From: Candidatus Wolfebacteria bacterium GWA1_42_9
GTDB lineage: Bacteria; Patescibacteriota; Minisyncoccia; UBA6257; JAGOQP01
Assembly: GCA_001793775.1 (NCBI GenBank)
Contig: MGIN01000027.1
Coordinates: 9,855-36,066, forward strand
Length of the DNA: 26,212 nt
Direction: 5' to 3'
Shown here: one piece after another, positions 1 through 26,212 of the stretch
Layout of the letters: each line of letters begins with the position of its first letter
Numbering within the stretch: position 1 is the stretch's first letter
Notes under the pieces: generated by a model
Seen by the model: only the letters and a program-made list of their open reading frames with translations
The model's database searches: none
Told to the model about the DNA's origin: nothing
Program-made: the position numbers and the translations under genes

Positions 1-861
1 CCTCCGGGAGCAGGTAAAACAATGCTCGCCCAATCATTGGTTTCCATTCTCCCCAATCTTTCTTTTGAAGAGGCGCTGGAGATTACTCAAATCTACAGCG
101 CCGCCGGACTGCTTTTGGAAAAACCGTTTGTCACTACCCGTCCTTTTCGTTCTCCTCACCACAATGCCTCTCTGGTATCGGTGGTGGGTGGGGGACAAGT
201 TCCCCGTCCGGGAGAAGTGAGTTTGGCTCATCGAGGGGTGCTTTTTCTGGACGAAATTTGTGAATTTCATCGGGACGTTTTGGAATCTTTGAGACAACCG
301 CTGGAAGATGGCCGAGTGACCATCGCCCGTTCGCGGGGAGTACTTACTCTTCCTTCCAAATTTATGCTGGTAGCGGCGGCCAACCCCTGTCCCTGCGGCT
401 ATGCCGGAGACGACAAAAAAGAATGCCGCTGCACTCCCTATGAAGTGGTTAAATATCAAAAAAAGATTTCCGGGCCTTTATTAGACAGAATTGATATTCA
501 TATTTGGGTAAATCGTTTAGAATCATCCGATTTTAAGAAAGAAGTTGATTTGGAAGAAACTCAAAAAGTAGGAGGGAAAATCAACCGGGCCCGGGAAATT
601 CAATACCAGAGAATAAAAAATTTAAAACTAAAAGCCTTTTCCAACGCCGAGCTTTCTTCCAGACAAATTGAGTCCTGTGCCAATTTAAACTTGGGGGCTA
701 AAAAACTTTTGGATTCAGTGATGGACAAATCCTACCTTTCGGCTAGGGGGTATTTTAGAATTCTTAAAGTTGCCCGGACAATCGCCGATATGGAAGAAAG
801 TGAAATTGTTACTCCTGAATTCTTGAGCGAGGCCTTCTCCTACCGCAGCCGGGTTAGTTGA
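1..861 (+). CDS. comM: ComM/YifB Mg-chelatase-like AAA+ ATPase, C-terminal part (5' truncated by the window)
   Basis: Frame is open from base 1, giving Walker A PPGAGKTM upstream of the called Met at 22. Also has PFRSPHH, GEVSLAHRGVLFLDE, LRQPLEDG, AANPCPCG, SGPLLDRID and LSARGY.RILKVARTIAD. Confidence 0.93.
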   Translation, partial: PPGAGKTMLAQSLVSILPNLSFEEALEITQIYSAAGLLLEKPFVTTRPFRSPHHNASLVSVVGGGQVPRPGEVSLAHRGVLFLDEICEFHRDVLESLRQPLEDGRVTIARSRGVLTLPSKFMLVAAANPCPCGYAGDDKKECRCTPYEVVKYQKKISGPLLDRIDIHIWVNRLESSDFKKEVDLEETQKVGGKINRAREIQYQRIKNLKLKAFSNAELSSRQIESCANLNLGAKKLLDSVMDKSYLSARGYFRILKVARTIADMEESEIVTPEFLSEAFSYRSRVS

Positions 862-968
862 TTTGATAACTGCAGCCTGGGACTGCAACCGATAGCTACT
901 GCTTGGCTTGGATGATTTTTGGTGTTTTGGGTTTGTGATTTTTAAGCTTTTGGATTATCGTATATCTC

Positions 969-2597
969 ATGATATCGGCCGTTTTTGTGTTTCTGGACAG
1001 ATTCTTGGGAAAGATAGAGAGTTTTAAATCCAACATTTTTTATTGGGTGTTTTTTTTCCTGGGAGTCGTTTTTTTTAGGTATCTTTTGGAGGGGCTGGCC
1101 GGACTCGGAGTGGGAAAAGGATTTCTTCCCTCATTTGCTTTTATCCATTATTTTCTCTGGTACGGCGTAGTTTTTTTGGTGGCGGCGTTTATTATTCATG
1201 TTTTCTCCCGAAAACCAATCTCTTTTATCCTTAGATTAATCGTTGTTTTCTCTCCTTTCATCCTTTTTCCGGTTATTTTTCCTTTTATTATCGGCGAACC
1301 AGTAAATCTTTCCGCTCATTATGTTTATCTTTCCGATCCCCTACTCTTGATAAAAACAATTGGCAATTTTTTTGTCGATCATGGCTTTAGTGTTTCTCTC
1401 CGTCTTCAGATAGCAACCTCGCTGCTGGCTTTGGGGGCGTTTGTCTATTGGATAACCAAGAAATGGACCCGCTCTTTGGCGGCCATGCTTATTTCCTACG
1501 TTCTTTTAATTCTTATCGGCAGCCTTCCCAGCTTTGTGATTTTCTTCCAGAACCCGGAAGGGTTTTATCCAACCCCTTTCTTTCTGGATCTTTTTTATAA
1601 TCATTCTCAGGAGATTTTAATAGGCCGGGGATATTTTACCCAGCTTTCAAACAACACTTTTAATTTCTGGTTTGACTCTGTCTTGTCGGCGATTTTATTT
1701 CCGTTAATGATTCTGACTGTTTTATTAGCCACCTTTGCCCATCGGAAGGATTTTTTGAAGACAATTGTAAAAAATTGCCGGCTACGTAAGGGATTTGATT
1801 TTGCCGTCTCGATTTTTCTGGGAATGGCGGCGGGATTTTTTTTCTTCGGCGGTATTCCTCCGTTAAATTTTCTCAACATTGTTGCCCTGATTAACGTTCT
1901 TCTTGTCGGATTTCTTTTTTACGGAGCGACCGCTTTTTATGACGACGTTTACGACTCAAAAATCGATGTCATTTCCCATCCTCAGAGACCGATAGTTGCC
2001 GGCGCAATCAACCAGGTTAATTCCCTGAAAATTTCCTTAGGATTGGCTATTCTGTCTTTGTTGGGGGCTTTAATTATAAGTTTGCATTTGTTTGTTTTTG
2101 TTCTGGCTTCTTTATTTTTGGTGTTTGTTTATTCTTCTCCCCCCTTGCGATTAAAAAGATTTTTTTTGATTAATACTTCTTTGGTGGCCCTGGCCTTTCT
2201 CTTTTTTGTCTTGGGTGGATTTTTTACTGCCTTTCCCCAAAAAACGCCTGCCGACTTCCCCGCTGCCTTTGCTTGGTTGTTTTTTTTGACGATGGTGATT
2301 CTCGTTTCTCTCAAAGACATTTCTGATTATGAAGGAGACAGGGCGGGAGGAATTAAAACCCTGCCAGTGGTTTTGGGACCCAAGACGGCCAAGATGATTC
2401 TCGGCGGTGTTTTGGGTTTGATAATAATTTTAATTCCCTTATTTTTAGTAGAAGGCTCTTATTTTTTGAATATCTGGGCTATCGTCTTTGGAGTGGCGCT
2501 ATTTTATCTGATTAACAGAAAGAATTTTTCTGAAAAAAACACCTATCTGACAACAGTGTTCTTTCTGATGATTGCCGCGGCATATTTAATTTATTAG
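969..2597 (+). CDS. UbiA-family prenyltransferase with an extra ~270-aa N-terminal polytopic membrane domain
   Basis: C-terminal half has DDVYDSKID-x3-HPQRP (Asp-rich motif 1), YSSPPLRLK and KDISDYEGDRAGGIKTLPV (Asp-rich motif 2). The whole protein is very hydrophobic. Confidence 0.85.
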   Translation: MISAVFVFLDRFLGKIESFKSNIFYWVFFFLGVVFFRYLLEGLAGLGVGKGFLPSFAFIHYFLWYGVVFLVAAFIIHVFSRKPISFILRLIVVFSPFILFPVIFPFIIGEPVNLSAHYVYLSDPLLLIKTIGNFFVDHGFSVSLRLQIATSLLALGAFVYWITKKWTRSLAAMLISYVLLILIGSLPSFVIFFQNPEGFYPTPFFLDLFYNHSQEILIGRGYFTQLSNNTFNFWFDSVLSAILFPLMILTVLLATFAHRKDFLKTIVKNCRLRKGFDFAVSIFLGMAAGFFFFGGIPPLNFLNIVALINVLLVGFLFYGATAFYDDVYDSKIDVISHPQRPIVAGAINQVNSLKISLGLAILSLLGALIISLHLFVFVLASLFLVFVYSSPPLRLKRFFLINTSLVALAFLFFVLGGFFTAFPQKTPADFPAAFAWLFFLTMVILVSLKDISDYEGDRAGGIKTLPVVLGPKTAKMILGGVLGLIIILIPLFLVEGSYFLNIWAIVFGVALFYLINRKNFSEKNTYLTTVFFLMIAAAYLIY

Positions 2598-2630
2598 CTT
2601 CTCGGTTGTATTTTGTATTAATCTCTGTTT

Positions 2631-2666
2631 TTGCTCATTTATCTGCTATAGCAGATAAATGAGCAA
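2631..2666. repeat. Perfect 36-bp palindrome with no spacer
   Basis: TTGCTCATTTATCTGCTA|TAGCAGATAAATGAGCAA; the two 18-nt arms are exact reverse complements. Confidence 0.95.
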
Positions 2667-2692
2667 TTAGTTAACTAGGAAATTTTCGTATT

Positions 2693-2727
2693 CATTAGTA
2701 TCATTGGTACCATTAGTATATTAGTAT
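2693..2727. repeat. Degenerate 9-nt tandem repeat just upstream of uvrD/pcrA
   Basis: CATTAGTAT CATTGGTAC CATTAGTAT ATTAGTAT. Confidence 0.75.
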
Positions 2728-2736
2728 CTTATATTC

Positions 2737-4527
2737 ATGTTCTCCGATTTAAACGAAAGACAAAAAGAGGCGGTTTTTTGGGGAAATGGCCCTCTTTTGA
2801 TTGTGGCTGGAGCTGGGTCGGGAAAAACCAAAACTCTTACTTCTCGCCTGGCGTTTTTGATATCGGAGAGAAAAGTGGATCCTCAAAGAATTATTGCCAT
2901 TACTTTTACTAACAAGGCGGCCGGTGAGATGAAAGAGAGGGTGGAGAAGATGACAAAAAACCCAAAAATCTCCCGGCAGCCATTTTTAGGGACATTCCAT
3001 TCTTTGGGAGCGAGGATTCTGAGAAAAGAAGCGGGATTATTTGGAAGAACTGCCGACTTTTCTATCTTTGACGGCGACGATTCTTTGCGACTGGTAAAAA
3101 AAATAGTTAAAAACGCCAACCTTTCCTCAAAAAAACTGTCCCCGGCCGCGTTTCTTAAAGAATTTTCCCGGGTTAAGAGCGAGTTGATTGAGATTGGTGA
3201 TTTTTTGAATGGAGGAGAAAAAGAACAGCTGGTTTGGGAATTTTTTGAGGATTACGAGACGGCTCTGGAAAGAAATAACGCCTTTGATTTTGATGATTTA
3301 ATTGAAAAAGTGGTCCGCCTTTTTAGAGAAGACAAAAAAGTCTGGGAAAGATATCGGAGCCAATACGATTATGTTTTGGTGGATGAGTATCAGGACATAA
3401 ACACCGCCCAATATTGGATGCTGCGCCTGCTGGTCGGGCCTCATAACAACATTAACGTTGTCGGAGACGACTCCCAATCGATTTACAGCTTCCGCTTTTC
3501 CGACTTCAGAAACTTTCTTAATTTTGAAAGAGATTGGCCCCAAGCCAAAACCGTATTTTTGGAGCAAAATTATCGTTCCACCCAAAACATCATTGAATCC
3601 TCTTCGGCAGTTATTGCCAGAAACACTCTGGGGAAATTAAAAAAGCTTTGGACGAATAATTCCCGGGGCACTTTAATTAAAGTTATCGAGCACAGCGATG
3701 AATTTGAGGAGGCAGATTTTATTGTTAACCGGGCTCGTGAATTTATTAACCAAAAAAAGAGTGTGGGAATTCTCTTTCGAACCAACGCCCAAAGTCGGGC
3801 GTTGGAACAGCTCTTTTTGGAATATGGGGTGAGTTACAATCTTTTCGGCGCTCTGTCTTTTTATGAAAGAAAAGAGATTAAAGACATCGTTGCCGCTCTG
3901 CGTTTTGCTTTCAATCCCAAAGACGAGATGAGCTGGGAGCGTCTGGAAAAAAGTTTTTCGAAAAAAACGGCAGTCGTTCTAAAAAACGGCTTGTTGGAAA
4001 AAAGAAAAAACTCTTCTCCTGCCGATTTGGTCGGTTATTTTCTGAAAACCACCGATTATTTCGAGGAAATCAAAAAAGAATACGTAAATTTTCAGGAAAG
4101 ACAGGAAAACATCCAGGAGTTAATTTACTTTGCCGGTCAATTTGAGAGCTTGGGAAATTTTTTAGAGAAAATTGCTCTGGCCAGCCCCCTGGACCTGACT
4201 CTGGGAAGGAGAAAGAAGAAAAAACTAAACCTGCAAGCGGCCAGTTTGATGACCATTCATCTGGCCAAGGGCCTGGAATTTGATGTGGTTTTGGTAGTGG
4301 GAGTCAATGAAGGAATCCTGCCTCATCAGCGGTCTTTGTTCTCCGGTGATGATTTGGAAGAGGAGAGGCGTCTAATGTATGTGGCGATGACTCGCGCCCG
4401 GGAAGAGCTTTTTTTAAATTTTTTCGACACTCCCTCCCGCTTTCTTTACGAAATTCCTCCTGAGAAAGTTGAGTTTCAGGTGGAAAAACCGCTAGACGAG
4501 GAAGAGAGATGGATAGAATACAACTAA
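2737..4527 (+). CDS. pcrA: UvrD/PcrA/Rep SF1A DNA helicase (compact, 596 aa)
   Basis: AGAGSGKT, ITFTNKAA, LVDEYQD, VGDDSQSIYSFR, QNYRS, TIHLAKGLEF and EERRLMYVAMTRA motifs. Confidence 0.93.
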   Translation: MFSDLNERQKEAVFWGNGPLLIVAGAGSGKTKTLTSRLAFLISERKVDPQRIIAITFTNKAAGEMKERVEKMTKNPKISRQPFLGTFHSLGARILRKEAGLFGRTADFSIFDGDDSLRLVKKIVKNANLSSKKLSPAAFLKEFSRVKSELIEIGDFLNGGEKEQLVWEFFEDYETALERNNAFDFDDLIEKVVRLFREDKKVWERYRSQYDYVLVDEYQDINTAQYWMLRLLVGPHNNINVVGDDSQSIYSFRFSDFRNFLNFERDWPQAKTVFLEQNYRSTQNIIESSSAVIARNTLGKLKKLWTNNSRGTLIKVIEHSDEFEEADFIVNRAREFINQKKSVGILFRTNAQSRALEQLFLEYGVSYNLFGALSFYERKEIKDIVAALRFAFNPKDEMSWERLEKSFSKKTAVVLKNGLLEKRKNSSPADLVGYFLKTTDYFEEIKKEYVNFQERQENIQELIYFAGQFESLGNFLEKIALASPLDLTLGRRKKKKLNLQAASLMTIHLAKGLEFDVVLVVGVNEGILPHQRSLFSGDDLEEERRLMYVAMTRAREELFLNFFDTPSRFLYEIPPEKVEFQVEKPLDEEERWIEYN

Positions 4528-4537
4528 GGTTGTCGGT

Positions 4538-4543
4538 TATAAT
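4538..4543 (+). promoter_or_regulatory. Candidate -10 box upstream of rsmA
   Basis: TATAAT in the short intergenic region; no clear -35. Confidence 0.4.
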
Positions 4544-4560
4544 TAAAATGTCATTTAAAA

Positions 4561-5424
4561 ATGGGACTAAGGTTGGGACAACATTTTTTAAAAAGCGGTG
4601 AAATTCTGAAAAGAATCATTTCCGCCCTAGATTTAAAAGGGAGGGATTTTGTTGTGGAAATCGGTCCGGGGCACGGAGAACTGACTCGATATTTGGTGGA
4701 ATCTGGTGCTACCGTTATTGCGATAGAAAAGGACAAAAGACTGGTGGAATATCTGAGTAAAAAATTCGAAGCCCGAAGCGCAGAATCCGAAACAATATCA
4801 AAATCTCGAACATTAAATTCAAAACTGAATGTAATCGAAGGTGATGCTCTTGAGGTTTTACCAAACCTAACTCACAACTCACAACTCACAACTCACGACT
4901 GGAAATTAGTTGGTAATATTCCTTACTACATCACCGGGCACCTTCTGAGAATTATCGGAGATTTAGAGCAGAAACCGTCTCTAACAATTCTGCTTATTCA
5001 AAAAGAGGTGGCTAAACGTATCTGCGCTAGACCGCTTGAAATGACCCGTTCGAAAAACTCAGGGTCATCCCGAGCGAGTCGAGGGATGAATTTGCTGGCG
5101 GCCAGCGTTCAGTTCTGGGCGGAGCCCGGGATCTTGTTTTACGTGAAAAAAGGAAATTTTAATCCGCCTCCTAAAATAGATTCCGCTGTAATAAAACTGG
5201 AGACCAAAGATATTGCTGGGTATAAAGTAGATACGAATAAATATTATTCATTTACAAAGAAATTATTTAAGCAGCCGAGAAAAACCATTTTAAACAATCT
5301 GCTGGCAGGAGGTTATGAAAAAGAGAAAATTATTGAAGTTCTTGGTGAAGTTGGAATAAATCCAACTAATCGGCCCCAAAATTTGTCTTTAGACGATATT
5401 ATCCACATCAGTTTACTACTATAG
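4561..5424 (+). CDS. rsmA: 16S rRNA adenine dimethyltransferase RsmA/KsgA, carrying in-frame repeat-derived insertions
   Basis: LGQHFL, VEIGPGHGELT, IEKD, GDAL, VGNIPYYIT, QKEVA, F.PPPKIDSA, F.QPRKTI.NNL and RPQNLS motifs. Confidence 0.95.
   Translation: MGLRLGQHFLKSGEILKRIISALDLKGRDFVVEIGPGHGELTRYLVESGATVIAIEKDKRLVEYLSKKFEARSAESETISKSRTLNSKLNVIEGDALEVLPNLTHNSQLTTHDWKLVGNIPYYITGHLLRIIGDLEQKPSLTILLIQKEVAKRICARPLEMTRSKNSGSSRASRGMNLLAASVQFWAEPGILFYVKKGNFNPPPKIDSAVIKLETKDIAGYKVDTNKYYSFTKKLFKQPRKTILNNLLAGGYEKEKIIEVLGEVGINPTNRPQNLSLDDIIHISLLL
4762..4826 (+). repeat. 7-nt-periodic element in frame in rsmA
   Basis: AAATTCG AAGCCCG AAGCGCA GAATCCG AAAC...; encodes FEARSAESETISKSRTLNSK between the IEKD and GDAL motifs. 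Confidence 0.65.
4869..4896 (+). repeat. Perfect heptamer tandem repeat (AACTCAC)x4 inside rsmA
   Basis: Four exact copies; encodes LTHNSQLTTH before the NIPY motif. Confidence 0.95.
5041..5088. repeat. Double-hairpin palindromic element in frame in rsmA
   Basis: ATGACCC(5041-47)/GGGTCAT(5062-68) and CATCCC(5066-71)/GGGATG(5083-88); encodes MTRSKNSGSSRASRGM. Confidence 0.75.
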
Positions 5425-5436
5425 AAGACAAAATAA

Positions 5437-5445
5437 TGATATAAT
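5437..5445 (+). promoter_or_regulatory. Extended -10 promoter at the start of the T4SS-like locus
   Basis: TGATATAAT (TGn-TATAAT), 43 nt before the ATG at 5489. Confidence 0.6.
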
Positions 5446-5488
5446 TTTCCCGGGAGAAGGCTAATACAAACGCCCGTTTTTCTGCAAT

Positions 5489-6331
5489 ATGACCAAGCTA
5501 AATTTTAAAAGCCCCATTTTTGCCTTTGGAATAATAGCCGTTATATTTGTTGGGTATTGGTTAATTTTTGGTGTGGGAAACGGTAGTGATTTTGGAAGCA
5601 GTCAGCCGCCAGCCGCCAACCGACAGGAAAATAATTTGTCTTTAGATAATTCACCCGGCTCTTTGCAGTGGGTGGAGAGTCCGGAGAGCGGTAAGTTGCC
5701 TTCGGAGAGCAGCTTAGTTGCTCCCAATTTGACCGATCTCATCTCTAAAAATATCGCCTCCGAGTTTGTTTCTAAAGTGGATTTTTCCAGGGCGTCCTCT
5801 TCTCCCCAGACTCTTTTAGACCAGATTCAGTCAATTGATTTGAAATCCGGCGATCTATCTGAAATTTTAGGGGTTAATCCTTTAGGGCTTGTTAAAGGAA
5901 TTTCCGATTCGGAAATAAAAATTTCTCAGGACAATTCTTTAGAGGCGACAAGAAAATACGGACAAGAATACGCCATTATTTTTTCTCAAGCGGGAGGGAC
6001 TATTGCCAGCGATCCGGACAAATTTGCAGATCTGCTTCTTGCCCCTGAAGATTCGAAAAATTCCCAACAATTATCCCAAATCTCTTTTGATTTGAATCAG
6101 GGGTTTGATAAAATGAAATTGTTGGAAACTCCTTCCGGTGTTGTTGATTTTCATAAAAAAGCCCTAGCGTTTCTCAAAAATTCCGCCATTGTCGTCGAGG
6201 CCGTCAAAGGAGGGGAACAAGACCCGCTCAGGGCTTACTTAGCCGTTCAGGAAGGGGTTCCTATTATCTCTTCCGATATTAATTATCTGGACGAGGCGTT
6301 TAAACAACTCTCTCTTAAATATAAATTCTAA
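5489..6331 (+). CDS. Hypothetical protein with a single N-terminal membrane anchor and a helical extracellular domain
   Basis: 280-aa ORF with hydrophobic segment IFAFGIIAVIFVGYWLIFGV; tightly packed with the downstream genes. Confidence 0.8.
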   Translation: MTKLNFKSPIFAFGIIAVIFVGYWLIFGVGNGSDFGSSQPPAANRQENNLSLDNSPGSLQWVESPESGKLPSESSLVAPNLTDLISKNIASEFVSKVDFSRASSSPQTLLDQIQSIDLKSGDLSEILGVNPLGLVKGISDSEIKISQDNSLEATRKYGQEYAIIFSQAGGTIASDPDKFADLLLAPEDSKNSQQLSQISFDLNQGFDKMKLLETPSGVVDFHKKALAFLKNSAIVVEAVKGGEQDPLRAYLAVQEGVPIISSDINYLDEAFKQLSLKYKF

Positions 6332-6334
6332 AAA

Positions 6335-7888
6335 ATGAACGGCCTTTTTAACAAAACCCTTTCTGTTTTTGTCTTAATAGCTTTTGTTTCTACGTTGACT
6401 TTCGGTTTTTTTCTCCAACCTAAGAAAGCGGAGGCGGGCTGGCCGACCACGGTCATCGCCGATATCCAGGGTGCTTTGAAGTGGACTTGGGAAAAAATAG
6501 AGACGGTATGGGATAAACTCGACAAAAAATATCGTGATATTATTGTCCGTATTATTATCGCCAAGATGCAGATGGATATTATCAGATCGATTGAGGGAGG
6601 AAATTTGTATGTTTCCGATTGGGGAGGTTTTCTTAAAGACACCGTTACCGAGCTGGTTTTCAATGAGTTTAACGAATATGTCCGCAAGGCGAGCGACGGC
6701 GAGGTGGATCTTTGTGTTCCTTACAGCGCCCAACTAATGGCTTTGTCGCTCGTTTCTTTGGGGCTGGCTTCCGGGGTCGGTCAACAATATTACGGGCTGC
6801 CTATCAGATGCACTTTTGATGAATTTAAGGCCAATCTTCAAAACACCTATGATTTTGTCCAGCGAGGCGGCTGGGCGGCTTATGACATCGCCTTTTCCCC
6901 GGGCGCCAATCCGTACTGGATGGCCTGGAGATTAGAGGATTCTATTGTAAGAAGAACAGCCGAGGAAAAAGAAAAGAAAAAAACAGAGGCCGAATCTTCG
7001 GGGGGCTATCTGGGGAACAAAACCTGTCTTGAATCGGAAGCAGGCACTCGCGAGGAGGTGGTAGCTATTTGTTCTGATCCGGATCTGCGTGACGAGGGTG
7101 AAACTCAACAGGAATGTGTAGACAGTATTATGGGGTCAAAATCGGGTAATAAATGTTTAAGAGAGGGTATAATTACTCCGGGAACGGCGGTGGCTGATTC
7201 GGTGATGTCGGCTATCGGAGGAGATTTTGATTATGCAGCCAATGTCCAGAGCGCCATTGCCGCCATTGTTAATGCTTTTGTAGGAAAAATTATAAGGAAG
7301 GGGTTGGCTTCCGGCGCCTCCCAATCCAGTGATTCCTATGGAATAGAGGAAGGAGACCTGACCGGCTCCGGATTCGAGGGATTTGAAGGAGAAAGACACG
7401 AACAGGACTTAAAAGACGCTCAAGAGAAATACGACGACACTCTCTATTATTTGAACAATGACCTGATCCCCGCCGTTCAACGGGTTCTGGCTCTGATTCA
7501 GCAGAAAAACCTTGAGAGTTGTGCCGCCACCCTTCCTTCGGCTGAAATAGACGAAGGTGGAGGGACCCAAAAAACCTATACAATTACCGACCTGATTGCC
7601 CTGGTTAGAGCTTTGGATGCGGTATCTGTTCAGGCTGGGCAGGAGGCAGAAACCAACAGAGCCGAGATAGATTCTTTATTAGCCGACACGGCGGCGACCG
7701 AAGAGCAAATCATAGACGCTTTAACTAGATACGATTCTTTTTACAAAACATACAAAGTCATAATGCAGGACGTTGAATCTGTCTCTGCCGGTCAGGACGG
7801 AAGTCTTTTAATTGTATTGGATAGTGTTTATAACGCTCTGTCAGCGGATGAAATATTCTGTCCGGCACTCCCTTCCACTTCTCCTTAA
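6335..7888 (+). CDS. Secreted Cys-containing hypothetical protein associated with the T4SS-like cluster
   Basis: Signal-peptide-like N-terminus ending PKKAEA; 8 Cys; GGW...NPY and IITPG segments; acidic C-terminal half. Confidence 0.8.
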   Translation: MNGLFNKTLSVFVLIAFVSTLTFGFFLQPKKAEAGWPTTVIADIQGALKWTWEKIETVWDKLDKKYRDIIVRIIIAKMQMDIIRSIEGGNLYVSDWGGFLKDTVTELVFNEFNEYVRKASDGEVDLCVPYSAQLMALSLVSLGLASGVGQQYYGLPIRCTFDEFKANLQNTYDFVQRGGWAAYDIAFSPGANPYWMAWRLEDSIVRRTAEEKEKKKTEAESSGGYLGNKTCLESEAGTREEVVAICSDPDLRDEGETQQECVDSIMGSKSGNKCLREGIITPGTAVADSVMSAIGGDFDYAANVQSAIAAIVNAFVGKIIRKGLASGASQSSDSYGIEEGDLTGSGFEGFEGERHEQDLKDAQEKYDDTLYYLNNDLIPAVQRVLALIQQKNLESCAATLPSAEIDEGGGTQKTYTITDLIALVRALDAVSVQAGQEAETNRAEIDSLLADTAATEEQIIDALTRYDSFYKTYKVIMQDVESVSAGQDGSLLIVLDSVYNALSADEIFCPALPSTSP

Positions 7889-7891
7889 TTT

Positions 7892-10255
7892 ATGGATCTA
7901 ATCAGAAAAAACAAAAAATTTATCTCCAAGGCGCTTTTGATTGTTTTTGTTCTGGTGCCGGTCTTGTATTTTGGGGTAAATATTCAGCATGCGAACGCGC
8001 AGTTTCTGAATATCGCAGGCTTTGCCATCAAATCCGTCCTCAATTTAGTTACATTTTTACTTGGAATTGTTCAGTGGATAGTCGGCGTTGTTTTAATCAA
8101 GTTGGGCGCCATTCTTGTCGGTTTTGTTCTGCTTATTAATCAAACCCTACTGAAGGATTTAAATAACGACCATTTTGTTGTTATCGGTTGGAGGGTTTTC
8201 AGGGATTTGGCCAACCTGGGATTCGTCTTAGGAATAATAATTATCGCCATCTCCACTATCTTGAGATTTAAAACCTATGCCTATCAAAACCTTCTTCCCA
8301 AGTTAATCATTGCCGCCCTGGTGATTAATTTTAGCCTGGTAATCGCCGGTTCCATTATCAGTGTCTCCGACATATTTTCCAACTTCTTCATAAGTTACAT
8401 CTCCGGGAGAGGATCGGACTCATCGGCCATTTCCACCGTCTCTCAGCAGATAGTTGACAGATTTAATTATGTAAAACTTGCTGTCCCGGGGAGTGGTTCT
8501 TCTGGGCAGTGTTCTGTCTATAAAGAAGGCTGGTCGGCGCAAAGAATAGAAGAGGTTTGCCAAGACGAGGCTAGCTGGGAAGCCGCCGGTCAGGATTTTA
8601 GTAGTCCGGAAAATTGCCGAGCTAATCTTCCCGCCTTAATGTGTGCCCAGCGGGCTGGCGCTGACACCCAAGACGTTCCGGATAAGGAATTCTATGCTCA
8701 AATACAAAAAGACAATCTTTCCAATAACTTGTATCAAATAGGAGGAGTTTTTATCTCCGTGGTGGTGGGATTTTTCATATTTTTGAGTCTTCTAGCTTTA
8801 GCCGGCGGATTATTTTTGAGATATTTTTATCTAGCTTTTCTTCTGATTGTTTCTCCTTTGGTTTGGGTACTTTGGGTGTTTCCTTATACAAGAGGCCATT
8901 GGAAAAAATGGTGGGAATCGTTCATTAAATGGACTTTCTTTGCCCCCGTTGTCCTGTTTTTTCTGTACCTGACATTGATTTTCTTGTCCAAGAGCAGCGG
9001 GGGCTATGGGAGCAAGGCCGATGAGATAGCGCTCACGTCCGGTACCAGCATTGCTGGAGTTGGATTCTCTAATATAATAGTTCCTCTTATGGCGGGAGCA
9101 TTGCTTTTCGCCGGGTTAAAAATTTCCCAGACGATGGGATTTGCCGGAGCGTCGTTTGTTCTGAATAGGGCCGAGAAGATGGGGGGGTGGGCGAGGACGA
9201 AGGCGGTTAGAGGAGCTCAAAGAGGAGGGGCGCTGGCTATGAGAAGTAAACCCGGACAATGGGTTAAAAAACCATTGGCAACTTTTGGCGCTACTAAAGT
9301 TGGAAGATTTCTGGGTGCCGGCAAAGCAGCTCAAGGGTTGGAAGCGGCAACGGTTAAACTGGAAAGAAAATCTCAGGCTTATCTTGAAGACAAAAAGAAA
9401 TCTTTTGGAACAATGTCTTCGGAAAATATCGTCGGTTTGTGGAAAACAATGACGGGTGAGGAGCAGGCGGCAGCGATGGAAGTTTTGGCCTCCAGAAACG
9501 ACCTAGGCGATCTCAAAGACCAGAATATGACCACTATCGGTGGTTCTTTGGCAGCAATGAGAAGATTCGGAAGAGAGAAGGAAGCCAAAGAACTTGAAAG
9601 AAAATTGGGAATGAATCAAACAATGGCTGAACGATTAAAAATTTTAAACACTTCCGCCCGGGGTTCGGCAGAACATACCCAGGCGCTGGCAGAGTACAGA
9701 AGAGCGGCCGCCGACCATTACGGTAAATACTCCACCGATCACTGGAGAGATTTCGGGTCTAACTTGGGAAACAATGTTTTTTCGGGAAGAACCTTCGGCG
9801 GGTTGAGAGACGATGTTTATCAGGAAATGTCGGGCCAAGCCGCTCAGTATGCCAGCGATGATTACAGAAAATCGATTCACGCCATTGCTCCTAAAATGAG
9901 AAACAATACAAACCTCTCCAATTTCAATAAAGCCACCATCGAAAGAAAAATCGGGTGGCTGAGGGGACACGTCTCGGGTCTGGACTTATCAATCCCAGCC
10001 AACCAAGAACTATTGGGGCAGTTTAATAATTATGCCGCAGAGTTTGATAATGCCGTCAAGAACAAAAACGGCGACTTCTCTGATCTCGCTGAAATGATGA
10101 GTAAATGTGGAGACGCGAGTATCAGAGATTTTGCCAACCATATTAGGGGGCAAATCTCTGCCTTTGCGATGGGGGCTTATTCGGCGGCTCCGCCGACGCC
10201 GGGAGCGGCACCAACACCTACACCCACGCCGCCACCGACCGGGAAAGGGCCGTAA
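7892..10255 (+). CDS. VirB6/TrbL-like polytopic inner-membrane protein with a long C-terminal extension
   Basis: GWRVFRDLANLGF...LLPKLIIAALVINFSL and LRYFYLAFLLIVSPLVWVLWVFP...WKKWWESFIKWTFFAPV helices; ~370-aa hydrophilic tail ending in a Pro/Thr-rich stretch. Confidence 0.7.
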   Translation: MDLIRKNKKFISKALLIVFVLVPVLYFGVNIQHANAQFLNIAGFAIKSVLNLVTFLLGIVQWIVGVVLIKLGAILVGFVLLINQTLLKDLNNDHFVVIGWRVFRDLANLGFVLGIIIIAISTILRFKTYAYQNLLPKLIIAALVINFSLVIAGSIISVSDIFSNFFISYISGRGSDSSAISTVSQQIVDRFNYVKLAVPGSGSSGQCSVYKEGWSAQRIEEVCQDEASWEAAGQDFSSPENCRANLPALMCAQRAGADTQDVPDKEFYAQIQKDNLSNNLYQIGGVFISVVVGFFIFLSLLALAGGLFLRYFYLAFLLIVSPLVWVLWVFPYTRGHWKKWWESFIKWTFFAPVVLFFLYLTLIFLSKSSGGYGSKADEIALTSGTSIAGVGFSNIIVPLMAGALLFAGLKISQTMGFAGASFVLNRAEKMGGWARTKAVRGAQRGGALAMRSKPGQWVKKPLATFGATKVGRFLGAGKAAQGLEAATVKLERKSQAYLEDKKKSFGTMSSENIVGLWKTMTGEEQAAAMEVLASRNDLGDLKDQNMTTIGGSLAAMRRFGREKEAKELERKLGMNQTMAERLKILNTSARGSAEHTQALAEYRRAAADHYGKYSTDHWRDFGSNLGNNVFSGRTFGGLRDDVYQEMSGQAAQYASDDYRKSIHAIAPKMRNNTNLSNFNKATIERKIGWLRGHVSGLDLSIPANQELLGQFNNYAAEFDNAVKNKNGDFSDLAEMMSKCGDASIRDFANHIRGQISAFAMGAYSAAPPTPGAAPTPTPTPPPTGKGP

Positions 10256-10276
10256 ACCAAACAGAGTAAATAAAAC

Positions 10277-11206
10277 ATGATGATTGTATCCAGAGAACAG
10301 GTACTGCAAAGATGGGACAGCACACCCGATCTGATTAAGGAAGCGGTCTATTCGCCAACCAATAACGACACCCTGGCGAATATCTCTTCCAGTTTTCATC
10401 TTTCCGAGGAGAGGCATCGGGACCTGGCCTATCTTTGTCTTTTAGTTTTTTTTGGTTTTATTCATCTTCAAGATCTCTATAGGGAGATAAAAAATTCTCT
10501 GGGAATCGATGCCCGAATAGCCCTGGATATCTATCATGAGCTGGACCAAAAAATCTTCTCTCCTTTCCACAAAGAGATTGAAGAAAACTATCTGAAATTT
10601 AAAATGGGGGTGACCAGGCCGGAGGAAGTAACCGAACCCGCAGTCGGTCCTTCCCAGATAGTTTTAAAAAAGGAACCGGCTTCAGTTCTCAATTTGAAAC
10701 CGGAGATACCTCGTTTAGCTGAAGAGTATCAGTCATCCGGGCAGGCTCCAGCAGCCGAACCAAAAAGAATTGAAGTTTCTCAAATGGAAAGAGGAACAAA
10801 ACCCGTCACTCCTCCGGCAACCGGCGTTCAACCGGCTCCAGCCAAACCGGAAGAGTCCGGGTTGGAAATGGGACCGATGATTATTCATAAAGAGGAAGAA
10901 TCCGAATCAATTTCCCAGGTGAGAGCGACAGACGCTTTTAAGCAAAATACCTTTGGAGGATTCAGGGGATCGTTTAAAGCGCCGACTATCGCCAGACCTC
11001 AGGAAACCGTCTCTAGAGCCGAGGTAGAAATGCCGACGACAAAAAAAGCAGAAGCCGGAGAGATGGGGAAAATTCCAGTGGTGGTTAAAAAATATGAAGA
11101 ACAGCCCAAAACAATACACTATGGGGTTTTTAGGACGGAGCTGAAGCCGAAAGAGAGCGACAAGAGCGGTGATGACGGGAAAACCATAGATTTGTCCAAG
11201 TTATGA
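10277..11206 (+). CDS. Hypothetical protein: helical N-terminal domain plus a Pro/Glu/Lys-rich, probably disordered C-terminus
   Basis: 309-aa ORF co-oriented with the cluster; no clear signal peptide. Confidence 0.8.
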   Translation: MMIVSREQVLQRWDSTPDLIKEAVYSPTNNDTLANISSSFHLSEERHRDLAYLCLLVFFGFIHLQDLYREIKNSLGIDARIALDIYHELDQKIFSPFHKEIEENYLKFKMGVTRPEEVTEPAVGPSQIVLKKEPASVLNLKPEIPRLAEEYQSSGQAPAAEPKRIEVSQMERGTKPVTPPATGVQPAPAKPEESGLEMGPMIIHKEEESESISQVRATDAFKQNTFGGFRGSFKAPTIARPQETVSRAEVEMPTTKKAEAGEMGKIPVVVKKYEEQPKTIHYGVFRTELKPKESDKSGDDGKTIDLSKL

Positions 11207-11255
11207 TGTATTTGAAATTTGAAAATTAAATATTATTTCGAATTTTATTAAAACA

Positions 11256-11801
11256 ATGGCTCAGTTTGAAGTTCCCCAATTTATTGATGTCGAGAGTAAA
11301 ATTGTCGGGCCGCTGACATTAAAGCAGTTTGGTCTGATTGCCGTTCCCAGTTTAGCCTCTTTTTTCCTCTTTTTTGTTTTAGCCAGATTTCTCTGGGTGA
11401 TCGTTGCTTTTATTTTGGTAATGGCGGGAGTTCTTTTCGCTTTTATTAAAATTGGCGGCCGACCACTATATTTGATAACTATCTACGCCTTCCAATTCCT
11501 TTGGAAACCAAAGCTTTATTTATGGCGAAGGGCGGTGGTTCAGGAAGAAATCGCCATTCCTTCTCCGGCGGGAGGCCTTTCAGCGGTTTCGGCCAAGAGA
11601 AATGCTTTAAAGTCGGCAGCAACGGGAGTTTACGGAAGCGTCACCAAGCTCTGGCAGAACCTGACGACCACTAAAAACCCCATTCCCAAAAGGGAAAAAG
11701 CGGTTCCCAAAAAATCCATCTCTGAGATTAAGGAGCAGTATATGGTTTTTCGAAAAGTCAGTGGAGAAAGAGAAGTGGCTAAAAGAGTGGATTATAGATA
11801 A
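11256..11801 (+). CDS. PrgI-family (VirB3-like) membrane protein
   Basis: QFEVPQFIDVESKIVGPLTLKQF N-terminus followed by two TM helices and IKIGGRP; lies before the VirB4-like genes. Confidence 0.85.
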   Translation: MAQFEVPQFIDVESKIVGPLTLKQFGLIAVPSLASFFLFFVLARFLWVIVAFILVMAGVLFAFIKIGGRPLYLITIYAFQFLWKPKLYLWRRAVVQEEIAIPSPAGGLSAVSAKRNALKSAATGVYGSVTKLWQNLTTTKNPIPKREKAVPKKSISEIKEQYMVFRKVSGEREVAKRVDYR

Positions 11802-11826
11802 AACGTTCTTATTAGTTAATTTGTTG

Positions 11827-11835
11827 TGTTATAAT
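11827..11835 (+). promoter_or_regulatory. Extended -10 promoter, probably giving a leaderless mRNA
   Basis: TGTTATAAT ends 7 nt before the ATG at 11843. Confidence 0.6.
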
Positions 11836-11842
11836 CTCACAT

Positions 11843-12532
11843 ATGTCCGATAAAACCGCGGAAAAAATCATTACCCCACCGAATTCCACCCAGCAATTTG
11901 TTGACGTGGAAGAAGTAAAAGACGGAATTGTTATTCTTAAAGGAGGTTCTTTAAGGGCGGTGATTATGGTCGCTGGCATTAACTTTGAGCTTAAATCCGA
12001 AGAGGAGCAGGACATTATTACCGGCGCCTACCAGGATTTTCTTAACTCCCTGGATTTTTCGGTGCAAATTATCATCCATTCCCGAAAACTGAATATAGAT
12101 AATTATCTCAGGAAAATGGAAGAGGTTCGTTCCAGGGAACCAAACGAGCTTCTGCGTAATCAGATTGATGAATATATCGCTTTTGTCAGGGGTTTTGTCA
12201 AAGAAAACGAGATTATGACAAAAACTTTTTTTGTGGTTGTTCCCTATGAGGCTGGTGGGGCGGAAGCGATTAGAAAAGGGGTTATGGATTTTGTTCCCTT
12301 TCTCAGTTCAAAGAAAAAGTCTGACAAAAAAAAGACAGAAAGCCGGGAGCAGGGTGTTATTCAGTTAAGACAGAGGATAGATCAGGTAGCTTCCGGTCTG
12401 GAAAGAATTGGTTTGCGAGCCGTTCCTTTAAATGACGAGGAACTGATAGAGCTTTACTACAATCTTTATAATCCAGAGACGACAGAGAAGGAGCTTCCTA
12501 AAAAAGAAACTTCTCCCAATCCTGAATCCTAA
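11843..12532 (+). CDS. Protein resembling the VirB4/TraE N-terminal domain, without an ATPase motif
   Basis: TQQFVDVEEVKDG, INFELKSEEEQ, FLNSLDFSVQIIIHSRKLNI, and FFVVVPY; sits between PrgI and the VirB4 ATPase. Confidence 0.7.
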   Translation: MSDKTAEKIITPPNSTQQFVDVEEVKDGIVILKGGSLRAVIMVAGINFELKSEEEQDIITGAYQDFLNSLDFSVQIIIHSRKLNIDNYLRKMEEVRSREPNELLRNQIDEYIAFVRGFVKENEIMTKTFFVVVPYEAGGAEAIRKGVMDFVPFLSSKKKSDKKKTESREQGVIQLRQRIDQVASGLERIGLRAVPLNDEELIELYYNLYNPETTEKELPKKETSPNPES

Positions 12533-12600
12533 TTACAAATACCAAATGAAAATTCAGATGTTAAAATCCCATATTTGGAATTAGATATTAGAACTTTGAC
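12518..12600. repeat. Imperfect inverted arrangement of ~7-nt-periodic repeats
   Basis: AAT at 12518, 12525, 12531, 12538 and 12545; ATT at 12573, 12580 and 12587 on the opposite arm. Confidence 0.5.
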
Positions 12601-12614
12601 GTTAAATATACTAT

Positions 12615-14369
12615 ATGCCCGAGGAAATTAAAATTGTTAAACCCTACAGTAGCGAAGAAAAAGAGGTTAAGAATCTAATTGCCCCAGCCGCTTTGGAGGT
12701 TAATCAGAGTCATATTAAAATTGGCAATAAGTTTGCCAAAACTCTTTTTGTTTTTTCTTATCCCCGCTATCTCTCCAGTGGTTGGTTTTCTTCTATCATC
12801 AATGTCGCCAAACTTTTTGACATCTCCATTTTTGTTCATCCGATTGATACTGCCTTAGCTCTCAGGCGTCTTCGCAAAAAAGCGGCTCAGATTGAAGCCG
12901 AGATCACCGAAAAGGAATCCAAGGGTTTTGTCCGTGATCCGATGCTGGAAACGGCCTTTGCCGATATTGAATCTTTGCGGGACAATCTTCAACAAGCCCG
13001 GGAACGTCTTTTTGACACGGCGGTTTACATTACTATTTACGGCGATTCTTTGGAAAAATTGAATGAATTGGAAGAAATCGTCACCAATCTTTTTGAGAGC
13101 AAATTAATTTACGTTAAGCCGGCCATCTTTCAGCAGGTGGAAGGATTGATTTCCGCTCTTCCTCTTTGTCAGGACAAATTAGCCATTCGTACTCCCCTAA
13201 ACTCGGGACCAATCTCCTCTTTCTTCCCTTTTGTTTCTATGGATCTGACCTCGGAGGAAGGAATCATGTACGGTATCAACCAGCACAATAGCACCCTGGT
13301 TATTTTTGACAGGTTTTCTCTGGAAAACGGCAACATGGTGGTTTTTGCCAAATCCGGCGGAGGAAAATCTTACGCTTCCAAACTGGAAATTTTGAGGTCG
13401 CTGATGATAGGCACCGAGGTAATCGTCATTGATCCGGAAAACGAATATAAAAATCTTTGTGATACGGTGGGAGGAACTTATTTCAAAATTTCCTTGACCT
13501 CTGACCAGCACATCAATCCTTTTGACATTCCTGTTGTTCCCGAGGGAGAAGATTCGGCCGGTGTTTTTAAATCCCATATTCTGACATTGACCGGACTTTT
13601 GAAGATAATGCTGGGTGATATAACCGTTGAAGAAGAGGCGATTTTGGATAGAGCTCTGACCGAAACATACGCTTCCCGCGACATTACTCCCGACAATCCT
13701 AATTTTCTCAACTTGGAAGCGCCGATTTTGTCCGATTTTGAAACGGTTCTGCGAAACATGGAGGGTGGACGGTCAATGGCCGACAAGCTTTATCGCTTTA
13801 CTCAAGGAACTTACTCGGGATTTGTCAATCAGAAAACTAACGTGGATGTAAACAATCGACTGGTGGTTTTCTCCATCAGGGATTTGGAGGAAGAACTGCG
13901 GCCGGTGGCCATGTATGTTATTTTGAATTTTATCTGGAATCTGGTGCGCTCTCAGTTAAAGAGAAGAGTTTTAGTGGTGGACGAGGCCTGGGTGATGATG
14001 AAGTATCCCGAGGGTGCCGCCTTTCTTTTTGCTCTCGCCAAAAGGGGAAGAAAATATTATCTGGGGCTGACAACCATCACTCAAGAGGTGGAAGATTTTT
14101 TGAGTTCTCCTTACGGCAAGCCGATTATCACCAACTCATCGCTTCAGCTGCTTTTGAAGGAAGCTCCGGCCAGCATTGATATTGTTGCCAAAACTTTTGG
14201 TCTAACCGAAGCGGAAAAAAATCTTTTATTGGAGGCGGGAGTGGGACAGGGATTGTTTTTTGCCGGACTAAAACACGTGGCTATTCAGGTGGTCGCTTCC
14301 TACTTTGAAGACAAGGTGATTACCACCAAACCCCAGCAGTTATTGGGAGAAGAAACGCAGTTGATATAA
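12615..14369 (+). CDS. VirB4/TraC/ConE-like ATPase
   Basis: YGIN, Walker A AKSGGGKS (13347-13370), VIDPENEY, INPFD, Walker B VVDEAW, KRGRKY, TITQEVEDF and G.GQGLFF motifs. Confidence 0.9.
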   Translation: MPEEIKIVKPYSSEEKEVKNLIAPAALEVNQSHIKIGNKFAKTLFVFSYPRYLSSGWFSSIINVAKLFDISIFVHPIDTALALRRLRKKAAQIEAEITEKESKGFVRDPMLETAFADIESLRDNLQQARERLFDTAVYITIYGDSLEKLNELEEIVTNLFESKLIYVKPAIFQQVEGLISALPLCQDKLAIRTPLNSGPISSFFPFVSMDLTSEEGIMYGINQHNSTLVIFDRFSLENGNMVVFAKSGGGKSYASKLEILRSLMIGTEVIVIDPENEYKNLCDTVGGTYFKISLTSDQHINPFDIPVVPEGEDSAGVFKSHILTLTGLLKIMLGDITVEEEAILDRALTETYASRDITPDNPNFLNLEAPILSDFETVLRNMEGGRSMADKLYRFTQGTYSGFVNQKTNVDVNNRLVVFSIRDLEEELRPVAMYVILNFIWNLVRSQLKRRVLVVDEAWVMMKYPEGAAFLFALAKRGRKYYLGLTTITQEVEDFLSSPYGKPIITNSSLQLLLKEAPASIDIVAKTFGLTEAEKNLLLEAGVGQGLFFAGLKHVAIQVVASYFEDKVITTKPQQLLGEETQLI

Positions 14370-14480
14370 TGCGAAGGCTGTAAATTGTGAACCCAACTTT
14401 TTATTCTATGGAAAATGTTGGTTGCGGGTTGGTAAATTTGTATACTGGTAATCAATTTGTCATTCGTCGGTTGTGTTGTT

Positions 14481-14963
14481 ATGAATGAAAAAGAACAAAA
14501 AAGTGAAAAGACTCAACAAAGAACAGAGATGTTGGATAAGCAGGGAGGAGAGACAGAGGAAAGCAACGAAACGGAAAACAAAGAAGGCGAGACAGGAGAG
14601 AACGAAGATGGGACATCAGAAAAAATCGAATCCCTGCAACAGGGTCCCCGTTTTGATTTCATGGAATCTTTTTTTTATGTGTCGATGGCTGTTTTGAGCG
14701 ATATATTTGACGGCCTATGGATATCAAGATTTTTCTTTGCTCCCGCTACCCTGCTCTGGCTTTATATGAAAGGGCTTAATAACGTGATTTCAAAAAATGC
14801 CATTGCCCAAGGAGTAGAACTCATTCCAGTCATAGGATTTTTGCCATTGAGCACCATAGCTGCGATTTTAACTATTTGGGTCACCAACAATCCCGAATCA
14901 TTTAACAAGGTTTTTGGCATAGCTGGAAAAATTTTCCAAAAAATAGCTAAAAAGGGAAAATAA
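14481..14963 (+). CDS. Small membrane protein with an acidic, disordered N-terminus
   Basis: ATG at 14481 is in frame with the called ORF (14457). Glu/Lys/Gly-rich first ~50 aa, then hydrophobic helices including ELIPVIGFLPL. Confidence 0.75.
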   Translation: MNEKEQKSEKTQQRTEMLDKQGGETEESNETENKEGETGENEDGTSEKIESLQQGPRFDFMESFFYVSMAVLSDIFDGLWISRFFFAPATLLWLYMKGLNNVISKNAIAQGVELIPVIGFLPLSTIAAILTIWVTNNPESFNKVFGIAGKIFQKIAKKGK

Positions 14964-14971
14964 GTGAATTA

Positions 14972-14980
14972 TGCTATAAT
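14972..14980 (+). promoter_or_regulatory. Extended -10 promoter, probably giving a leaderless mRNA
   Basis: TGCTATAAT ends 7 nt before the ATG at 14988. Confidence 0.6.
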
Positions 14981-14987
14981 ATATAAG

Positions 14988-15701
14988 ATGAGTTTTAAAA
15001 AGATAAAAATTTTAATACTTGTTATCGGCACCATGGCTGTCTTTTGGACCGTTAACCTGGCTTTGGCCGCCGAGCCGCTCTTACTTTTTTCCTGGAAAGC
15101 CCAGAACTTCGTTCCTGATTGGTTTGGAGGAAAATCTTTGCCTATCAACCAGACAAAAATTTTAATGTCCTTTGAAGCTGTCAGCCAGAGCCAAGCGGAT
15201 TTGGGTAAGATTATGGACGTCTCGGAAAAGGAGATTAGCTGGTATGTCAACGATAAAACGGTAGGTAAAGGGAAAGGATTAAAGTCTGTTACCGTTACCA
15301 AAGACGATTTTCCCCGGGATTCCATTGATGTCAAGATTAAGGGGGAGTTTTATGACGCTGATGCCAAAGAGAGTTATTTTGTCAACAAGTATTTTACCGT
15401 CCCTATCTCTGAACCGGAAATTGTTTTAAGCTACAAGAAAACGGAAAACTATTTTTCTTTGAACGAGACGGCTAGATTTGATCTATTTCCTTTCTTTTTT
15501 AACGTTGCCAGCGATTTTTTGGATATTGGATGGAGAGTGAATGAGCGGGAGATTAATCCTTTGCTCAGGGAGAATCTTTTTTTAGATTTGAAAGTGTCGG
15601 ATATGCCTCCCACTGGGCAGGTGAGAATTAGTGCTTCTGCCAAAAATGCCAGAGATGTGCTGGAAGATGCCTCTAAGTCGCTGATTTTTAAAGTTTATTA
15701 G
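14988..15701 (+). CDS. Secreted or surface protein, beta-strand-rich (possibly Ig-like)
   Basis: MSFKKIKILILVIGTMAVFWTVNLALA-AEP is a typical signal peptide. ATG at 14988 is preferred over the GTG at 14964. Confidence 0.8.
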   Translation: MSFKKIKILILVIGTMAVFWTVNLALAAEPLLLFSWKAQNFVPDWFGGKSLPINQTKILMSFEAVSQSQADLGKIMDVSEKEISWYVNDKTVGKGKGLKSVTVTKDDFPRDSIDVKIKGEFYDADAKESYFVNKYFTVPISEPEIVLSYKKTENYFSLNETARFDLFPFFFNVASDFLDIGWRVNEREINPLLRENLFLDLKVSDMPPTGQVRISASAKNARDVLEDASKSLIFKVY

Positions 15702-15715
15702 TATTAACTGCGTTC

Positions 15716-15760
15716 GCGGATTTACCCTCAAAAATTTTATCTGATAAAACTTAGGAGGGT
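15716..15760. repeat. ~45-bp palindromic element, intergenic copy (second copy inside mutM)
   Basis: ACCCTC/GAGGGT outer stem and TTTTATC-T-GATAAAA inner stem; 36/45 identical to 19928-19972; followed by 9-mers AACTGATTC AACTGATTG ATGCTGATA. Confidence 0.85.
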
Positions 15761-15796
15761 GAACTGATTCAACTGATTGATGCTGATAAAACTACT

Positions 15797-16834
15797 ATGA
15801 TGAATACTCTGGGGAAAATAATTATTATATTGGCCGTTGTCCTGATGGGGGTGAGTTTTTTTGCGGAGGCGGTTTTGGCGGAAACCTTTAATTTGGAGTA
15901 CCCGGATTTTGTCAACCCGGAGATAACCAAAACTCCGGCTGAGTTTATCAACAAGCTCTATATCTATGCTTTGGGGATATCAGGCACTTTGGCGGTGATG
16001 ATGATTGTTTACGGAGGGGTGAAATACGCTATTAATCCGGGAAACACATCGGCCCAGGGAGACGCCACCGACATTATCAAAAACGCTGTTTTTGGAGTTG
16101 TTCTCTTGGCAGGCGCCTATTTGATTTTGGAAACGATTAATCCGTCGCTGGTGATTTTAAAGAATCCGGGATTGGAAATGGTGCCAGTGTCAACCAGCAC
16201 TGAAGGAACAACTCCTCCACCCACAAAAGAAGAGGCTACCGAACTTATTAGAGTGGCTAAGTGGCTGTTGGATAATGAGGGTGGTAAATTTAGTTTTTCT
16301 GTCAACGCGACTTGCGGATCCATCTCCCATGCCAAAGGAAATCTGACAGATGTATCCAACGGAGAACTTCCTCTGGTCTGCAGTCCGGATTGTGTTTGTA
16401 AAAAAGGAGGAACGAGCGGGACGGTTACGTTAAATCTTAAGATGCTTAAAGGTCTCCAGTTTATTGTTATTAATTCCACCGTTCCGAAATCTGTGATTAC
16501 TAGTTTTACCGGAGGAAAACACAATACTACCTCTCAACACTACCAAGGGAACGCTGCCGACTTCTCTCCGGTGAATACCAGTCCGGACCAATGGGATAAA
16601 TTATTAACTAGTTTAAGAAACCCGAACGCCGGAGAAGCTTCTCTGGCTAAATGCGAGGCTCGTAAGTGGACGGATACTAATGGCAATGGTCAGAAAGATT
16701 CTCGAAAATCTGAGAGCAATCCTAATGGAGACGAGTACTCGACCGAGTTTTATAATTTTTGTTCTGATCTTTTTAATAACGCCTCATATCTTACTGGCAA
16801 GTTGGATAATATTCATATACATGCCAACTGGTAA
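15797..16834 (+). CDS. VirB2/TrbC-like CPR pilin domain fused to a C-terminal M15-type (LAS) zinc peptidase domain
   Basis: After a signal peptide: two hydrophobic helices with a YGGVKY...GN...A..IIKNAVFG...LILETINP pilin pattern. C-terminus has SQHYQGNAAD (SxHxxGxAxD, 16532-16561) and HIH (16814-16822). Confidence 0.8.
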   Translation: MMNTLGKIIIILAVVLMGVSFFAEAVLAETFNLEYPDFVNPEITKTPAEFINKLYIYALGISGTLAVMMIVYGGVKYAINPGNTSAQGDATDIIKNAVFGVVLLAGAYLILETINPSLVILKNPGLEMVPVSTSTEGTTPPPTKEEATELIRVAKWLLDNEGGKFSFSVNATCGSISHAKGNLTDVSNGELPLVCSPDCVCKKGGTSGTVTLNLKMLKGLQFIVINSTVPKSVITSFTGGKHNTTSQHYQGNAADFSPVNTSPDQWDKLLTSLRNPNAGEASLAKCEARKWTDTNGNGQKDSRKSESNPNGDEYSTEFYNFCSDLFNNASYLTGKLDNIHIHANW

Positions 16835-16836
16835 TC

Positions 16837-18069
16837 ATGTCTTCTAAAAAAAAGAAAGTCACAATATTGATTATTTTGGTCGTCCTGGCGGCGGCGGGGG
16901 CAGGAACTTTTTTTGCTTTAAAGTCTGGCGTAACTATTCCTTTTCTGGGACTATCTGAACAGCTAAGCAAACAGCCGGGAGTGGATATAGGCAAGAAACC
17001 TGTTTTGCAGCCGCCACAACAGGACAAAGATGTTTATGTGGAAGAAGACGACCTGGCAGCTTATTACCAAGAGCAAAAACAGAAACTTTTTGCTTTAACC
17101 GCCGAGCCAATAATTGACTATTGGGTAGCTTCTTCCACGGCCATTGGTGACACTGCCACCTCCTCCATTCTGGCGGCCAGTGTTTTTTATATCAATGAAA
17201 AAGGAGACATTCTTCAGGTTAAAGAGACGGGGAAGGCATCACCGATAGTTTCTTCTTCCTTTGGAAAACCCCTCTGGCTTAAACAAAACGTCTTAGGGAG
17301 CCAGATAGCGGTTAAGTTTGAATCGGGGAAATTTGTCTTGTTTGACGTCAAGAACAAATCCTGGCGGGAAATGGAAGACGGAGTAACGGCGGTGGATTTC
17401 TCTCCCGATGGCCAGAGAATCGCCTTTCTCAAGGAGAATCAAAGTCAGACATCGGTTTATATTCAAGACTTGGCCAAGGCTAAACAACCGGTAACTTTAA
17501 TAGTTTCTCTGACAGCGGTTGACTTTAATCTCCTGTGGACAGAAACCGGCTCGTTGGCACTGACACCCAAACCCTCTTATTTTGTTAACGGCCAAGCTTG
17601 GCTGATTAATTTGAGTTCTCGCTCTCTTCGCTGGCTGGGAGGAGGCAGTGGTTACTCTTTGGTTTTTTCTTCTCCGTTTAACTTCGGCCTGGAATTTTCC
17701 AGCTCTGCAAGAACAGAAAGTAAGATTGGTTTGATTGATAAGTCGGGAAAATCACTAGCGGAACTTTCCTTCTCCACCGTGGCAGATAAATGCTCTTTTT
17801 CTTTGGAAAAAAAGGTAGCTTTCTGTGCCGTTCCTTATTCTGCCAACAAATCCTCTGGGTTGGTTTTGCCGGACGACTTTTTAAAAAGAGCTGTTTACTT
17901 TAAGGATGAGATTTATCGGATAGATCTTGAATCTTCGGCGGTGGATATTGTTTTTGATCTGGAAGATACCCTTTTTGATATGGTTGATATCAAACACCGG
18001 AGCGACCAGCTGTTCTTCATTAATCGCTACGATAATCAACTCTACCTCTACAATCTAGGATCATTATAA
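16837..18069 (+). CDS. Membrane-anchored TolB/WD40-like beta-propeller protein
   Basis: KKKK followed by an N-terminal TM helix; VDFSPDGQRIAFL blade motif and repeated beta-strand pattern. Confidence 0.7.
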   Translation: MSSKKKKVTILIILVVLAAAGAGTFFALKSGVTIPFLGLSEQLSKQPGVDIGKKPVLQPPQQDKDVYVEEDDLAAYYQEQKQKLFALTAEPIIDYWVASSTAIGDTATSSILAASVFYINEKGDILQVKETGKASPIVSSSFGKPLWLKQNVLGSQIAVKFESGKFVLFDVKNKSWREMEDGVTAVDFSPDGQRIAFLKENQSQTSVYIQDLAKAKQPVTLIVSLTAVDFNLLWTETGSLALTPKPSYFVNGQAWLINLSSRSLRWLGGGSGYSLVFSSPFNFGLEFSSSARTESKIGLIDKSGKSLAELSFSTVADKCSFSLEKKVAFCAVPYSANKSSGLVLPDDFLKRAVYFKDEIYRIDLESSAVDIVFDLEDTLFDMVDIKHRSDQLFFINRYDNQLYLYNLGSL

Positions 18070-18070
18070 A

Positions 18071-19405
18071 ATGAATAAGGAGAACCCCCACAGTTCAAAA
18101 CTGACTAAATATTTGAACCAGCCTGAGTTTCGGCCGGTTTTTTATCTGGTGCCTTTGATTGCGGCGGCGGCCGTCATTAACGTCATCTATCTTTCGGGAA
18201 TTTGGCTTTTTGTCAGCACCGGTATTTTAATCATTTCGGGGGCGTTGATGGTGGCTATTAGTTGGGTCCTAGCCAAAGCCAATTTAAACATTAAAATCAA
18301 AACTCTTCAGATGGACAGTATTATTTCCCATCTGCCATCGGGAGTTTTGGCCTATGACAATGACTTCAACGTTTTAATCTTTAATCCGGCCGCTCAGGAA
18401 ATTTTTGGCCTTTCCCAATCAGAAATTTTTGCAAGAAAGCTTTCAGCGGAGATGGCCTCCGACCCGAAATTCAAACTCCTGGCTCAGGTCATTTTTCCCT
18501 CTTTGGCGCCGACGGTTGTCAAAAGATCGGAGCCGGGAACCTATCCCCAGATAGTGGACATTTCTTTTAGCGACCCCTCTTTGGATTTGAGAGTAGTGAC
18601 CGACCGGGTTGCCGACGAAACGGGAAAGATAACCGGTTTTGTTAAATTAATCACTAACCGCACCCGGGAGATGGAACTTTTAAAGTCAAAAACCGAATTC
18701 ATCACCGTCGCCGCCCATCAACTAAGAACTCCTTTAACCGCCATTAACTGGTCGTTTGAATCGCTGGAATCGGCCAATCTTCCTCCCCAACAGAAGGAAT
18801 TAGTAGACACCGGATTTATGGCTGCCAAGAAAATGCTTAAAACCGTCAACGACCTTCTGGACGTTTCCAAAATCGAAGAGGGAAAATTCGGCTATCAATT
18901 TGAAGAGGTCAATCTGGTCTCTTACCTGGAGGAAATATTGGCTCAGAGCAACGATTTCGCCAAACAACTCGGAATTAAGCTTTATTTTCAAAGGCCGGCC
19001 AATTCCAATCTGATGGTCTTCATGGACAAACAGAAAGTAAGCATGGTTCTTTCCAATCTTTTGGACAATGCCATTAAATACAATGTGGAAAACGGGGAAG
19101 TGACGGTGTCGGTTGAAGAGGAAAAAGACGAGCCTTTTATTAGAGTTTCAGTTAAAGATACGGGCATCGGTATCCCCGCTGATCAGATAGATAAGTTATT
19201 CACTAAATTCTTCCGGGCTGAAAATGTTGCCCGGTATTCTCCCGACGGAACAGGGATGGGCCTTTATATTGCCAGAAACGTCGTTGTTCGCCACGGTGGG
19301 CGGATTTGGGCCGAGTCGGAATTGAACCGGGGAACCACTTTTTATTTTACCTTACCGACTAAACAAGAAGTTATTCCCAAAAGGGAAATGATAGAGTTTG
19401 AGTAA
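18071..19405 (+). CDS. Sensor histidine kinase (two TM helices, PAS, HisKA, HATPase_c), no cognate response regulator in the window
   Basis: H box VAAHQLRTPLT, N box NLLDNAIKY, G1 DTGIGIP, F box LFTKFFRA, G2 GTGMGLYIA; PAS-like FNPAAQEIFG. Confidence 0.93.
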   Translation: MNKENPHSSKLTKYLNQPEFRPVFYLVPLIAAAAVINVIYLSGIWLFVSTGILIISGALMVAISWVLAKANLNIKIKTLQMDSIISHLPSGVLAYDNDFNVLIFNPAAQEIFGLSQSEIFARKLSAEMASDPKFKLLAQVIFPSLAPTVVKRSEPGTYPQIVDISFSDPSLDLRVVTDRVADETGKITGFVKLITNRTREMELLKSKTEFITVAAHQLRTPLTAINWSFESLESANLPPQQKELVDTGFMAAKKMLKTVNDLLDVSKIEEGKFGYQFEEVNLVSYLEEILAQSNDFAKQLGIKLYFQRPANSNLMVFMDKQKVSMVLSNLLDNAIKYNVENGEVTVSVEEEKDEPFIRVSVKDTGIGIPADQIDKLFTKFFRAENVARYSPDGTGMGLYIARNVVVRHGGRIWAESELNRGTTFYFTLPTKQEVIPKREMIEFE

Positions 19406-19433
19406 AGAGCTTTGTCTCCACTCTGGTGGAGTA

Positions 19434-19602
19434 ACAAAACCTTTACCCCGCTCCAATTTTGCCAGTGTTTATCCTGCGGAGCGCGGGTACCGAATAGGTA
19501 CACCCCATTACGAGCGAAGCGCTTCGCCCCAGGGAGGGATGGAGTTACTCACTCCTCGCACTTCGCTTGGTGAGACAGAAGCAAAATTGGGGCGGGGTGC
19601 TC
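19434..19602. mobile_element. MITE/REP-like non-coding element with 18-bp terminal inverted repeats (long copy)
   Basis: ACCCCGCTCCAATTTTGC (19445-62) and GCAAAATTGGGGCGGGGT (19581-98) match 17/18; internal hairpins GTACC/GGTAC, GCGAAG/CTTCGC and GGAGT/ACTCC; related copy at 20617-20677. Confidence 0.7.
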
Positions 19603-19649
19603 AATACTGTAGTTATTCTTCATTATCATTCAGAATAAACATTATTGGC

Positions 19650-20576
19650 ATGCCCGAACTTCCTGAGGTTCAAACCATCGTCACTGATCTGAAAAGGAGA
19701 ATTATCGGCAAGAAGATTGCCGATTTCTGGACCGACACTCCCCGAATTATAAAAGGTTTCTCGCCGAACGATTTTAAAAGAGAAGTTGTCGGGTTTGAAA
19801 TCGCCGACGTTCAAAGACGGGGGAAAAACATTCTTTTTTATCTTGAAAAAACAATAAGAAAAAGAAAGGATAAAAAAATTATGCTGGCTCATCAGAAAAT
19901 GACGGGCCATTTCTTGATTGGGCGCTGGCGGATTCACCCTCCAAAATTTTCTGAAGGAAAACTTAGGGGGGTAAAAAGGGTTGATGCCACGGTAAAAGGA
20001 CCAATTGCCTCCGATCCCTATAACCAGTATATCAGAGTCATTTTTAGGCTAGATAACGGTTGGGAACTGGGCCTCTCCGATTTGAGGAAATTTGCCCGAA
20101 TTACCGTCGGCCCTCCCCAAAAAATAGAACACTCGAAAGAAATCGCTTCTCTTGGACCCGATGCTCTTTCTCCAAAATTTTCCCCAAAATATCTTTTTTC
20201 TGTTCTCCAGAAGAGAAAAAAGTTGATTAAGCCAATTCTTCTGGAGCAAAACGTAATGGCCGGAGTAGGCAATATCTACGCCGACGAGGCTCTTTTTCTG
20301 GCCAAGATTAATCCTCAAAGAAAAGCCGCCGGCGTTAAGCGTTCGGAGGTTGAGAGATTGATTAAATCTATTAAAAAAGTTCTTCAAAAGTCTATTCGTT
20401 TAAAAGGGACCTCGGTTATCGACTACCGAGATACTTATGGCCGGAGAGGAAAGTACGACAAAGTTCGCTGGGTTTATGATAAGGAAAAGCTTCCCTGCCG
20501 AATCTGCCGGACGCTGATAAAAAGAGTCAAAATCGGTCAACGCTCTTCCTATTTTTGCCCCCGCTGTCAGAAGTAA
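19650..20576 (+). CDS. mutM: Formamidopyrimidine-DNA glycosylase Fpg/MutM
   Basis: The true start is MPELPEV at 19650 because the catalytic Pro2 needs it. Also RRGK, HQKMTG, GVGNIYADE and the CRIC...CPRCQ zinc finger. Confidence 0.96.
   Translation: MPELPEVQTIVTDLKRRIIGKKIADFWTDTPRIIKGFSPNDFKREVVGFEIADVQRRGKNILFYLEKTIRKRKDKKIMLAHQKMTGHFLIGRWRIHPPKFSEGKLRGVKRVDATVKGPIASDPYNQYIRVIFRLDNGWELGLSDLRKFARITVGPPQKIEHSKEIASLGPDALSPKFSPKYLFSVLQKRKKLIKPILLEQNVMAGVGNIYADEALFLAKINPQRKAAGVKRSEVERLIKSIKKVLQKSIRLKGTSVIDYRDTYGRRGKYDKVRWVYDKEKLPCRICRTLIKRVKIGQRSSYFCPRCQK
19928..19972. repeat. ~45-bp palindromic element, in-frame copy inside mutM
   Basis: GCGGATTCACCCTCCAAAATTTTCTGAAGGAAAACTTAGGGGGGT; encodes RIHPPKFSEGKLRG. 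Confidence 0.85.
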
Positions 20577-20586
20577 AGGGCTTTAT

Positions 20587-20614
20587 TCCCGCTCTTTTGA
20601 GAAAAAGGGCGGGA
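20587..20614. terminator. GC-rich hairpin after mutM (terminator-like, or part of the adjacent element)
   Basis: TCCCGCTCTTTT-GAGA-AAAAGGGCGGGA: 12-bp stem with one G-T pair and a GNRA-type loop; no U-tract on the + strand. Confidence 0.45.
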
Positions 20615-20616
20615 CC

Positions 20617-20677
20617 ACAAAACCTTTACCCCGCCCTAATTTTGCTTCTGTCTCACCAAGCGAAGTGCGGGGTGCTC
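20617..20677. mobile_element. MITE/REP-like element (short copy)
   Basis: Same ACAAAACCTTTACCCCGC start and GCGGGGTGCTC end as 19434-19602. 20628-20669 is the reverse complement of 19557-19598 (41/42). Confidence 0.7.
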
Positions 20678-20687
20678 GTATTTATAA

Positions 20688-20723
20688 ACAAACTTTTGAA
20701 CTGTGTTCAAAAGTTTGTATAAT
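20688..20723 (+). promoter_or_regulatory. pyrG promoter overlapped by a 14-bp inverted repeat
   Basis: TTGAAC(20696)-N16-TATAAT(20718); ACAAACTTTTGAAC-TGT-GTTCAAAAGTTTGT spans 20688-20718. Confidence 0.6.
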
Positions 20724-20729
20724 TACGGC

Positions 20730-22460
20730 ATGGTCAGAAAGTATATTTTTGTTGTCGGGGGAGTAATGTCGGGAGTGGGTAAGGGTATCGCTGCCTCCTC
20801 CATCGGACGACTCTTGCAAGATAGCGGCTTTGAAGTAACCGCTTTCAAAATTGACCCTTATATTAACGTTGATGCCGGCACGATGAATCCCACTGAACAT
20901 GGGGAAGTTTTTATTTTGGAGGATGGAACCGAGTGTGATCAGGACATGGGAAACTACGAAAGGTTTCTGGAACGCAATTTCTCCAAAAACAACTACATGA
21001 CCACTGGCAGCGTTTATCTTTCGGTAATCAACAAGGAAAGAAATTTGGGATATCAGGGAAAATGCGTTGAAGTCGTACCCCACATTCCTTTGGCGGTAAT
21101 TGAAAAAATAAATTTCTCTCTCTCCTCTTCAAAATCAGAGATCGGAGTGATTGAAATTGGCGGAACGGTAGGCGAGTATCAAAATATTCTTTTTTTGGAA
21201 GCGGTCAGGATTTTGAAATTAAAATATCCCAAAGATGTTTTGTTGTGCCTTGTCAGTTATCTGCCGCTTTTAAACAAGGACAATGAGCTAAAAACCAAAC
21301 CGACCCAATATGCCGTCAAAACCCTAAACTCTGCTGGATTGCAACCGGACATTGTTTTGGGAAGAGCCGCCTTTCCTTTGGATAGTAAAAGGAGAGAGAA
21401 AATTGCTTTTAATTGTAATCTGAGAAAGGAAGATGTTTTCTCGGCTCCGGATGTAGAGACAATTTATCAGGTCCCGCTCAACTTTAAAAAAGAGGGACTG
21501 GACCGTCTGATTTTGGAAAAACTTTCCTTGAGAAAAAAGGCGGATTCTTTCCGAAAATGGAAAGAGTTGGTTAAGAAAATCGCCGCGGTCAAAAAGGAGG
21601 TTTCTATCGGCATTGTCGGCAAATACTTTGCCTCCGGCTCGTTTGTTCTGACAGATTCCTACATATCGGTAATTGAGGCCGTTAAACACGCCGCTTTTTC
21701 TCTTGGTTTTAGGCCAACTATTAGTTGGCTGGACGCTTCTGACTTTGAGGAAACTCAACGCGACCCCGCCCAAATCAAGAAAAATCTGGAAACTCTTAAA
21801 AAATATCACGGTATCATTATTCCCGGGGGTTTTGGCAGCCGGTCGGTGGAGGGGAAAATCAGAGTCATTCAGTTTGTCCGGGAGAACAAAATACCCTTCA
21901 TCGGGATTTGCTACGGAATGCAATTGGCGGTAGTGGAATTTACCAGAAATGTTTTGAAGTTAAAAAGAGCCAACACTACGGAAATAGACCCTGCCACCCC
22001 TTTCCCGGTGATTGACATTCTGCCCGAGCAGAAAATAAATCTGGAAAAGAAAGATTTTGGAGGAACGATGCGCTTAGGAATCTATCCGGCGGTGATTAAA
22101 GAAAATTCTTTGGCTTTCCGGGCCTATCGAAAATCTCATAGATTTCATCTGGGACCGGAAGAAGAGAAGCAAGCCAGGGCCGACTCTAAAAAATTGGTAA
22201 TCAAAGAAAGACATCGTCATCGTTATGAAGTTAATCCCGATTATCTTAAGACTTTGGAGAAAGCGGGACTTTCCCTTTCGGGGTTGTCTCCTTCAGGAAG
22301 GTTGGCGGAGATTGTGGAACTGCCCCCCAATACCCATCCTTTTTTTGTTGGAACCCAATTTCATCCGGAACTCACTTCCCGCCCGCTAGATCCCAACCCC
22401 TTGTTCAAGGAATTTATCAGAACCAGCTCTAGAAGAACATCAAAAAACAACAAGCCCTAA
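20730..22460 (+). CDS. pyrG: CTP synthase
   Basis: Start MVRKYIFVVGGVMSGVGKG; KIDPYINVDAGTMNPTEHGEVF, GICYGMQ, ERHRHRYE and QFHPE. Confidence 0.97.
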   Translation: MVRKYIFVVGGVMSGVGKGIAASSIGRLLQDSGFEVTAFKIDPYINVDAGTMNPTEHGEVFILEDGTECDQDMGNYERFLERNFSKNNYMTTGSVYLSVINKERNLGYQGKCVEVVPHIPLAVIEKINFSLSSSKSEIGVIEIGGTVGEYQNILFLEAVRILKLKYPKDVLLCLVSYLPLLNKDNELKTKPTQYAVKTLNSAGLQPDIVLGRAAFPLDSKRREKIAFNCNLRKEDVFSAPDVETIYQVPLNFKKEGLDRLILEKLSLRKKADSFRKWKELVKKIAAVKKEVSIGIVGKYFASGSFVLTDSYISVIEAVKHAAFSLGFRPTISWLDASDFEETQRDPAQIKKNLETLKKYHGIIIPGGFGSRSVEGKIRVIQFVRENKIPFIGICYGMQLAVVEFTRNVLKLKRANTTEIDPATPFPVIDILPEQKINLEKKDFGGTMRLGIYPAVIKENSLAFRAYRKSHRFHLGPEEEKQARADSKKLVIKERHRHRYEVNPDYLKTLEKAGLSLSGLSPSGRLAEIVELPPNTHPFFVGTQFHPELTSRPLDPNPLFKEFIRTSSRRTSKNNKP

Positions 22461-22467
22461 ACTACTT

Positions 22468-23274
22468 ATGTTCTATATTCTCCACGGACCCAACTACTAT
22501 CAGAGACAGAAGAAAGCGGCCCAACTAATAGAAGCGGCCCGAGCCAAATATCCTCTTTTGGCAGTCGGCCGGTTTTTTCTGGACGAAGAGGAAGATCTGG
22601 AGAGGTTAATAAATTTTTCCACCTCTAGGAGTCTTTTTGAGAGGGGCAAGAGAGCAATTGTTGTCAGCGGGTTGTTTTCTCTGGAAGACGAGGCGATTAG
22701 AGAAAGAATTTTGCTTCTCTCCCAATCACCCGATTTTTTGTTGATTGCCAATGAGACCGAAAAAATAGACCGGCAGATAGAAAAAATCAGCGGGTCTTTG
22801 AAGTTTGAAAAACAATATTTTGGAGAGTTGAGAAGAGAGGAATTGGCTGAATTTTTGACCAAAGAATCTCTTCTTTTGGAAATCAAAATAGAGTCGGCGG
22901 CTTTAAATTTTTTGATTGATGTTCTCGGTCTGGACACCGGCGGCTTGGTGAACGAGATTAAAAAACTGTCCCTGGCGGCCAACCCAATCACCCTTTCTTT
23001 CGTCAAATCTCTCGGCTGGTATATAGAGAGCTTCGGCATCTTTGATCTTTCCCGGGAGGTTAACAACCCAAGATTTAATTTAAAAAACCGACTCTTTTTC
23101 TGGGAAACGCTTTTGTTTCAAAAAATTGAGCTTGGTTTTGTTTTTAACTATCTGGCTAAGGTTGCTTCTGATAGGGATTTTATAGCCCAGCTGGCTTGGG
23201 CAGACAGGAAGATCAAGTCGGGGCTGCTCTCGGTTGATCAGGCGCTTTTGAAAGTGGTTTTATCTCCCAAATAA
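22468..23274 (+). CDS. holA: DNA polymerase III delta subunit (HolA)-like, shortened
   Basis: MFYILHG N-terminus, SRSLF...IVV, I...A.NFLI..LG.D...L.NEI.KL pattern; located next to rpsT, a common holA context. Confidence 0.7.
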   Translation: MFYILHGPNYYQRQKKAAQLIEAARAKYPLLAVGRFFLDEEEDLERLINFSTSRSLFERGKRAIVVSGLFSLEDEAIRERILLLSQSPDFLLIANETEKIDRQIEKISGSLKFEKQYFGELRREELAEFLTKESLLLEIKIESAALNFLIDVLGLDTGGLVNEIKKLSLAANPITLSFVKSLGWYIESFGIFDLSREVNNPRFNLKNRLFFWETLLFQKIELGFVFNYLAKVASDRDFIAQLAWADRKIKSGLLSVDQALLKVVLSPK

Positions 23275-23310
23275 AAAATCGCCCCAAATCCATTGGGGCG
23301 AATATTTTTT
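23273..23310. terminator. Bidirectional intrinsic terminator between convergent holA and rpsT
   Basis: A6-TCGCCCCAA-ATCCA-TTGGGGCGA-ATA-T6. Confidence 0.85.
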
Positions 23311-23575
23311 AAGACGAAATTTTGGCTAGAAGCTTGCTGGCGCGGGACTTGATACGGGCGGCTTTGTTTTTCTTGATATATCCTGTTTTGGCAGTTTTAT
23401 CGGCGGTCTTGTAGATTTTTTTTAAAACCTCCCGGGCTTCCTTGATTTTCTTTTCTTGAATAAGTTTCTGGAAAGCTTTGGTTGTTTCTTTCAACTCCGC
23501 CTTTCTTTTAAGGTTGAGTTTTCGGTGGCGGACATTTTGCCGCAGGGCCTTTTTGGCCGATTGGATGATGGGCAT
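23309..23575 (-). CDS. rpsT: 30S ribosomal protein S20
   Basis: MPIIQSAKKALRQ...N...K...D K.AK.G.IKKNKAARIKSR pattern; 88 aa. Confidence 0.96.
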   Translation of the reverse strand: MPIIQSAKKALRQNVRHRKLNLKRKAELKETTKAFQKLIQEKKIKEAREVLKKIYKTADKTAKTGYIKKNKAARIKSRASKLLAKISS

Positions 23576-23579
23576 TTCT

Positions 23580-23607
23580 TTAACTGGTAACCAATAACTT
23601 ATAACGG
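23580..23607 (-). repeat. Heptamer array forming the rpsT leader
   Basis: + strand TTAACTG GTAACCA ATAACTT ATAACGG, which is a GTTA-core array on the - strand. Confidence 0.75.
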
Positions 23608-23611
23608 AGGT

Positions 23612-23640
23612 ATGGTATCAAAGGGATACTTTAAAGTCAA
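23612..23640 (-). promoter_or_regulatory. rpsT sigma70-type promoter
   Basis: Minus strand TTGACT-N17-TACCAT with TG at the extended -10 position. Confidence 0.75.
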
Positions 23641-23652
23641 TTGTTTTTCAGC

Positions 23653-23658
23653 TATGAT
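23653..23658 (+). promoter_or_regulatory. Candidate ruvA -10 box
   Basis: TATGAT, with a weak TTTAAA 17 nt upstream that abuts the divergent rpsT -35. Confidence 0.5.
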
Positions 23659-23664
23659 TATCCA

Positions 23665-23699
23665 GTTATCGGTTATCCGTTATTGGTCATCTGTTATTT
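23665..23699 (+). repeat. Heptamer array forming the ruvA leader
   Basis: GTTATCG GTTATCC GTTATTG GTCATCT GTTATTT. Confidence 0.8.
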
Positions 23700-23702
23700 T
23701 AT

Positions 23703-24287
23703 ATGATTTATTCCTTATCGGGAAAAGTTACTCATAAAGAAGACGGTTTTTTGGTGGTGGAAACGGGAGGGGTCGGTTTTTCGGTTTTCATTCCGCGGCA
23801 TCTTTTGGCAAAAACCTCTATCAGACAAAAGATATCTCTTTTTTGTTTTTTTTCCCCGGAAAATTTTGAACTCTATGGGTTTTCTCAAAAGGAAGAACTT
23901 TCTCTTTTTAAGCTCTTGAATACTGTTCCCGGAATCGGGCCGCGGATGGCTTTGAAACTGATAAACGGCGTGGGCTTCTCCCATCTGATGGAAGCGATTG
24001 TCAGAGAAAAAGGTGAAATTATTTCAAAAAGAGGAGGAGTAGGAACCAAAACCGCCTCTAAAGTGATTCTGGAATTAAAGGAGAAGGTGAAGAAAATGGA
24101 TTTGAAACACAAAGAAACGGTTGGTTTTGAGGAAGAAGAGCTTTTGGAAGAGGTTCTCAAGGGCCTGGGATATCGTAAAAAGGACATTGAATATGCAGCC
24201 GACAAGGTTTTGAAAGGGTCGGATAAGTTTGAAGAAAAAGTGAAAGCGGCTTTGAAGTTGCTGGCCCAAAAATACCAAAAAAGATAA
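23703..24287 (+). CDS. ruvA: Holliday junction branch migration protein RuvA
   Basis: MIYSLSGKV...VVETGGVGF, ELYGF, HhH LNTVPGIGPRMAL, GVGTKTASKVILELK, and C-terminal L.GLGY. Confidence 0.95.
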   Translation: MIYSLSGKVTHKEDGFLVVETGGVGFSVFIPRHLLAKTSIRQKISLFCFFSPENFELYGFSQKEELSLFKLLNTVPGIGPRMALKLINGVGFSHLMEAIVREKGEIISKRGGVGTKTASKVILELKEKVKKMDLKHKETVGFEEEELLEEVLKGLGYRKKDIEYAADKVLKGSDKFEEKVKAALKLLAQKYQKR

Positions 24288-24290
24288 AAC

Positions 24291-25574
24291 ATGAAGGCAA
24301 ATTCTTGGGAGAGGGTCAATAAAATTTTAGAAGGATTTAAAAAATTTCCTCTTTTTAGGTTTCTTTACAGGATTTCCTGGGCTCCCCGGGTTTATCATTT
24401 TTTCTTGGCTTTGGCGGGGGCGCTGATTTACTATTTTCCTTCAAGAAAAATAAAAGTTATTGGCGTGACCGGGACCAAAGGCAAGAGCACCACCGTTGAA
24501 TTGATTAGCTTCTTTTTGGAAAAGGCGGGGTACAAAACCGCCTTCTTTTCTTCGGTGCACATAAAAATCGGCGACGAAATCAAAAATAATCGTTTTGGCA
24601 ACAGCTCTCCGGGGAGATTCTTTCTCCAATATTTTTTAAGGCAGGCCGTCAATAACAGCTGTCGTTACGCGATTGTCGAAATAACTTCTCAAGGCGCCTT
24701 TCTTTTCCGCCATCGGTTTATTGCCTGGGACGGAGCTGTTTTTTTAAATATTCATCCCGAACACATTGAAGCCCACGGGTCTTTTGAAAAGTATCTGGAT
24801 GCCAAACTCTCTTTTTTCCGCTATGCGGCTGAATCCCCCTTCGGAAAATCTTGTCGGTTCTTTGTAAATAAAAATGATAAGCATGCAAGAGATTTTATTA
24901 ATGCTGCTGGTGGAAAGGAGCTAGTTCTTTTTTCGGGAAAGGAGATTAGTTTTAAAAACATCAATCTTCCCGATGGCCTTTTGGGAGATTTCAATCGGGA
25001 GAATGTCGCGGCCGCTTGGGCGGTGGCAAAGAGCGAAAATGTTTCCGAAGATATTTTGAAGTTCTTGGAAAAGTTTGAAGGAGTGGAAGGGAGAATGGAT
25101 TTTGTTCAAAAAGAGCCGTTTGGGGTGGTGGTTGACTATGCTCACACTCCCGATTCTTTGGAAGCGGTTTATCAAACCCTTTCTTTTTATAAGAAGAAGC
25201 CTGGCTGGTTGATTTGTGTGCTTGGCTCTTGCGGAGGTGGGAGGGACAGATGGAAAAGGTTGAAAATGGGAGAAATTGCCGCCCGCTACTGCAATTTTGT
25301 TATTTTAACCAACGAAGACCCGTATGACGAACAGCCAGAATCTATAATAGATGAAATTGCATCCGGCTGTTCGCAAATCCGAAGTCCGAGATCTGAAACC
25401 CTAAAAATTATTGATAGAAAAGAGGCGATAAAAAAAGCGATTTCTCTGGCAAAAAGGGGAGATGTGGTGGTTTGCACGGGAAAGGGTTCGGAGCAGTCCA
25501 TTCATATTGCTGGAGGAAAAACTATTTCTTGGTCGGAAAAGGGAATCATTGAGCAAATCCTGAATAAGAATTAA
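24291..25574 (+). CDS. murE: MurE-like Mur ligase lacking most of the N-terminal domain
   Basis: IGVTGTKGKSTT, EITSQG, FLNIHPEHIEAHG, GRMD, VVDYAHTPDSL, GSCGGGRD, LTNEDPY and TGKGSE motifs. Confidence 0.88.
   Translation: MKANSWERVNKILEGFKKFPLFRFLYRISWAPRVYHFFLALAGALIYYFPSRKIKVIGVTGTKGKSTTVELISFFLEKAGYKTAFFSSVHIKIGDEIKNNRFGNSSPGRFFLQYFLRQAVNNSCRYAIVEITSQGAFLFRHRFIAWDGAVFLNIHPEHIEAHGSFEKYLDAKLSFFRYAAESPFGKSCRFFVNKNDKHARDFINAAGGKELVLFSGKEISFKNINLPDGLLGDFNRENVAAAWAVAKSENVSEDILKFLEKFEGVEGRMDFVQKEPFGVVVDYAHTPDSLEAVYQTLSFYKKKPGWLICVLGSCGGGRDRWKRLKMGEIAARYCNFVILTNEDPYDEQPESIIDEIASGCSQIRSPRSETLKIIDRKEAIKKAISLAKRGDVVVCTGKGSEQSIHIAGGKTISWSEKGIIEQILNKN
25375..25402 (+). repeat. Degenerate heptamer array in frame in murE
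   Basis: AAATCCG AAGTCCG AGATCTG AAACCCT; encodes QIRSPRSETL. Confidence 0.6.
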
Positions 25575-25599
25575 CTCGCCGTGTCTACCAATGACTATC

Positions 25600-25621
25600 T
25601 TATTTGACGGTCGTCAAATAA
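25600..25621. promoter_or_regulatory. Operator-like 22-bp palindrome
   Basis: TTATTTGACG-GT-CGTCAAATAA. Confidence 0.5.
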
Positions 25622-25675
25622 AGTATGGGAGAATTGGGCAGTATAAAAAATAGGATAGAAATGTTTATAAAGTGG

Positions 25676-25697
25676 AACCAGCCCCGTGGGGCTGGTT
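25676..25697 (-). terminator. Hairpin downstream of the small minus-strand ORF
   Basis: AACCAGCCCC-GT-GGGGCTGGTT; followed by moderately T-rich sequence on the minus strand. Confidence 0.55.
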
Positions 25698-25722
25698 TCG
25701 AGTACTTGTGAGACTGGAACTG

Positions 25723-25986
25723 CTAACCGGTCTCGGGTATGGGAGCGAGGGGGGAGAGAGGAAGCTTCTCCTGGTGGGCCCTGAAAGGAAGCGTCGCTTC
25801 CCAGCCGGCCCGGTTGACTACTTGGGCGACGGCGTTGACTGCCTTTCTCTGATCATCGGTGAGTCCATTGAGCTCACCATGTTCACCGATAAATATGGGG
25901 GCGCCGTCTTGGGAGGGAAATAGTCCGCAGAACGGAACCTCCTTCCCTTCGACGACGATCTTGAAGTCGCCAAGCCTGATTCTCAT
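25723..25986 (-). CDS. Small hypothetical protein (87 aa), GC-rich
   Basis: Strong Shine-Dalgarno AAGGAGG 5 nt before the ATG and a downstream hairpin; no family recognised. Confidence 0.65.
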   Translation of the reverse strand: MRIRLGDFKIVVEGKEVPFCGLFPSQDGAPIFIGEHGELNGLTDDQRKAVNAVAQVVNRAGWEATLPFRAHQEKLPLSPLAPIPETG

Positions 25987-26063
25987 CGGAACCTCCTTTC
26001 CTATCTAAAGAAGCATATTGGTTTTTATTTGTCAAAATTCAATTCGGTGAATTTTTGGGTTTA

Positions 26064-26072
26064 TGTTAAAAT
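26064..26072 (+). promoter_or_regulatory. Candidate extended -10 promoter
   Basis: TGTTAAAAT, 30 nt before the ATG at 26103. Confidence 0.45.
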
Positions 26073-26102
26073 AGCTGGTATAGAATTTGTTTTGAAATTG
26101 TT

Positions 26103-26212
26103 ATGAAACTTACATTTGTCGGCGGAGGAGGTGAAGTCACAGGGGCCTGCTATCTTCTGGAAGATGGCGGTTTGAAAATTTTGGTTGACTGCGGACTTCA
26201 TCAGGGCTCGCG
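26103..26212 (+). CDS. MBL-fold beta-CASP ribonuclease-type hydrolase, N-terminus only (3' truncated; absent from the ORF track)
   Basis: Translates as [36 protein letters not shown], matching the GG..EVTGS/A...DCG..QG start of this family. Confidence 0.85.

Follow-up and report, generated by a model that had tools for sequence, protein, structure and literature searches.

Rickettsia palindromic elements (RPEs) are about 100–150 bp long, are known only from Rickettsia and are present there in high copy number. They are gene-less palindromes that lie in frame in housekeeping genes, where they give rise to an extra surface peptide, and their presence is patchy among relatives (summarised in the MITE review PMC10969869). 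NTS/dRS3 and the Ssn-related motifs are described in PMC11893778 as hairpin repeats of 20–50 nt that are found genome-wide and flank genes for GIY-YIG proteins of ∼90 aa; according to the same paper, SsnA, a single-domain GIY-YIG ssDNA nuclease, is paired with the NTS hairpins. REP/REPIN sequences (RAYT) and IS-derived MITEs are short non-autonomous palindromes that are presumed to be moved in trans. Among organelles, yeast mitochondrial GC clusters and the double-hairpin elements of Allomyces are GC-rich, 30–80 nt long and inserted in AT-richer genomes; they are optional between strains and sometimes in frame.

The locus described here is a double hairpin in the rsmA gene of a Candidatus Wolfebacteria genome (G000). 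It is contained in a 26,212-nt stretch of DNA (G000:C27:9855–36066), the whole of which is referred to below as the window. Like RPEs, the element is a gene-less palindrome in frame in a housekeeping gene, with a predicted extra surface peptide and a patchy occurrence among relatives. Unlike RPEs, it measures 41–45 nt, is present in G000 as a single full copy and occurs across phyla; it is set apart from them by its size and copy number. A defined ATGA flank repeat and putative relatives that carry a nuclease gene are further differences from RPEs. The second of its two hairpins resembles NTS in outline, with GTCA followed by a T(T)CCC...GGG(A)A stem. However, the SRM pattern given in PMC11893778 (HGTCWY...RNCYNB), which matches the NTS control, matches neither positions 5030–5110 of the window nor the soil copies and the copy on contig C24 described below; the whole of G000 contains one match, and the control contains none. 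The identification of this hairpin as an SRM was therefore rejected. The element also differs from NTS in that, among its putative relatives, the GIY-YIG gene is enclosed by the two arms of one hairpin, and in its ATGA flank signature and in-frame intragenic copies, features that term searches of PMC11893778 did not return.

With REP/REPIN sequences and IS-derived MITEs, the element shares a short, non-autonomous, palindromic build, presumed movement in trans and a flank that resembles a target-site duplication. It is further similar to MITEs in its CCC.../...GGG inverted ends, with ATGA on both sides in G000, in a second genome (G060) and in a soil contig (L134). In contrast to both groups, no Y1 transposase (RAYT/IS200/605; PF01797) was found in G000, which is 86% complete, with a profile that matches the control genomes, and no TnpB was found in G000 either; among the relatives found, those that contain a gene all encode GIY-YIG nucleases. 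We know of no parent IS for the rsmA element. Unlike REPs, which are extragenic, it is located in a coding region. The yeast GC clusters and Allomyces elements differ in being organellar, and to our knowledge they have neither a sequence relation to the rsmA element nor comparable nuclease cassettes.

The double-hairpin insertion in rsmA

The 551-kb genome (∼42% GC, 32 contigs) has Paceibacteria-like CPR bacteria as its relatives. Its rsmA (KsgA) gene is located on the + strand at positions 4561–5424 of the window and comprises an ORF of 287 aa (Pfam RrnaAD, E 6e-42), and the protein aligns lengthwise to B. subtilis KsgA (6ifs/7v2l). The inserted segment, on the same strand, begins with an ATGA at 5041–5044, which is presumed to be a duplicated target, and continues with the 41-nt core of the element (5045–5085), which starts with CCC and ends with GGG. 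It is followed by ATGAAT (5086–5091), corresponding to the native Met176 and Asn177 codons of the conserved MNLL motif; both residues are invariant in an alignment of six sequences (the query, four same-species variants and the nearest homologue). Empty orthologous sites contain a single ATGAAT. The length of the insert is 45 nt. As an ATGA stands at either end (5041–5044 and 5086–5089), its exact borders can be shifted by 4 nt, and the length of the flanking repeat is 2, 4 or 6 nt depending on the reading.

Two overlapping hairpins in frame in rsmA had been reported in a preliminary description of this DNA, and they were confirmed at 5041–5089, with the difference that they share TCAT (5065–5068) instead of CAT. 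Hairpin 1 (5041–5068) has arms at 5041–5047 and 5062–5068, which form 7 perfect bp around a 14-nt loop, and in its stem the left ATGA pairs with the central TCAT. Hairpin 2 (5065–5089) has arms at 5065–5071 and 5083–5089, again with 7 perfect bp, and an 11-nt loop; it contains the 19-nt core TCCCGAGCGAGTCGAGGGA at 5068–5086. A single long but imperfect hairpin, whose loop is formed by TCAT, is an alternative fold of the 45 nt. Since the segment is only slightly out of the ordinary in its folding energy (z = −1.9 for 5031–5098 and z = −1.1 for the 51-nt unit), its sequence taken by itself is not decisive; the decisive evidence is comparative.

In the protein, the roughly 15 residues that had been estimated to precede MNLLAASVQ correspond to exactly 15 codons, T162–M176 (equivalently M161–G175), inserted in frame between ...ICARPLE and NLLAASVQ. 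The 29 orthologues aligned, drawn from its own family and order, all lack these residues, and at this site the nearest relative, G009 (52–56% identical), reads ...ICAKSPQ-MNLL. The element is missing in all 18 other same-family genomes in which rsmA was found, and in most of the order. All four same-species RsmA variants (99–100% identical) contain the insert, and one of them is present on 18 contigs; it is therefore not an assembly artefact. In the AF2 model of RsmA (mean pLDDT 89, pTM 0.87), the insert is a coil between helices 148–154 and 178–186, and its 10-residue block has a mean pLDDT of 53. The equivalent loop in B. subtilis KsgA reads ADP-SSKEYGS-LSIAVQ, and its length varies across KsgA proteins. 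The segment is a real, lineage-specific palindromic insertion that is fixed in the species. The earlier comparison with palindromes that spread into coding regions is also supported, as neither the peptide nor its DNA is present in the orthologues, and related copies of the element do exist elsewhere.

Related copies and hairpin families

The best 120 RsmA homologues in a large protein collection, of which 108 were parsable, were compared at the insertion site. A basal loop is present in 53 of these 108, and 55 contain 5–40 extra residues at the same site; one of the homologues (P0017) is the third to carry a G000-type insert. In the DNA of six genomes, the site has a common architecture, in which ATGAAT is followed by a palindrome (CCC...GGG) and by ATGAAT again, compared to the single ATGAAT of empty sites. 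The palindromes of G203, G158, G044 and G272 contain 11–14 perfect pairs (z −4.9 to −7.0). The elements of G000 and G060 have imperfect arms (z −1.1 and −2.8, respectively), and their left side is limited to ATGA. The reading frame is kept in every rsmA-site insertion seen, and none contains a stop codon. This single loop site is thus a hotspot for different palindromes, which are found in about half of the closest homologues. The preliminary description had also called rsmA a hotspot, and this is correct for the loop, but not in the intended sense of several insertions along the gene.

The suggested genome-wide search, performed with short-word BLAST and fuzzy patterns, returned no second full copy of the element in G000, but it did reveal matches to the core on contigs C6, C24 and C7. 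At two of these places the 19-nt core recurs with a longer loop, namely in frame in infB (C6) and downstream of tRNA-Gln (C24). The infB copy is located in a loop in which most relatives have ∼26 fewer residues. This loop belongs to the G domain of IF-2 (C6:39760–39860), and the ∼26 extra residues, located between GAYEIE and KITFIDTPGH, come from three consecutive hairpins. In relatives the same loop is occupied by other inserts, namely (PSTSSGQA)x4 in the case of G023 and, in G221, a hairpin of a related kind. Among 301 genomes of the order, the core pattern has nine matches in six genomes (five besides G000), and the reversed control has none. The other core matches comprise the one at the same infB loop in G221, one in frame in a MurC-like ORF in G259, and intergenic ones. 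Rfam identified only tRNAs at the C24, C6 and C7 loci, and it gave no credible match for positions 4950–5180 of the window up to an E of 10.

The same double hairpin is present at the same rsmA site in G060 (PEUU01000034.1, Ca. Jorgensenbacteria), which belongs to a different family (f14) from G000. The 41-nt cores agree at 37 of 41 positions. In a codon alignment, the inserts are identical at 41 of 45 nt, compared with 436 of 756 (58%) over the remainder of rsmA (Fisher p 2.5e-6), and third codon positions match at 14 of 15 in the insert, compared with 113 of 252 elsewhere in the gene. Because the 19-mer served as bait in the searches that led to G060 and the soil contig L134, identity is unbiased only outside it, where it is 22/26 and 19/22, respectively. 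G060 was the sole match in an exact 25-mer search of one genome per species. The exact 19-mer was found in 73 metagenome contigs with GC contents of 39–74%, and the range of the core therefore extends far beyond CPR bacteria; in viral contigs the 19-mer had no match. Around 25 of the 73 contigs contain intergenic copies, and around ten carry a composite of the left half and the core.

The copy in L134 (68% GC) is identical to the G000 element at 38 of 41 positions. It interrupts an ATGA that forms the stop/start junction of two genes, the first of which, to judge by its terminal sequences, is an aspartate-kinase-like ORF. An ATGA stands at either end of this copy, so the upstream stop and the downstream start survive and both genes are intact. 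No recurrent partner gene was found near the soil copies, and the neighbors examined were unrelated genes. Among the copies, three pairs located just outside the core covary (tca/tga, gcg/cgc and tcg/cga). Two candidate regularities were rejected. Complementarity between the central linker and the flank is seen in ATGA/TCAT and, in weaker form, in TG/CA and CG/CG, without being general; an apparent frame preference (S-R-A-S...R-G in rsmA, infB and murC) is based on ∼3 independent events and is not significant.

Small GIY-YIG genes are found in all genomes discussed here for their rsmA-site palindromes, with 2–9 each in G272, G158, G203, G044 and G060 and 7–8 in G000. A hairpin whose perfect 15-nt arms begin with ATCCCGTTAGAG encloses such genes in G272, G158 and G203. 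These ends are also the ends of the rsmA-site element of G272 and, over ATCCCGTTAGA, of that of G044, and one G203 cassette has arms like those of the G203 rsmA element. The 11-mer end TCTAACGGGAT occurs in 70 copies in G272, 55 in G158, 38 in G044 and 15 in G203 (reversed control, 0). Most of these copies form opposite-strand pairs 60–125 nt apart, i.e. gene-less hairpins, and most of the hairpins, with lengths of 70–125 nt, are located directly before start codons. ATGA on the left and GAA on the right flank 10 of the 17 elements read (chance p about 1e-35), and the right flank of these 10 resembles a gene start (ATG AAR...). At gene starts, the lengths of most elements are not multiples of three. 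Kinship between the rsmA element of G000 and the ATCCCGTTAGAG family is suggested by the shared site, the shared flanks and ends of ∼9 nt, which is a similarity short of a full alignment.

In G000, two GIY-YIG genes lie exactly inside hairpins that are also present in this genome as gene-less copies. On C18, the gene is enclosed exactly between CCCCATTAGAT and the complement of this sequence, and the same hairpin occurs in short gene-less copies. At C15:1651–1851, a small GIY-YIG gene lies between the arms of a member of the ACCCTCC...GGAGGGT hairpin family, which has ∼14 copies in G000; copies in the window are located at 15716–15760 and 19928–19972, and one is in frame in the mutM gene of the window. 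The preliminary description had proposed to look for a RAYT, an IS200/605 transposase or a GIY-YIG gene flanked by the rsmA hairpin. The last part of this proposal was productive in that GIY-YIG genes are present, but those in G000 use other hairpin families, and none is bracketed by the rsmA double-hairpin element. When a GIY-YIG profile was applied to the 73 metagenome core loci, an ORF was found in two fetched loci, and inspection of one of them, L122, showed that the ORF does not bracket the core. A search for DUF559 gave one match, and NCBIfam returned nothing specific for the small GIY-YIG proteins.

Proposed origin and spread of the element

We consider it likely that the 45 nt represent a gene-less, non-autonomous member of a superfamily of ATGA-seeking hairpin elements. 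Such elements would start with CCC, end with GGG and land at ATGA(A), leaving a short repeat on both sides. Because ATGA(A) usually represents a start codon, most copies would come to lie directly upstream of a gene, where they would be harmless. The copy in G000 would have landed instead on the internal Met-Asn codons (ATG AAT) of rsmA. Its survival could be explained by a length of 41 + 4 nt, which is a multiple of three, by the absence of a stop in the reading frame and by its position in a disordered surface loop, so that it would be read through as 15 extra hydrophilic residues, probably with a near-neutral effect on RsmA. GIY-YIG nucleases acting in trans on hairpin DNA may drive, or may once have driven, the spread of these elements, as is suggested by the ends and flanks that are shared in the sister genomes; such a role would parallel that of SsnA, which has been paired with NTS hairpins (PMC11893778). 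We infer that the element moves, as well as its mode of movement and its translation.

The palindromes could alternatively have been made in situ, by template switching or fold-back repair at a mutational hotspot ATGAAT, with nothing moving. Such an origin would agree with the different palindromes that appear in each lineage at exactly the same site with the same short flanking repeat, with the complementarity between the central TCAT and the ATGA flank and with the lack of a transposase among the genes found. It does not account for the same 41-nt sequence (38/41) at an unrelated locus of an unrelated high-GC organism, for the dispersal of the core in 73 contigs or for palindromes with the ends of the rsmA-site elements at many loci, 15–70 per genome; moreover, the termini shared within G272 suggest donor copies elsewhere in the same genome. 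We regard an in-situ origin as quite improbable. The excess nucleotide identity and the copies at unrelated loci argue for spread over local origin or chance. Chance is what an ordinary lineage-specific loop expansion would require for the symmetry of the DNA, and the variable loop length of KsgA and the low fold z values (only −1.1 to −1.9) fit such an expansion. However, it would not explain why the identity to the G060 insert is 41/45 when the rest of the gene is at 58%, why the core pattern is found nine times and its reversed control never, or why near-identical copies exist outside CPR bacteria, and it has very little probability in our estimation.

Another alternative is that the segment is an old functional structure, an mRNA or DNA hairpin involved in regulation or protein binding, that was precisely lost many times. 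Nucleotide conservation far above that of the gene and the covariation of three pairs outside the core would be expected of such a structure, and the flanking direct repeats would permit clean loss. This explanation is nevertheless unlikely: the segment would have to have been lost in the 18 other same-family genomes with rsmA and in most of the order, in unrelated bacteria the same element is intergenic or lies in genes other than rsmA, no Rfam family matches it, and the covariation is equally expected if a nuclease requires the hairpin. The element might, finally, be untranslated, owing to ribosome hopping between ATG AAT-like sites, as in T4 gene 60 and the mitochondrial 'byp' elements, or to removal from the RNA, and the matching ATGA on both sides of the hairpin is reminiscent of bypassing. 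All rsmA-site insertions seen are in frame and free of stops, though, as selection for read-through predicts and as bypassing would not need, and the copies at gene starts, which do not depend on read-through, mostly have lengths that are indivisible by three. We therefore consider bypassing or RNA removal to be highly improbable.

A mobile, ATGA-seeking hairpin element, the origin that we favor, may belong to a wider class, which we put forward only tentatively. It would be a new class of minimal mobile DNA in which hairpin arms enclose a gene for a ∼90-aa GIY-YIG (Ssn-like) protein. The unit would home to ATGA(A), mostly at start codons, and shed gene-less hairpins of 40–125 nt across phyla, which in ultra-small bacteria would be found in frame in loops of essential genes (rsmA, infB and murC). 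No description of this element or of in-frame palindromes in CPR bacteria was found in the literature by peptide, DNA word or topic. If the favored interpretation is true, a tiny selfish element remodels translation genes that are essential to streamlined bacteria, and some of the unusual loop insertions in CPR proteins are parasitic DNA and not adaptation. The ATGA target, the defined ends and the candidate enzymes encoded in hairpin-enclosed GIY-YIG genes would then allow the spread of gene-less hairpins to be studied. Spurious peptides of this kind would also inflate protein novelty in metagenome annotation, and their recognition would clean alignments and trees.

Other repeats and insertions in rsmA and in G000

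The preliminary description had counted the double hairpin as a third independent insertion in rsmA, beside heptamer repeats. This count is not upheld. The perfect (AACTCAC)x4 array at 4869–4896 leaves the protein with the same length as its orthologues, and one relative reads LTYNSKLTTNNYKL there; the array replaces native codons, adds none and is not an insertion. The region at 4762–4826 is an older insertion that is common to G000 and its nearest relative, G009. One of the same-species RsmA variants (P0123) lacks five residues (NPPPK) of a conserved motif. At C22:∼6848–6900 of G000, an ORF starts with MDPETHSTSSGQAKTCQNC, and its HSTSSGQA is a translation of the element's left-half motif, CCCATTCGACAAGCTCAGGG.

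Structural RNA genes of G000 also contain palindromes and small GIY-YIG genes. A perfect palindrome of 20–22 nt, CCCTGCCTGCCGGCAGGCAGGG, occurs at least 15 times in the genome (C3:∼4307, C6:39090, C6:41356, C9:13874 and others), and one of its copies lies within ∼100 nt of extra sequence that directly follow GGATGAAC, close to where the 16S rRNA gene has its 5′ end. Inside the 16S rRNA gene (C3:2587–2799) there is a GIY-YIG pseudogene, which contains two stop codons and is surrounded by an inverted repeat of 16 nt (CCCAGCTCTTTTGGCA on one side, the complement on the other). Small GIY-YIG genes at C6:38863–39075 and C1:2156–2362 lie in or next to tRNA genes, one of which was split. In these tRNA-associated cases, each side of the GIY-YIG gene has its own copy of either the 5′ part of the tRNA or a 55-nt flank.

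Follow-up and report, generated by a model that had tools for sequence, protein, structure and literature searches.

The window, a stretch of 26,212 nucleotides, belongs to a Paceibacteria genome of groundwater origin (assembly 85.9% complete, 32 contigs). Twelve open reading frames on the plus strand fill the interval between rsmA and mutM (Table 1), and the intergenic distances across this block range from −8 to 95 nucleotides, which bears out the original prediction of twelve co-oriented genes between these two flanks. For two of the genes the predicted starts at 14481 and 14988 are indeed in-frame ATG codons, but the reading frames open at 14457 (TTG) and 14964 (GTG). The GC content of the block (0.436, genome 0.421) and its tetranucleotide z-scores (−0.6 to −0.1) reveal no compositional break in the window, and a search for direct repeats bracketing the block found none, in agreement with the earlier reading that att-like repeats are missing.

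Table 1. Genes of the T4SS-like locus and its flanks, in window coordinates.
Feature	Coordinates	Strand	Evidence
rsmA/ksgA, left housekeeping flank	4561..5424	+	RrnaAD 6e-42
u5489, 280 aa, first gene of the module	5489..6331	+	hydrophobic segment 4-22; AF2
u6335, 517 aa	6335..7888	+	AF2 model
VirB6-like polytopic membrane protein, 787 aa	7892..10255	+	NF045848 1.4e-6, below cut-off
u10277, 309 aa	10277..11206	+	conservation profile
PrgI family (VirB3-like) small membrane protein, 181 aa	11256..11801	+	Pfam PrgI 7.2e-6
TrsD-like protein, 229 aa	11843..12532	+	TraC_F_IV; TrsD 3.8e-11
VirB4 ATPase core, 584 aa	12615..14369	+	P-loop_TraG 5.8e-30; NCBIfam conju_CD1110
u14457, 168 aa (160 aa from ATG 14481)	14457..14963	+	hydropathy, conservation
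u14964, 245 aa (237 aa from ATG 14988)	14964..15701	+	ESM Atlas model
VirB2-like T4SS pilin with predicted zinc peptidase domain	15797..16834	+	T4SS_pilin 5.5e-10; Peptidase_M15_3 0.011
u16837, 410 aa, last gene of the module	16837..18069	+	weak Pfam propeller matches
PAS-HisKA-HATPase sensor histidine kinase, neighbour, not core	18071..19405	+	Pfam HATPase_c 8.6e-31, HisKA 6.8e-15, PAS 1.4e-7
mutM/fpg, right housekeeping flank	19398..20576	+	H2TH 2.2e-29, Fapy_DNA_glyco 1.7e-24

VirB4 matches the NCBIfam model conju_CD1110 with 375 bits (cut-off 325) over profile positions 182–732 of 752 and contains Walker A (AKSGGGKS, residue 245, nt 13347–13370) and Walker B motifs (VLVVDE, residue 452, nt 13968–13985). 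Its best plasmid relatives are 29–35% identical and all come from monoderms. The prediction of a single VirB4-like gene holds for this core, but a second, TrsD-like reading frame lies directly 5′ of virB4, as it does in 87 of 87 loci. The TrsD-like protein aligns with positions 15–178 of Pfam TraC_F_IV, 2–118 of NCBIfam CD1110 and 91–233 of VirB4_plasma; judged by these matches, it represents the VirB4 N-terminal domain, which here has a gene of its own. The PrgI protein of the window, with 26.9 bits, falls just short of the Pfam cut-off (27). All 18 orthologues tested match PrgI (best 3.9e-11) and two match TcpE; the gene is present in 82 of 84 loci.

According to its hydropathy, the VirB6-like protein contains about eight hydrophobic segments, a cysteine-bearing loop of about 130 residues (157–285) and, at the C-terminus, a hydrophilic stretch of about 370 residues, a predicted layout that is of the "extended VirB6" type. 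The assignment of the window protein draws on sub-threshold matches, such as that to the MMCAP2_0566 family conjugal transfer protein (NF045848), and is the weaker for it. Among 60 orthologues, ten match Pfam TrbL/VirB6, nine NF046089 (CD3337/EF1877), three MMCAP2_0566 and one Mbov_0396; the gene occurs in 69 of 73 loci. With this reservation, family matches agree with the VirB6-like, PrgI and pilin identities that were first proposed.

Apart from the pilin gene of the module, no T4SS pilin gene was found in the genome. The pilin of the module consists of a pilin domain (residues 45–111), a Thr/Pro linker and a hedgehog/LAS-type zinc peptidase domain. A profile of this C-terminal domain matches the N-domains of Sonic, Indian and Desert hedgehog across the zinc site (E 1.8e-5). 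In the alignment of the peptidase domain H113, H119, D126 and H211 are invariant; the putative zinc ligands of the pilin-peptidase are H248, D255 and H340, and H242 is invariant too. Of the 74 other pilin-family proteins at these loci, eight carry SLT, three SLT_3 and one Phage_lysozyme2. The pilin head is predicted to be muralytic, as a peptidase here and as a lytic transglycosylase in orthologues. The C-terminal domains of the orthologues are very variable (127–614 aa). The conserved part is the pilin domain, which 70 of 75 proteins share as a T4SS_pilin match, and some lineages contain arrays of two or three pilin genes.

Of the six remaining module proteins, four are predicted to combine an anchor with an extracytoplasmic domain: a four-helix bundle, a helical domain, tandem Ig-like domains and a TolB-like propeller. 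The first, u5489, matches no Pfam or NCBIfam family and is present in 62 of 71 loci. Its AF2 model (mean pLDDT 82) is all-helical, and the protein is predicted to have an N-terminal membrane anchor, a disordered Ser/Pro linker and a four-helix bundle (approximately residues 150–280). The best structural matches by VIA-align (Z 10.0) are designed bundles and the 4HB sensor domains of chemoreceptors. These matches are generic, and the fold of u5489 is not of the NTF2/VirB8 type; a VirB8-like fold was not found for the module. The second protein, u6335, is likewise present in 62 of 71 loci. It is naturally fused to u5489 in two genomes (L025 and L059), which argues that both act together. The prediction for u6335 comprises an N-terminal anchor or signal and a conserved cysteine-bearing helical N-domain, and its C-terminal part (351–510) forms a helical bundle that includes a beta hairpin; the mean pLDDT of the AF2 model is 72.7, with values above 90 in the C-domain. 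Foldseek returned nothing, nor did PDB profiles. VIA-align aligned 136 of 187 residues with TraC/VirB5 (1r8i_A) at Z 7.8, which is only a lead, given that generic helical bundles reach Z 9.7.

The protein u10277 contains a conserved N-terminal domain of about 110 residues, a Pro-rich and poorly conserved tail and no clear membrane segment. It matches nothing in Pfam, NCBIfam or PDB profiles; 68 of 80 loci have it, in each case flanked by the VirB6-like gene and PrgI. The protein u14457, which is present in 52 of 79 loci and matches no family in Pfam or NCBIfam, is acidic in its N-terminal region and has a conserved membrane region at its C-terminus. For u14964 (40 of 77 loci) an N-terminal anchor and two Ig/PKD-like beta-sandwich domains are predicted. 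Structural neighbours of its ESM Atlas model (pTM 0.71) belong to PKD, Ig and Big_7 clusters (TM 0.44–0.55) or are Minisyncoccota hypothetical proteins (TM 0.69–0.74), and one orthologue matches Pfam Ig_3. The anchored propeller protein u16837 is present in 63 of 68 loci; six of the 22 orthologues scanned match TIGR02800 propeller_TolB (best 8.6e-8).

Comparison across relatives, as proposed originally, revealed that eleven of the twelve genes (5489–18069) form a module with the same order in 97 Paceibacteria loci; the conserved order begins with rsmA and includes the propeller gene. Of 41 relatives, 39 have VirB4, at 46–91% identity, and rsmA lies upstream of the module in 47 of 53 loci. The six proteins discussed above are conserved syntenic partners in 40 of 77 to 68 of 80 loci, where the denominator is the number of loci with enough flank. 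Together with the normal composition and the lack of a match to six relaxase and two recombinase families in the genome, these observations support the earlier description of a chromosomally fixed Gram-positive-style T4SS, and the sequence record indicates that the module is inherited vertically and not as an integrative and conjugative element (ICE). The predicted twelve-gene cluster loses its last member, because only 18 of 68 loci, mostly of the same family, have the sensor kinase beside the module. This kinase is a family-level neighbour and not part of the T4SS. Two response-regulator genes are located on other contigs of the genome. A weak hint of expression comes from one sediment metatranscriptome, in which short contigs cover five module genes with 90–97% identity; these contigs were assembled from a relative, and carry-over of DNA is possible.

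Family searches of the window found no match to a relaxase, T4CP or recombinase, as had been predicted for relaxase, VirD4 coupling protein and integrase. The broader claim that conjugation genes are missing is true for the window but not for the genome, which encodes three VirD4-like ATPases on other contigs, beside ftsAZ, a ribonucleotide reductase gene and secDF. Genome-wide searches with six relaxase families (PF03432, PF03389, PF01076, PF08751, PF02486, PF13814) and two recombinase families (PF00589, PF00239) gave no match in this 85.9% complete assembly. MOB_C and MOB_M, which Patescibacteria have most often among relaxases (PMC12102498), lie outside these six families, as do MOB_H and MOB_B. 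Since the genome is incomplete and divided into 32 contigs, a relaxase could sit in the unassembled part. The block might then be the transfer module of an ICE with relaxase, coupling protein and integrase beyond the window or unassembled, a reading to which the VirD4-like ATPases, the membership of VirB4 in the CD1110 conjugative family and its nearest plasmid relatives, which are conjugation ATPases, lend some credit. Nevertheless, this reading is already close to refuted, and we give it almost no chance. The block retains its order and housekeeping flank in 97 loci, shows normal composition and no flanking repeats, and the eight families searched are without match. The VirD4-like genes neighbour housekeeping functions, and in a complete relative (G006) they map to 256 and 421 kb, more than 100 kb from virB4 at 151 kb. 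A true conjugative comparator, an Embleya sp. plasmid (NZ_CP108778.1, L120), encodes T4CP, a Replic_Relax protein and NlpC/P60 immediately after virB4. The original prediction had named a nearby relaxase, coupling protein and integrase together with a patchy distribution as marks of an ordinary ICE; none of the three genes was matched in the window, and VirB4 occurs in nearly all relatives. The system is very probably not conjugative.

The kind of system is not new. The block is almost certainly the chromosomal, relaxase-less T4SS that earlier work reported from ultra-small Patescibacteria (Quinonero-Coronel et al. 2025, PMC12102498; Southlakia epibionticum SEML1_0006-0019, Wang et al. 2023, PMC10633639). 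That T4SS shares with the window VirB4 with adjacent TrsD, PrgI/VirB3, a VirB6-like protein, a VirB2-like pilin near virB4, the lack of a relaxase, t4cp homologues far from virB4, a chromosomal site adjoining ksgA and a wide, vertical distribution. The survey reports the TrsD, PrgI, VirB6, pilin, ksgA-proximal and relaxase-less pattern and lists KsgA among the families abundant near virB4 (PMC12102498). The S. epibionticum cluster, which is without relaxase and coupling protein, is reported as essential for epibiotic growth (PMC10633639). Unlike this species, which has an array of six pilin genes and, downstream of virB4, encodes a peptidase and a lysozyme separately, the present Paceibacteria family has one pilin gene, fused to the hedgehog/LAS peptidase (PMC10633639). 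The four-helix-bundle, helical, Ig-like and propeller partners and the pilin-hydrolase fusions are not described in the accessible parts of PMC12102498 and PMC10633639.

More distant systems share parts of this arrangement. The Embleya plasmid, an example of the MPF-FATA conjugative T4SSs of monoderms with CD1110-family VirB4, has the same order of VirB6-like protein, PrgI and VirB4 (35% identical), and a cell-wall hydrolase belongs to both systems; unlike the window, it has no pilin, and the T4CP and Replic_Relax protein next to its virB4 have no counterpart nearby here. PrgI, TrsD and VirB4 match successive parts (25–96, 91–233, 290–893) of the 894-position Mbov_0397 model, the VirB4 of Mycoplasma ICEs; the VirB6-like protein matches MMCAP2_0566, which like Mbov_0396 is a membrane protein model, and the pilin weakly matches Mbov_0395 (pilin-like). 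All of these matches are below family cut-offs, and in contrast to the window, one polypeptide of a mobile element there corresponds to three genes here. A homologous module is found on an 898-kb replicon of Pontibacillus sp. ALD_SL1 (NZ_CP062975.1, 351–362 kb; L119). Its two pilins, VirB6-like protein (779 aa, 4e-11), PrgI, TrsD, VirB4 (35% identical), peptidoglycan metalloendopeptidase and TM-anchored propeller (u16837 model, 1.3e-7) match the family models of the window with E-values from 1.3e-7 to 2.7e-49. The annotation shows neither a relaxase nor a T4CP within 12 kb, and this replicon has been typed as non-mobilizable. In contrast to the window, Pontibacillus is a free-living member of the Bacillota, the hydrolase (1050 aa) is separate, the cluster lies beside flagellar genes, and counterparts of u5489, u6335, u10277, u14457 and u14964 are missing. 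Because this Bacillota cluster also has a propeller protein, the proposal of six lineage-specific subunits does not extend to u16837.

As a whole, the locus is likely best explained as a Patescibacteria T4SS for contact-dependent exchange with a host, where the function is taken by analogy from Saccharibacteria, a different class. The role in host attachment, penetration or exchange that we infer repeats the published reading (PMC10633639, PMC12102498, PMC12857230). VirB4/TrsD would dock on PrgI and VirB6 in the membrane and drive the pilin out of it to form a short tube or fibre crossing the cell wall. The muralytic head of the pilin would open the peptidoglycan of the own cell, of the host, or of both, and the anchored extracytoplasmic proteins may provide a wall-spanning scaffold, the role of VirB8-like proteins in other monoderm systems. 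Such a machine would serve exchange between cell and host, not plasmid transfer. A pilus conduit has been proposed in a review (PMC12857230), and a pilus-like tube seems to us somewhat favoured; action of the head on the host wall is a more doubtful proposition.

What such a machine would transport can be read in other ways. It could import host nucleic acids or other macromolecules and feed a cell unable to make nucleotides, as the VirB4-family motors of Helicobacter ComB and Sulfolobus Ced, also without relaxase, have essential or uptake roles proposed for them. VirB4 partially matches CedB (8.5e-13), and no relaxase was found, therefore no processing of an export substrate is expected. A PNAS perspective names the T4SS as a candidate route of nucleotide acquisition (PMC11665869), and a 2026 preprint on a cultivated member describes feeding on host RNA and, at the interface, possible T4SS pili (10.64898/2026.06.21.733656). 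However, the CedB match is confined to the shared P-loop part and far weaker than that to the conjugative family, the other subunits are unrelated, the module is not a member of either system, and it contains no recognised nucleic-acid-binding or nuclease component, which makes uptake rather unlikely. Alternatively, the machine could export proteins to the inside or the surface of the host cell and thereby manipulate or lyse this cell. Wang et al. favour protein export or "an alternative capacity" because their cluster is without coupling protein and relaxase (PMC10633639), and an exported pilin-peptidase would itself be a candidate enzyme for the host wall. Against this, most T4SSs that translocate effectors depend on a coupling protein (the Ptl system of Bordetella and the VirB system of Brucella are exempt), the VirD4-like genes are unlinked here, VirD4 is reported as non-essential in S. 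epibionticum (PMC12102498), and the module contains no evident effector candidates. We regard effector translocation, too, as rather unlikely.

A helical pilus may not easily accommodate the bulky globular head of 200 residues that the single pilin bears. The "pilin" could instead anchor a wall hydrolase in the membrane beside VirB4/VirB6, in a wall-remodelling or adhesion complex that forms no pilus or conduit. The variable C-terminal domains of the orthologues and the Ig-like and propeller partners, which resemble surface or adhesion modules, are consistent with this possibility. On the other hand, the pilin domain is what is conserved, and in type IV secretion systems VirB4 is known to act as the pilin dislocase. 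The pilin arrays of some lineages and the tubular structures reported at a host interface (preprint 10.64898/2026.06.21.733656) also speak against it. A complex without pilus is quite unlikely.

Between rsmA and mutM the window carries twelve ORFs, all on the forward strand and spaced by -8 to 95 nt (see table), which confirms the original prediction of twelve genes running in one direction in this interval. The window lies on a 54-kb contig, one of 32 in a 551-kb assembly (85.9% complete), and its DNA recurs unchanged in groundwater and soil metagenomes from several studies. We surveyed gene order with iterated family models in 17 loci from relatives and 80 loci from GTDB species genomes; the denominators of all presence counts include only loci with sufficient flank. 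Synteny held across relatives, and a single gene order was recovered over the 97 loci: rsmA, u5489, u6335, VirB6-like, u10277, PrgI, TrsD, VirB4, u14457, u14964, pilin, u16837 (the six proteins with the prefix u are named by their start nucleotides). Presence ranges from TrsD (87/87), PrgI (82/84), VirB6-like (69/73), u16837 (63/68), u5489 and u6335 (62/71 each), u10277 (68/80) and the pilin (58/71) to u14457 (52/79) and u14964 (40/77), and rsmA stands beside the module in 47 of 53 loci. Because the sensor kinase does so in only 18 of 68 loci, we regard it as a neighbor in the window's own family and place it outside the module. The relatives bear names such as Candidatus Paceibacterota, Wolfebacteria, Paceibacter and similar; VirB4 of the 80 nearest genomic relatives is 54-90% identical and comes from genomes with Patescibacteria-type names or mislabelled MAG names. 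With eleven genes in a fixed order, the window can serve as a clean reference for Paceibacteria.

Features of the locus, of fused homologues in related loci, and of the VirD4-like genes elsewhere in the genome
Feature	Coordinates	Strand	Basis or remark
rsmA	4561-5424	+	left flank
VirB6-like (likely)	7892-10255	+	787 aa; eight hydrophobic segments, 130-aa Cys-bearing loop, long hydrophilic tail
PrgI	11256-11801	+	domain search
TrsD-like	11843-12532	+	Pfam TraC_F_IV positions 15-178; NCBIfam TrsD 3.8e-11; CD1110 positions 2-118
VirB4 core	12615-14369	+	conju_CD1110, profile positions 182-732
T4SS pilin	15797-16834	+	T4SS_pilin domain at start of protein
Kinase, PAS-HisKA-HATPase	18071-19405	+	domain searches
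mutM	19398-20576		right flank
Fused u5489-u6335	L025:15502-17697	-	731 aa
Fused u5489-u6335	L059:2628-5012	+	794 aa
Two VirD4/TrwB-like ATPase ORFs	contig C31, L004:13673-18063		no membrane segment of their own

The VirB4 protein scores 375 bits with the conju_CD1110 model (cut-off 325) and retains intact Walker A (AKSGGGKS, residue 245) and Walker B (VLVVDE, residue 452) motifs. PrgI, the VirB3-like protein next to VirB4, reaches 26.9 bits, just under the cut-off of 27, and all 18 orthologues examined match Pfam PrgI (best 3.9e-11). VirB4 and a VirB3-like partner are two of the components that would define a VirB4-based type IV secretion system. A single VirB4 model from a Mycoplasma ICE is matched by PrgI at positions 25-96, by TrsD at 91-233 and by VirB4 at 290-893. 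Since the three proteins match successive parts of one model, the motor is split among several genes but not defective. The division could also be read as the mark of a pseudogene; this reading was rejected, as every one of the 87 loci with flank has TrsD and VirB4 as two distinct ORFs. An apparent PrgI-TrsD fusion in one relative (G031) was likewise dismissed, as an in-frame stop separates both genes (L031:8010-8975).

The 787-aa protein is likely, but not proven, to be VirB6-like. It matches the MMCAP2_0566 model (NF045848) at 1.4e-6, below the cut-off; among 60 orthologues ten match TrbL/VirB6 and nine CD3337/EF1877, all of them sub-threshold. Its gene has a fixed place within the cluster. 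Comparison of the family with PDB profiles returned low-complexity matches only, in the C-terminal region. The best NCBIfam models for VirB4 are CD1110 and Mycoplasma VirB4. Its best plasmid-borne relatives all come from monoderms, share 29-35% identity with it and in most cases carry a CD1110-family annotation; the best match outside the CPR is 35% identical. By pairwise and profile similarity, VirB4 appears to group with proteins from Firmicutes, Actinobacteria and Tenericutes. In another genome of the same order (G024), the VirB4 match (C3:1922-3604) contains three in-frame TGA codons and a VirD4-like match (C1:35166-36641) contains four, with no other stops in either. TGA may be a sense codon in that genome.

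An ordinary ICE would be marked by a relaxase with a linked coupling protein, by an integrase with att repeats, and by patchy distribution with atypical composition. The locus shows a different picture. Of 41 relatives, 39 have VirB4, with flanks and gene order conserved; its identity is 78-91% inside the family and falls to 46-67% at the level of the order. The composition of the block is ordinary (GC 0.436 vs 0.421 for the genome; tetranucleotide z-score -0.6 to -0.1), and no direct repeat bracketing its ends was found. The window holds no relaxase, and the genome (85.9% complete) gave no match to the Relaxase, MobA_MobL, Mob_Pre, TrwC, Rep_trans or Replic_Relax families, with MOB_C, MOB_M, MOB_H and MOB_B lying outside this search. 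Neither a tyrosine recombinase (PF00589) nor a serine recombinase (PF00239) was matched in the 551-kb assembly. Synteny, composition, repeats, and the searches for six relaxase and two recombinase families in the 85.9% complete assembly are several independent results that agree: the block is not a mobile element, and the ICE reading was rejected. The original prediction had described a window free of relaxase, integrase, att-like repeat and compositional break, and both the searches and the composition test bear it out; a nearby relaxase, coupling protein or integrase together with patchiness among close relatives, which it had named as signs of an ICE, were not found. Accordingly, no XerC/D-type gene was seen, which may be a gap, as the assembly is 85.9% complete.

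The further claim that VirD4 is absent holds for the window but not for the genome, which has VirD4-like genes on two other contigs, C31 and C10. On C31 the first ORF encodes 574 aa; after it come a 430-aa protein that has a membrane helix at its N terminus and a 186-aa membrane protein. The second ORF is cut by the contig end. The pair lies directly after ftsA, ftsZ, ribonucleotide reductase, VKOR, secD, secF and a sigma-like gene. The third copy, on C10, occupies an 809-aa frame. As 40 of the 41 relatives have VirD4-like genes, these appear to be core genes that have a separate role. In G006, a closed relative, over 100 kb separates them from virB4. Such unlinked genes follow the pattern in the survey results of Quinonero-Coronel et al. 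2025, where a t4cp homologue is also noted as non-essential in S. epibionticum (PMC12102498).

This survey lists VirB4 in 2,417 of 3,035 genomes, as a monophyletic clade nested in MPF-FATA, with TrsD as the commonest partner besides PrgI, VirB6 and VirB2-like pilins, with few relaxases, with t4cp distant from virB4, and with ksgA as a frequent neighbor (PMC12102498). The 54-90% identity of the window's VirB4 to its nearest genomic relatives, against 35% for the best match outside the CPR, indirectly suggests that it would fall within this clade. The T4SS cluster of S. epibionticum is, according to Wang et al. 2023, essential for growth on the host, Gram-positive-like and pilin-bearing, and is described there as having no recognizable coupling protein or relaxase (PMC10633639). 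A 2025 review treats such systems as established newcomers and speculates on a pilus conduit (PMC12857230). The locus fits the published description of Patescibacteria T4SS point by point: TrsD sits beside VirB4, a pilin and rsmA are at hand, the six relaxase families gave no match in the genome, and the VirD4-like genes are unlinked to virB4. Component identities and agreement with these published systems thus support the initial reading of a T4SS-like, Gram-positive-style machine. The system is of a kind already known, with nothing of a new kind in the window; it occurs almost throughout a huge bacterial radiation, and the sole species tested needs it for epibiotic growth. What the window does add are swapped pilin heads of predicted muralytic function, a fusion of u5489 with u6335, predicted folds for four of the unknown proteins, and a homologue in Pontibacillus. 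The lineage-swapped head, the fused pair and the Bacillota homologue, which can perhaps be studied in a cultivable organism, are leads to the mechanism.

The pilin is the only T4SS_pilin match in the whole genome. It consists of a hairpin, a Thr/Pro linker and a domain of about 200 aa with the motifs SQHYQGNAAD (residues 246-255) and HIH (340-342). When 19 such C-terminal domains were combined into a profile, it aligned over the zinc site with the N-terminal domains of Sonic, Indian and Desert hedgehog (E 1.8e-5); the H, H, D and H columns are invariant. The domain is therefore a predicted peptidase of the hedgehog/DD-peptidase (LAS) fold. Among 74 other pilin-family proteins in these loci, 69 retain the pilin domain, while the C-terminal region is variable: an SLT lytic transglycosylase is present in eight (best 3.8e-13), SLT_3 in three, a phage lysozyme domain in one and the LAS motif in about twenty. 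Different muralytic modules thus ride on the same carrier, which is good indirect evidence that the pilin head would cut peptidoglycan. The putative C-terminal hydrolase would supply the dedicated cell-wall hydrolase (VirB1 analogue) that is a trait of MPF-FATA systems. Pilin-hydrolase fusions are not mentioned in the T4SS passages of the two Patescibacteria accounts (PMC10633639, PMC12102498). The family to which the window belongs has a single pilin gene, and certain other lineages have two or three. In Moranbacteria-like loci (e.g., L093, L094, L108-L110, L114 and L115), arrays of two or three such genes with unrelated C-terminal parts occupy the pilin position.

Searches of Pfam and NCBIfam with 136 orthologues of the six unknown families returned only propeller and TSP3-repeat matches, and only the propeller could be assigned to a family. 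We rejected paralogy among these families, including the possibility that u14457 is a second pilin (hhalign probability <=28%, no credible match). The confident model of u5489 (pLDDT 82) places a disordered linker between an anchor and a four-helix bundle, which is not the NTF2 fold of VirB8; the structural matches (Z up to 10) are generic and comprise designed bundles and chemoreceptor sensor domains. No module protein has a Pfam or NCBIfam match to a VirB8-like scaffold, and among the proteins modelled u5489 is a four-helix bundle and u14964 Ig-like. In 10 of 24 scanned u5489 orthologues (e.g., L110:2962-4080) the linker between anchor and bundle holds TSP3 (calcium-binding) repeats; that of the window is a plain Ser/Pro linker without them. 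The u6335 model (pLDDT 72.7) consists of helices, and confidence is very high for its C-terminal bundle and hairpin. It aligns with 136 of the 187 residues of the VirB5 homologue TraC (Z 7.8). We treat VirB5 as a lead only, because this score falls within a crowd of unrelated helical bundles; u6335 has no match in Pfam or among PDB profiles. Foldseek against the PDB gave nothing at E <= 0.001 for u6335 or u5489, and a profile search with u6335 retrieved eight proteins, all hypothetical. The counterparts of u5489 and u6335 form a single ORF in two genomes, and this natural fusion points to the two proteins acting together, probably as physical partners. The remaining proteins comprise u14964, modelled as an anchored pair of Ig/PKD-like sandwiches; u16837, a predicted anchored TolB-like propeller; u10277, with a conserved 110-aa N-terminal domain, a Pro-rich tail and no match among PDB profiles; and u14457, which joins an acidic head to a conserved membrane region.

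Outside Patescibacteria, an Embleya plasmid has the conjugative order VirB6-like, PrgI, VirB4, T4CP, Replic_Relax, NlpC/P60. Nearer to the window is a cluster in Pontibacillus sp. ALD_SL1, a free-living member of Bacillota (NZ_CP062975.1, 351-362 kb of an 898-kb replicon). It comprises two pilins, a 779-aa VirB6-like protein, PrgI, TrsD, VirB4, a large DD-metalloendopeptidase and an anchored propeller, all of which match the window's family models. The cluster adjoins flagellar genes on a non-mobilizable replicon, with no relaxase or T4CP annotated within 12 kb. The occurrence of pilin and propeller thus extends beyond Patescibacteria. The view of the unknowns as possible lineage-specific subunits fails for the propeller; the other five are conserved and syntenic, with no counterparts in the Pontibacillus cluster. 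We can offer, as a speculative and on balance doubtful reading, that the Paceibacteria pilin is a carrier of interchangeable wall-cutting heads (hedgehog/LAS here, lytic transglycosylase or lysozyme elsewhere) and that an anchored set (u5489-u6335, the Ig-like protein and the TolB-like propeller) replaces the VirB8 scaffold, so that the whole would form a pilus that breaches peptidoglycan and targets the host wall. On this reading, the relaxase-less Pontibacillus module, which has both pilin and propeller, would place the origin of these parts in an older monoderm system rather than in co-option by Patescibacteria.

A promoter scan of the window found 26 candidates against a shuffled expectation of 23.7, that is, no excess. 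Short metatranscriptome contigs from one sediment sample, 90-97% identical, cover VirB6-like, PrgI, TrsD, VirB4 and u14964, a hint at most that the module is transcribed in a relative; the lack of such contigs over the other genes carries no information. At the right flank, a 29-nt direct repeat (93% identical) lies on either side of mutM (19434-19462 and 20617-20645), and DNA contigs from two runs connect position 20600 back to 19434 with 16 other nucleotides in between.

Follow-up and report, generated by a model that had tools for sequence, protein, structure and literature searches.

The two palindromes in the window, by which we mean the whole 26,212-nucleotide stretch of DNA analysed here, belong, as far as sequence comparison can establish, to a very small mobile hairpin repeat found in ultra-small (CPR) bacteria. 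We consider it likely that each represents a foldback (hairpin) mobile element that is non-autonomous, a MITE-like relative of a small cassette in which the same arms flank a GIY-YIG nuclease gene.

Two hairpin copies in the window

An earlier note had described a palindrome of about 45 bp occurring once between genes (copy A) and once inside mutM (copy B). Direct reading confirmed that 15716-15760 and 19928-19972 are identical without gaps at 36 of 45 positions, and that six of the nine differences fall in the hairpin tip, which reads TTTTATC-T-GATAAAA in copy A and TTTTC-TGAAG-GAAAA in copy B. The pair was also returned by a repeat search of the window (54 nt, 78%). The predicted RNA minimum free energy was -13.3 kcal/mol (z -3.1) on the plus strand and -14.5 (z -3.9) on the minus strand for copy A, and -15.1 kcal/mol (z -2.0) and -16.7 (z -3.3), respectively, for copy B. 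Using a covariance model trained on 75 hairpin copies from other genomes, copy A scored 49 bits (E 2.5e-12) and copy B 54 bits (E 8.8e-14); no further site in the rest of the window scored above 16.4 bits. The palindrome pair therefore stands as the earlier note had it, but its boundaries do not: the conserved unit spans about 43 nt (15721-15763 in copy A, 19933-19975 in copy B), and a 5' extension specific to this genome accounts for the 45-mer's first 5-8 nt (GCGGATT). The two copies are alike but are not each other's closest match, each being nearer to copies on other contigs (47/61 against 43/61 identities, counted over the core plus 12-nt flanks).

Copy A lies 14 nt past the stop of the ORF at 14964-15701 and 36 nt ahead of the ATG (15797) of a T4SS-pilin-like gene. 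Neither a terminator-like site nor a convincing promoter-like site was predicted at this copy, and a terminator or promoter role was dropped. An Rfam scan of the window at the gathering threshold gave no match to any curated covariance model, and on five element-bearing loci the only Rfam matches were to tRNA, to 16S and, weakly, to a group I intron.

Table 1. Hairpin copies, related elements and associated genes (window positions unless a contig is given)
Feature	Position	Strand	Description
Short copy A, intergenic	15716..15763	+	core 15724-15760, outer stem 15721-15763, 5' extension GCGGA 15716-20
Related long-form element upstream of mutM	19443..19598	+	arms TTTACCCCGCTCCAATTTTGC, GCAAAATTGGGGCGGGGT; 113-nt interior, nature undetermined
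mutM (formamidopyrimidine-DNA glycosylase)	19650..20576	+	308 aa; Pfam Fapy_DNA_glyco, H2TH, zf-FPG
Short copy B, in frame in mutM	19928..19975	+	hairpin core 19936-19972
Partial copy, right end of 19443-19598 element	20626..20672	+	inverted orientation, directly downstream of mutM
GIY-YIG cassette	G000 C15:1617-1923		arms flank 91-aa ORF; Pfam PF01541 E 1e-11

The insertion in mutM

Alignment with 16 homologues placed the true start of mutM at 19650 (MPELPEVQ). Extension of the ORF back to 19398 runs through non-coding repeat DNA, an instance of hairpin repeats over-extending ORF calls, which here gives mutM an 84-aa false N-terminus; such repeats can also break CPR genome assemblies and alignments. 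As the earlier note had read it, copy B encodes RIHPPKFSEGKLRGV(K) at MutM residues 94-109, the element reading R-I-H-P-P-K-F-S-E-G-K-L-R-G-V in the mutM frame. The note would have been refuted if MutM orthologues shared this peptide and no further copies existed. That test fails because no MutM orthologue carries the peptide (0 of 120 homologues), and more copies were found.

The MutM of an element-free relative (P0003, 86% identity) has a loop six residues shorter, and it too has the W-R-I that the 5' extension of copy B covers in mutM. Insertion into mutM is upheld, but as a net +6-residue patch replacement and not as a clean 45-bp insertion. The empty site could be read at the protein level only; the metagenome relatives found were all at <=47% identity. 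The mutM copy would represent a recent event in the lineage, in which about nine ancestral codons were replaced by 15. In both mutM and topA, element-free relatives have residues that align with the hairpin apex, and part of the 'element' in these genes may be target-derived. In the AF2 model of MutM low confidence falls exactly on the insert (mean pLDDT 57 for residues 101-110, and below 50 for 104-106). The long-form element upstream of mutM has the same arm architecture as the hairpin family (TTTACCC-GC-rich-AATTTT), and the partial copy downstream is 96% complementary to 19554-19598 over 45 nt.

A patchy family across Patescibacteria

The family consensus is TTYA-CCCTCC-NAAN-TTTT-apex-AAAA-NTTN-GGAGGG-TRAA. 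Each short copy, 37-45 nt long, consists of two terminal inverted repeats of ~18-20 nt (TTYA-CCCTCC-N-AA-N-TTTT) and a 7-nt apex, in which two variable base pairs close a triloop. The CPR genome studied here (G000; 550 kb, assembly 86% complete) contains ~19 short copies by nhmmer, alongside ~7 long forms, and the covariance search that the note had proposed gave ~20 loci. With >116 further stretches in other CPR genomes, the existence of more copies is established. At least 70 Patescibacteria assemblies, scattered over many CPR classes, contain the hairpin, and nearly all pattern matches came from Patescibacteria. The strict pattern was found in none of 400 sampled genomes of the phylum and none of 40 relatives; with the covariance model, the hairpin was detected in 4 of the order's 21 other families and, bar two marginal matches (E about 0.005-0.009), in none of 19 members of the family. 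Its absence from the 400 phylum genomes and the 19 family relatives marks it as patchy and thus as a putatively mobile sequence. Phage was rejected as a carrier, with no match in 2.9 million viral contigs. No protein family occurred in more than six of 116 element loci, and a lepA region with three copies on contig C11 was discarded as a composite transposon, its genes being lepA and an ftsB-like gene.

Among the 75 copies from other genomes, apex pair 23/29 was GC35/UA17/CG9/AU5/GU5 and was paired in 72; the covariation score of 0.157 (0.096 in shuffles) was reached by none of 500 shuffles. A diagnostic A.C mismatch in 63 of the 75 is conserved and asymmetric and gives the element a polarity. 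The tip is indeed paired in both window copies, but 'compensatory' selection at each locus explains this less well than descent from separate parent cassettes whose inner inverted repeats are not alike.

Copies inside genes

Seven of the 19 short copies in G000 fall within genes confirmed by Pfam, among them mutM, topA, ybeY and a P-type ATPase gene, and a tabulation of frame preservation, as the earlier note had advised, placed all seven in frame. Elsewhere, 43 of 120 copies were in frame in long ORFs, for example uvrB and valS, with the three reading frames used 15, 12 and 16 times, giving products of the form xPPKF..KLGRV, TLxNF..NLGG or PSQIL..KTWEG. Both orientations to the host gene occur, roughly 16 against 10 among determinable copies by our reading of the listing. 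UvrB has gained 13 aa in two distant lineages, the same site being empty in most of 30 CPR UvrBs; this empty site (TTCCCCAAAGATTTT; TTC CCC AAA GAT TTT) resembles the arm CCTCCCAAATTTT. YbeY is 13 aa longer than in G009, and G006 retains the left arm only, while the +9 aa in TopA are common to G000 and G006, with decayed arms in G006. That these inserts are translated is inferred from open frames only. The picture of a structure-conserved, dispersed miniature element lying in frame in genes and read as new loops is supported; that several such families are remodelling proteins in this genome is plausible, other inverted-repeat families having been seen and partly examined.

These data also bear on whether the hairpin is not selfish at all but a functional cis element, repeatedly recruited and selected at each locus as a Shine-Dalgarno-sequestering RNA hairpin (GGAGG/CCUCC), an RNase III or processing stem, or a protein-bound DNA cruciform. 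Such a role would suit the CCCTCC/GGAGGG arms, the pairing kept with covariation, and the GGAGGG arm lying 4-14 nt ahead of an ATG in several intergenic copies (G000 C12:2355; L025, L031, L078, L088, L115), as well as the tRNA-Val lying between arms at one locus (other arm interiors measure 50, 70 and 113 nt) and the two copies in the 16S leader. Proximity to start codons is, however, not enriched (17 of 120 copies against ~19% expected on two strands), which removes a Shine-Dalgarno or translation-start role, and arms flank only 1 of 46 tRNAs, which removes a general tRNA/rRNA processing stem. Absence from the 400 phylum genomes and 19 family relatives is unlike a conserved function; all three frames and both orientations to the host gene are used, old copies have decayed in relatives, no Rfam family matches, and the arms bound a nuclease gene. 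We judge a cis-acting function improbable.

A GIY-YIG cassette bounded by the same arms

The earlier note had called for a search for an HUH or other nuclease gene bounded by the motif. No motif-bounded HUH gene was found, but the search did yield a nuclease gene, of the GIY-YIG type. In G000 this cassette sits between rpsP and khpA; the corresponding spacer in the two nearest relatives (G006 and G009) is syntenic and lacks it. All 16 arm-bounded intervals in 16 other assemblies (248-278 nt between arms) encode GIY-YIG proteins, 46-73% identical. Because all 16 right-size cassettes share the gene, its orientation and a stop codon within the right arm, the gene and arms appear to be a co-evolved unit, not random cargo. 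The cassette measures ~310-330 bp and its sole gene encodes a ~90-aa stand-alone GIY-YIG protein (UPF0213/YhbQ-type; closest PDB entries UPF0213 1ZG2 and 1YWL) comprising the catalytic domain only, with the ATG after the left arm and the last codons, KKLGG-stop, formed by the right arm. Short copies are also present in 5 of the 16 cassette assemblies, in addition to G000.

The arm-flanked gene is probably the parent element of the hairpin, and the most fitting reading of the short forms is as MITE-like derivatives that lack the gene; the nuclease has no shown activity on the arms. Tyr, Tyr, Arg, His and Glu are the conserved residues of the GIY-YIG catalytic domain, and the G000 nuclease may be inactive, since it reads KKYN, with Tyr in place of the His conserved in all 16 homologues (xHN). 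The A.C mismatch occurs in none of the 16 full cassettes, the position being mostly C-G there, so no exact parent has been identified for the main lineage of short copies; no cognate cassette was found in the G442 assembly, which has 12 short copies. Other small GIY-YIG paralogues bear inverted repeats of their own, one of which matches another G000 short hairpin, and a degenerate GIY-YIG ORF lies inside the G000 16S insertion.

Other enzymes were considered as partners. Movement of a REP/REPIN-type repeat by an HUH tyrosine transposase (RAYT, IS200/IS605-like) would fit an imperfect palindrome this short whose conserved mismatch is asymmetric, like the hairpins that Y1 transposases recognise strand-specifically, and a Y1_Tnp-domain ORF is present in three of five other element-bearing genomes (G440, G443, G444). 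Its presence is nevertheless unrelated to hairpin copy number: PF01797 is absent from G000 (~20 copies; the assembly is only 86% complete), as well as from G442 (12 copies) and G441. The ends are TTYA and TRAA without a GTAG/CGTC tag, about a third of the copies are intragenic, and it is a GIY-YIG gene, not a Y1 gene, that the motif bounds. An HUH/RAYT partner is unsupported, and we give this explanation very little credence. Also rejected were a DUF559/Vsr-like nuclease (the one DUF559/MTES_1575 gene in G000 is not arm-bounded, and only one of five other genomes has one) and, as suggested by the variable flanking repeats, a reverse transcriptase with target-primed insertion (no RVT_1 in G000, G442 or G444).

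Insertion junctions

Flanking direct repeats of >=8 nt accompany ~7% of copies (10 observed against 1.6 expected) and are 8-13 nt long; other copies, such as that in mutM, have small target deletions. The hairpin copy of a pilin gene is flanked on both sides by GGNTTTACYCTC. No fixed-length target-site duplication was seen, and such irregular junctions appear to fit no known transposase.

Variable junctions of this kind could mean that no dedicated enzyme is involved, the hairpin DNA spreading through microhomology (template switching, or illegitimate recombination after DNA uptake) with the GIY-YIG gene as cargo like tRNA-Val. Targets do resemble the element (the uvrB empty site, the mutM W-R-I codons against GCGGATT, the pilin repeat), arm cargo is varied, including the tRNA and the 50-, 70- and 113-nt interiors, and no protein family is tied to the 116 loci. 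Mere cargo is hard to reconcile with 16 of 16 right-size cassettes sharing one gene, always oriented alike and with its stop in the right arm, or with other GIY-YIG paralogues having their own inverted repeats, and near-identical 14-18-nt arms across distant CPR classes would go unexplained. We regard enzyme-free spread as unlikely, though it is the alternative to which we give most weight.

Comparison with known systems

Like the hairpin, Rickettsia palindromic elements (RPEs; Ogata et al. 2000, as summarised in PMC10969869) are palindromes that occupy intergenic DNA and, with unusual frequency, lie in frame in unrelated housekeeping genes. Both occur in reduced-genome bacteria and are read as fold-compatible extra peptide, and neither repeat encodes a transposase. 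According to the same source, RPEs are ~150 bp long, form ten families with conserved peptides and occur only in Rickettsia; its summary describes no nuclease partner. The CPR hairpin differs in its 37-45 nt, presumably unrelated sequence, use of three frames, spread over many CPR classes and ends shared with a nuclease cassette.

MITEs offer a second parallel: the hairpin is gene-less, short and non-coding, is essentially two terminal inverted repeats that, in its own genome and in others, also enclose a longer element with a gene, and has dispersed, patchy copies of mixed age. Unlike MITEs, it lacks a fixed-length target-site duplication, is far smaller than usual, and has a putative parent encoding a ~90-aa GIY-YIG protein and not a DDE, HUH or serine transposase. 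With REP/REPIN sequences (PMC3733652, PMC3337134) it shares a 20-40-nt imperfect palindrome, many copies and a polarity-defining asymmetry. REP superfamilies carry a GTAG or CGTC tetranucleotide at one end (PMC3733652); the hairpin has no such tag and is not confined to extragenic DNA, and the genomes richest in it have no RAYT.

GIY-YIG proteins have been reported in CPR rRNA gene insertions that resemble neither intron group and do not look like classical homing (PMC11270868). The cassette gene is similarly small and behaves as inserted DNA in CPR genomes. The text of that paper does not contain the terms 'inverted repeat', 'hairpin' or 'palindrom', so flanking repeats or hairpin derivatives were evidently not described there. 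Free-standing GIY-YIG homing endonucleases are a further near parallel; the cassette protein lacks the DNA-binding domain of I-TevI-type enzymes. Our literature search found no paper that connects palindromic elements within coding genes to CPR bacteria, and none on inverted-repeat-flanked GIY-YIG cassettes in CPR; the flanking of a GIY-YIG nuclease gene by hairpin arms is new here.

Proposed mechanism and implications

We propose that the short hairpins are presumably mobilised in trans by the cassette nuclease, an inference without activity data. Integration would probably consist of a nuclease-made break repaired by copying another element copy through microhomology, as inferred from the arm-like target sites and irregular junctions. 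New copies would land anywhere; those that are stop-free, a multiple of three in length and in tolerant surface loops would persist within genes and be translated, and old copies would decay by point mutation or internal deletion into short scars that alter loop length. A broader proposal, which we advance without quite favouring it, is that the hairpins are miniature versions of minimal prokaryotic mobile elements of a class not yet described (a ~90-residue GIY-YIG protein and 20-26-bp inverted repeats), that many such nuclease/repeat lineages co-exist in CPR, each with its own hairpin family, and that together they are a main source of the loops inserted in frame, and of the differences in length, found in CPR housekeeping proteins, rRNA genes and tRNA genes.

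The hairpins are thus linked to a candidate autonomous partner of only ~330 bp, a catalytic-domain-only GIY-YIG nuclease. Should this nuclease move the repeats, the partner would rank among the smallest self-contained mobile elements known and the two together would be, to our knowledge and from our literature search, the first MITE-parent pair built on a GIY-YIG enzyme. Proteins and rRNAs of CPR/Patescibacteria are known for unexplained insertions, and for many of these the hairpin offers a specific origin that can be tested. The 37-45-nt foldback element would land in essential genes (mutM, topA, ybeY, uvrB, valS), be tolerated as a flexible loop and decay to scars, and through this sequence of landing, tolerance and decay insertion hot spots would become sites of loop-length evolution.

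Hairpin copies in the window and the source genome

The two ~45-bp look-alikes reported earlier, one intergenic and one inside mutM, were borne out: read directly, they are identical at 36 of 45 positions without gaps, and six of the nine differences fall in the tip of the hairpin. A repeat finder recovered the pair as a direct repeat of 54 nt and, each copy being a palindrome, as an inverted repeat too. Both fold into hairpins on either strand (z-scores -2.0 to -3.9), and they are less alike to each other than each is to copies on other contigs. The source genome (550 kb, 32 contigs, 42% GC, 86% complete) is a typical CPR/Patescibacteria MAG.

The earlier note expected more copies of a structure-conserved element, and both expectations held. 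A hairpin regex followed by an HMM identified 19 short copies on 15 contigs, a covariance model returned about 20 loci, and regex/HMM searches found long forms with the same arms 50-266 nt apart. The ~43-nt consensus is TTYA-CCCTCC-N-AA-N-TTTT-(2 bp + triloop)-AAAA-N-TT-N-GGAGGG-TRAA, beyond which flanking sequence is random. In most copies core position 11/27 is A.C when read on one strand and G.T when read on the opposite one, giving the element polarity; both window copies have the A.C orientation on the + strand. A 5' extension, GCGGATTY, is common to five or six copies, in this genome only. Covariation was analyzed in 75 distinct copies from other genomes, where only the free columns provide evidence because the manner of collecting the copies left many columns invariant. 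Apex pair 23/29 varied (GC35, UA17, CG9, AU5, GU5) while paired in 72 of 75 copies, pair 24/28 was paired in 63 of 75, and outer pairs 5/47 and 8/44 alternated between UA, UG, CG and AU, GU, GC. The covariation score was 0.157 compared with 0.096 after shuffling (0 of 500 shuffles as high), and slid registers gave only 0.03-0.09. An A.C mismatch at position 18/34 was conserved in 63 of the 75 copies.

Several variant forms were also observed in the source genome. Three copies share an extra 33-nt 5' module; two of them have a complementary 3' piece that forms a ~85-nt nested hairpin, and between these copies the arm sequences vary in a compensated way (CCCTCC/GGAGGG versus CCCGCC/GGCGGG). A half element, consisting of apex and right arm only, forms an in-frame part of a 104-aa ORF adjoining a DUF559/MTES_1575 nuclease gene. 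In the window, the 84 N-terminal residues by which the mutM ORF is "extended" do not represent coding sequence; the DNA there contains a long form with a 113-nt interior; directly 3' of mutM is an inverted 45-nt piece of that long form's right end (96%), and ACAAAACC precedes both.

Coordinates of the elements and associated features (C, contig of the source genome; L, extracted locus)
Feature	Position	Locus	Sequence
Intergenic short copy	window 15716-15760		GCGGATTTACCCTCAAAAATTTTATCTGATAAAACTTAGGAGGGT
Short copy in mutM	window 19928-19972		GCGGATTCACCCTCCAAAATTTTCTGAAGGAAAACTTAGGGGGGT
True mutM start (MPELPEVQ)	window 19650		
mutM "extension" with long form	window 19398-19649		arms TTTACCCCGCTCCAATTTTGC and GCAAAATTGGGGCGGGGT
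Inverted piece 3' of mutM	window 20617-20672		
GIY-YIG cassette (long form)	C15:1617-1923		arms TATTTAACCCTCCCAACTTTTTAGAC and GTCTAAAAAGTTGGGAGGGTAAAGTA
GIY-YIG gene of cassette	C15:1645-1917	L234	
Copy in pilin-like gene	C6:8640-8730	L241	
Arm-flanked tRNA-Val(CAC)	C15:14635-14830	L235:1636-1831	
16S rRNA, 5' end doubled	C3:2247-4228 (-)	L276:3440-3620	TTTGAGAGTTTGATCCTAGCTCAGGATGAAC
Degenerate GIY-YIG ORF in 16S	C3:2572-2793		
GIY-YIG gene within tRNA-Ser 5' end	C6:38848		
Copies with 33-nt module	C1:6440-6525; C15:8545-8625; C32:4715-4790		GTATGCGAAAAGCGTCGCYAAAGCGGTATGTT
Half element	C14:17375-17420	L277:1904-1949	AAACTTAGGAGGGT
Different short hairpin	C18:3085-3115		ACCCCCACACTAATTCTATTAGTGTGGGGGT
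GIY-YIG gene in relative G009		L333	repeats ACCCCCACACCTAATGGACTT...

Insertion into genes

An in-frame position within genes, as previously claimed, was found for 7 of the 19 short copies, which lie with the frame always open in Pfam-confirmed genes: mutM, topA, ybeY, a DUF4147/MOFRL glycerate-kinase-like gene, a heavy-metal P-type ATPase, a Gmad2/Germane protein and a pilin-like gene. The remainder are intergenic, including two in the 16S leader and one with an ATG 9 nt past the GGAGGG arm.

The mutM product has three Fpg domains, and its copy encodes RIHPPKFSEGKLRGV. Shared possession of this peptide by MutM orthologues, together with a lack of further copies, would have refuted the insertion proposal; it was absent from all 120 homologues. 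The closest homologue (P0003, 86% identity) reads GRWRIR--KISKNK----FQIIPAVAGP against GRWRIHPPKFSEGKLRGVKRVDATVKGP, and the loop is likewise shorter in every one of the 16 relatives aligned. The proposed gain of a loop therefore stands, at a net six residues, but a clean 45-bp insertion does not, since ~9 codons were replaced by 15. The insertion postdates the split from the P0003 lineage. Because P0003 also has W-R-I ahead of the junction, the GCGGATT "extension" in mutM may come from the target, at a point where it and the donor were alike. In the AlphaFold model of MutM (mean pLDDT 81.5), the insert (residues 101-110) is the weakest block of the N-domain, with a mean pLDDT of 57 and values below 50 at residues 104-106.

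Other genes provided further empty and filled sites. YbeY is 13 aa longer in the source genome than in G009, one of its two nearest relatives; the other, G006, has only a solo left arm (ATC CAC CCT CCT TTA). A TopA loop common to the source genome and G006 is 9 aa longer than in G009, and the arms in G006 topA have decayed through point changes. These traces in G006 indicate that some insertions are older than its split from the source genome. Most of 30 CPR UvrBs have DYFPKDFLLFIDESH where one Nealsonbacteria and one Saccharibacteria genome have the hairpin, adding 13 aa at exactly that spot; the empty uvrB site, TTC CCC AAA GAT TTT, is similar to the arm CCTCCCAAATTTT. Several other UvrBs have short odd inserts there, such as the 3-5 extra residues at L217, L221, L229 and L231 (LYNS, LHHFGRDG, RYAFGNN, THRFGK), whose DNA retains arm fragments, for example TTT ACC CAC CGA TTT GGT AAA. 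Such inserts resemble the scars that deletion or imprecise loss would leave.

With a reading frame uninterrupted for ≥40 aa to both sides as the coding criterion, 43 of 120 listed copies from other genomes were in ORFs, compared with 63% of random positions. They used the three frames 15, 12 and 16 times, and third-frame copies all had variants avoiding TAA and TAG, which is what translation plus purifying selection would predict.

The pilin-like copy lies between GGC TTT ACC CTC and GGG TTT ACT CTC; both flanks encode GFTL, so the prepilin motif occurs twice (NNNGFTL-TKFFRKNLG-GFTLVELIVV), giving two candidate peptidase sites. The pilin leader sequence resembles the left arm. Family arms also directly surround a complete tRNA-Val(CAC), with a 12-nt piece on the left equal to the 5' end of the G009 tRNA-Val(CAC) and a 3' tRNA-Val remnant on the right (anticodon arm ~27/30 identical by eye), whose acceptor 3' strand mismatches the 5' piece. 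Judging from these two pieces, the unit appears to have broken into an earlier tRNA-Val gene and taken its place. The 16S rRNA 5' end occurs twice around a ~100-nt insert beginning with CCTGCCTGCCGGCAGGCAGGG, a motif also found next to the C4 and C9 long forms and next to the GIY-YIG gene within the tRNA-Ser 5' end; a weak match to a group I intron is present in the 16S as well. Seven tRNA isoacceptors are doubled in this 550-kb assembly (Glu-TTC, Pro-TGG, Leu-TAA, Gly-TCC, Arg-TCT, Gln-TTG and Asp-GTC), which suggests either local duplication or a bin with some strain redundancy.

A GIY-YIG cassette with matching arms

One long form carries a 91-aa ORF identified as a GIY-YIG nuclease (PF01541, E 1e-11), with the stand-alone UPF0213 proteins 1ZG2 and 1YWL as closest solved structures. 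It lies in the rpsP-khpA spacer, which is 33 nt in G009 and ~110 nt in G006, without the cassette and alignable with the source genome on both sides. An arm-pattern scan with 248-278 nt between the arms returned 16 stretches in 16 CPR assemblies, and all 16 encode a GIY-YIG homologue (46-73% identity). They are arranged alike, with the ATG just past the left arm and the C-terminal KKLGG and stop codon contained in the right arm. The nuclease gene bounded by the motif that the earlier note sought was thus found, although not as an HUH partner, which was unsupported when tested; DUF559 and reverse-transcriptase partners fared likewise, and no protein family other than GIY-YIG was linked to element loci. 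Short copies co-occur with the cassette in 5 of the 16 assemblies, plus the source genome (estimated chance expectation, <0.1 shared assemblies). The cassette inverted repeat runs a few bases inward of TTTT and differs by cassette (GGAT/ATCC, TAGAC/GTCTA, TATAC/GTATA etc.), which would give the "compensated" apex of short copies a simple origin.

The cassette is the probable parent element of the short copies, although some points count against it. The A.C mismatch typical of the main short lineage is in none of the 16 cassettes, and G442, another element-bearing genome, has 12 short copies without a cognate cassette. In the source-genome nuclease a Tyr (LKKYNLG) takes the place of the His (xHN) present in each of the 16 arm-flanked homologues from other assemblies, and the protein may be catalytically impaired. 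Flanking repeats of 8-13 nt are in excess (10 observed versus 1.6 expected), junctions are irregular, with no fixed-length target duplication and bases lost at some targets, and element-like targets recur (uvrB, mutM and pilin GGNTTTACYCTC). We infer that new copies would arise by break repair templated on another element via microhomology.

Distribution and relation to known elements

A pattern scan over one genome per prokaryotic species matched more than 116 stretches in at least 70 assemblies. Among the matches listed, almost all were Patescibacteria of many classes, including Saccharibacteria, Nealson-, Pacei-, Zambryski-, Sungii-, Lipton-, Azam-, Falkow-, Wildermuth-, Staskawicz-, Portnoy- and Yanofskybacteria. 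None of 400 genomes drawn evenly across the phylum, and none of 40 relatives, matched the strict pattern. Of 21 other families in the order, four had the element according to the more sensitive covariance model, which gave only two marginal matches in 19 genomes of the source genome's own family. A scan of viral contigs gave none. The family is therefore widespread yet very patchy, which fits horizontal transfer with lineage-specific bursts and is at odds with an ancient conserved RNA.

The hairpin behaves like Rickettsia palindromic elements but, as these are described in PMC10969869, is not a member, differing in size, host and frame usage and apparently in sequence. It failed the tests for REP/RAYT elements. 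The MITE concept suits it, apart from the lack of a fixed target duplication and a putative enzyme of another kind. GIY-YIG genes have been described in insertions within CPR rRNA genes that are not introns, and were noted not to resemble classical homing elements (PMC11270868, 2024); inverted-repeat, hairpin and palindrome terms are absent from that text, and our literature search found no description of the elements reported here. New here are the GIY-YIG cassette with matching arms and the evidence from empty sites.

The source genome has seven small GIY-YIG paralogues and each relative one to four. Several are bounded by other inverted repeats, one of which (ACCCCCACAC...) matches another short hairpin of the source genome. 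On C18, a short hairpin unlike that of the family matches the inverted repeats bounding a small GIY-YIG gene in G009, which suggests a second nuclease/hairpin pair. The picture is one of many nuclease-and-repeat lineages, each capable of leaving gene-less hairpins.

What the first reader, a model, noticed from the sequence alone, without database searches (positions are those of the whole stretch)
15797..16834. Pilin fused to a putative cell-wall-cutting M15/LAS zinc peptidase
Seen: signal peptide, VirB2/TrbC-like hydrophobic hairpin, Thr/Pro linker (STSTEGTTPPPT), then a six-Cys domain with complete SxHxxGxAxD and HxH motifs. Established: H-x6-D plus H-x-H is the Zn-binding signature of M15-type D-Ala-D-Ala and L-Ala-D-Glu peptidases acting on peptidoglycan, and T4SSs normally use a separate VirB1-type hydrolase. 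Inference: an enzyme-bearing minor pilin that carries a peptidoglycan hydrolase to the filament or contact site, letting an epibiont breach or remodel its host's wall. This is the best candidate for an undescribed system here.
Basis: partly seen in the sequence, partly recalled or inferred. Interest (0 to 1): 0.82.

Follow-up and report, generated by a model that had tools for sequence, protein, structure and literature searches.

The report
Pilin fused to Hedgehog-like peptidase
In an ultra-small groundwater bacterium (Parcubacteria/CPR), the pilin gene of the type IV secretion cluster carries an outward-facing zinc-peptidase domain of the Hedgehog/cell-wall-peptidase fold. A near-identical strain has a different domain at the same spot, which suggests an exchangeable wall-cutting tool on a secretion machine whose job is still unknown.

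Summary
ORF 15797-16834 (345 aa) has five parts:
- a signal peptide;
- a T4SS_pilin hairpin (PF18895, above Pfam's threshold);
- a Thr/Pro linker;
- a six-Cys C-terminal domain;
- within that domain, S-x-H-x-x-G-x-A-x-D and H-I-H motifs.

A 110-sequence profile of the C-terminal domain matches the Sonic hedgehog N-domain (E 1.9e-7). Its model (pLDDT 91.6) is closest to ShhN (Z 7.9) and the Streptomyces albus Zn DD-peptidase (Z 6.6). The residues aligned with Shh H135, H141, D148, E177, H181 and H183 are all conserved.

The fusion is common. 98 of 125 domain relatives carry the pilin module, and others carry SLT, amidase or PG-binding domains. The gene occupies a fixed slot in a conserved cluster (VirB3, split VirB4, two unknowns, pilin, propeller-like protein, kinase). 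In that slot relatives carry the same domain, two copies of it, PKD+SLT, unidentified domains or nothing. A strain with about 90% DNA identity switches cargo inside the linker.

Best reading: a pilin-tethered peptidoglycan peptidase serving the T4SS. Catalysis, target wall and filament display are untested, and "minor pilin" is unresolved. The fusion was not described in the papers searched. Supplementary data of Wang et al. 2023 list a Hedgehog/DD-peptidase domain in an essential T4SS-locus protein. This scan has found the same fusion many times on other DNA.

The parts
15797..16834 (+). Whole gene: pilin-peptidase fusion, 345 aa plus stop codon
   Evidence: ORF list and translation. Contigs of three groundwater runs cover it without differences.
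15797..15880 (+). Sec-type signal peptide (residues 1-28, likely cleavage after AVLA)
   Evidence: Hydrophobic segment centred on residues 10-22 and helix 2-27 in the model. The cleavage site is inferred from the sequence.
15929..16150 (+). T4SS pilin module: two hydrophobic helices (about 47-79 and 84-114), a short loop and the conserved TINP motif
   Evidence: PF18895 matches residues 45-111 at E 5.5e-10, above the cut-off. Helices as in the model. It is the most conserved region among 8 orthologues: 66% mean identity, against 35% for the cargo.
16151..16225 (+). Disordered Thr/Pro linker (STSTEGTTPPPT at 16190-16225). DNA similarity to a near-isogenic strain with another cargo ends at about 16200.
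   Evidence: pLDDT below 50 for residues 120-138. blastn of L017 against the window gives 88% identity up to 16200 and none after that.
16226..16831 (+). C-terminal Hedgehog/DD-peptidase-fold (LAS, M15A-like) zinc-peptidase domain with six conserved Cys
   Evidence: Profile A4 against PDB matches ShhN at E 1.9e-7. The domain model has pLDDT 91.6. VIA Z is 7.9 for ShhN and 6.6 for 1lbu, and all five chains with Z of 5 or more are LAS enzymes. AFDB 'Peptidase M15A C-terminal domain' clusters match at E 5e-7. Atlas neighbours reach TM 0.61-0.63.
16520..16561 (+). H242 (aligned with Shh H135) and the motif S246-x-H248-Y-x-G-x-A-x-D255 (aligned with Shh zinc ligands H141 and D148)
   Evidence: Residue-by-residue alignment to Shh. 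Conservation: H242 in 109/110; S246, H248 and D255 in 110/110, though those three were used to select the sequences.
16655..16657 (+). E287, in the C-E pair that aligns with the Shh catalytic Glu (E177 as numbered in PMC6027127)
   Evidence: HMM alignment to Shh. E in 87 and D in 16 of 110 sequences; this residue was not used for selection.
16658..16750 (+). 31-residue hydrophilic insertion (residues 288-318) found only in this protein, directly after the catalytic Glu
   Evidence: Gap in all other orthologues. Low pLDDT for residues 295-312.
16814..16822 (+). H340-I-H342 motif (aligned with Shh H181 and H183), four residues from the C-terminus
   Evidence: H342 is D in 3 of 110 sequences.
11256..14369 (+). 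T4SS core upstream: PrgI/VirB3-like (11256-11801), TraC-like N-domain as a separate ORF (11843-12532) and VirB4 P-loop ATPase (12615-14369)
   Evidence: Pfam hits. The same split is seen in relatives.
14457..15701 (+). Two conserved genes of unknown function (168 aa and 245 aa) that precede the pilin slot in most orthologous clusters
   Evidence: tblastn synteny in L004-L012, with the 168-aa gene undetected in L008 and L012. No Pfam or NCBIfam family.
16837..19405 (+). Downstream partners in the same operon-like string: a 410-aa anchored protein with weak TolB/DPPIV propeller hits, and a PAS-HisKA-HATPase kinase
   Evidence: Gaps of 2 nt and 1 nt. Pfam and NCBIfam hits. The 410-aa gene follows the pilin gene in L002-L012 and the kinase in all of those except L012.
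15705..15792 (.). 88-bp intergenic insertion absent from the near-isogenic strain. It contains a dispersed repeat of about 50 bp (15714-15763) and an AGGAGG motif 39 nt upstream of the start codon.
   Evidence: L017 goes from the end of the 245-aa gene to the pilin start in 3 nt. Several contigs in each of three runs share only 15714-15763 and then run on into unrelated sequence. Sequence read directly.

Best explanation
The gene encodes a peptidoglycan peptidase tethered by a pilin module and dedicated to the chromosomal type IV secretion system of a Parcubacteria (CPR) bacterium.

Proposed mechanism:
1. The Sec system exports the protein and the signal peptide is removed.
2. The VirB2-like hairpin inserts in the cytoplasmic membrane with both ends outside.
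3. This places the C-terminal domain on the outer face, where three disulfides can form.
4. That domain binds one zinc through H248, D255 and H342. It uses E287, H242 and H340 to hydrolyse a bond in a peptidoglycan stem peptide or cross-link.
5. The highly conserved hairpin docks the enzyme to the T4SS, or is polymerised by it. Wall cutting therefore happens where the machine or pilus must pass.
6. The wall in question is the cell's own and possibly the host's at the contact site. This supplies the VirB1-like function that the cluster otherwise lacks.
7. The enzyme part is an exchangeable cassette joined at the linker.

Shown here: the domain architecture, fold and residue conservation, the cluster position, and the cargo exchange.
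Inferred: zinc binding, catalysis, the substrate bond, the topology, docking or polymerisation, and which wall is cut.
For: Pilin module:
- PF18895 matches above its cut-off.
- The hairpin is the most conserved region, at 66% mean identity against 35% for the cargo and 19% for the signal peptide. That is more than a passive anchor would need.

Enzyme domain:
- The profile matches ShhN at E 1.9e-7, aligning the H-x6-D, Glu and H-x-H positions.
- These residues, together with H242 and E287, are conserved across 110 representatives.
- The domain model has pLDDT 91.6.
- Its best structural matches are all LAS enzymes or Hedgehog: ShhN 7.9, 1lbu 6.6, T5 endolysin 5.1, Ply500 5.0, VanX 4.9, MepA 4.9.
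- AFDB M15A clusters match at E 2e-7 to 5e-7.
- Atlas neighbours at TM 0.61-0.63 include proteins with PG_binding_1 and PG_binding_3.

Link to the cell wall:
- Relatives of the domain are fused to SLT, Amidase_2, PG_binding_1 and PG_binding_3.
- One pilin carries both SLT and this domain.

Link to the T4SS:
- The gene holds a fixed slot after VirB4 in clusters whose VirB4 is 80-90% identical.
- The cluster has no other recognisable hydrolase and the assembly has no SLT match.

Precedent:
- In Southlakia epibionticum, SEML1_0007 lies next to virB4 and has a C-terminal Hedgehog/DD-peptidase domain. It is scored essential in Tn-seq (supplement of PMC10633639).
- PMC12102498 notes that peptidase and lysozyme homologues next to virB4 are essential there.
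Against: - There is no biochemical evidence for any member of this family.
- Hedgehog itself, the closest solved relative, has long been treated as a pseudo-protease, a view disputed in PMC6027127. An intact site therefore does not prove catalysis.
- Foldseek E-values against PDB are not significant (best 0.12), and VIA Z values of 7-8 are only middling by that tool's own notes.
- The domain is patchy. It was found in 12 of 201 sampled genomes of the class and in none of 7 same-order genomes.
- One orthologous cluster has a cargo-less pilin (L011). The enzyme is therefore not a core requirement of the machine.
- Nobody has shown that PF18895 proteins form a filament.
- I could not measure the modelled His/Asp/His distances, because no coordinates were available.
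Confidence: 0.58

Rival explanations
1. Host-directed enzyme displayed on a filament. The protein is polymerised into a T4SS pilus, alone or with short pilins. This carries the peptidase on the filament surface to the host cell, where it opens the host's wall for attachment, feeding or effector or DNA passage.
For: - The C-terminus of the hairpin faces outward, so a C-terminal cargo could be displayed (inferred topology; from general knowledge, C-terminal additions to F-pilin are tolerated).
- The cargo changes between near-isogenic strains, with flanks 88-93% identical.
- The cargo also changes among orthologous clusters. This pattern is typical of molecules that meet another organism.
- A complete relative genome has seven short pilins that could form the shaft.
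- Other pilin modules carry subtilase or GH5 domains, which make little sense for self-wall remodelling.
Against: - No pilus has been shown for this pilin family.
- No other pilin is detectable in this assembly. A filament here would carry a 200-residue domain on every subunit.
- Nothing in the sequence tells host wall from own wall.
- The bacterium makes its own peptidoglycan (Mur ligase in the window).
Confidence: 0.22
2. Non-catalytic binding module. The Hedgehog-like domain uses its zinc cleft to bind a ligand (peptidoglycan or a host surface molecule) and acts as an adhesin or sensor, as is often argued for animal Hedgehog.
For: - The closest solved relative is a signalling ligand.
- The gene is butted against an anchored propeller-like protein and a histidine kinase, and this arrangement is conserved in relatives. 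That would fit a sensing role.
- This protein has its own 31-residue insertion next to the catalytic Glu.
Against: - The full catalytic set, including the Glu (E or D in 103/110) and H242 (109/110), is kept across very divergent members. This is the pattern expected of active enzymes.
- Domain partners elsewhere are hydrolases and PG-binding modules.
Confidence: 0.1
3. Pro-protein. The linker is cut after export. This releases a soluble wall hydrolase or effector and leaves a normal short pilin. The fusion would then be a way to co-express and co-export the two parts.
For: - The Thr/Pro linker is disordered.
- Cargo-less pilins in the same slot end shortly after the TINP motif (L011).
- From general knowledge, TrbC of RP4 is trimmed at its C-terminus during maturation, and VirB1 is processed to a secreted VirB1* fragment.
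Against: - No conserved cleavage motif was seen in the linker, which has 28% mean identity.
- No protease gene is evident in the cluster.
Confidence: 0.1

Closest known systems
VirB2-like pilins of the Patescibacteria T4SS (Pfam PF18895 T4SS_pilin), e.g. the essential pilin array SEML1_0014-0019 of Ca. Southlakia epibionticum (PMC10633639; survey in PMC12102498)
   Same: - Same Pfam family, above the cut-off.
- Signal peptide plus two-helix hairpin.
- Encoded with VirB3/VirB4-type genes of an MPF-FATA-like chromosomal T4SS that lacks a relaxase.
   Different: - Those pilins are about 105-140 aa (312-417 bp in the Wang et al. table) and have no cargo. This one has a 200-residue enzyme domain after a linker.
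- It is a single gene in the cluster, not part of an array.
- Neither paper describes pilin-enzyme fusions.
Hedgehog N-terminal domain and the Hh/DD-peptidase group: ShhN, bacterial 'bacHh' (PMC6027127), and the MEROPS M15A zinc D-Ala-D-Ala carboxypeptidase of Streptomyces albus G (PDB 1lbu)
   Same: - Significant profile match to ShhN (E 1.9e-7).
- Same fold by structural alignment (Z 7.9 and 6.6).
- Same H-x6-D, Glu and H-x-H positions.
   Different: - Only about 20% identity to ShhN, whereas bacHh are over 50% identical.
- The Glu is separated from H-x-H by an insertion that includes a conserved Cys.
- The domain has six conserved Cys.
- The calcium sites of Shh and bacHh were not examined.
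- PF01085 does not hit this protein, and hits only 2 of 125 relatives.
SEML1_0007 of Ca. Southlakia epibionticum ML1 (supplementary tables of PMC10633639)
   Same: - Encoded directly beside virB4.
- A C-terminal Hedgehog/DD-peptidase domain (residues 951-1105, template Shh 6n7g).
- Scored essential for epibiotic growth.
   Different: - It is a protein of about 1110 aa with no Pfam pilin hit reported.
- I could not obtain its sequence, so homology to this domain and the presence of a hairpin are untested.
- Long relatives of the window's domain (for example P0057, 1156 aa) have a large N-terminal part, then a PF18895 hairpin, then this domain. The same design in SEML1_0007 is therefore plausible, but it is inferred.
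VirB1-type T4SS wall hydrolases and their Gram-positive counterparts (PrgK of pCF10, TraG of pIP501, TcpG of pCW3; cited in PMC12102498)
   Same: - A wall hydrolase encoded in the T4SS cluster and held at the membrane by an N-terminal hydrophobic anchor.
- Some pilin fusions carry SLT, or SLT plus this peptidase, which recalls the two-domain hydrolases of monoderm T4SSs.
   Different: - Those enzymes are lysozyme-like glycosidases, with or without CHAP or LytM domains. This one is an LAS zinc peptidase, and its anchor is a pilin module.
- It works like them at most; it is not a member of that family.
Modular type IV pilins of Streptococcus sanguinis (PilB, PilC; PMC9934059)
   Same: The principle is the same: a pilin module with a functional module grafted on its C-terminal end.
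   Different: - Those belong to a different, unrelated filament system (type IV pili, not T4SS).
- The grafted modules there are binding domains, not wall hydrolases. The detail here is from general knowledge; only the term 'modular pilin' was checked.

Membership tests
T4SS pilin (Pfam PF18895; VirB2/TrbC-like) | Match to the family HMM above the curated cut-off | tested here: met
   39.6 bits against a cut-off of 26.6, E 5.5e-10, residues 45-111. A weak NCBIfam hit to the Mycoplasma ICE pilin-like family NF045849 (E 0.023, below its cut-off).
T4SS pilin (Pfam PF18895; VirB2/TrbC-like) | Signal peptide followed by two hydrophobic helices joined by a short loop | tested here: met
   Hydropathy peaks at residues 10-22, about 64 and about 105. 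Model helices at 2-27, 47-79 and 84-114.
T4SS pilin (Pfam PF18895; VirB2/TrbC-like) | Encoded with T4SS core genes (VirB4, VirB3, VirB6-like) | tested here: met
   PrgI, TraC-like N-domain and VirB4 lie upstream. The 787-aa protein hits a conjugal-transfer family. The order is conserved in L002-L012.
T4SS pilin (Pfam PF18895; VirB2/TrbC-like) | Polymerises into an extracellular filament | not testable with these tools
   No experimental filament is known for PF18895. The structural hit to the Aeropyrum conjugative pilus (Z 6.7) sits among non-specific helical-hairpin hits.
LAS / Hedgehog/DD-peptidase fold (MEROPS M15, closest to M15A) | H-x6-D and H-x-H zinc motifs | tested here: met
   H248-x6-D255 and H340-I-H342. 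Both were present in 110 of 124 relatives examined.
LAS / Hedgehog/DD-peptidase fold (MEROPS M15, closest to M15A) | Significant sequence similarity to a member with a solved structure | tested here: met
   Profile A4 against ShhN gives E 1.9e-7 and 34 bits. The 8-sequence profile gave E 1.5e-3.
LAS / Hedgehog/DD-peptidase fold (MEROPS M15, closest to M15A) | Fold: central antiparallel sheet with the zinc cleft on one face and helices on the other | tested here: met
   In the pLDDT 91.6 model, all five chains with Z of 5 or more are Hedgehog or LAS enzymes, and ranks 1-15 are all this fold. The Z values are middling, and Foldseek E-values against PDB are not significant.
LAS / Hedgehog/DD-peptidase fold (MEROPS M15, closest to M15A) | Catalytic acid/base residues (Shh E177 and H135 equivalents) | tested here: met
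   E287 aligns with the Shh Glu and is E or D in 103/110. H242 is kept in 109/110.
LAS / Hedgehog/DD-peptidase fold (MEROPS M15, closest to M15A) | The three ligands converge on a metal site; zinc is bound; peptide bonds are hydrolysed | not testable with these tools
The zinc co-folding job was not run by the tool.
Pfam Peptidase_M15_3 (PF08291) | Score above the gathering threshold | tested here: not met
   16.3 to 17.6 bits against a cut-off of 23.2. The protein is not filed as a member of this Pfam family.
bacHh (bacterial Hedgehog-like proteins, PMC6027127) | Over 50% identity to ShhN across about 145 residues, with identical zinc, calcium and Glu residues | tested here: not met
   About 20% identity to ShhN in structural alignment. 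PF01085 does not hit this protein. The calcium ligands were not examined.
VirB1-type T4SS hydrolase | Lysozyme-like (SLT) glycosidase domain | tested here: not met
   No SLT hit in this protein or in the assembly. The resemblance is functional only.

The most novel reading that the evidence does not exclude
The CPR type IV secretion system uses its cluster-encoded pilin as a carrier for exchangeable enzyme heads (peptidases, transglycosylases, possibly proteases and glycosidases). These heads ride on the pilus to the host cell surface. Strains swap heads by recombination in the linker to match different host envelopes. That would explain why an apparently non-conjugative T4SS is essential for epibiotic growth.
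Probability: 0.22. Interest if true: 0.85.

Novelty: new variant of a known kind. Interest (0 to 1): 0.6.

Why it matters
The T4SS is one of the few machines shown to be essential for the epibiotic life of a cultivated Patescibacterium, yet its role is described as completely unknown (PMC11665869). The published survey notes that most CPR genomes with VirB2-like pilins lack a VirB1 hydrolase (PMC12102498).

A pilin that carries the wall enzyme itself would fill that gap. It also gives concrete, assayable candidates for what the machine does at the cell surface.

The cargo exchange between strains of about 90% identity points to selection at the interface with another cell. The domain is also a clear bacterial relative of animal Hedgehog, with an intact site. 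That makes it a convenient model for the open question of whether Hedgehog-type sites are true peptidases.

Tried and rejected
- **Zinc co-folding.** Complex prediction with the domain plus Zn was counted but not folded. It is no evidence either way.
- **Zinc-site geometry.** Model coordinates are not exposed to scripts, so the His/Asp/His distances could not be measured.
- **Foldseek against PDB.** The best E-values were 0.57 for the whole model and 0.12 for the domain, both to ShhN. These are not significant alone. The fold assignment rests on the profile-sequence match and VIA.
- **Pfam M15_3.** The hit is below threshold, so the protein is not filed there.
- **Alternative cargo of P0003/L010/P0150** (conserved G-H-x-T-H-G-x-G-x-P-V-V-D-L and H-W/L-H-V). 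I found no match to profile A4 by hhalign (probability 5-11%) and none to PDB. It has only two homologues in the large protein database. The Atlas feature search gives only leads to M15_3 and HH_signal clusters. It stays unidentified.
- **L012 cargo.** hhalign probability was 1.5%, so it is also unidentified.
- **Southlakia SEML1_0007.** A search with the long relative P0057 returned no identifiable record.
- **Minor or major pilin.** No second pilin was found in G000 by PF18895, PF04956 or the hairpin itself. A complete relative has an array of seven short pilins, but that whole 16-kb region has no counterpart in the G000 assembly. The assembly is 86% complete, so this is unresolved.
- **Transcription.** One metatranscriptome holds contigs 91-96% identical to part of the cargo. 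They come from a relative, and DNA carry-over cannot be excluded.
Full report
**1. The observation**

ORF 15797-16834 on the + strand is open and encodes 345 residues.
- Three hydrophobic segments: a signal peptide ending AVLA|ETF near residue 28, and two helices centred near residues 64 and 105.
- The linker STSTEGTTPPPT at residues 132-143.
- Exactly six Cys, at 173, 195, 199, 201, 286 and 322.
- SQHYQGNAAD at 246-255 and HIH at 340-342.

Pfam places residues 45-111 in T4SS_pilin (PF18895) at E 5.5e-10 and 39.6 bits, above the 26.6-bit cut-off. The only Pfam hit in the C-terminal half is Peptidase_M15_3, and it falls below threshold.

In three groundwater metagenome runs, single contigs cross the pilin-cargo junction without a single difference. 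The fusion is therefore not an assembly chimera, although some of these runs may be the source of the window. The window comes from a 550-kb, 32-contig, 86%-complete genome. Its nearest named relatives are Parcubacteria, Paceibacterota and Wolfebacteria MAGs.

**2. The C-terminal domain**

A search of 1.8 billion cluster representatives with residues 140-345 found 120 relatives at E of 0.001 or better. Nearly all carry S-x-H-Y-x-G-x-A-x-D and H-I-H a few residues from the C-terminus.

Sequence evidence:
- A profile of 110 domain sequences (A4) matches the N-terminal domain of Sonic hedgehog at E 1.9e-7.
- The H-x6-D block aligns with the Shh zinc ligands.
- The family's conserved Cys-Glu pair aligns with the Shh catalytic Glu, E177 in the numbering of PMC6027127.

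Conservation:
- The motif residues were used to choose the sequences, so their invariance is partly by construction.
- H242 (109/110, aligned with Shh H135), E287 (E or D in 103/110) and the six Cys (96-107/110 each) were not used for selection, and they are conserved all the same.

Structural evidence:
- The domain model is confident (pLDDT 91.6, pTM 0.87).
- An exhaustive structural comparison puts ShhN first (Z 7.9). Next come Drosophila Hh (6.8), the Streptomyces albus zinc DD-peptidase 1lbu (6.6), the phage T5 and Ply500 L-Ala-D-Glu peptidases (5.1, 5.0), VanX (4.9) and MepA (4.9).
- Only five of 48,161 chains reach Z of 5 or more, and all five have this fold.
- AlphaFold DB clusters named 'Peptidase M15A C-terminal domain' match at E 2e-7 to 5e-7.
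- ESM Atlas neighbours at TM 0.61-0.63 include actinobacterial proteins with two peptidoglycan-binding domains.
- Foldseek E-values against PDB are not significant by themselves.

I conclude that the domain is an LAS-type zinc-peptidase domain of the Hedgehog/DD-peptidase (M15A-like) kind with a complete active-site set. Zinc binding and catalysis are inferred.

**3. How common the fusion is**

- Of 125 proteins related through the C-terminal domain, 98 also match PF18895.
- Other partners are SLT (5), PG_binding_1 (2), PG_binding_3, Amidase_2 and Ig-like domains.
- One protein joins pilin, SLT and this domain. Several long proteins have a large N-terminal part, then the pilin hairpin, then this domain.
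- In a sample of 201 genomes of the same class, every genome has PF18895 matches, usually four to eight. About one in five of the best-scoring open frames is 200 aa or longer.
- The Hedgehog-like domain itself was found in only 12 of the 201, and in none of seven same-order genomes.

The enzyme is thus a frequent but optional addition.

**4. Genomic setting and cargo exchange**

The gene lies in a co-oriented cluster between rsmA and mutM. In order, the cluster holds:
- four genes without a Pfam hit, one of which (787 aa) hits a Mycoplasma-ICE conjugal-transfer family;
- PrgI/VirB3;
- a TraC-like N-domain as a separate ORF;
- the VirB4 ATPase;
- two unknowns of 168 and 245 aa;
- the pilin fusion;
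- a 410-aa anchored protein with weak propeller hits;
- a PAS histidine kinase.

The same order, including the split VirB4, recurs in relatives whose VirB4 is 80-90% identical. In these orthologous clusters the gene between the 245-aa and 410-aa genes is always a PF18895 pilin, but its C-terminal part differs:
- the Hedgehog-like domain (L004, L005, L006, L009);
- two tandem copies of it (L007);
- PKD plus an SLT-type lysozyme-like domain (L008);
- an unidentified His/Asp-rich domain (L010);
- a 330-residue Cys-rich domain (L012);
- nothing (L011, 145 aa).

A more distant cluster (L013; VirB4 56% identical, flanking genes not detected) has a pilin with a coiled-coil tail downstream of VirB4.

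The sharpest case is contig L017, from a strain whose DNA is 88-93% identical to the window:
- Similarity covers the 245-aa gene (15152-15704).
- It covers the pilin module up to position 16200, which lies inside the linker at residue 135.
- It resumes at 17074 in the next gene.
- Between these points there is no DNA similarity, and L017 encodes the L010-type domain instead.
- The first 79 codons of the downstream gene are still alignable as protein but are diverged, so the 3' limit of the exchange is blurred.

**5. What the hairpin does**

Among eight orthologues the hairpin is the most conserved part of the protein:

| Region | Mean pairwise identity |
|---|---|
| Hairpin | 66% |
| Cargo | 35% |
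| Linker | 28% |
| Signal peptide | 19% |

A passive membrane anchor would not be expected to be held this tightly. I therefore infer specific contacts, either with the T4SS or between subunits.

Whether it is a 'minor' pilin is open:
- In this assembly it is the only pilin detectable by PF18895, PF04956 or its own hairpin.
- The complete genome of a relative (AP024682.1) has an array of seven short pilins 41 kb from the cluster.
- None of that 16-kb region has a counterpart in this 86%-complete assembly.

**6. Mechanism**

My best reading (confidence about 0.58) is a pilin-tethered peptidoglycan peptidase that serves the T4SS.
- Export and signal-peptide removal leave the hairpin in the membrane with the enzyme outside. 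There, three disulfides can form.
- The enzyme cuts a stem-peptide or cross-link bond where the machine or its pilus must cross a wall.
- Every characterised enzymatic member of this fold that matched the model acts on peptidoglycan stem peptides or their D-Ala-D-Ala precursor (general knowledge of M15 and M74 enzymes).
- The cluster has no other recognisable hydrolase, and the assembly has no SLT match. Two M23 peptidases lie elsewhere in the genome.

The rivals are filament display aimed at the host wall, a non-catalytic binding role, and release of the cargo by cleavage of the linker. The first and third are variants of the main reading rather than alternatives to it.

**7. Relation to what is known**

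The CPR T4SS, its MPF-FATA affinity and its VirB2-like pilins are published:
- The survey of 3,035 genomes reports that most genomes with pilins lack VirB1. It does not mention pilin-enzyme fusions in the text or in the supplements held (PMC12102498).
- Wang et al. 2023 showed that the T4SS and the pilin array are essential in Southlakia epibionticum.
- Their supplementary tables list SEML1_0007, next to virB4 and scored essential, with a C-terminal 'Hedgehog/DD-peptidase' domain. They list SEML1_0006 with lysozyme-like and cysteine-proteinase domains.

The association of this fold with the CPR T4SS therefore has a published trace, while the fusion to the pilin and the cassette exchange do not, in the papers I could search.

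Earlier notes of this scan describe the same fusion, the Hedgehog-like subtype and the near-isogenic swap in many other genomes. My results agree with them and were obtained independently on this window.

**8. Verdict**

This is a real gene and a real, widespread architecture. It is a new variant of known kinds (T4SS pilin plus LAS peptidase) rather than a new kind of system. Interest is moderate to high, because it offers a testable handle on an essential but unexplained machine.

Noticed in passing
window 15705-15792: An 88-bp intergenic insertion that is absent from the near-isogenic contig L017. Its core (15714-15763) is a dispersed repeat. In each of three runs, several contigs share only this stretch and then continue into unrelated sequence. 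It also carries an AGGAGG motif 39 nt upstream of the pilin start codon, too far away to serve as its ribosome-binding site.
   Followed up: partly
window 11843-12532 and 12615-14369: VirB4 is encoded as two ORFs: a TraC-like N-domain of 229 aa and a P-loop part of 584 aa. The split is conserved in every orthologous cluster examined, so it is not a frameshift artefact.
   Followed up: partly
window 7892-10255 and 15797-16834: The 787-aa protein hits the Mycoplasma ICE family MMCAP2_0566 (E 1.4e-6). The pilin weakly hits the Mycoplasma 'Mbov_0395 pilin-like conjugal transfer protein' family (E 0.023). Both are below their cut-offs. They hint that pilin-like proteins also exist in mollicute ICE T4SSs.
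   Followed up: no
window 16837-19405; L002-L012: The 410-aa anchored propeller-like protein follows the pilin slot in every orthologous locus examined, and the PAS histidine kinase (51-77% identity) follows it in all of them except L012. No response regulator is seen in the window.
   Followed up: partly
L018 (G201:C1:104000-120000): The complete relative genome AP024682.1 has an array of seven short pilins (ORFs of 128-167 aa), flanked by large ORFs of 437 and 831 aa, 41 kb from its T4SS cluster. Nothing in this 16-kb region has a counterpart in the window's own assembly, even at E 0.01.
   Followed up: partly
proteins P0132-P0149: PF18895 pilin modules also occur in proteins of about 650-1450 aa together with subtilase (PF00082) or GH5 cellulase (PF00150) domains. 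The range of pilin-borne enzymes therefore goes beyond wall hydrolases.
   Followed up: no
L010:110-1042, L017:561-1493, P0150: A second, unidentified cargo domain of about 170 aa has the invariant motifs C-T-S-x-E-G, G-H-x-T-H-G-x-G-x-P-V-V-D-L and H-W/L-H-V. It has very few homologues in a database of 5.8 billion proteins. Weak language-model leads point to M15_3 and Hedgehog-like clusters.
   Followed up: partly
window 16658-16750: A 31-residue hydrophilic insertion (rich in Asn, Gly, Lys and Ser) lies directly after the putative catalytic Glu. It is absent from all aligned orthologues and is modelled with low confidence.
   Followed up: no
window 16241-16589: A sediment metatranscriptome run holds two contigs 91-96% identical to part of the cargo domain, evidently from a relative. 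This is a hint that such genes are expressed, but it is not proof.
   Followed up: no
L007:8004-9845 and proteins P0027, P0043, P0064: Pilins of about 600 aa carry two tandem Hedgehog-like domains. The second copy has a variant motif (S-x-H-Y-S-G-x-[AS]-x-D). These proteins end in R-I-H-V or R-I-R instead of H-I-H.
   Followed up: no
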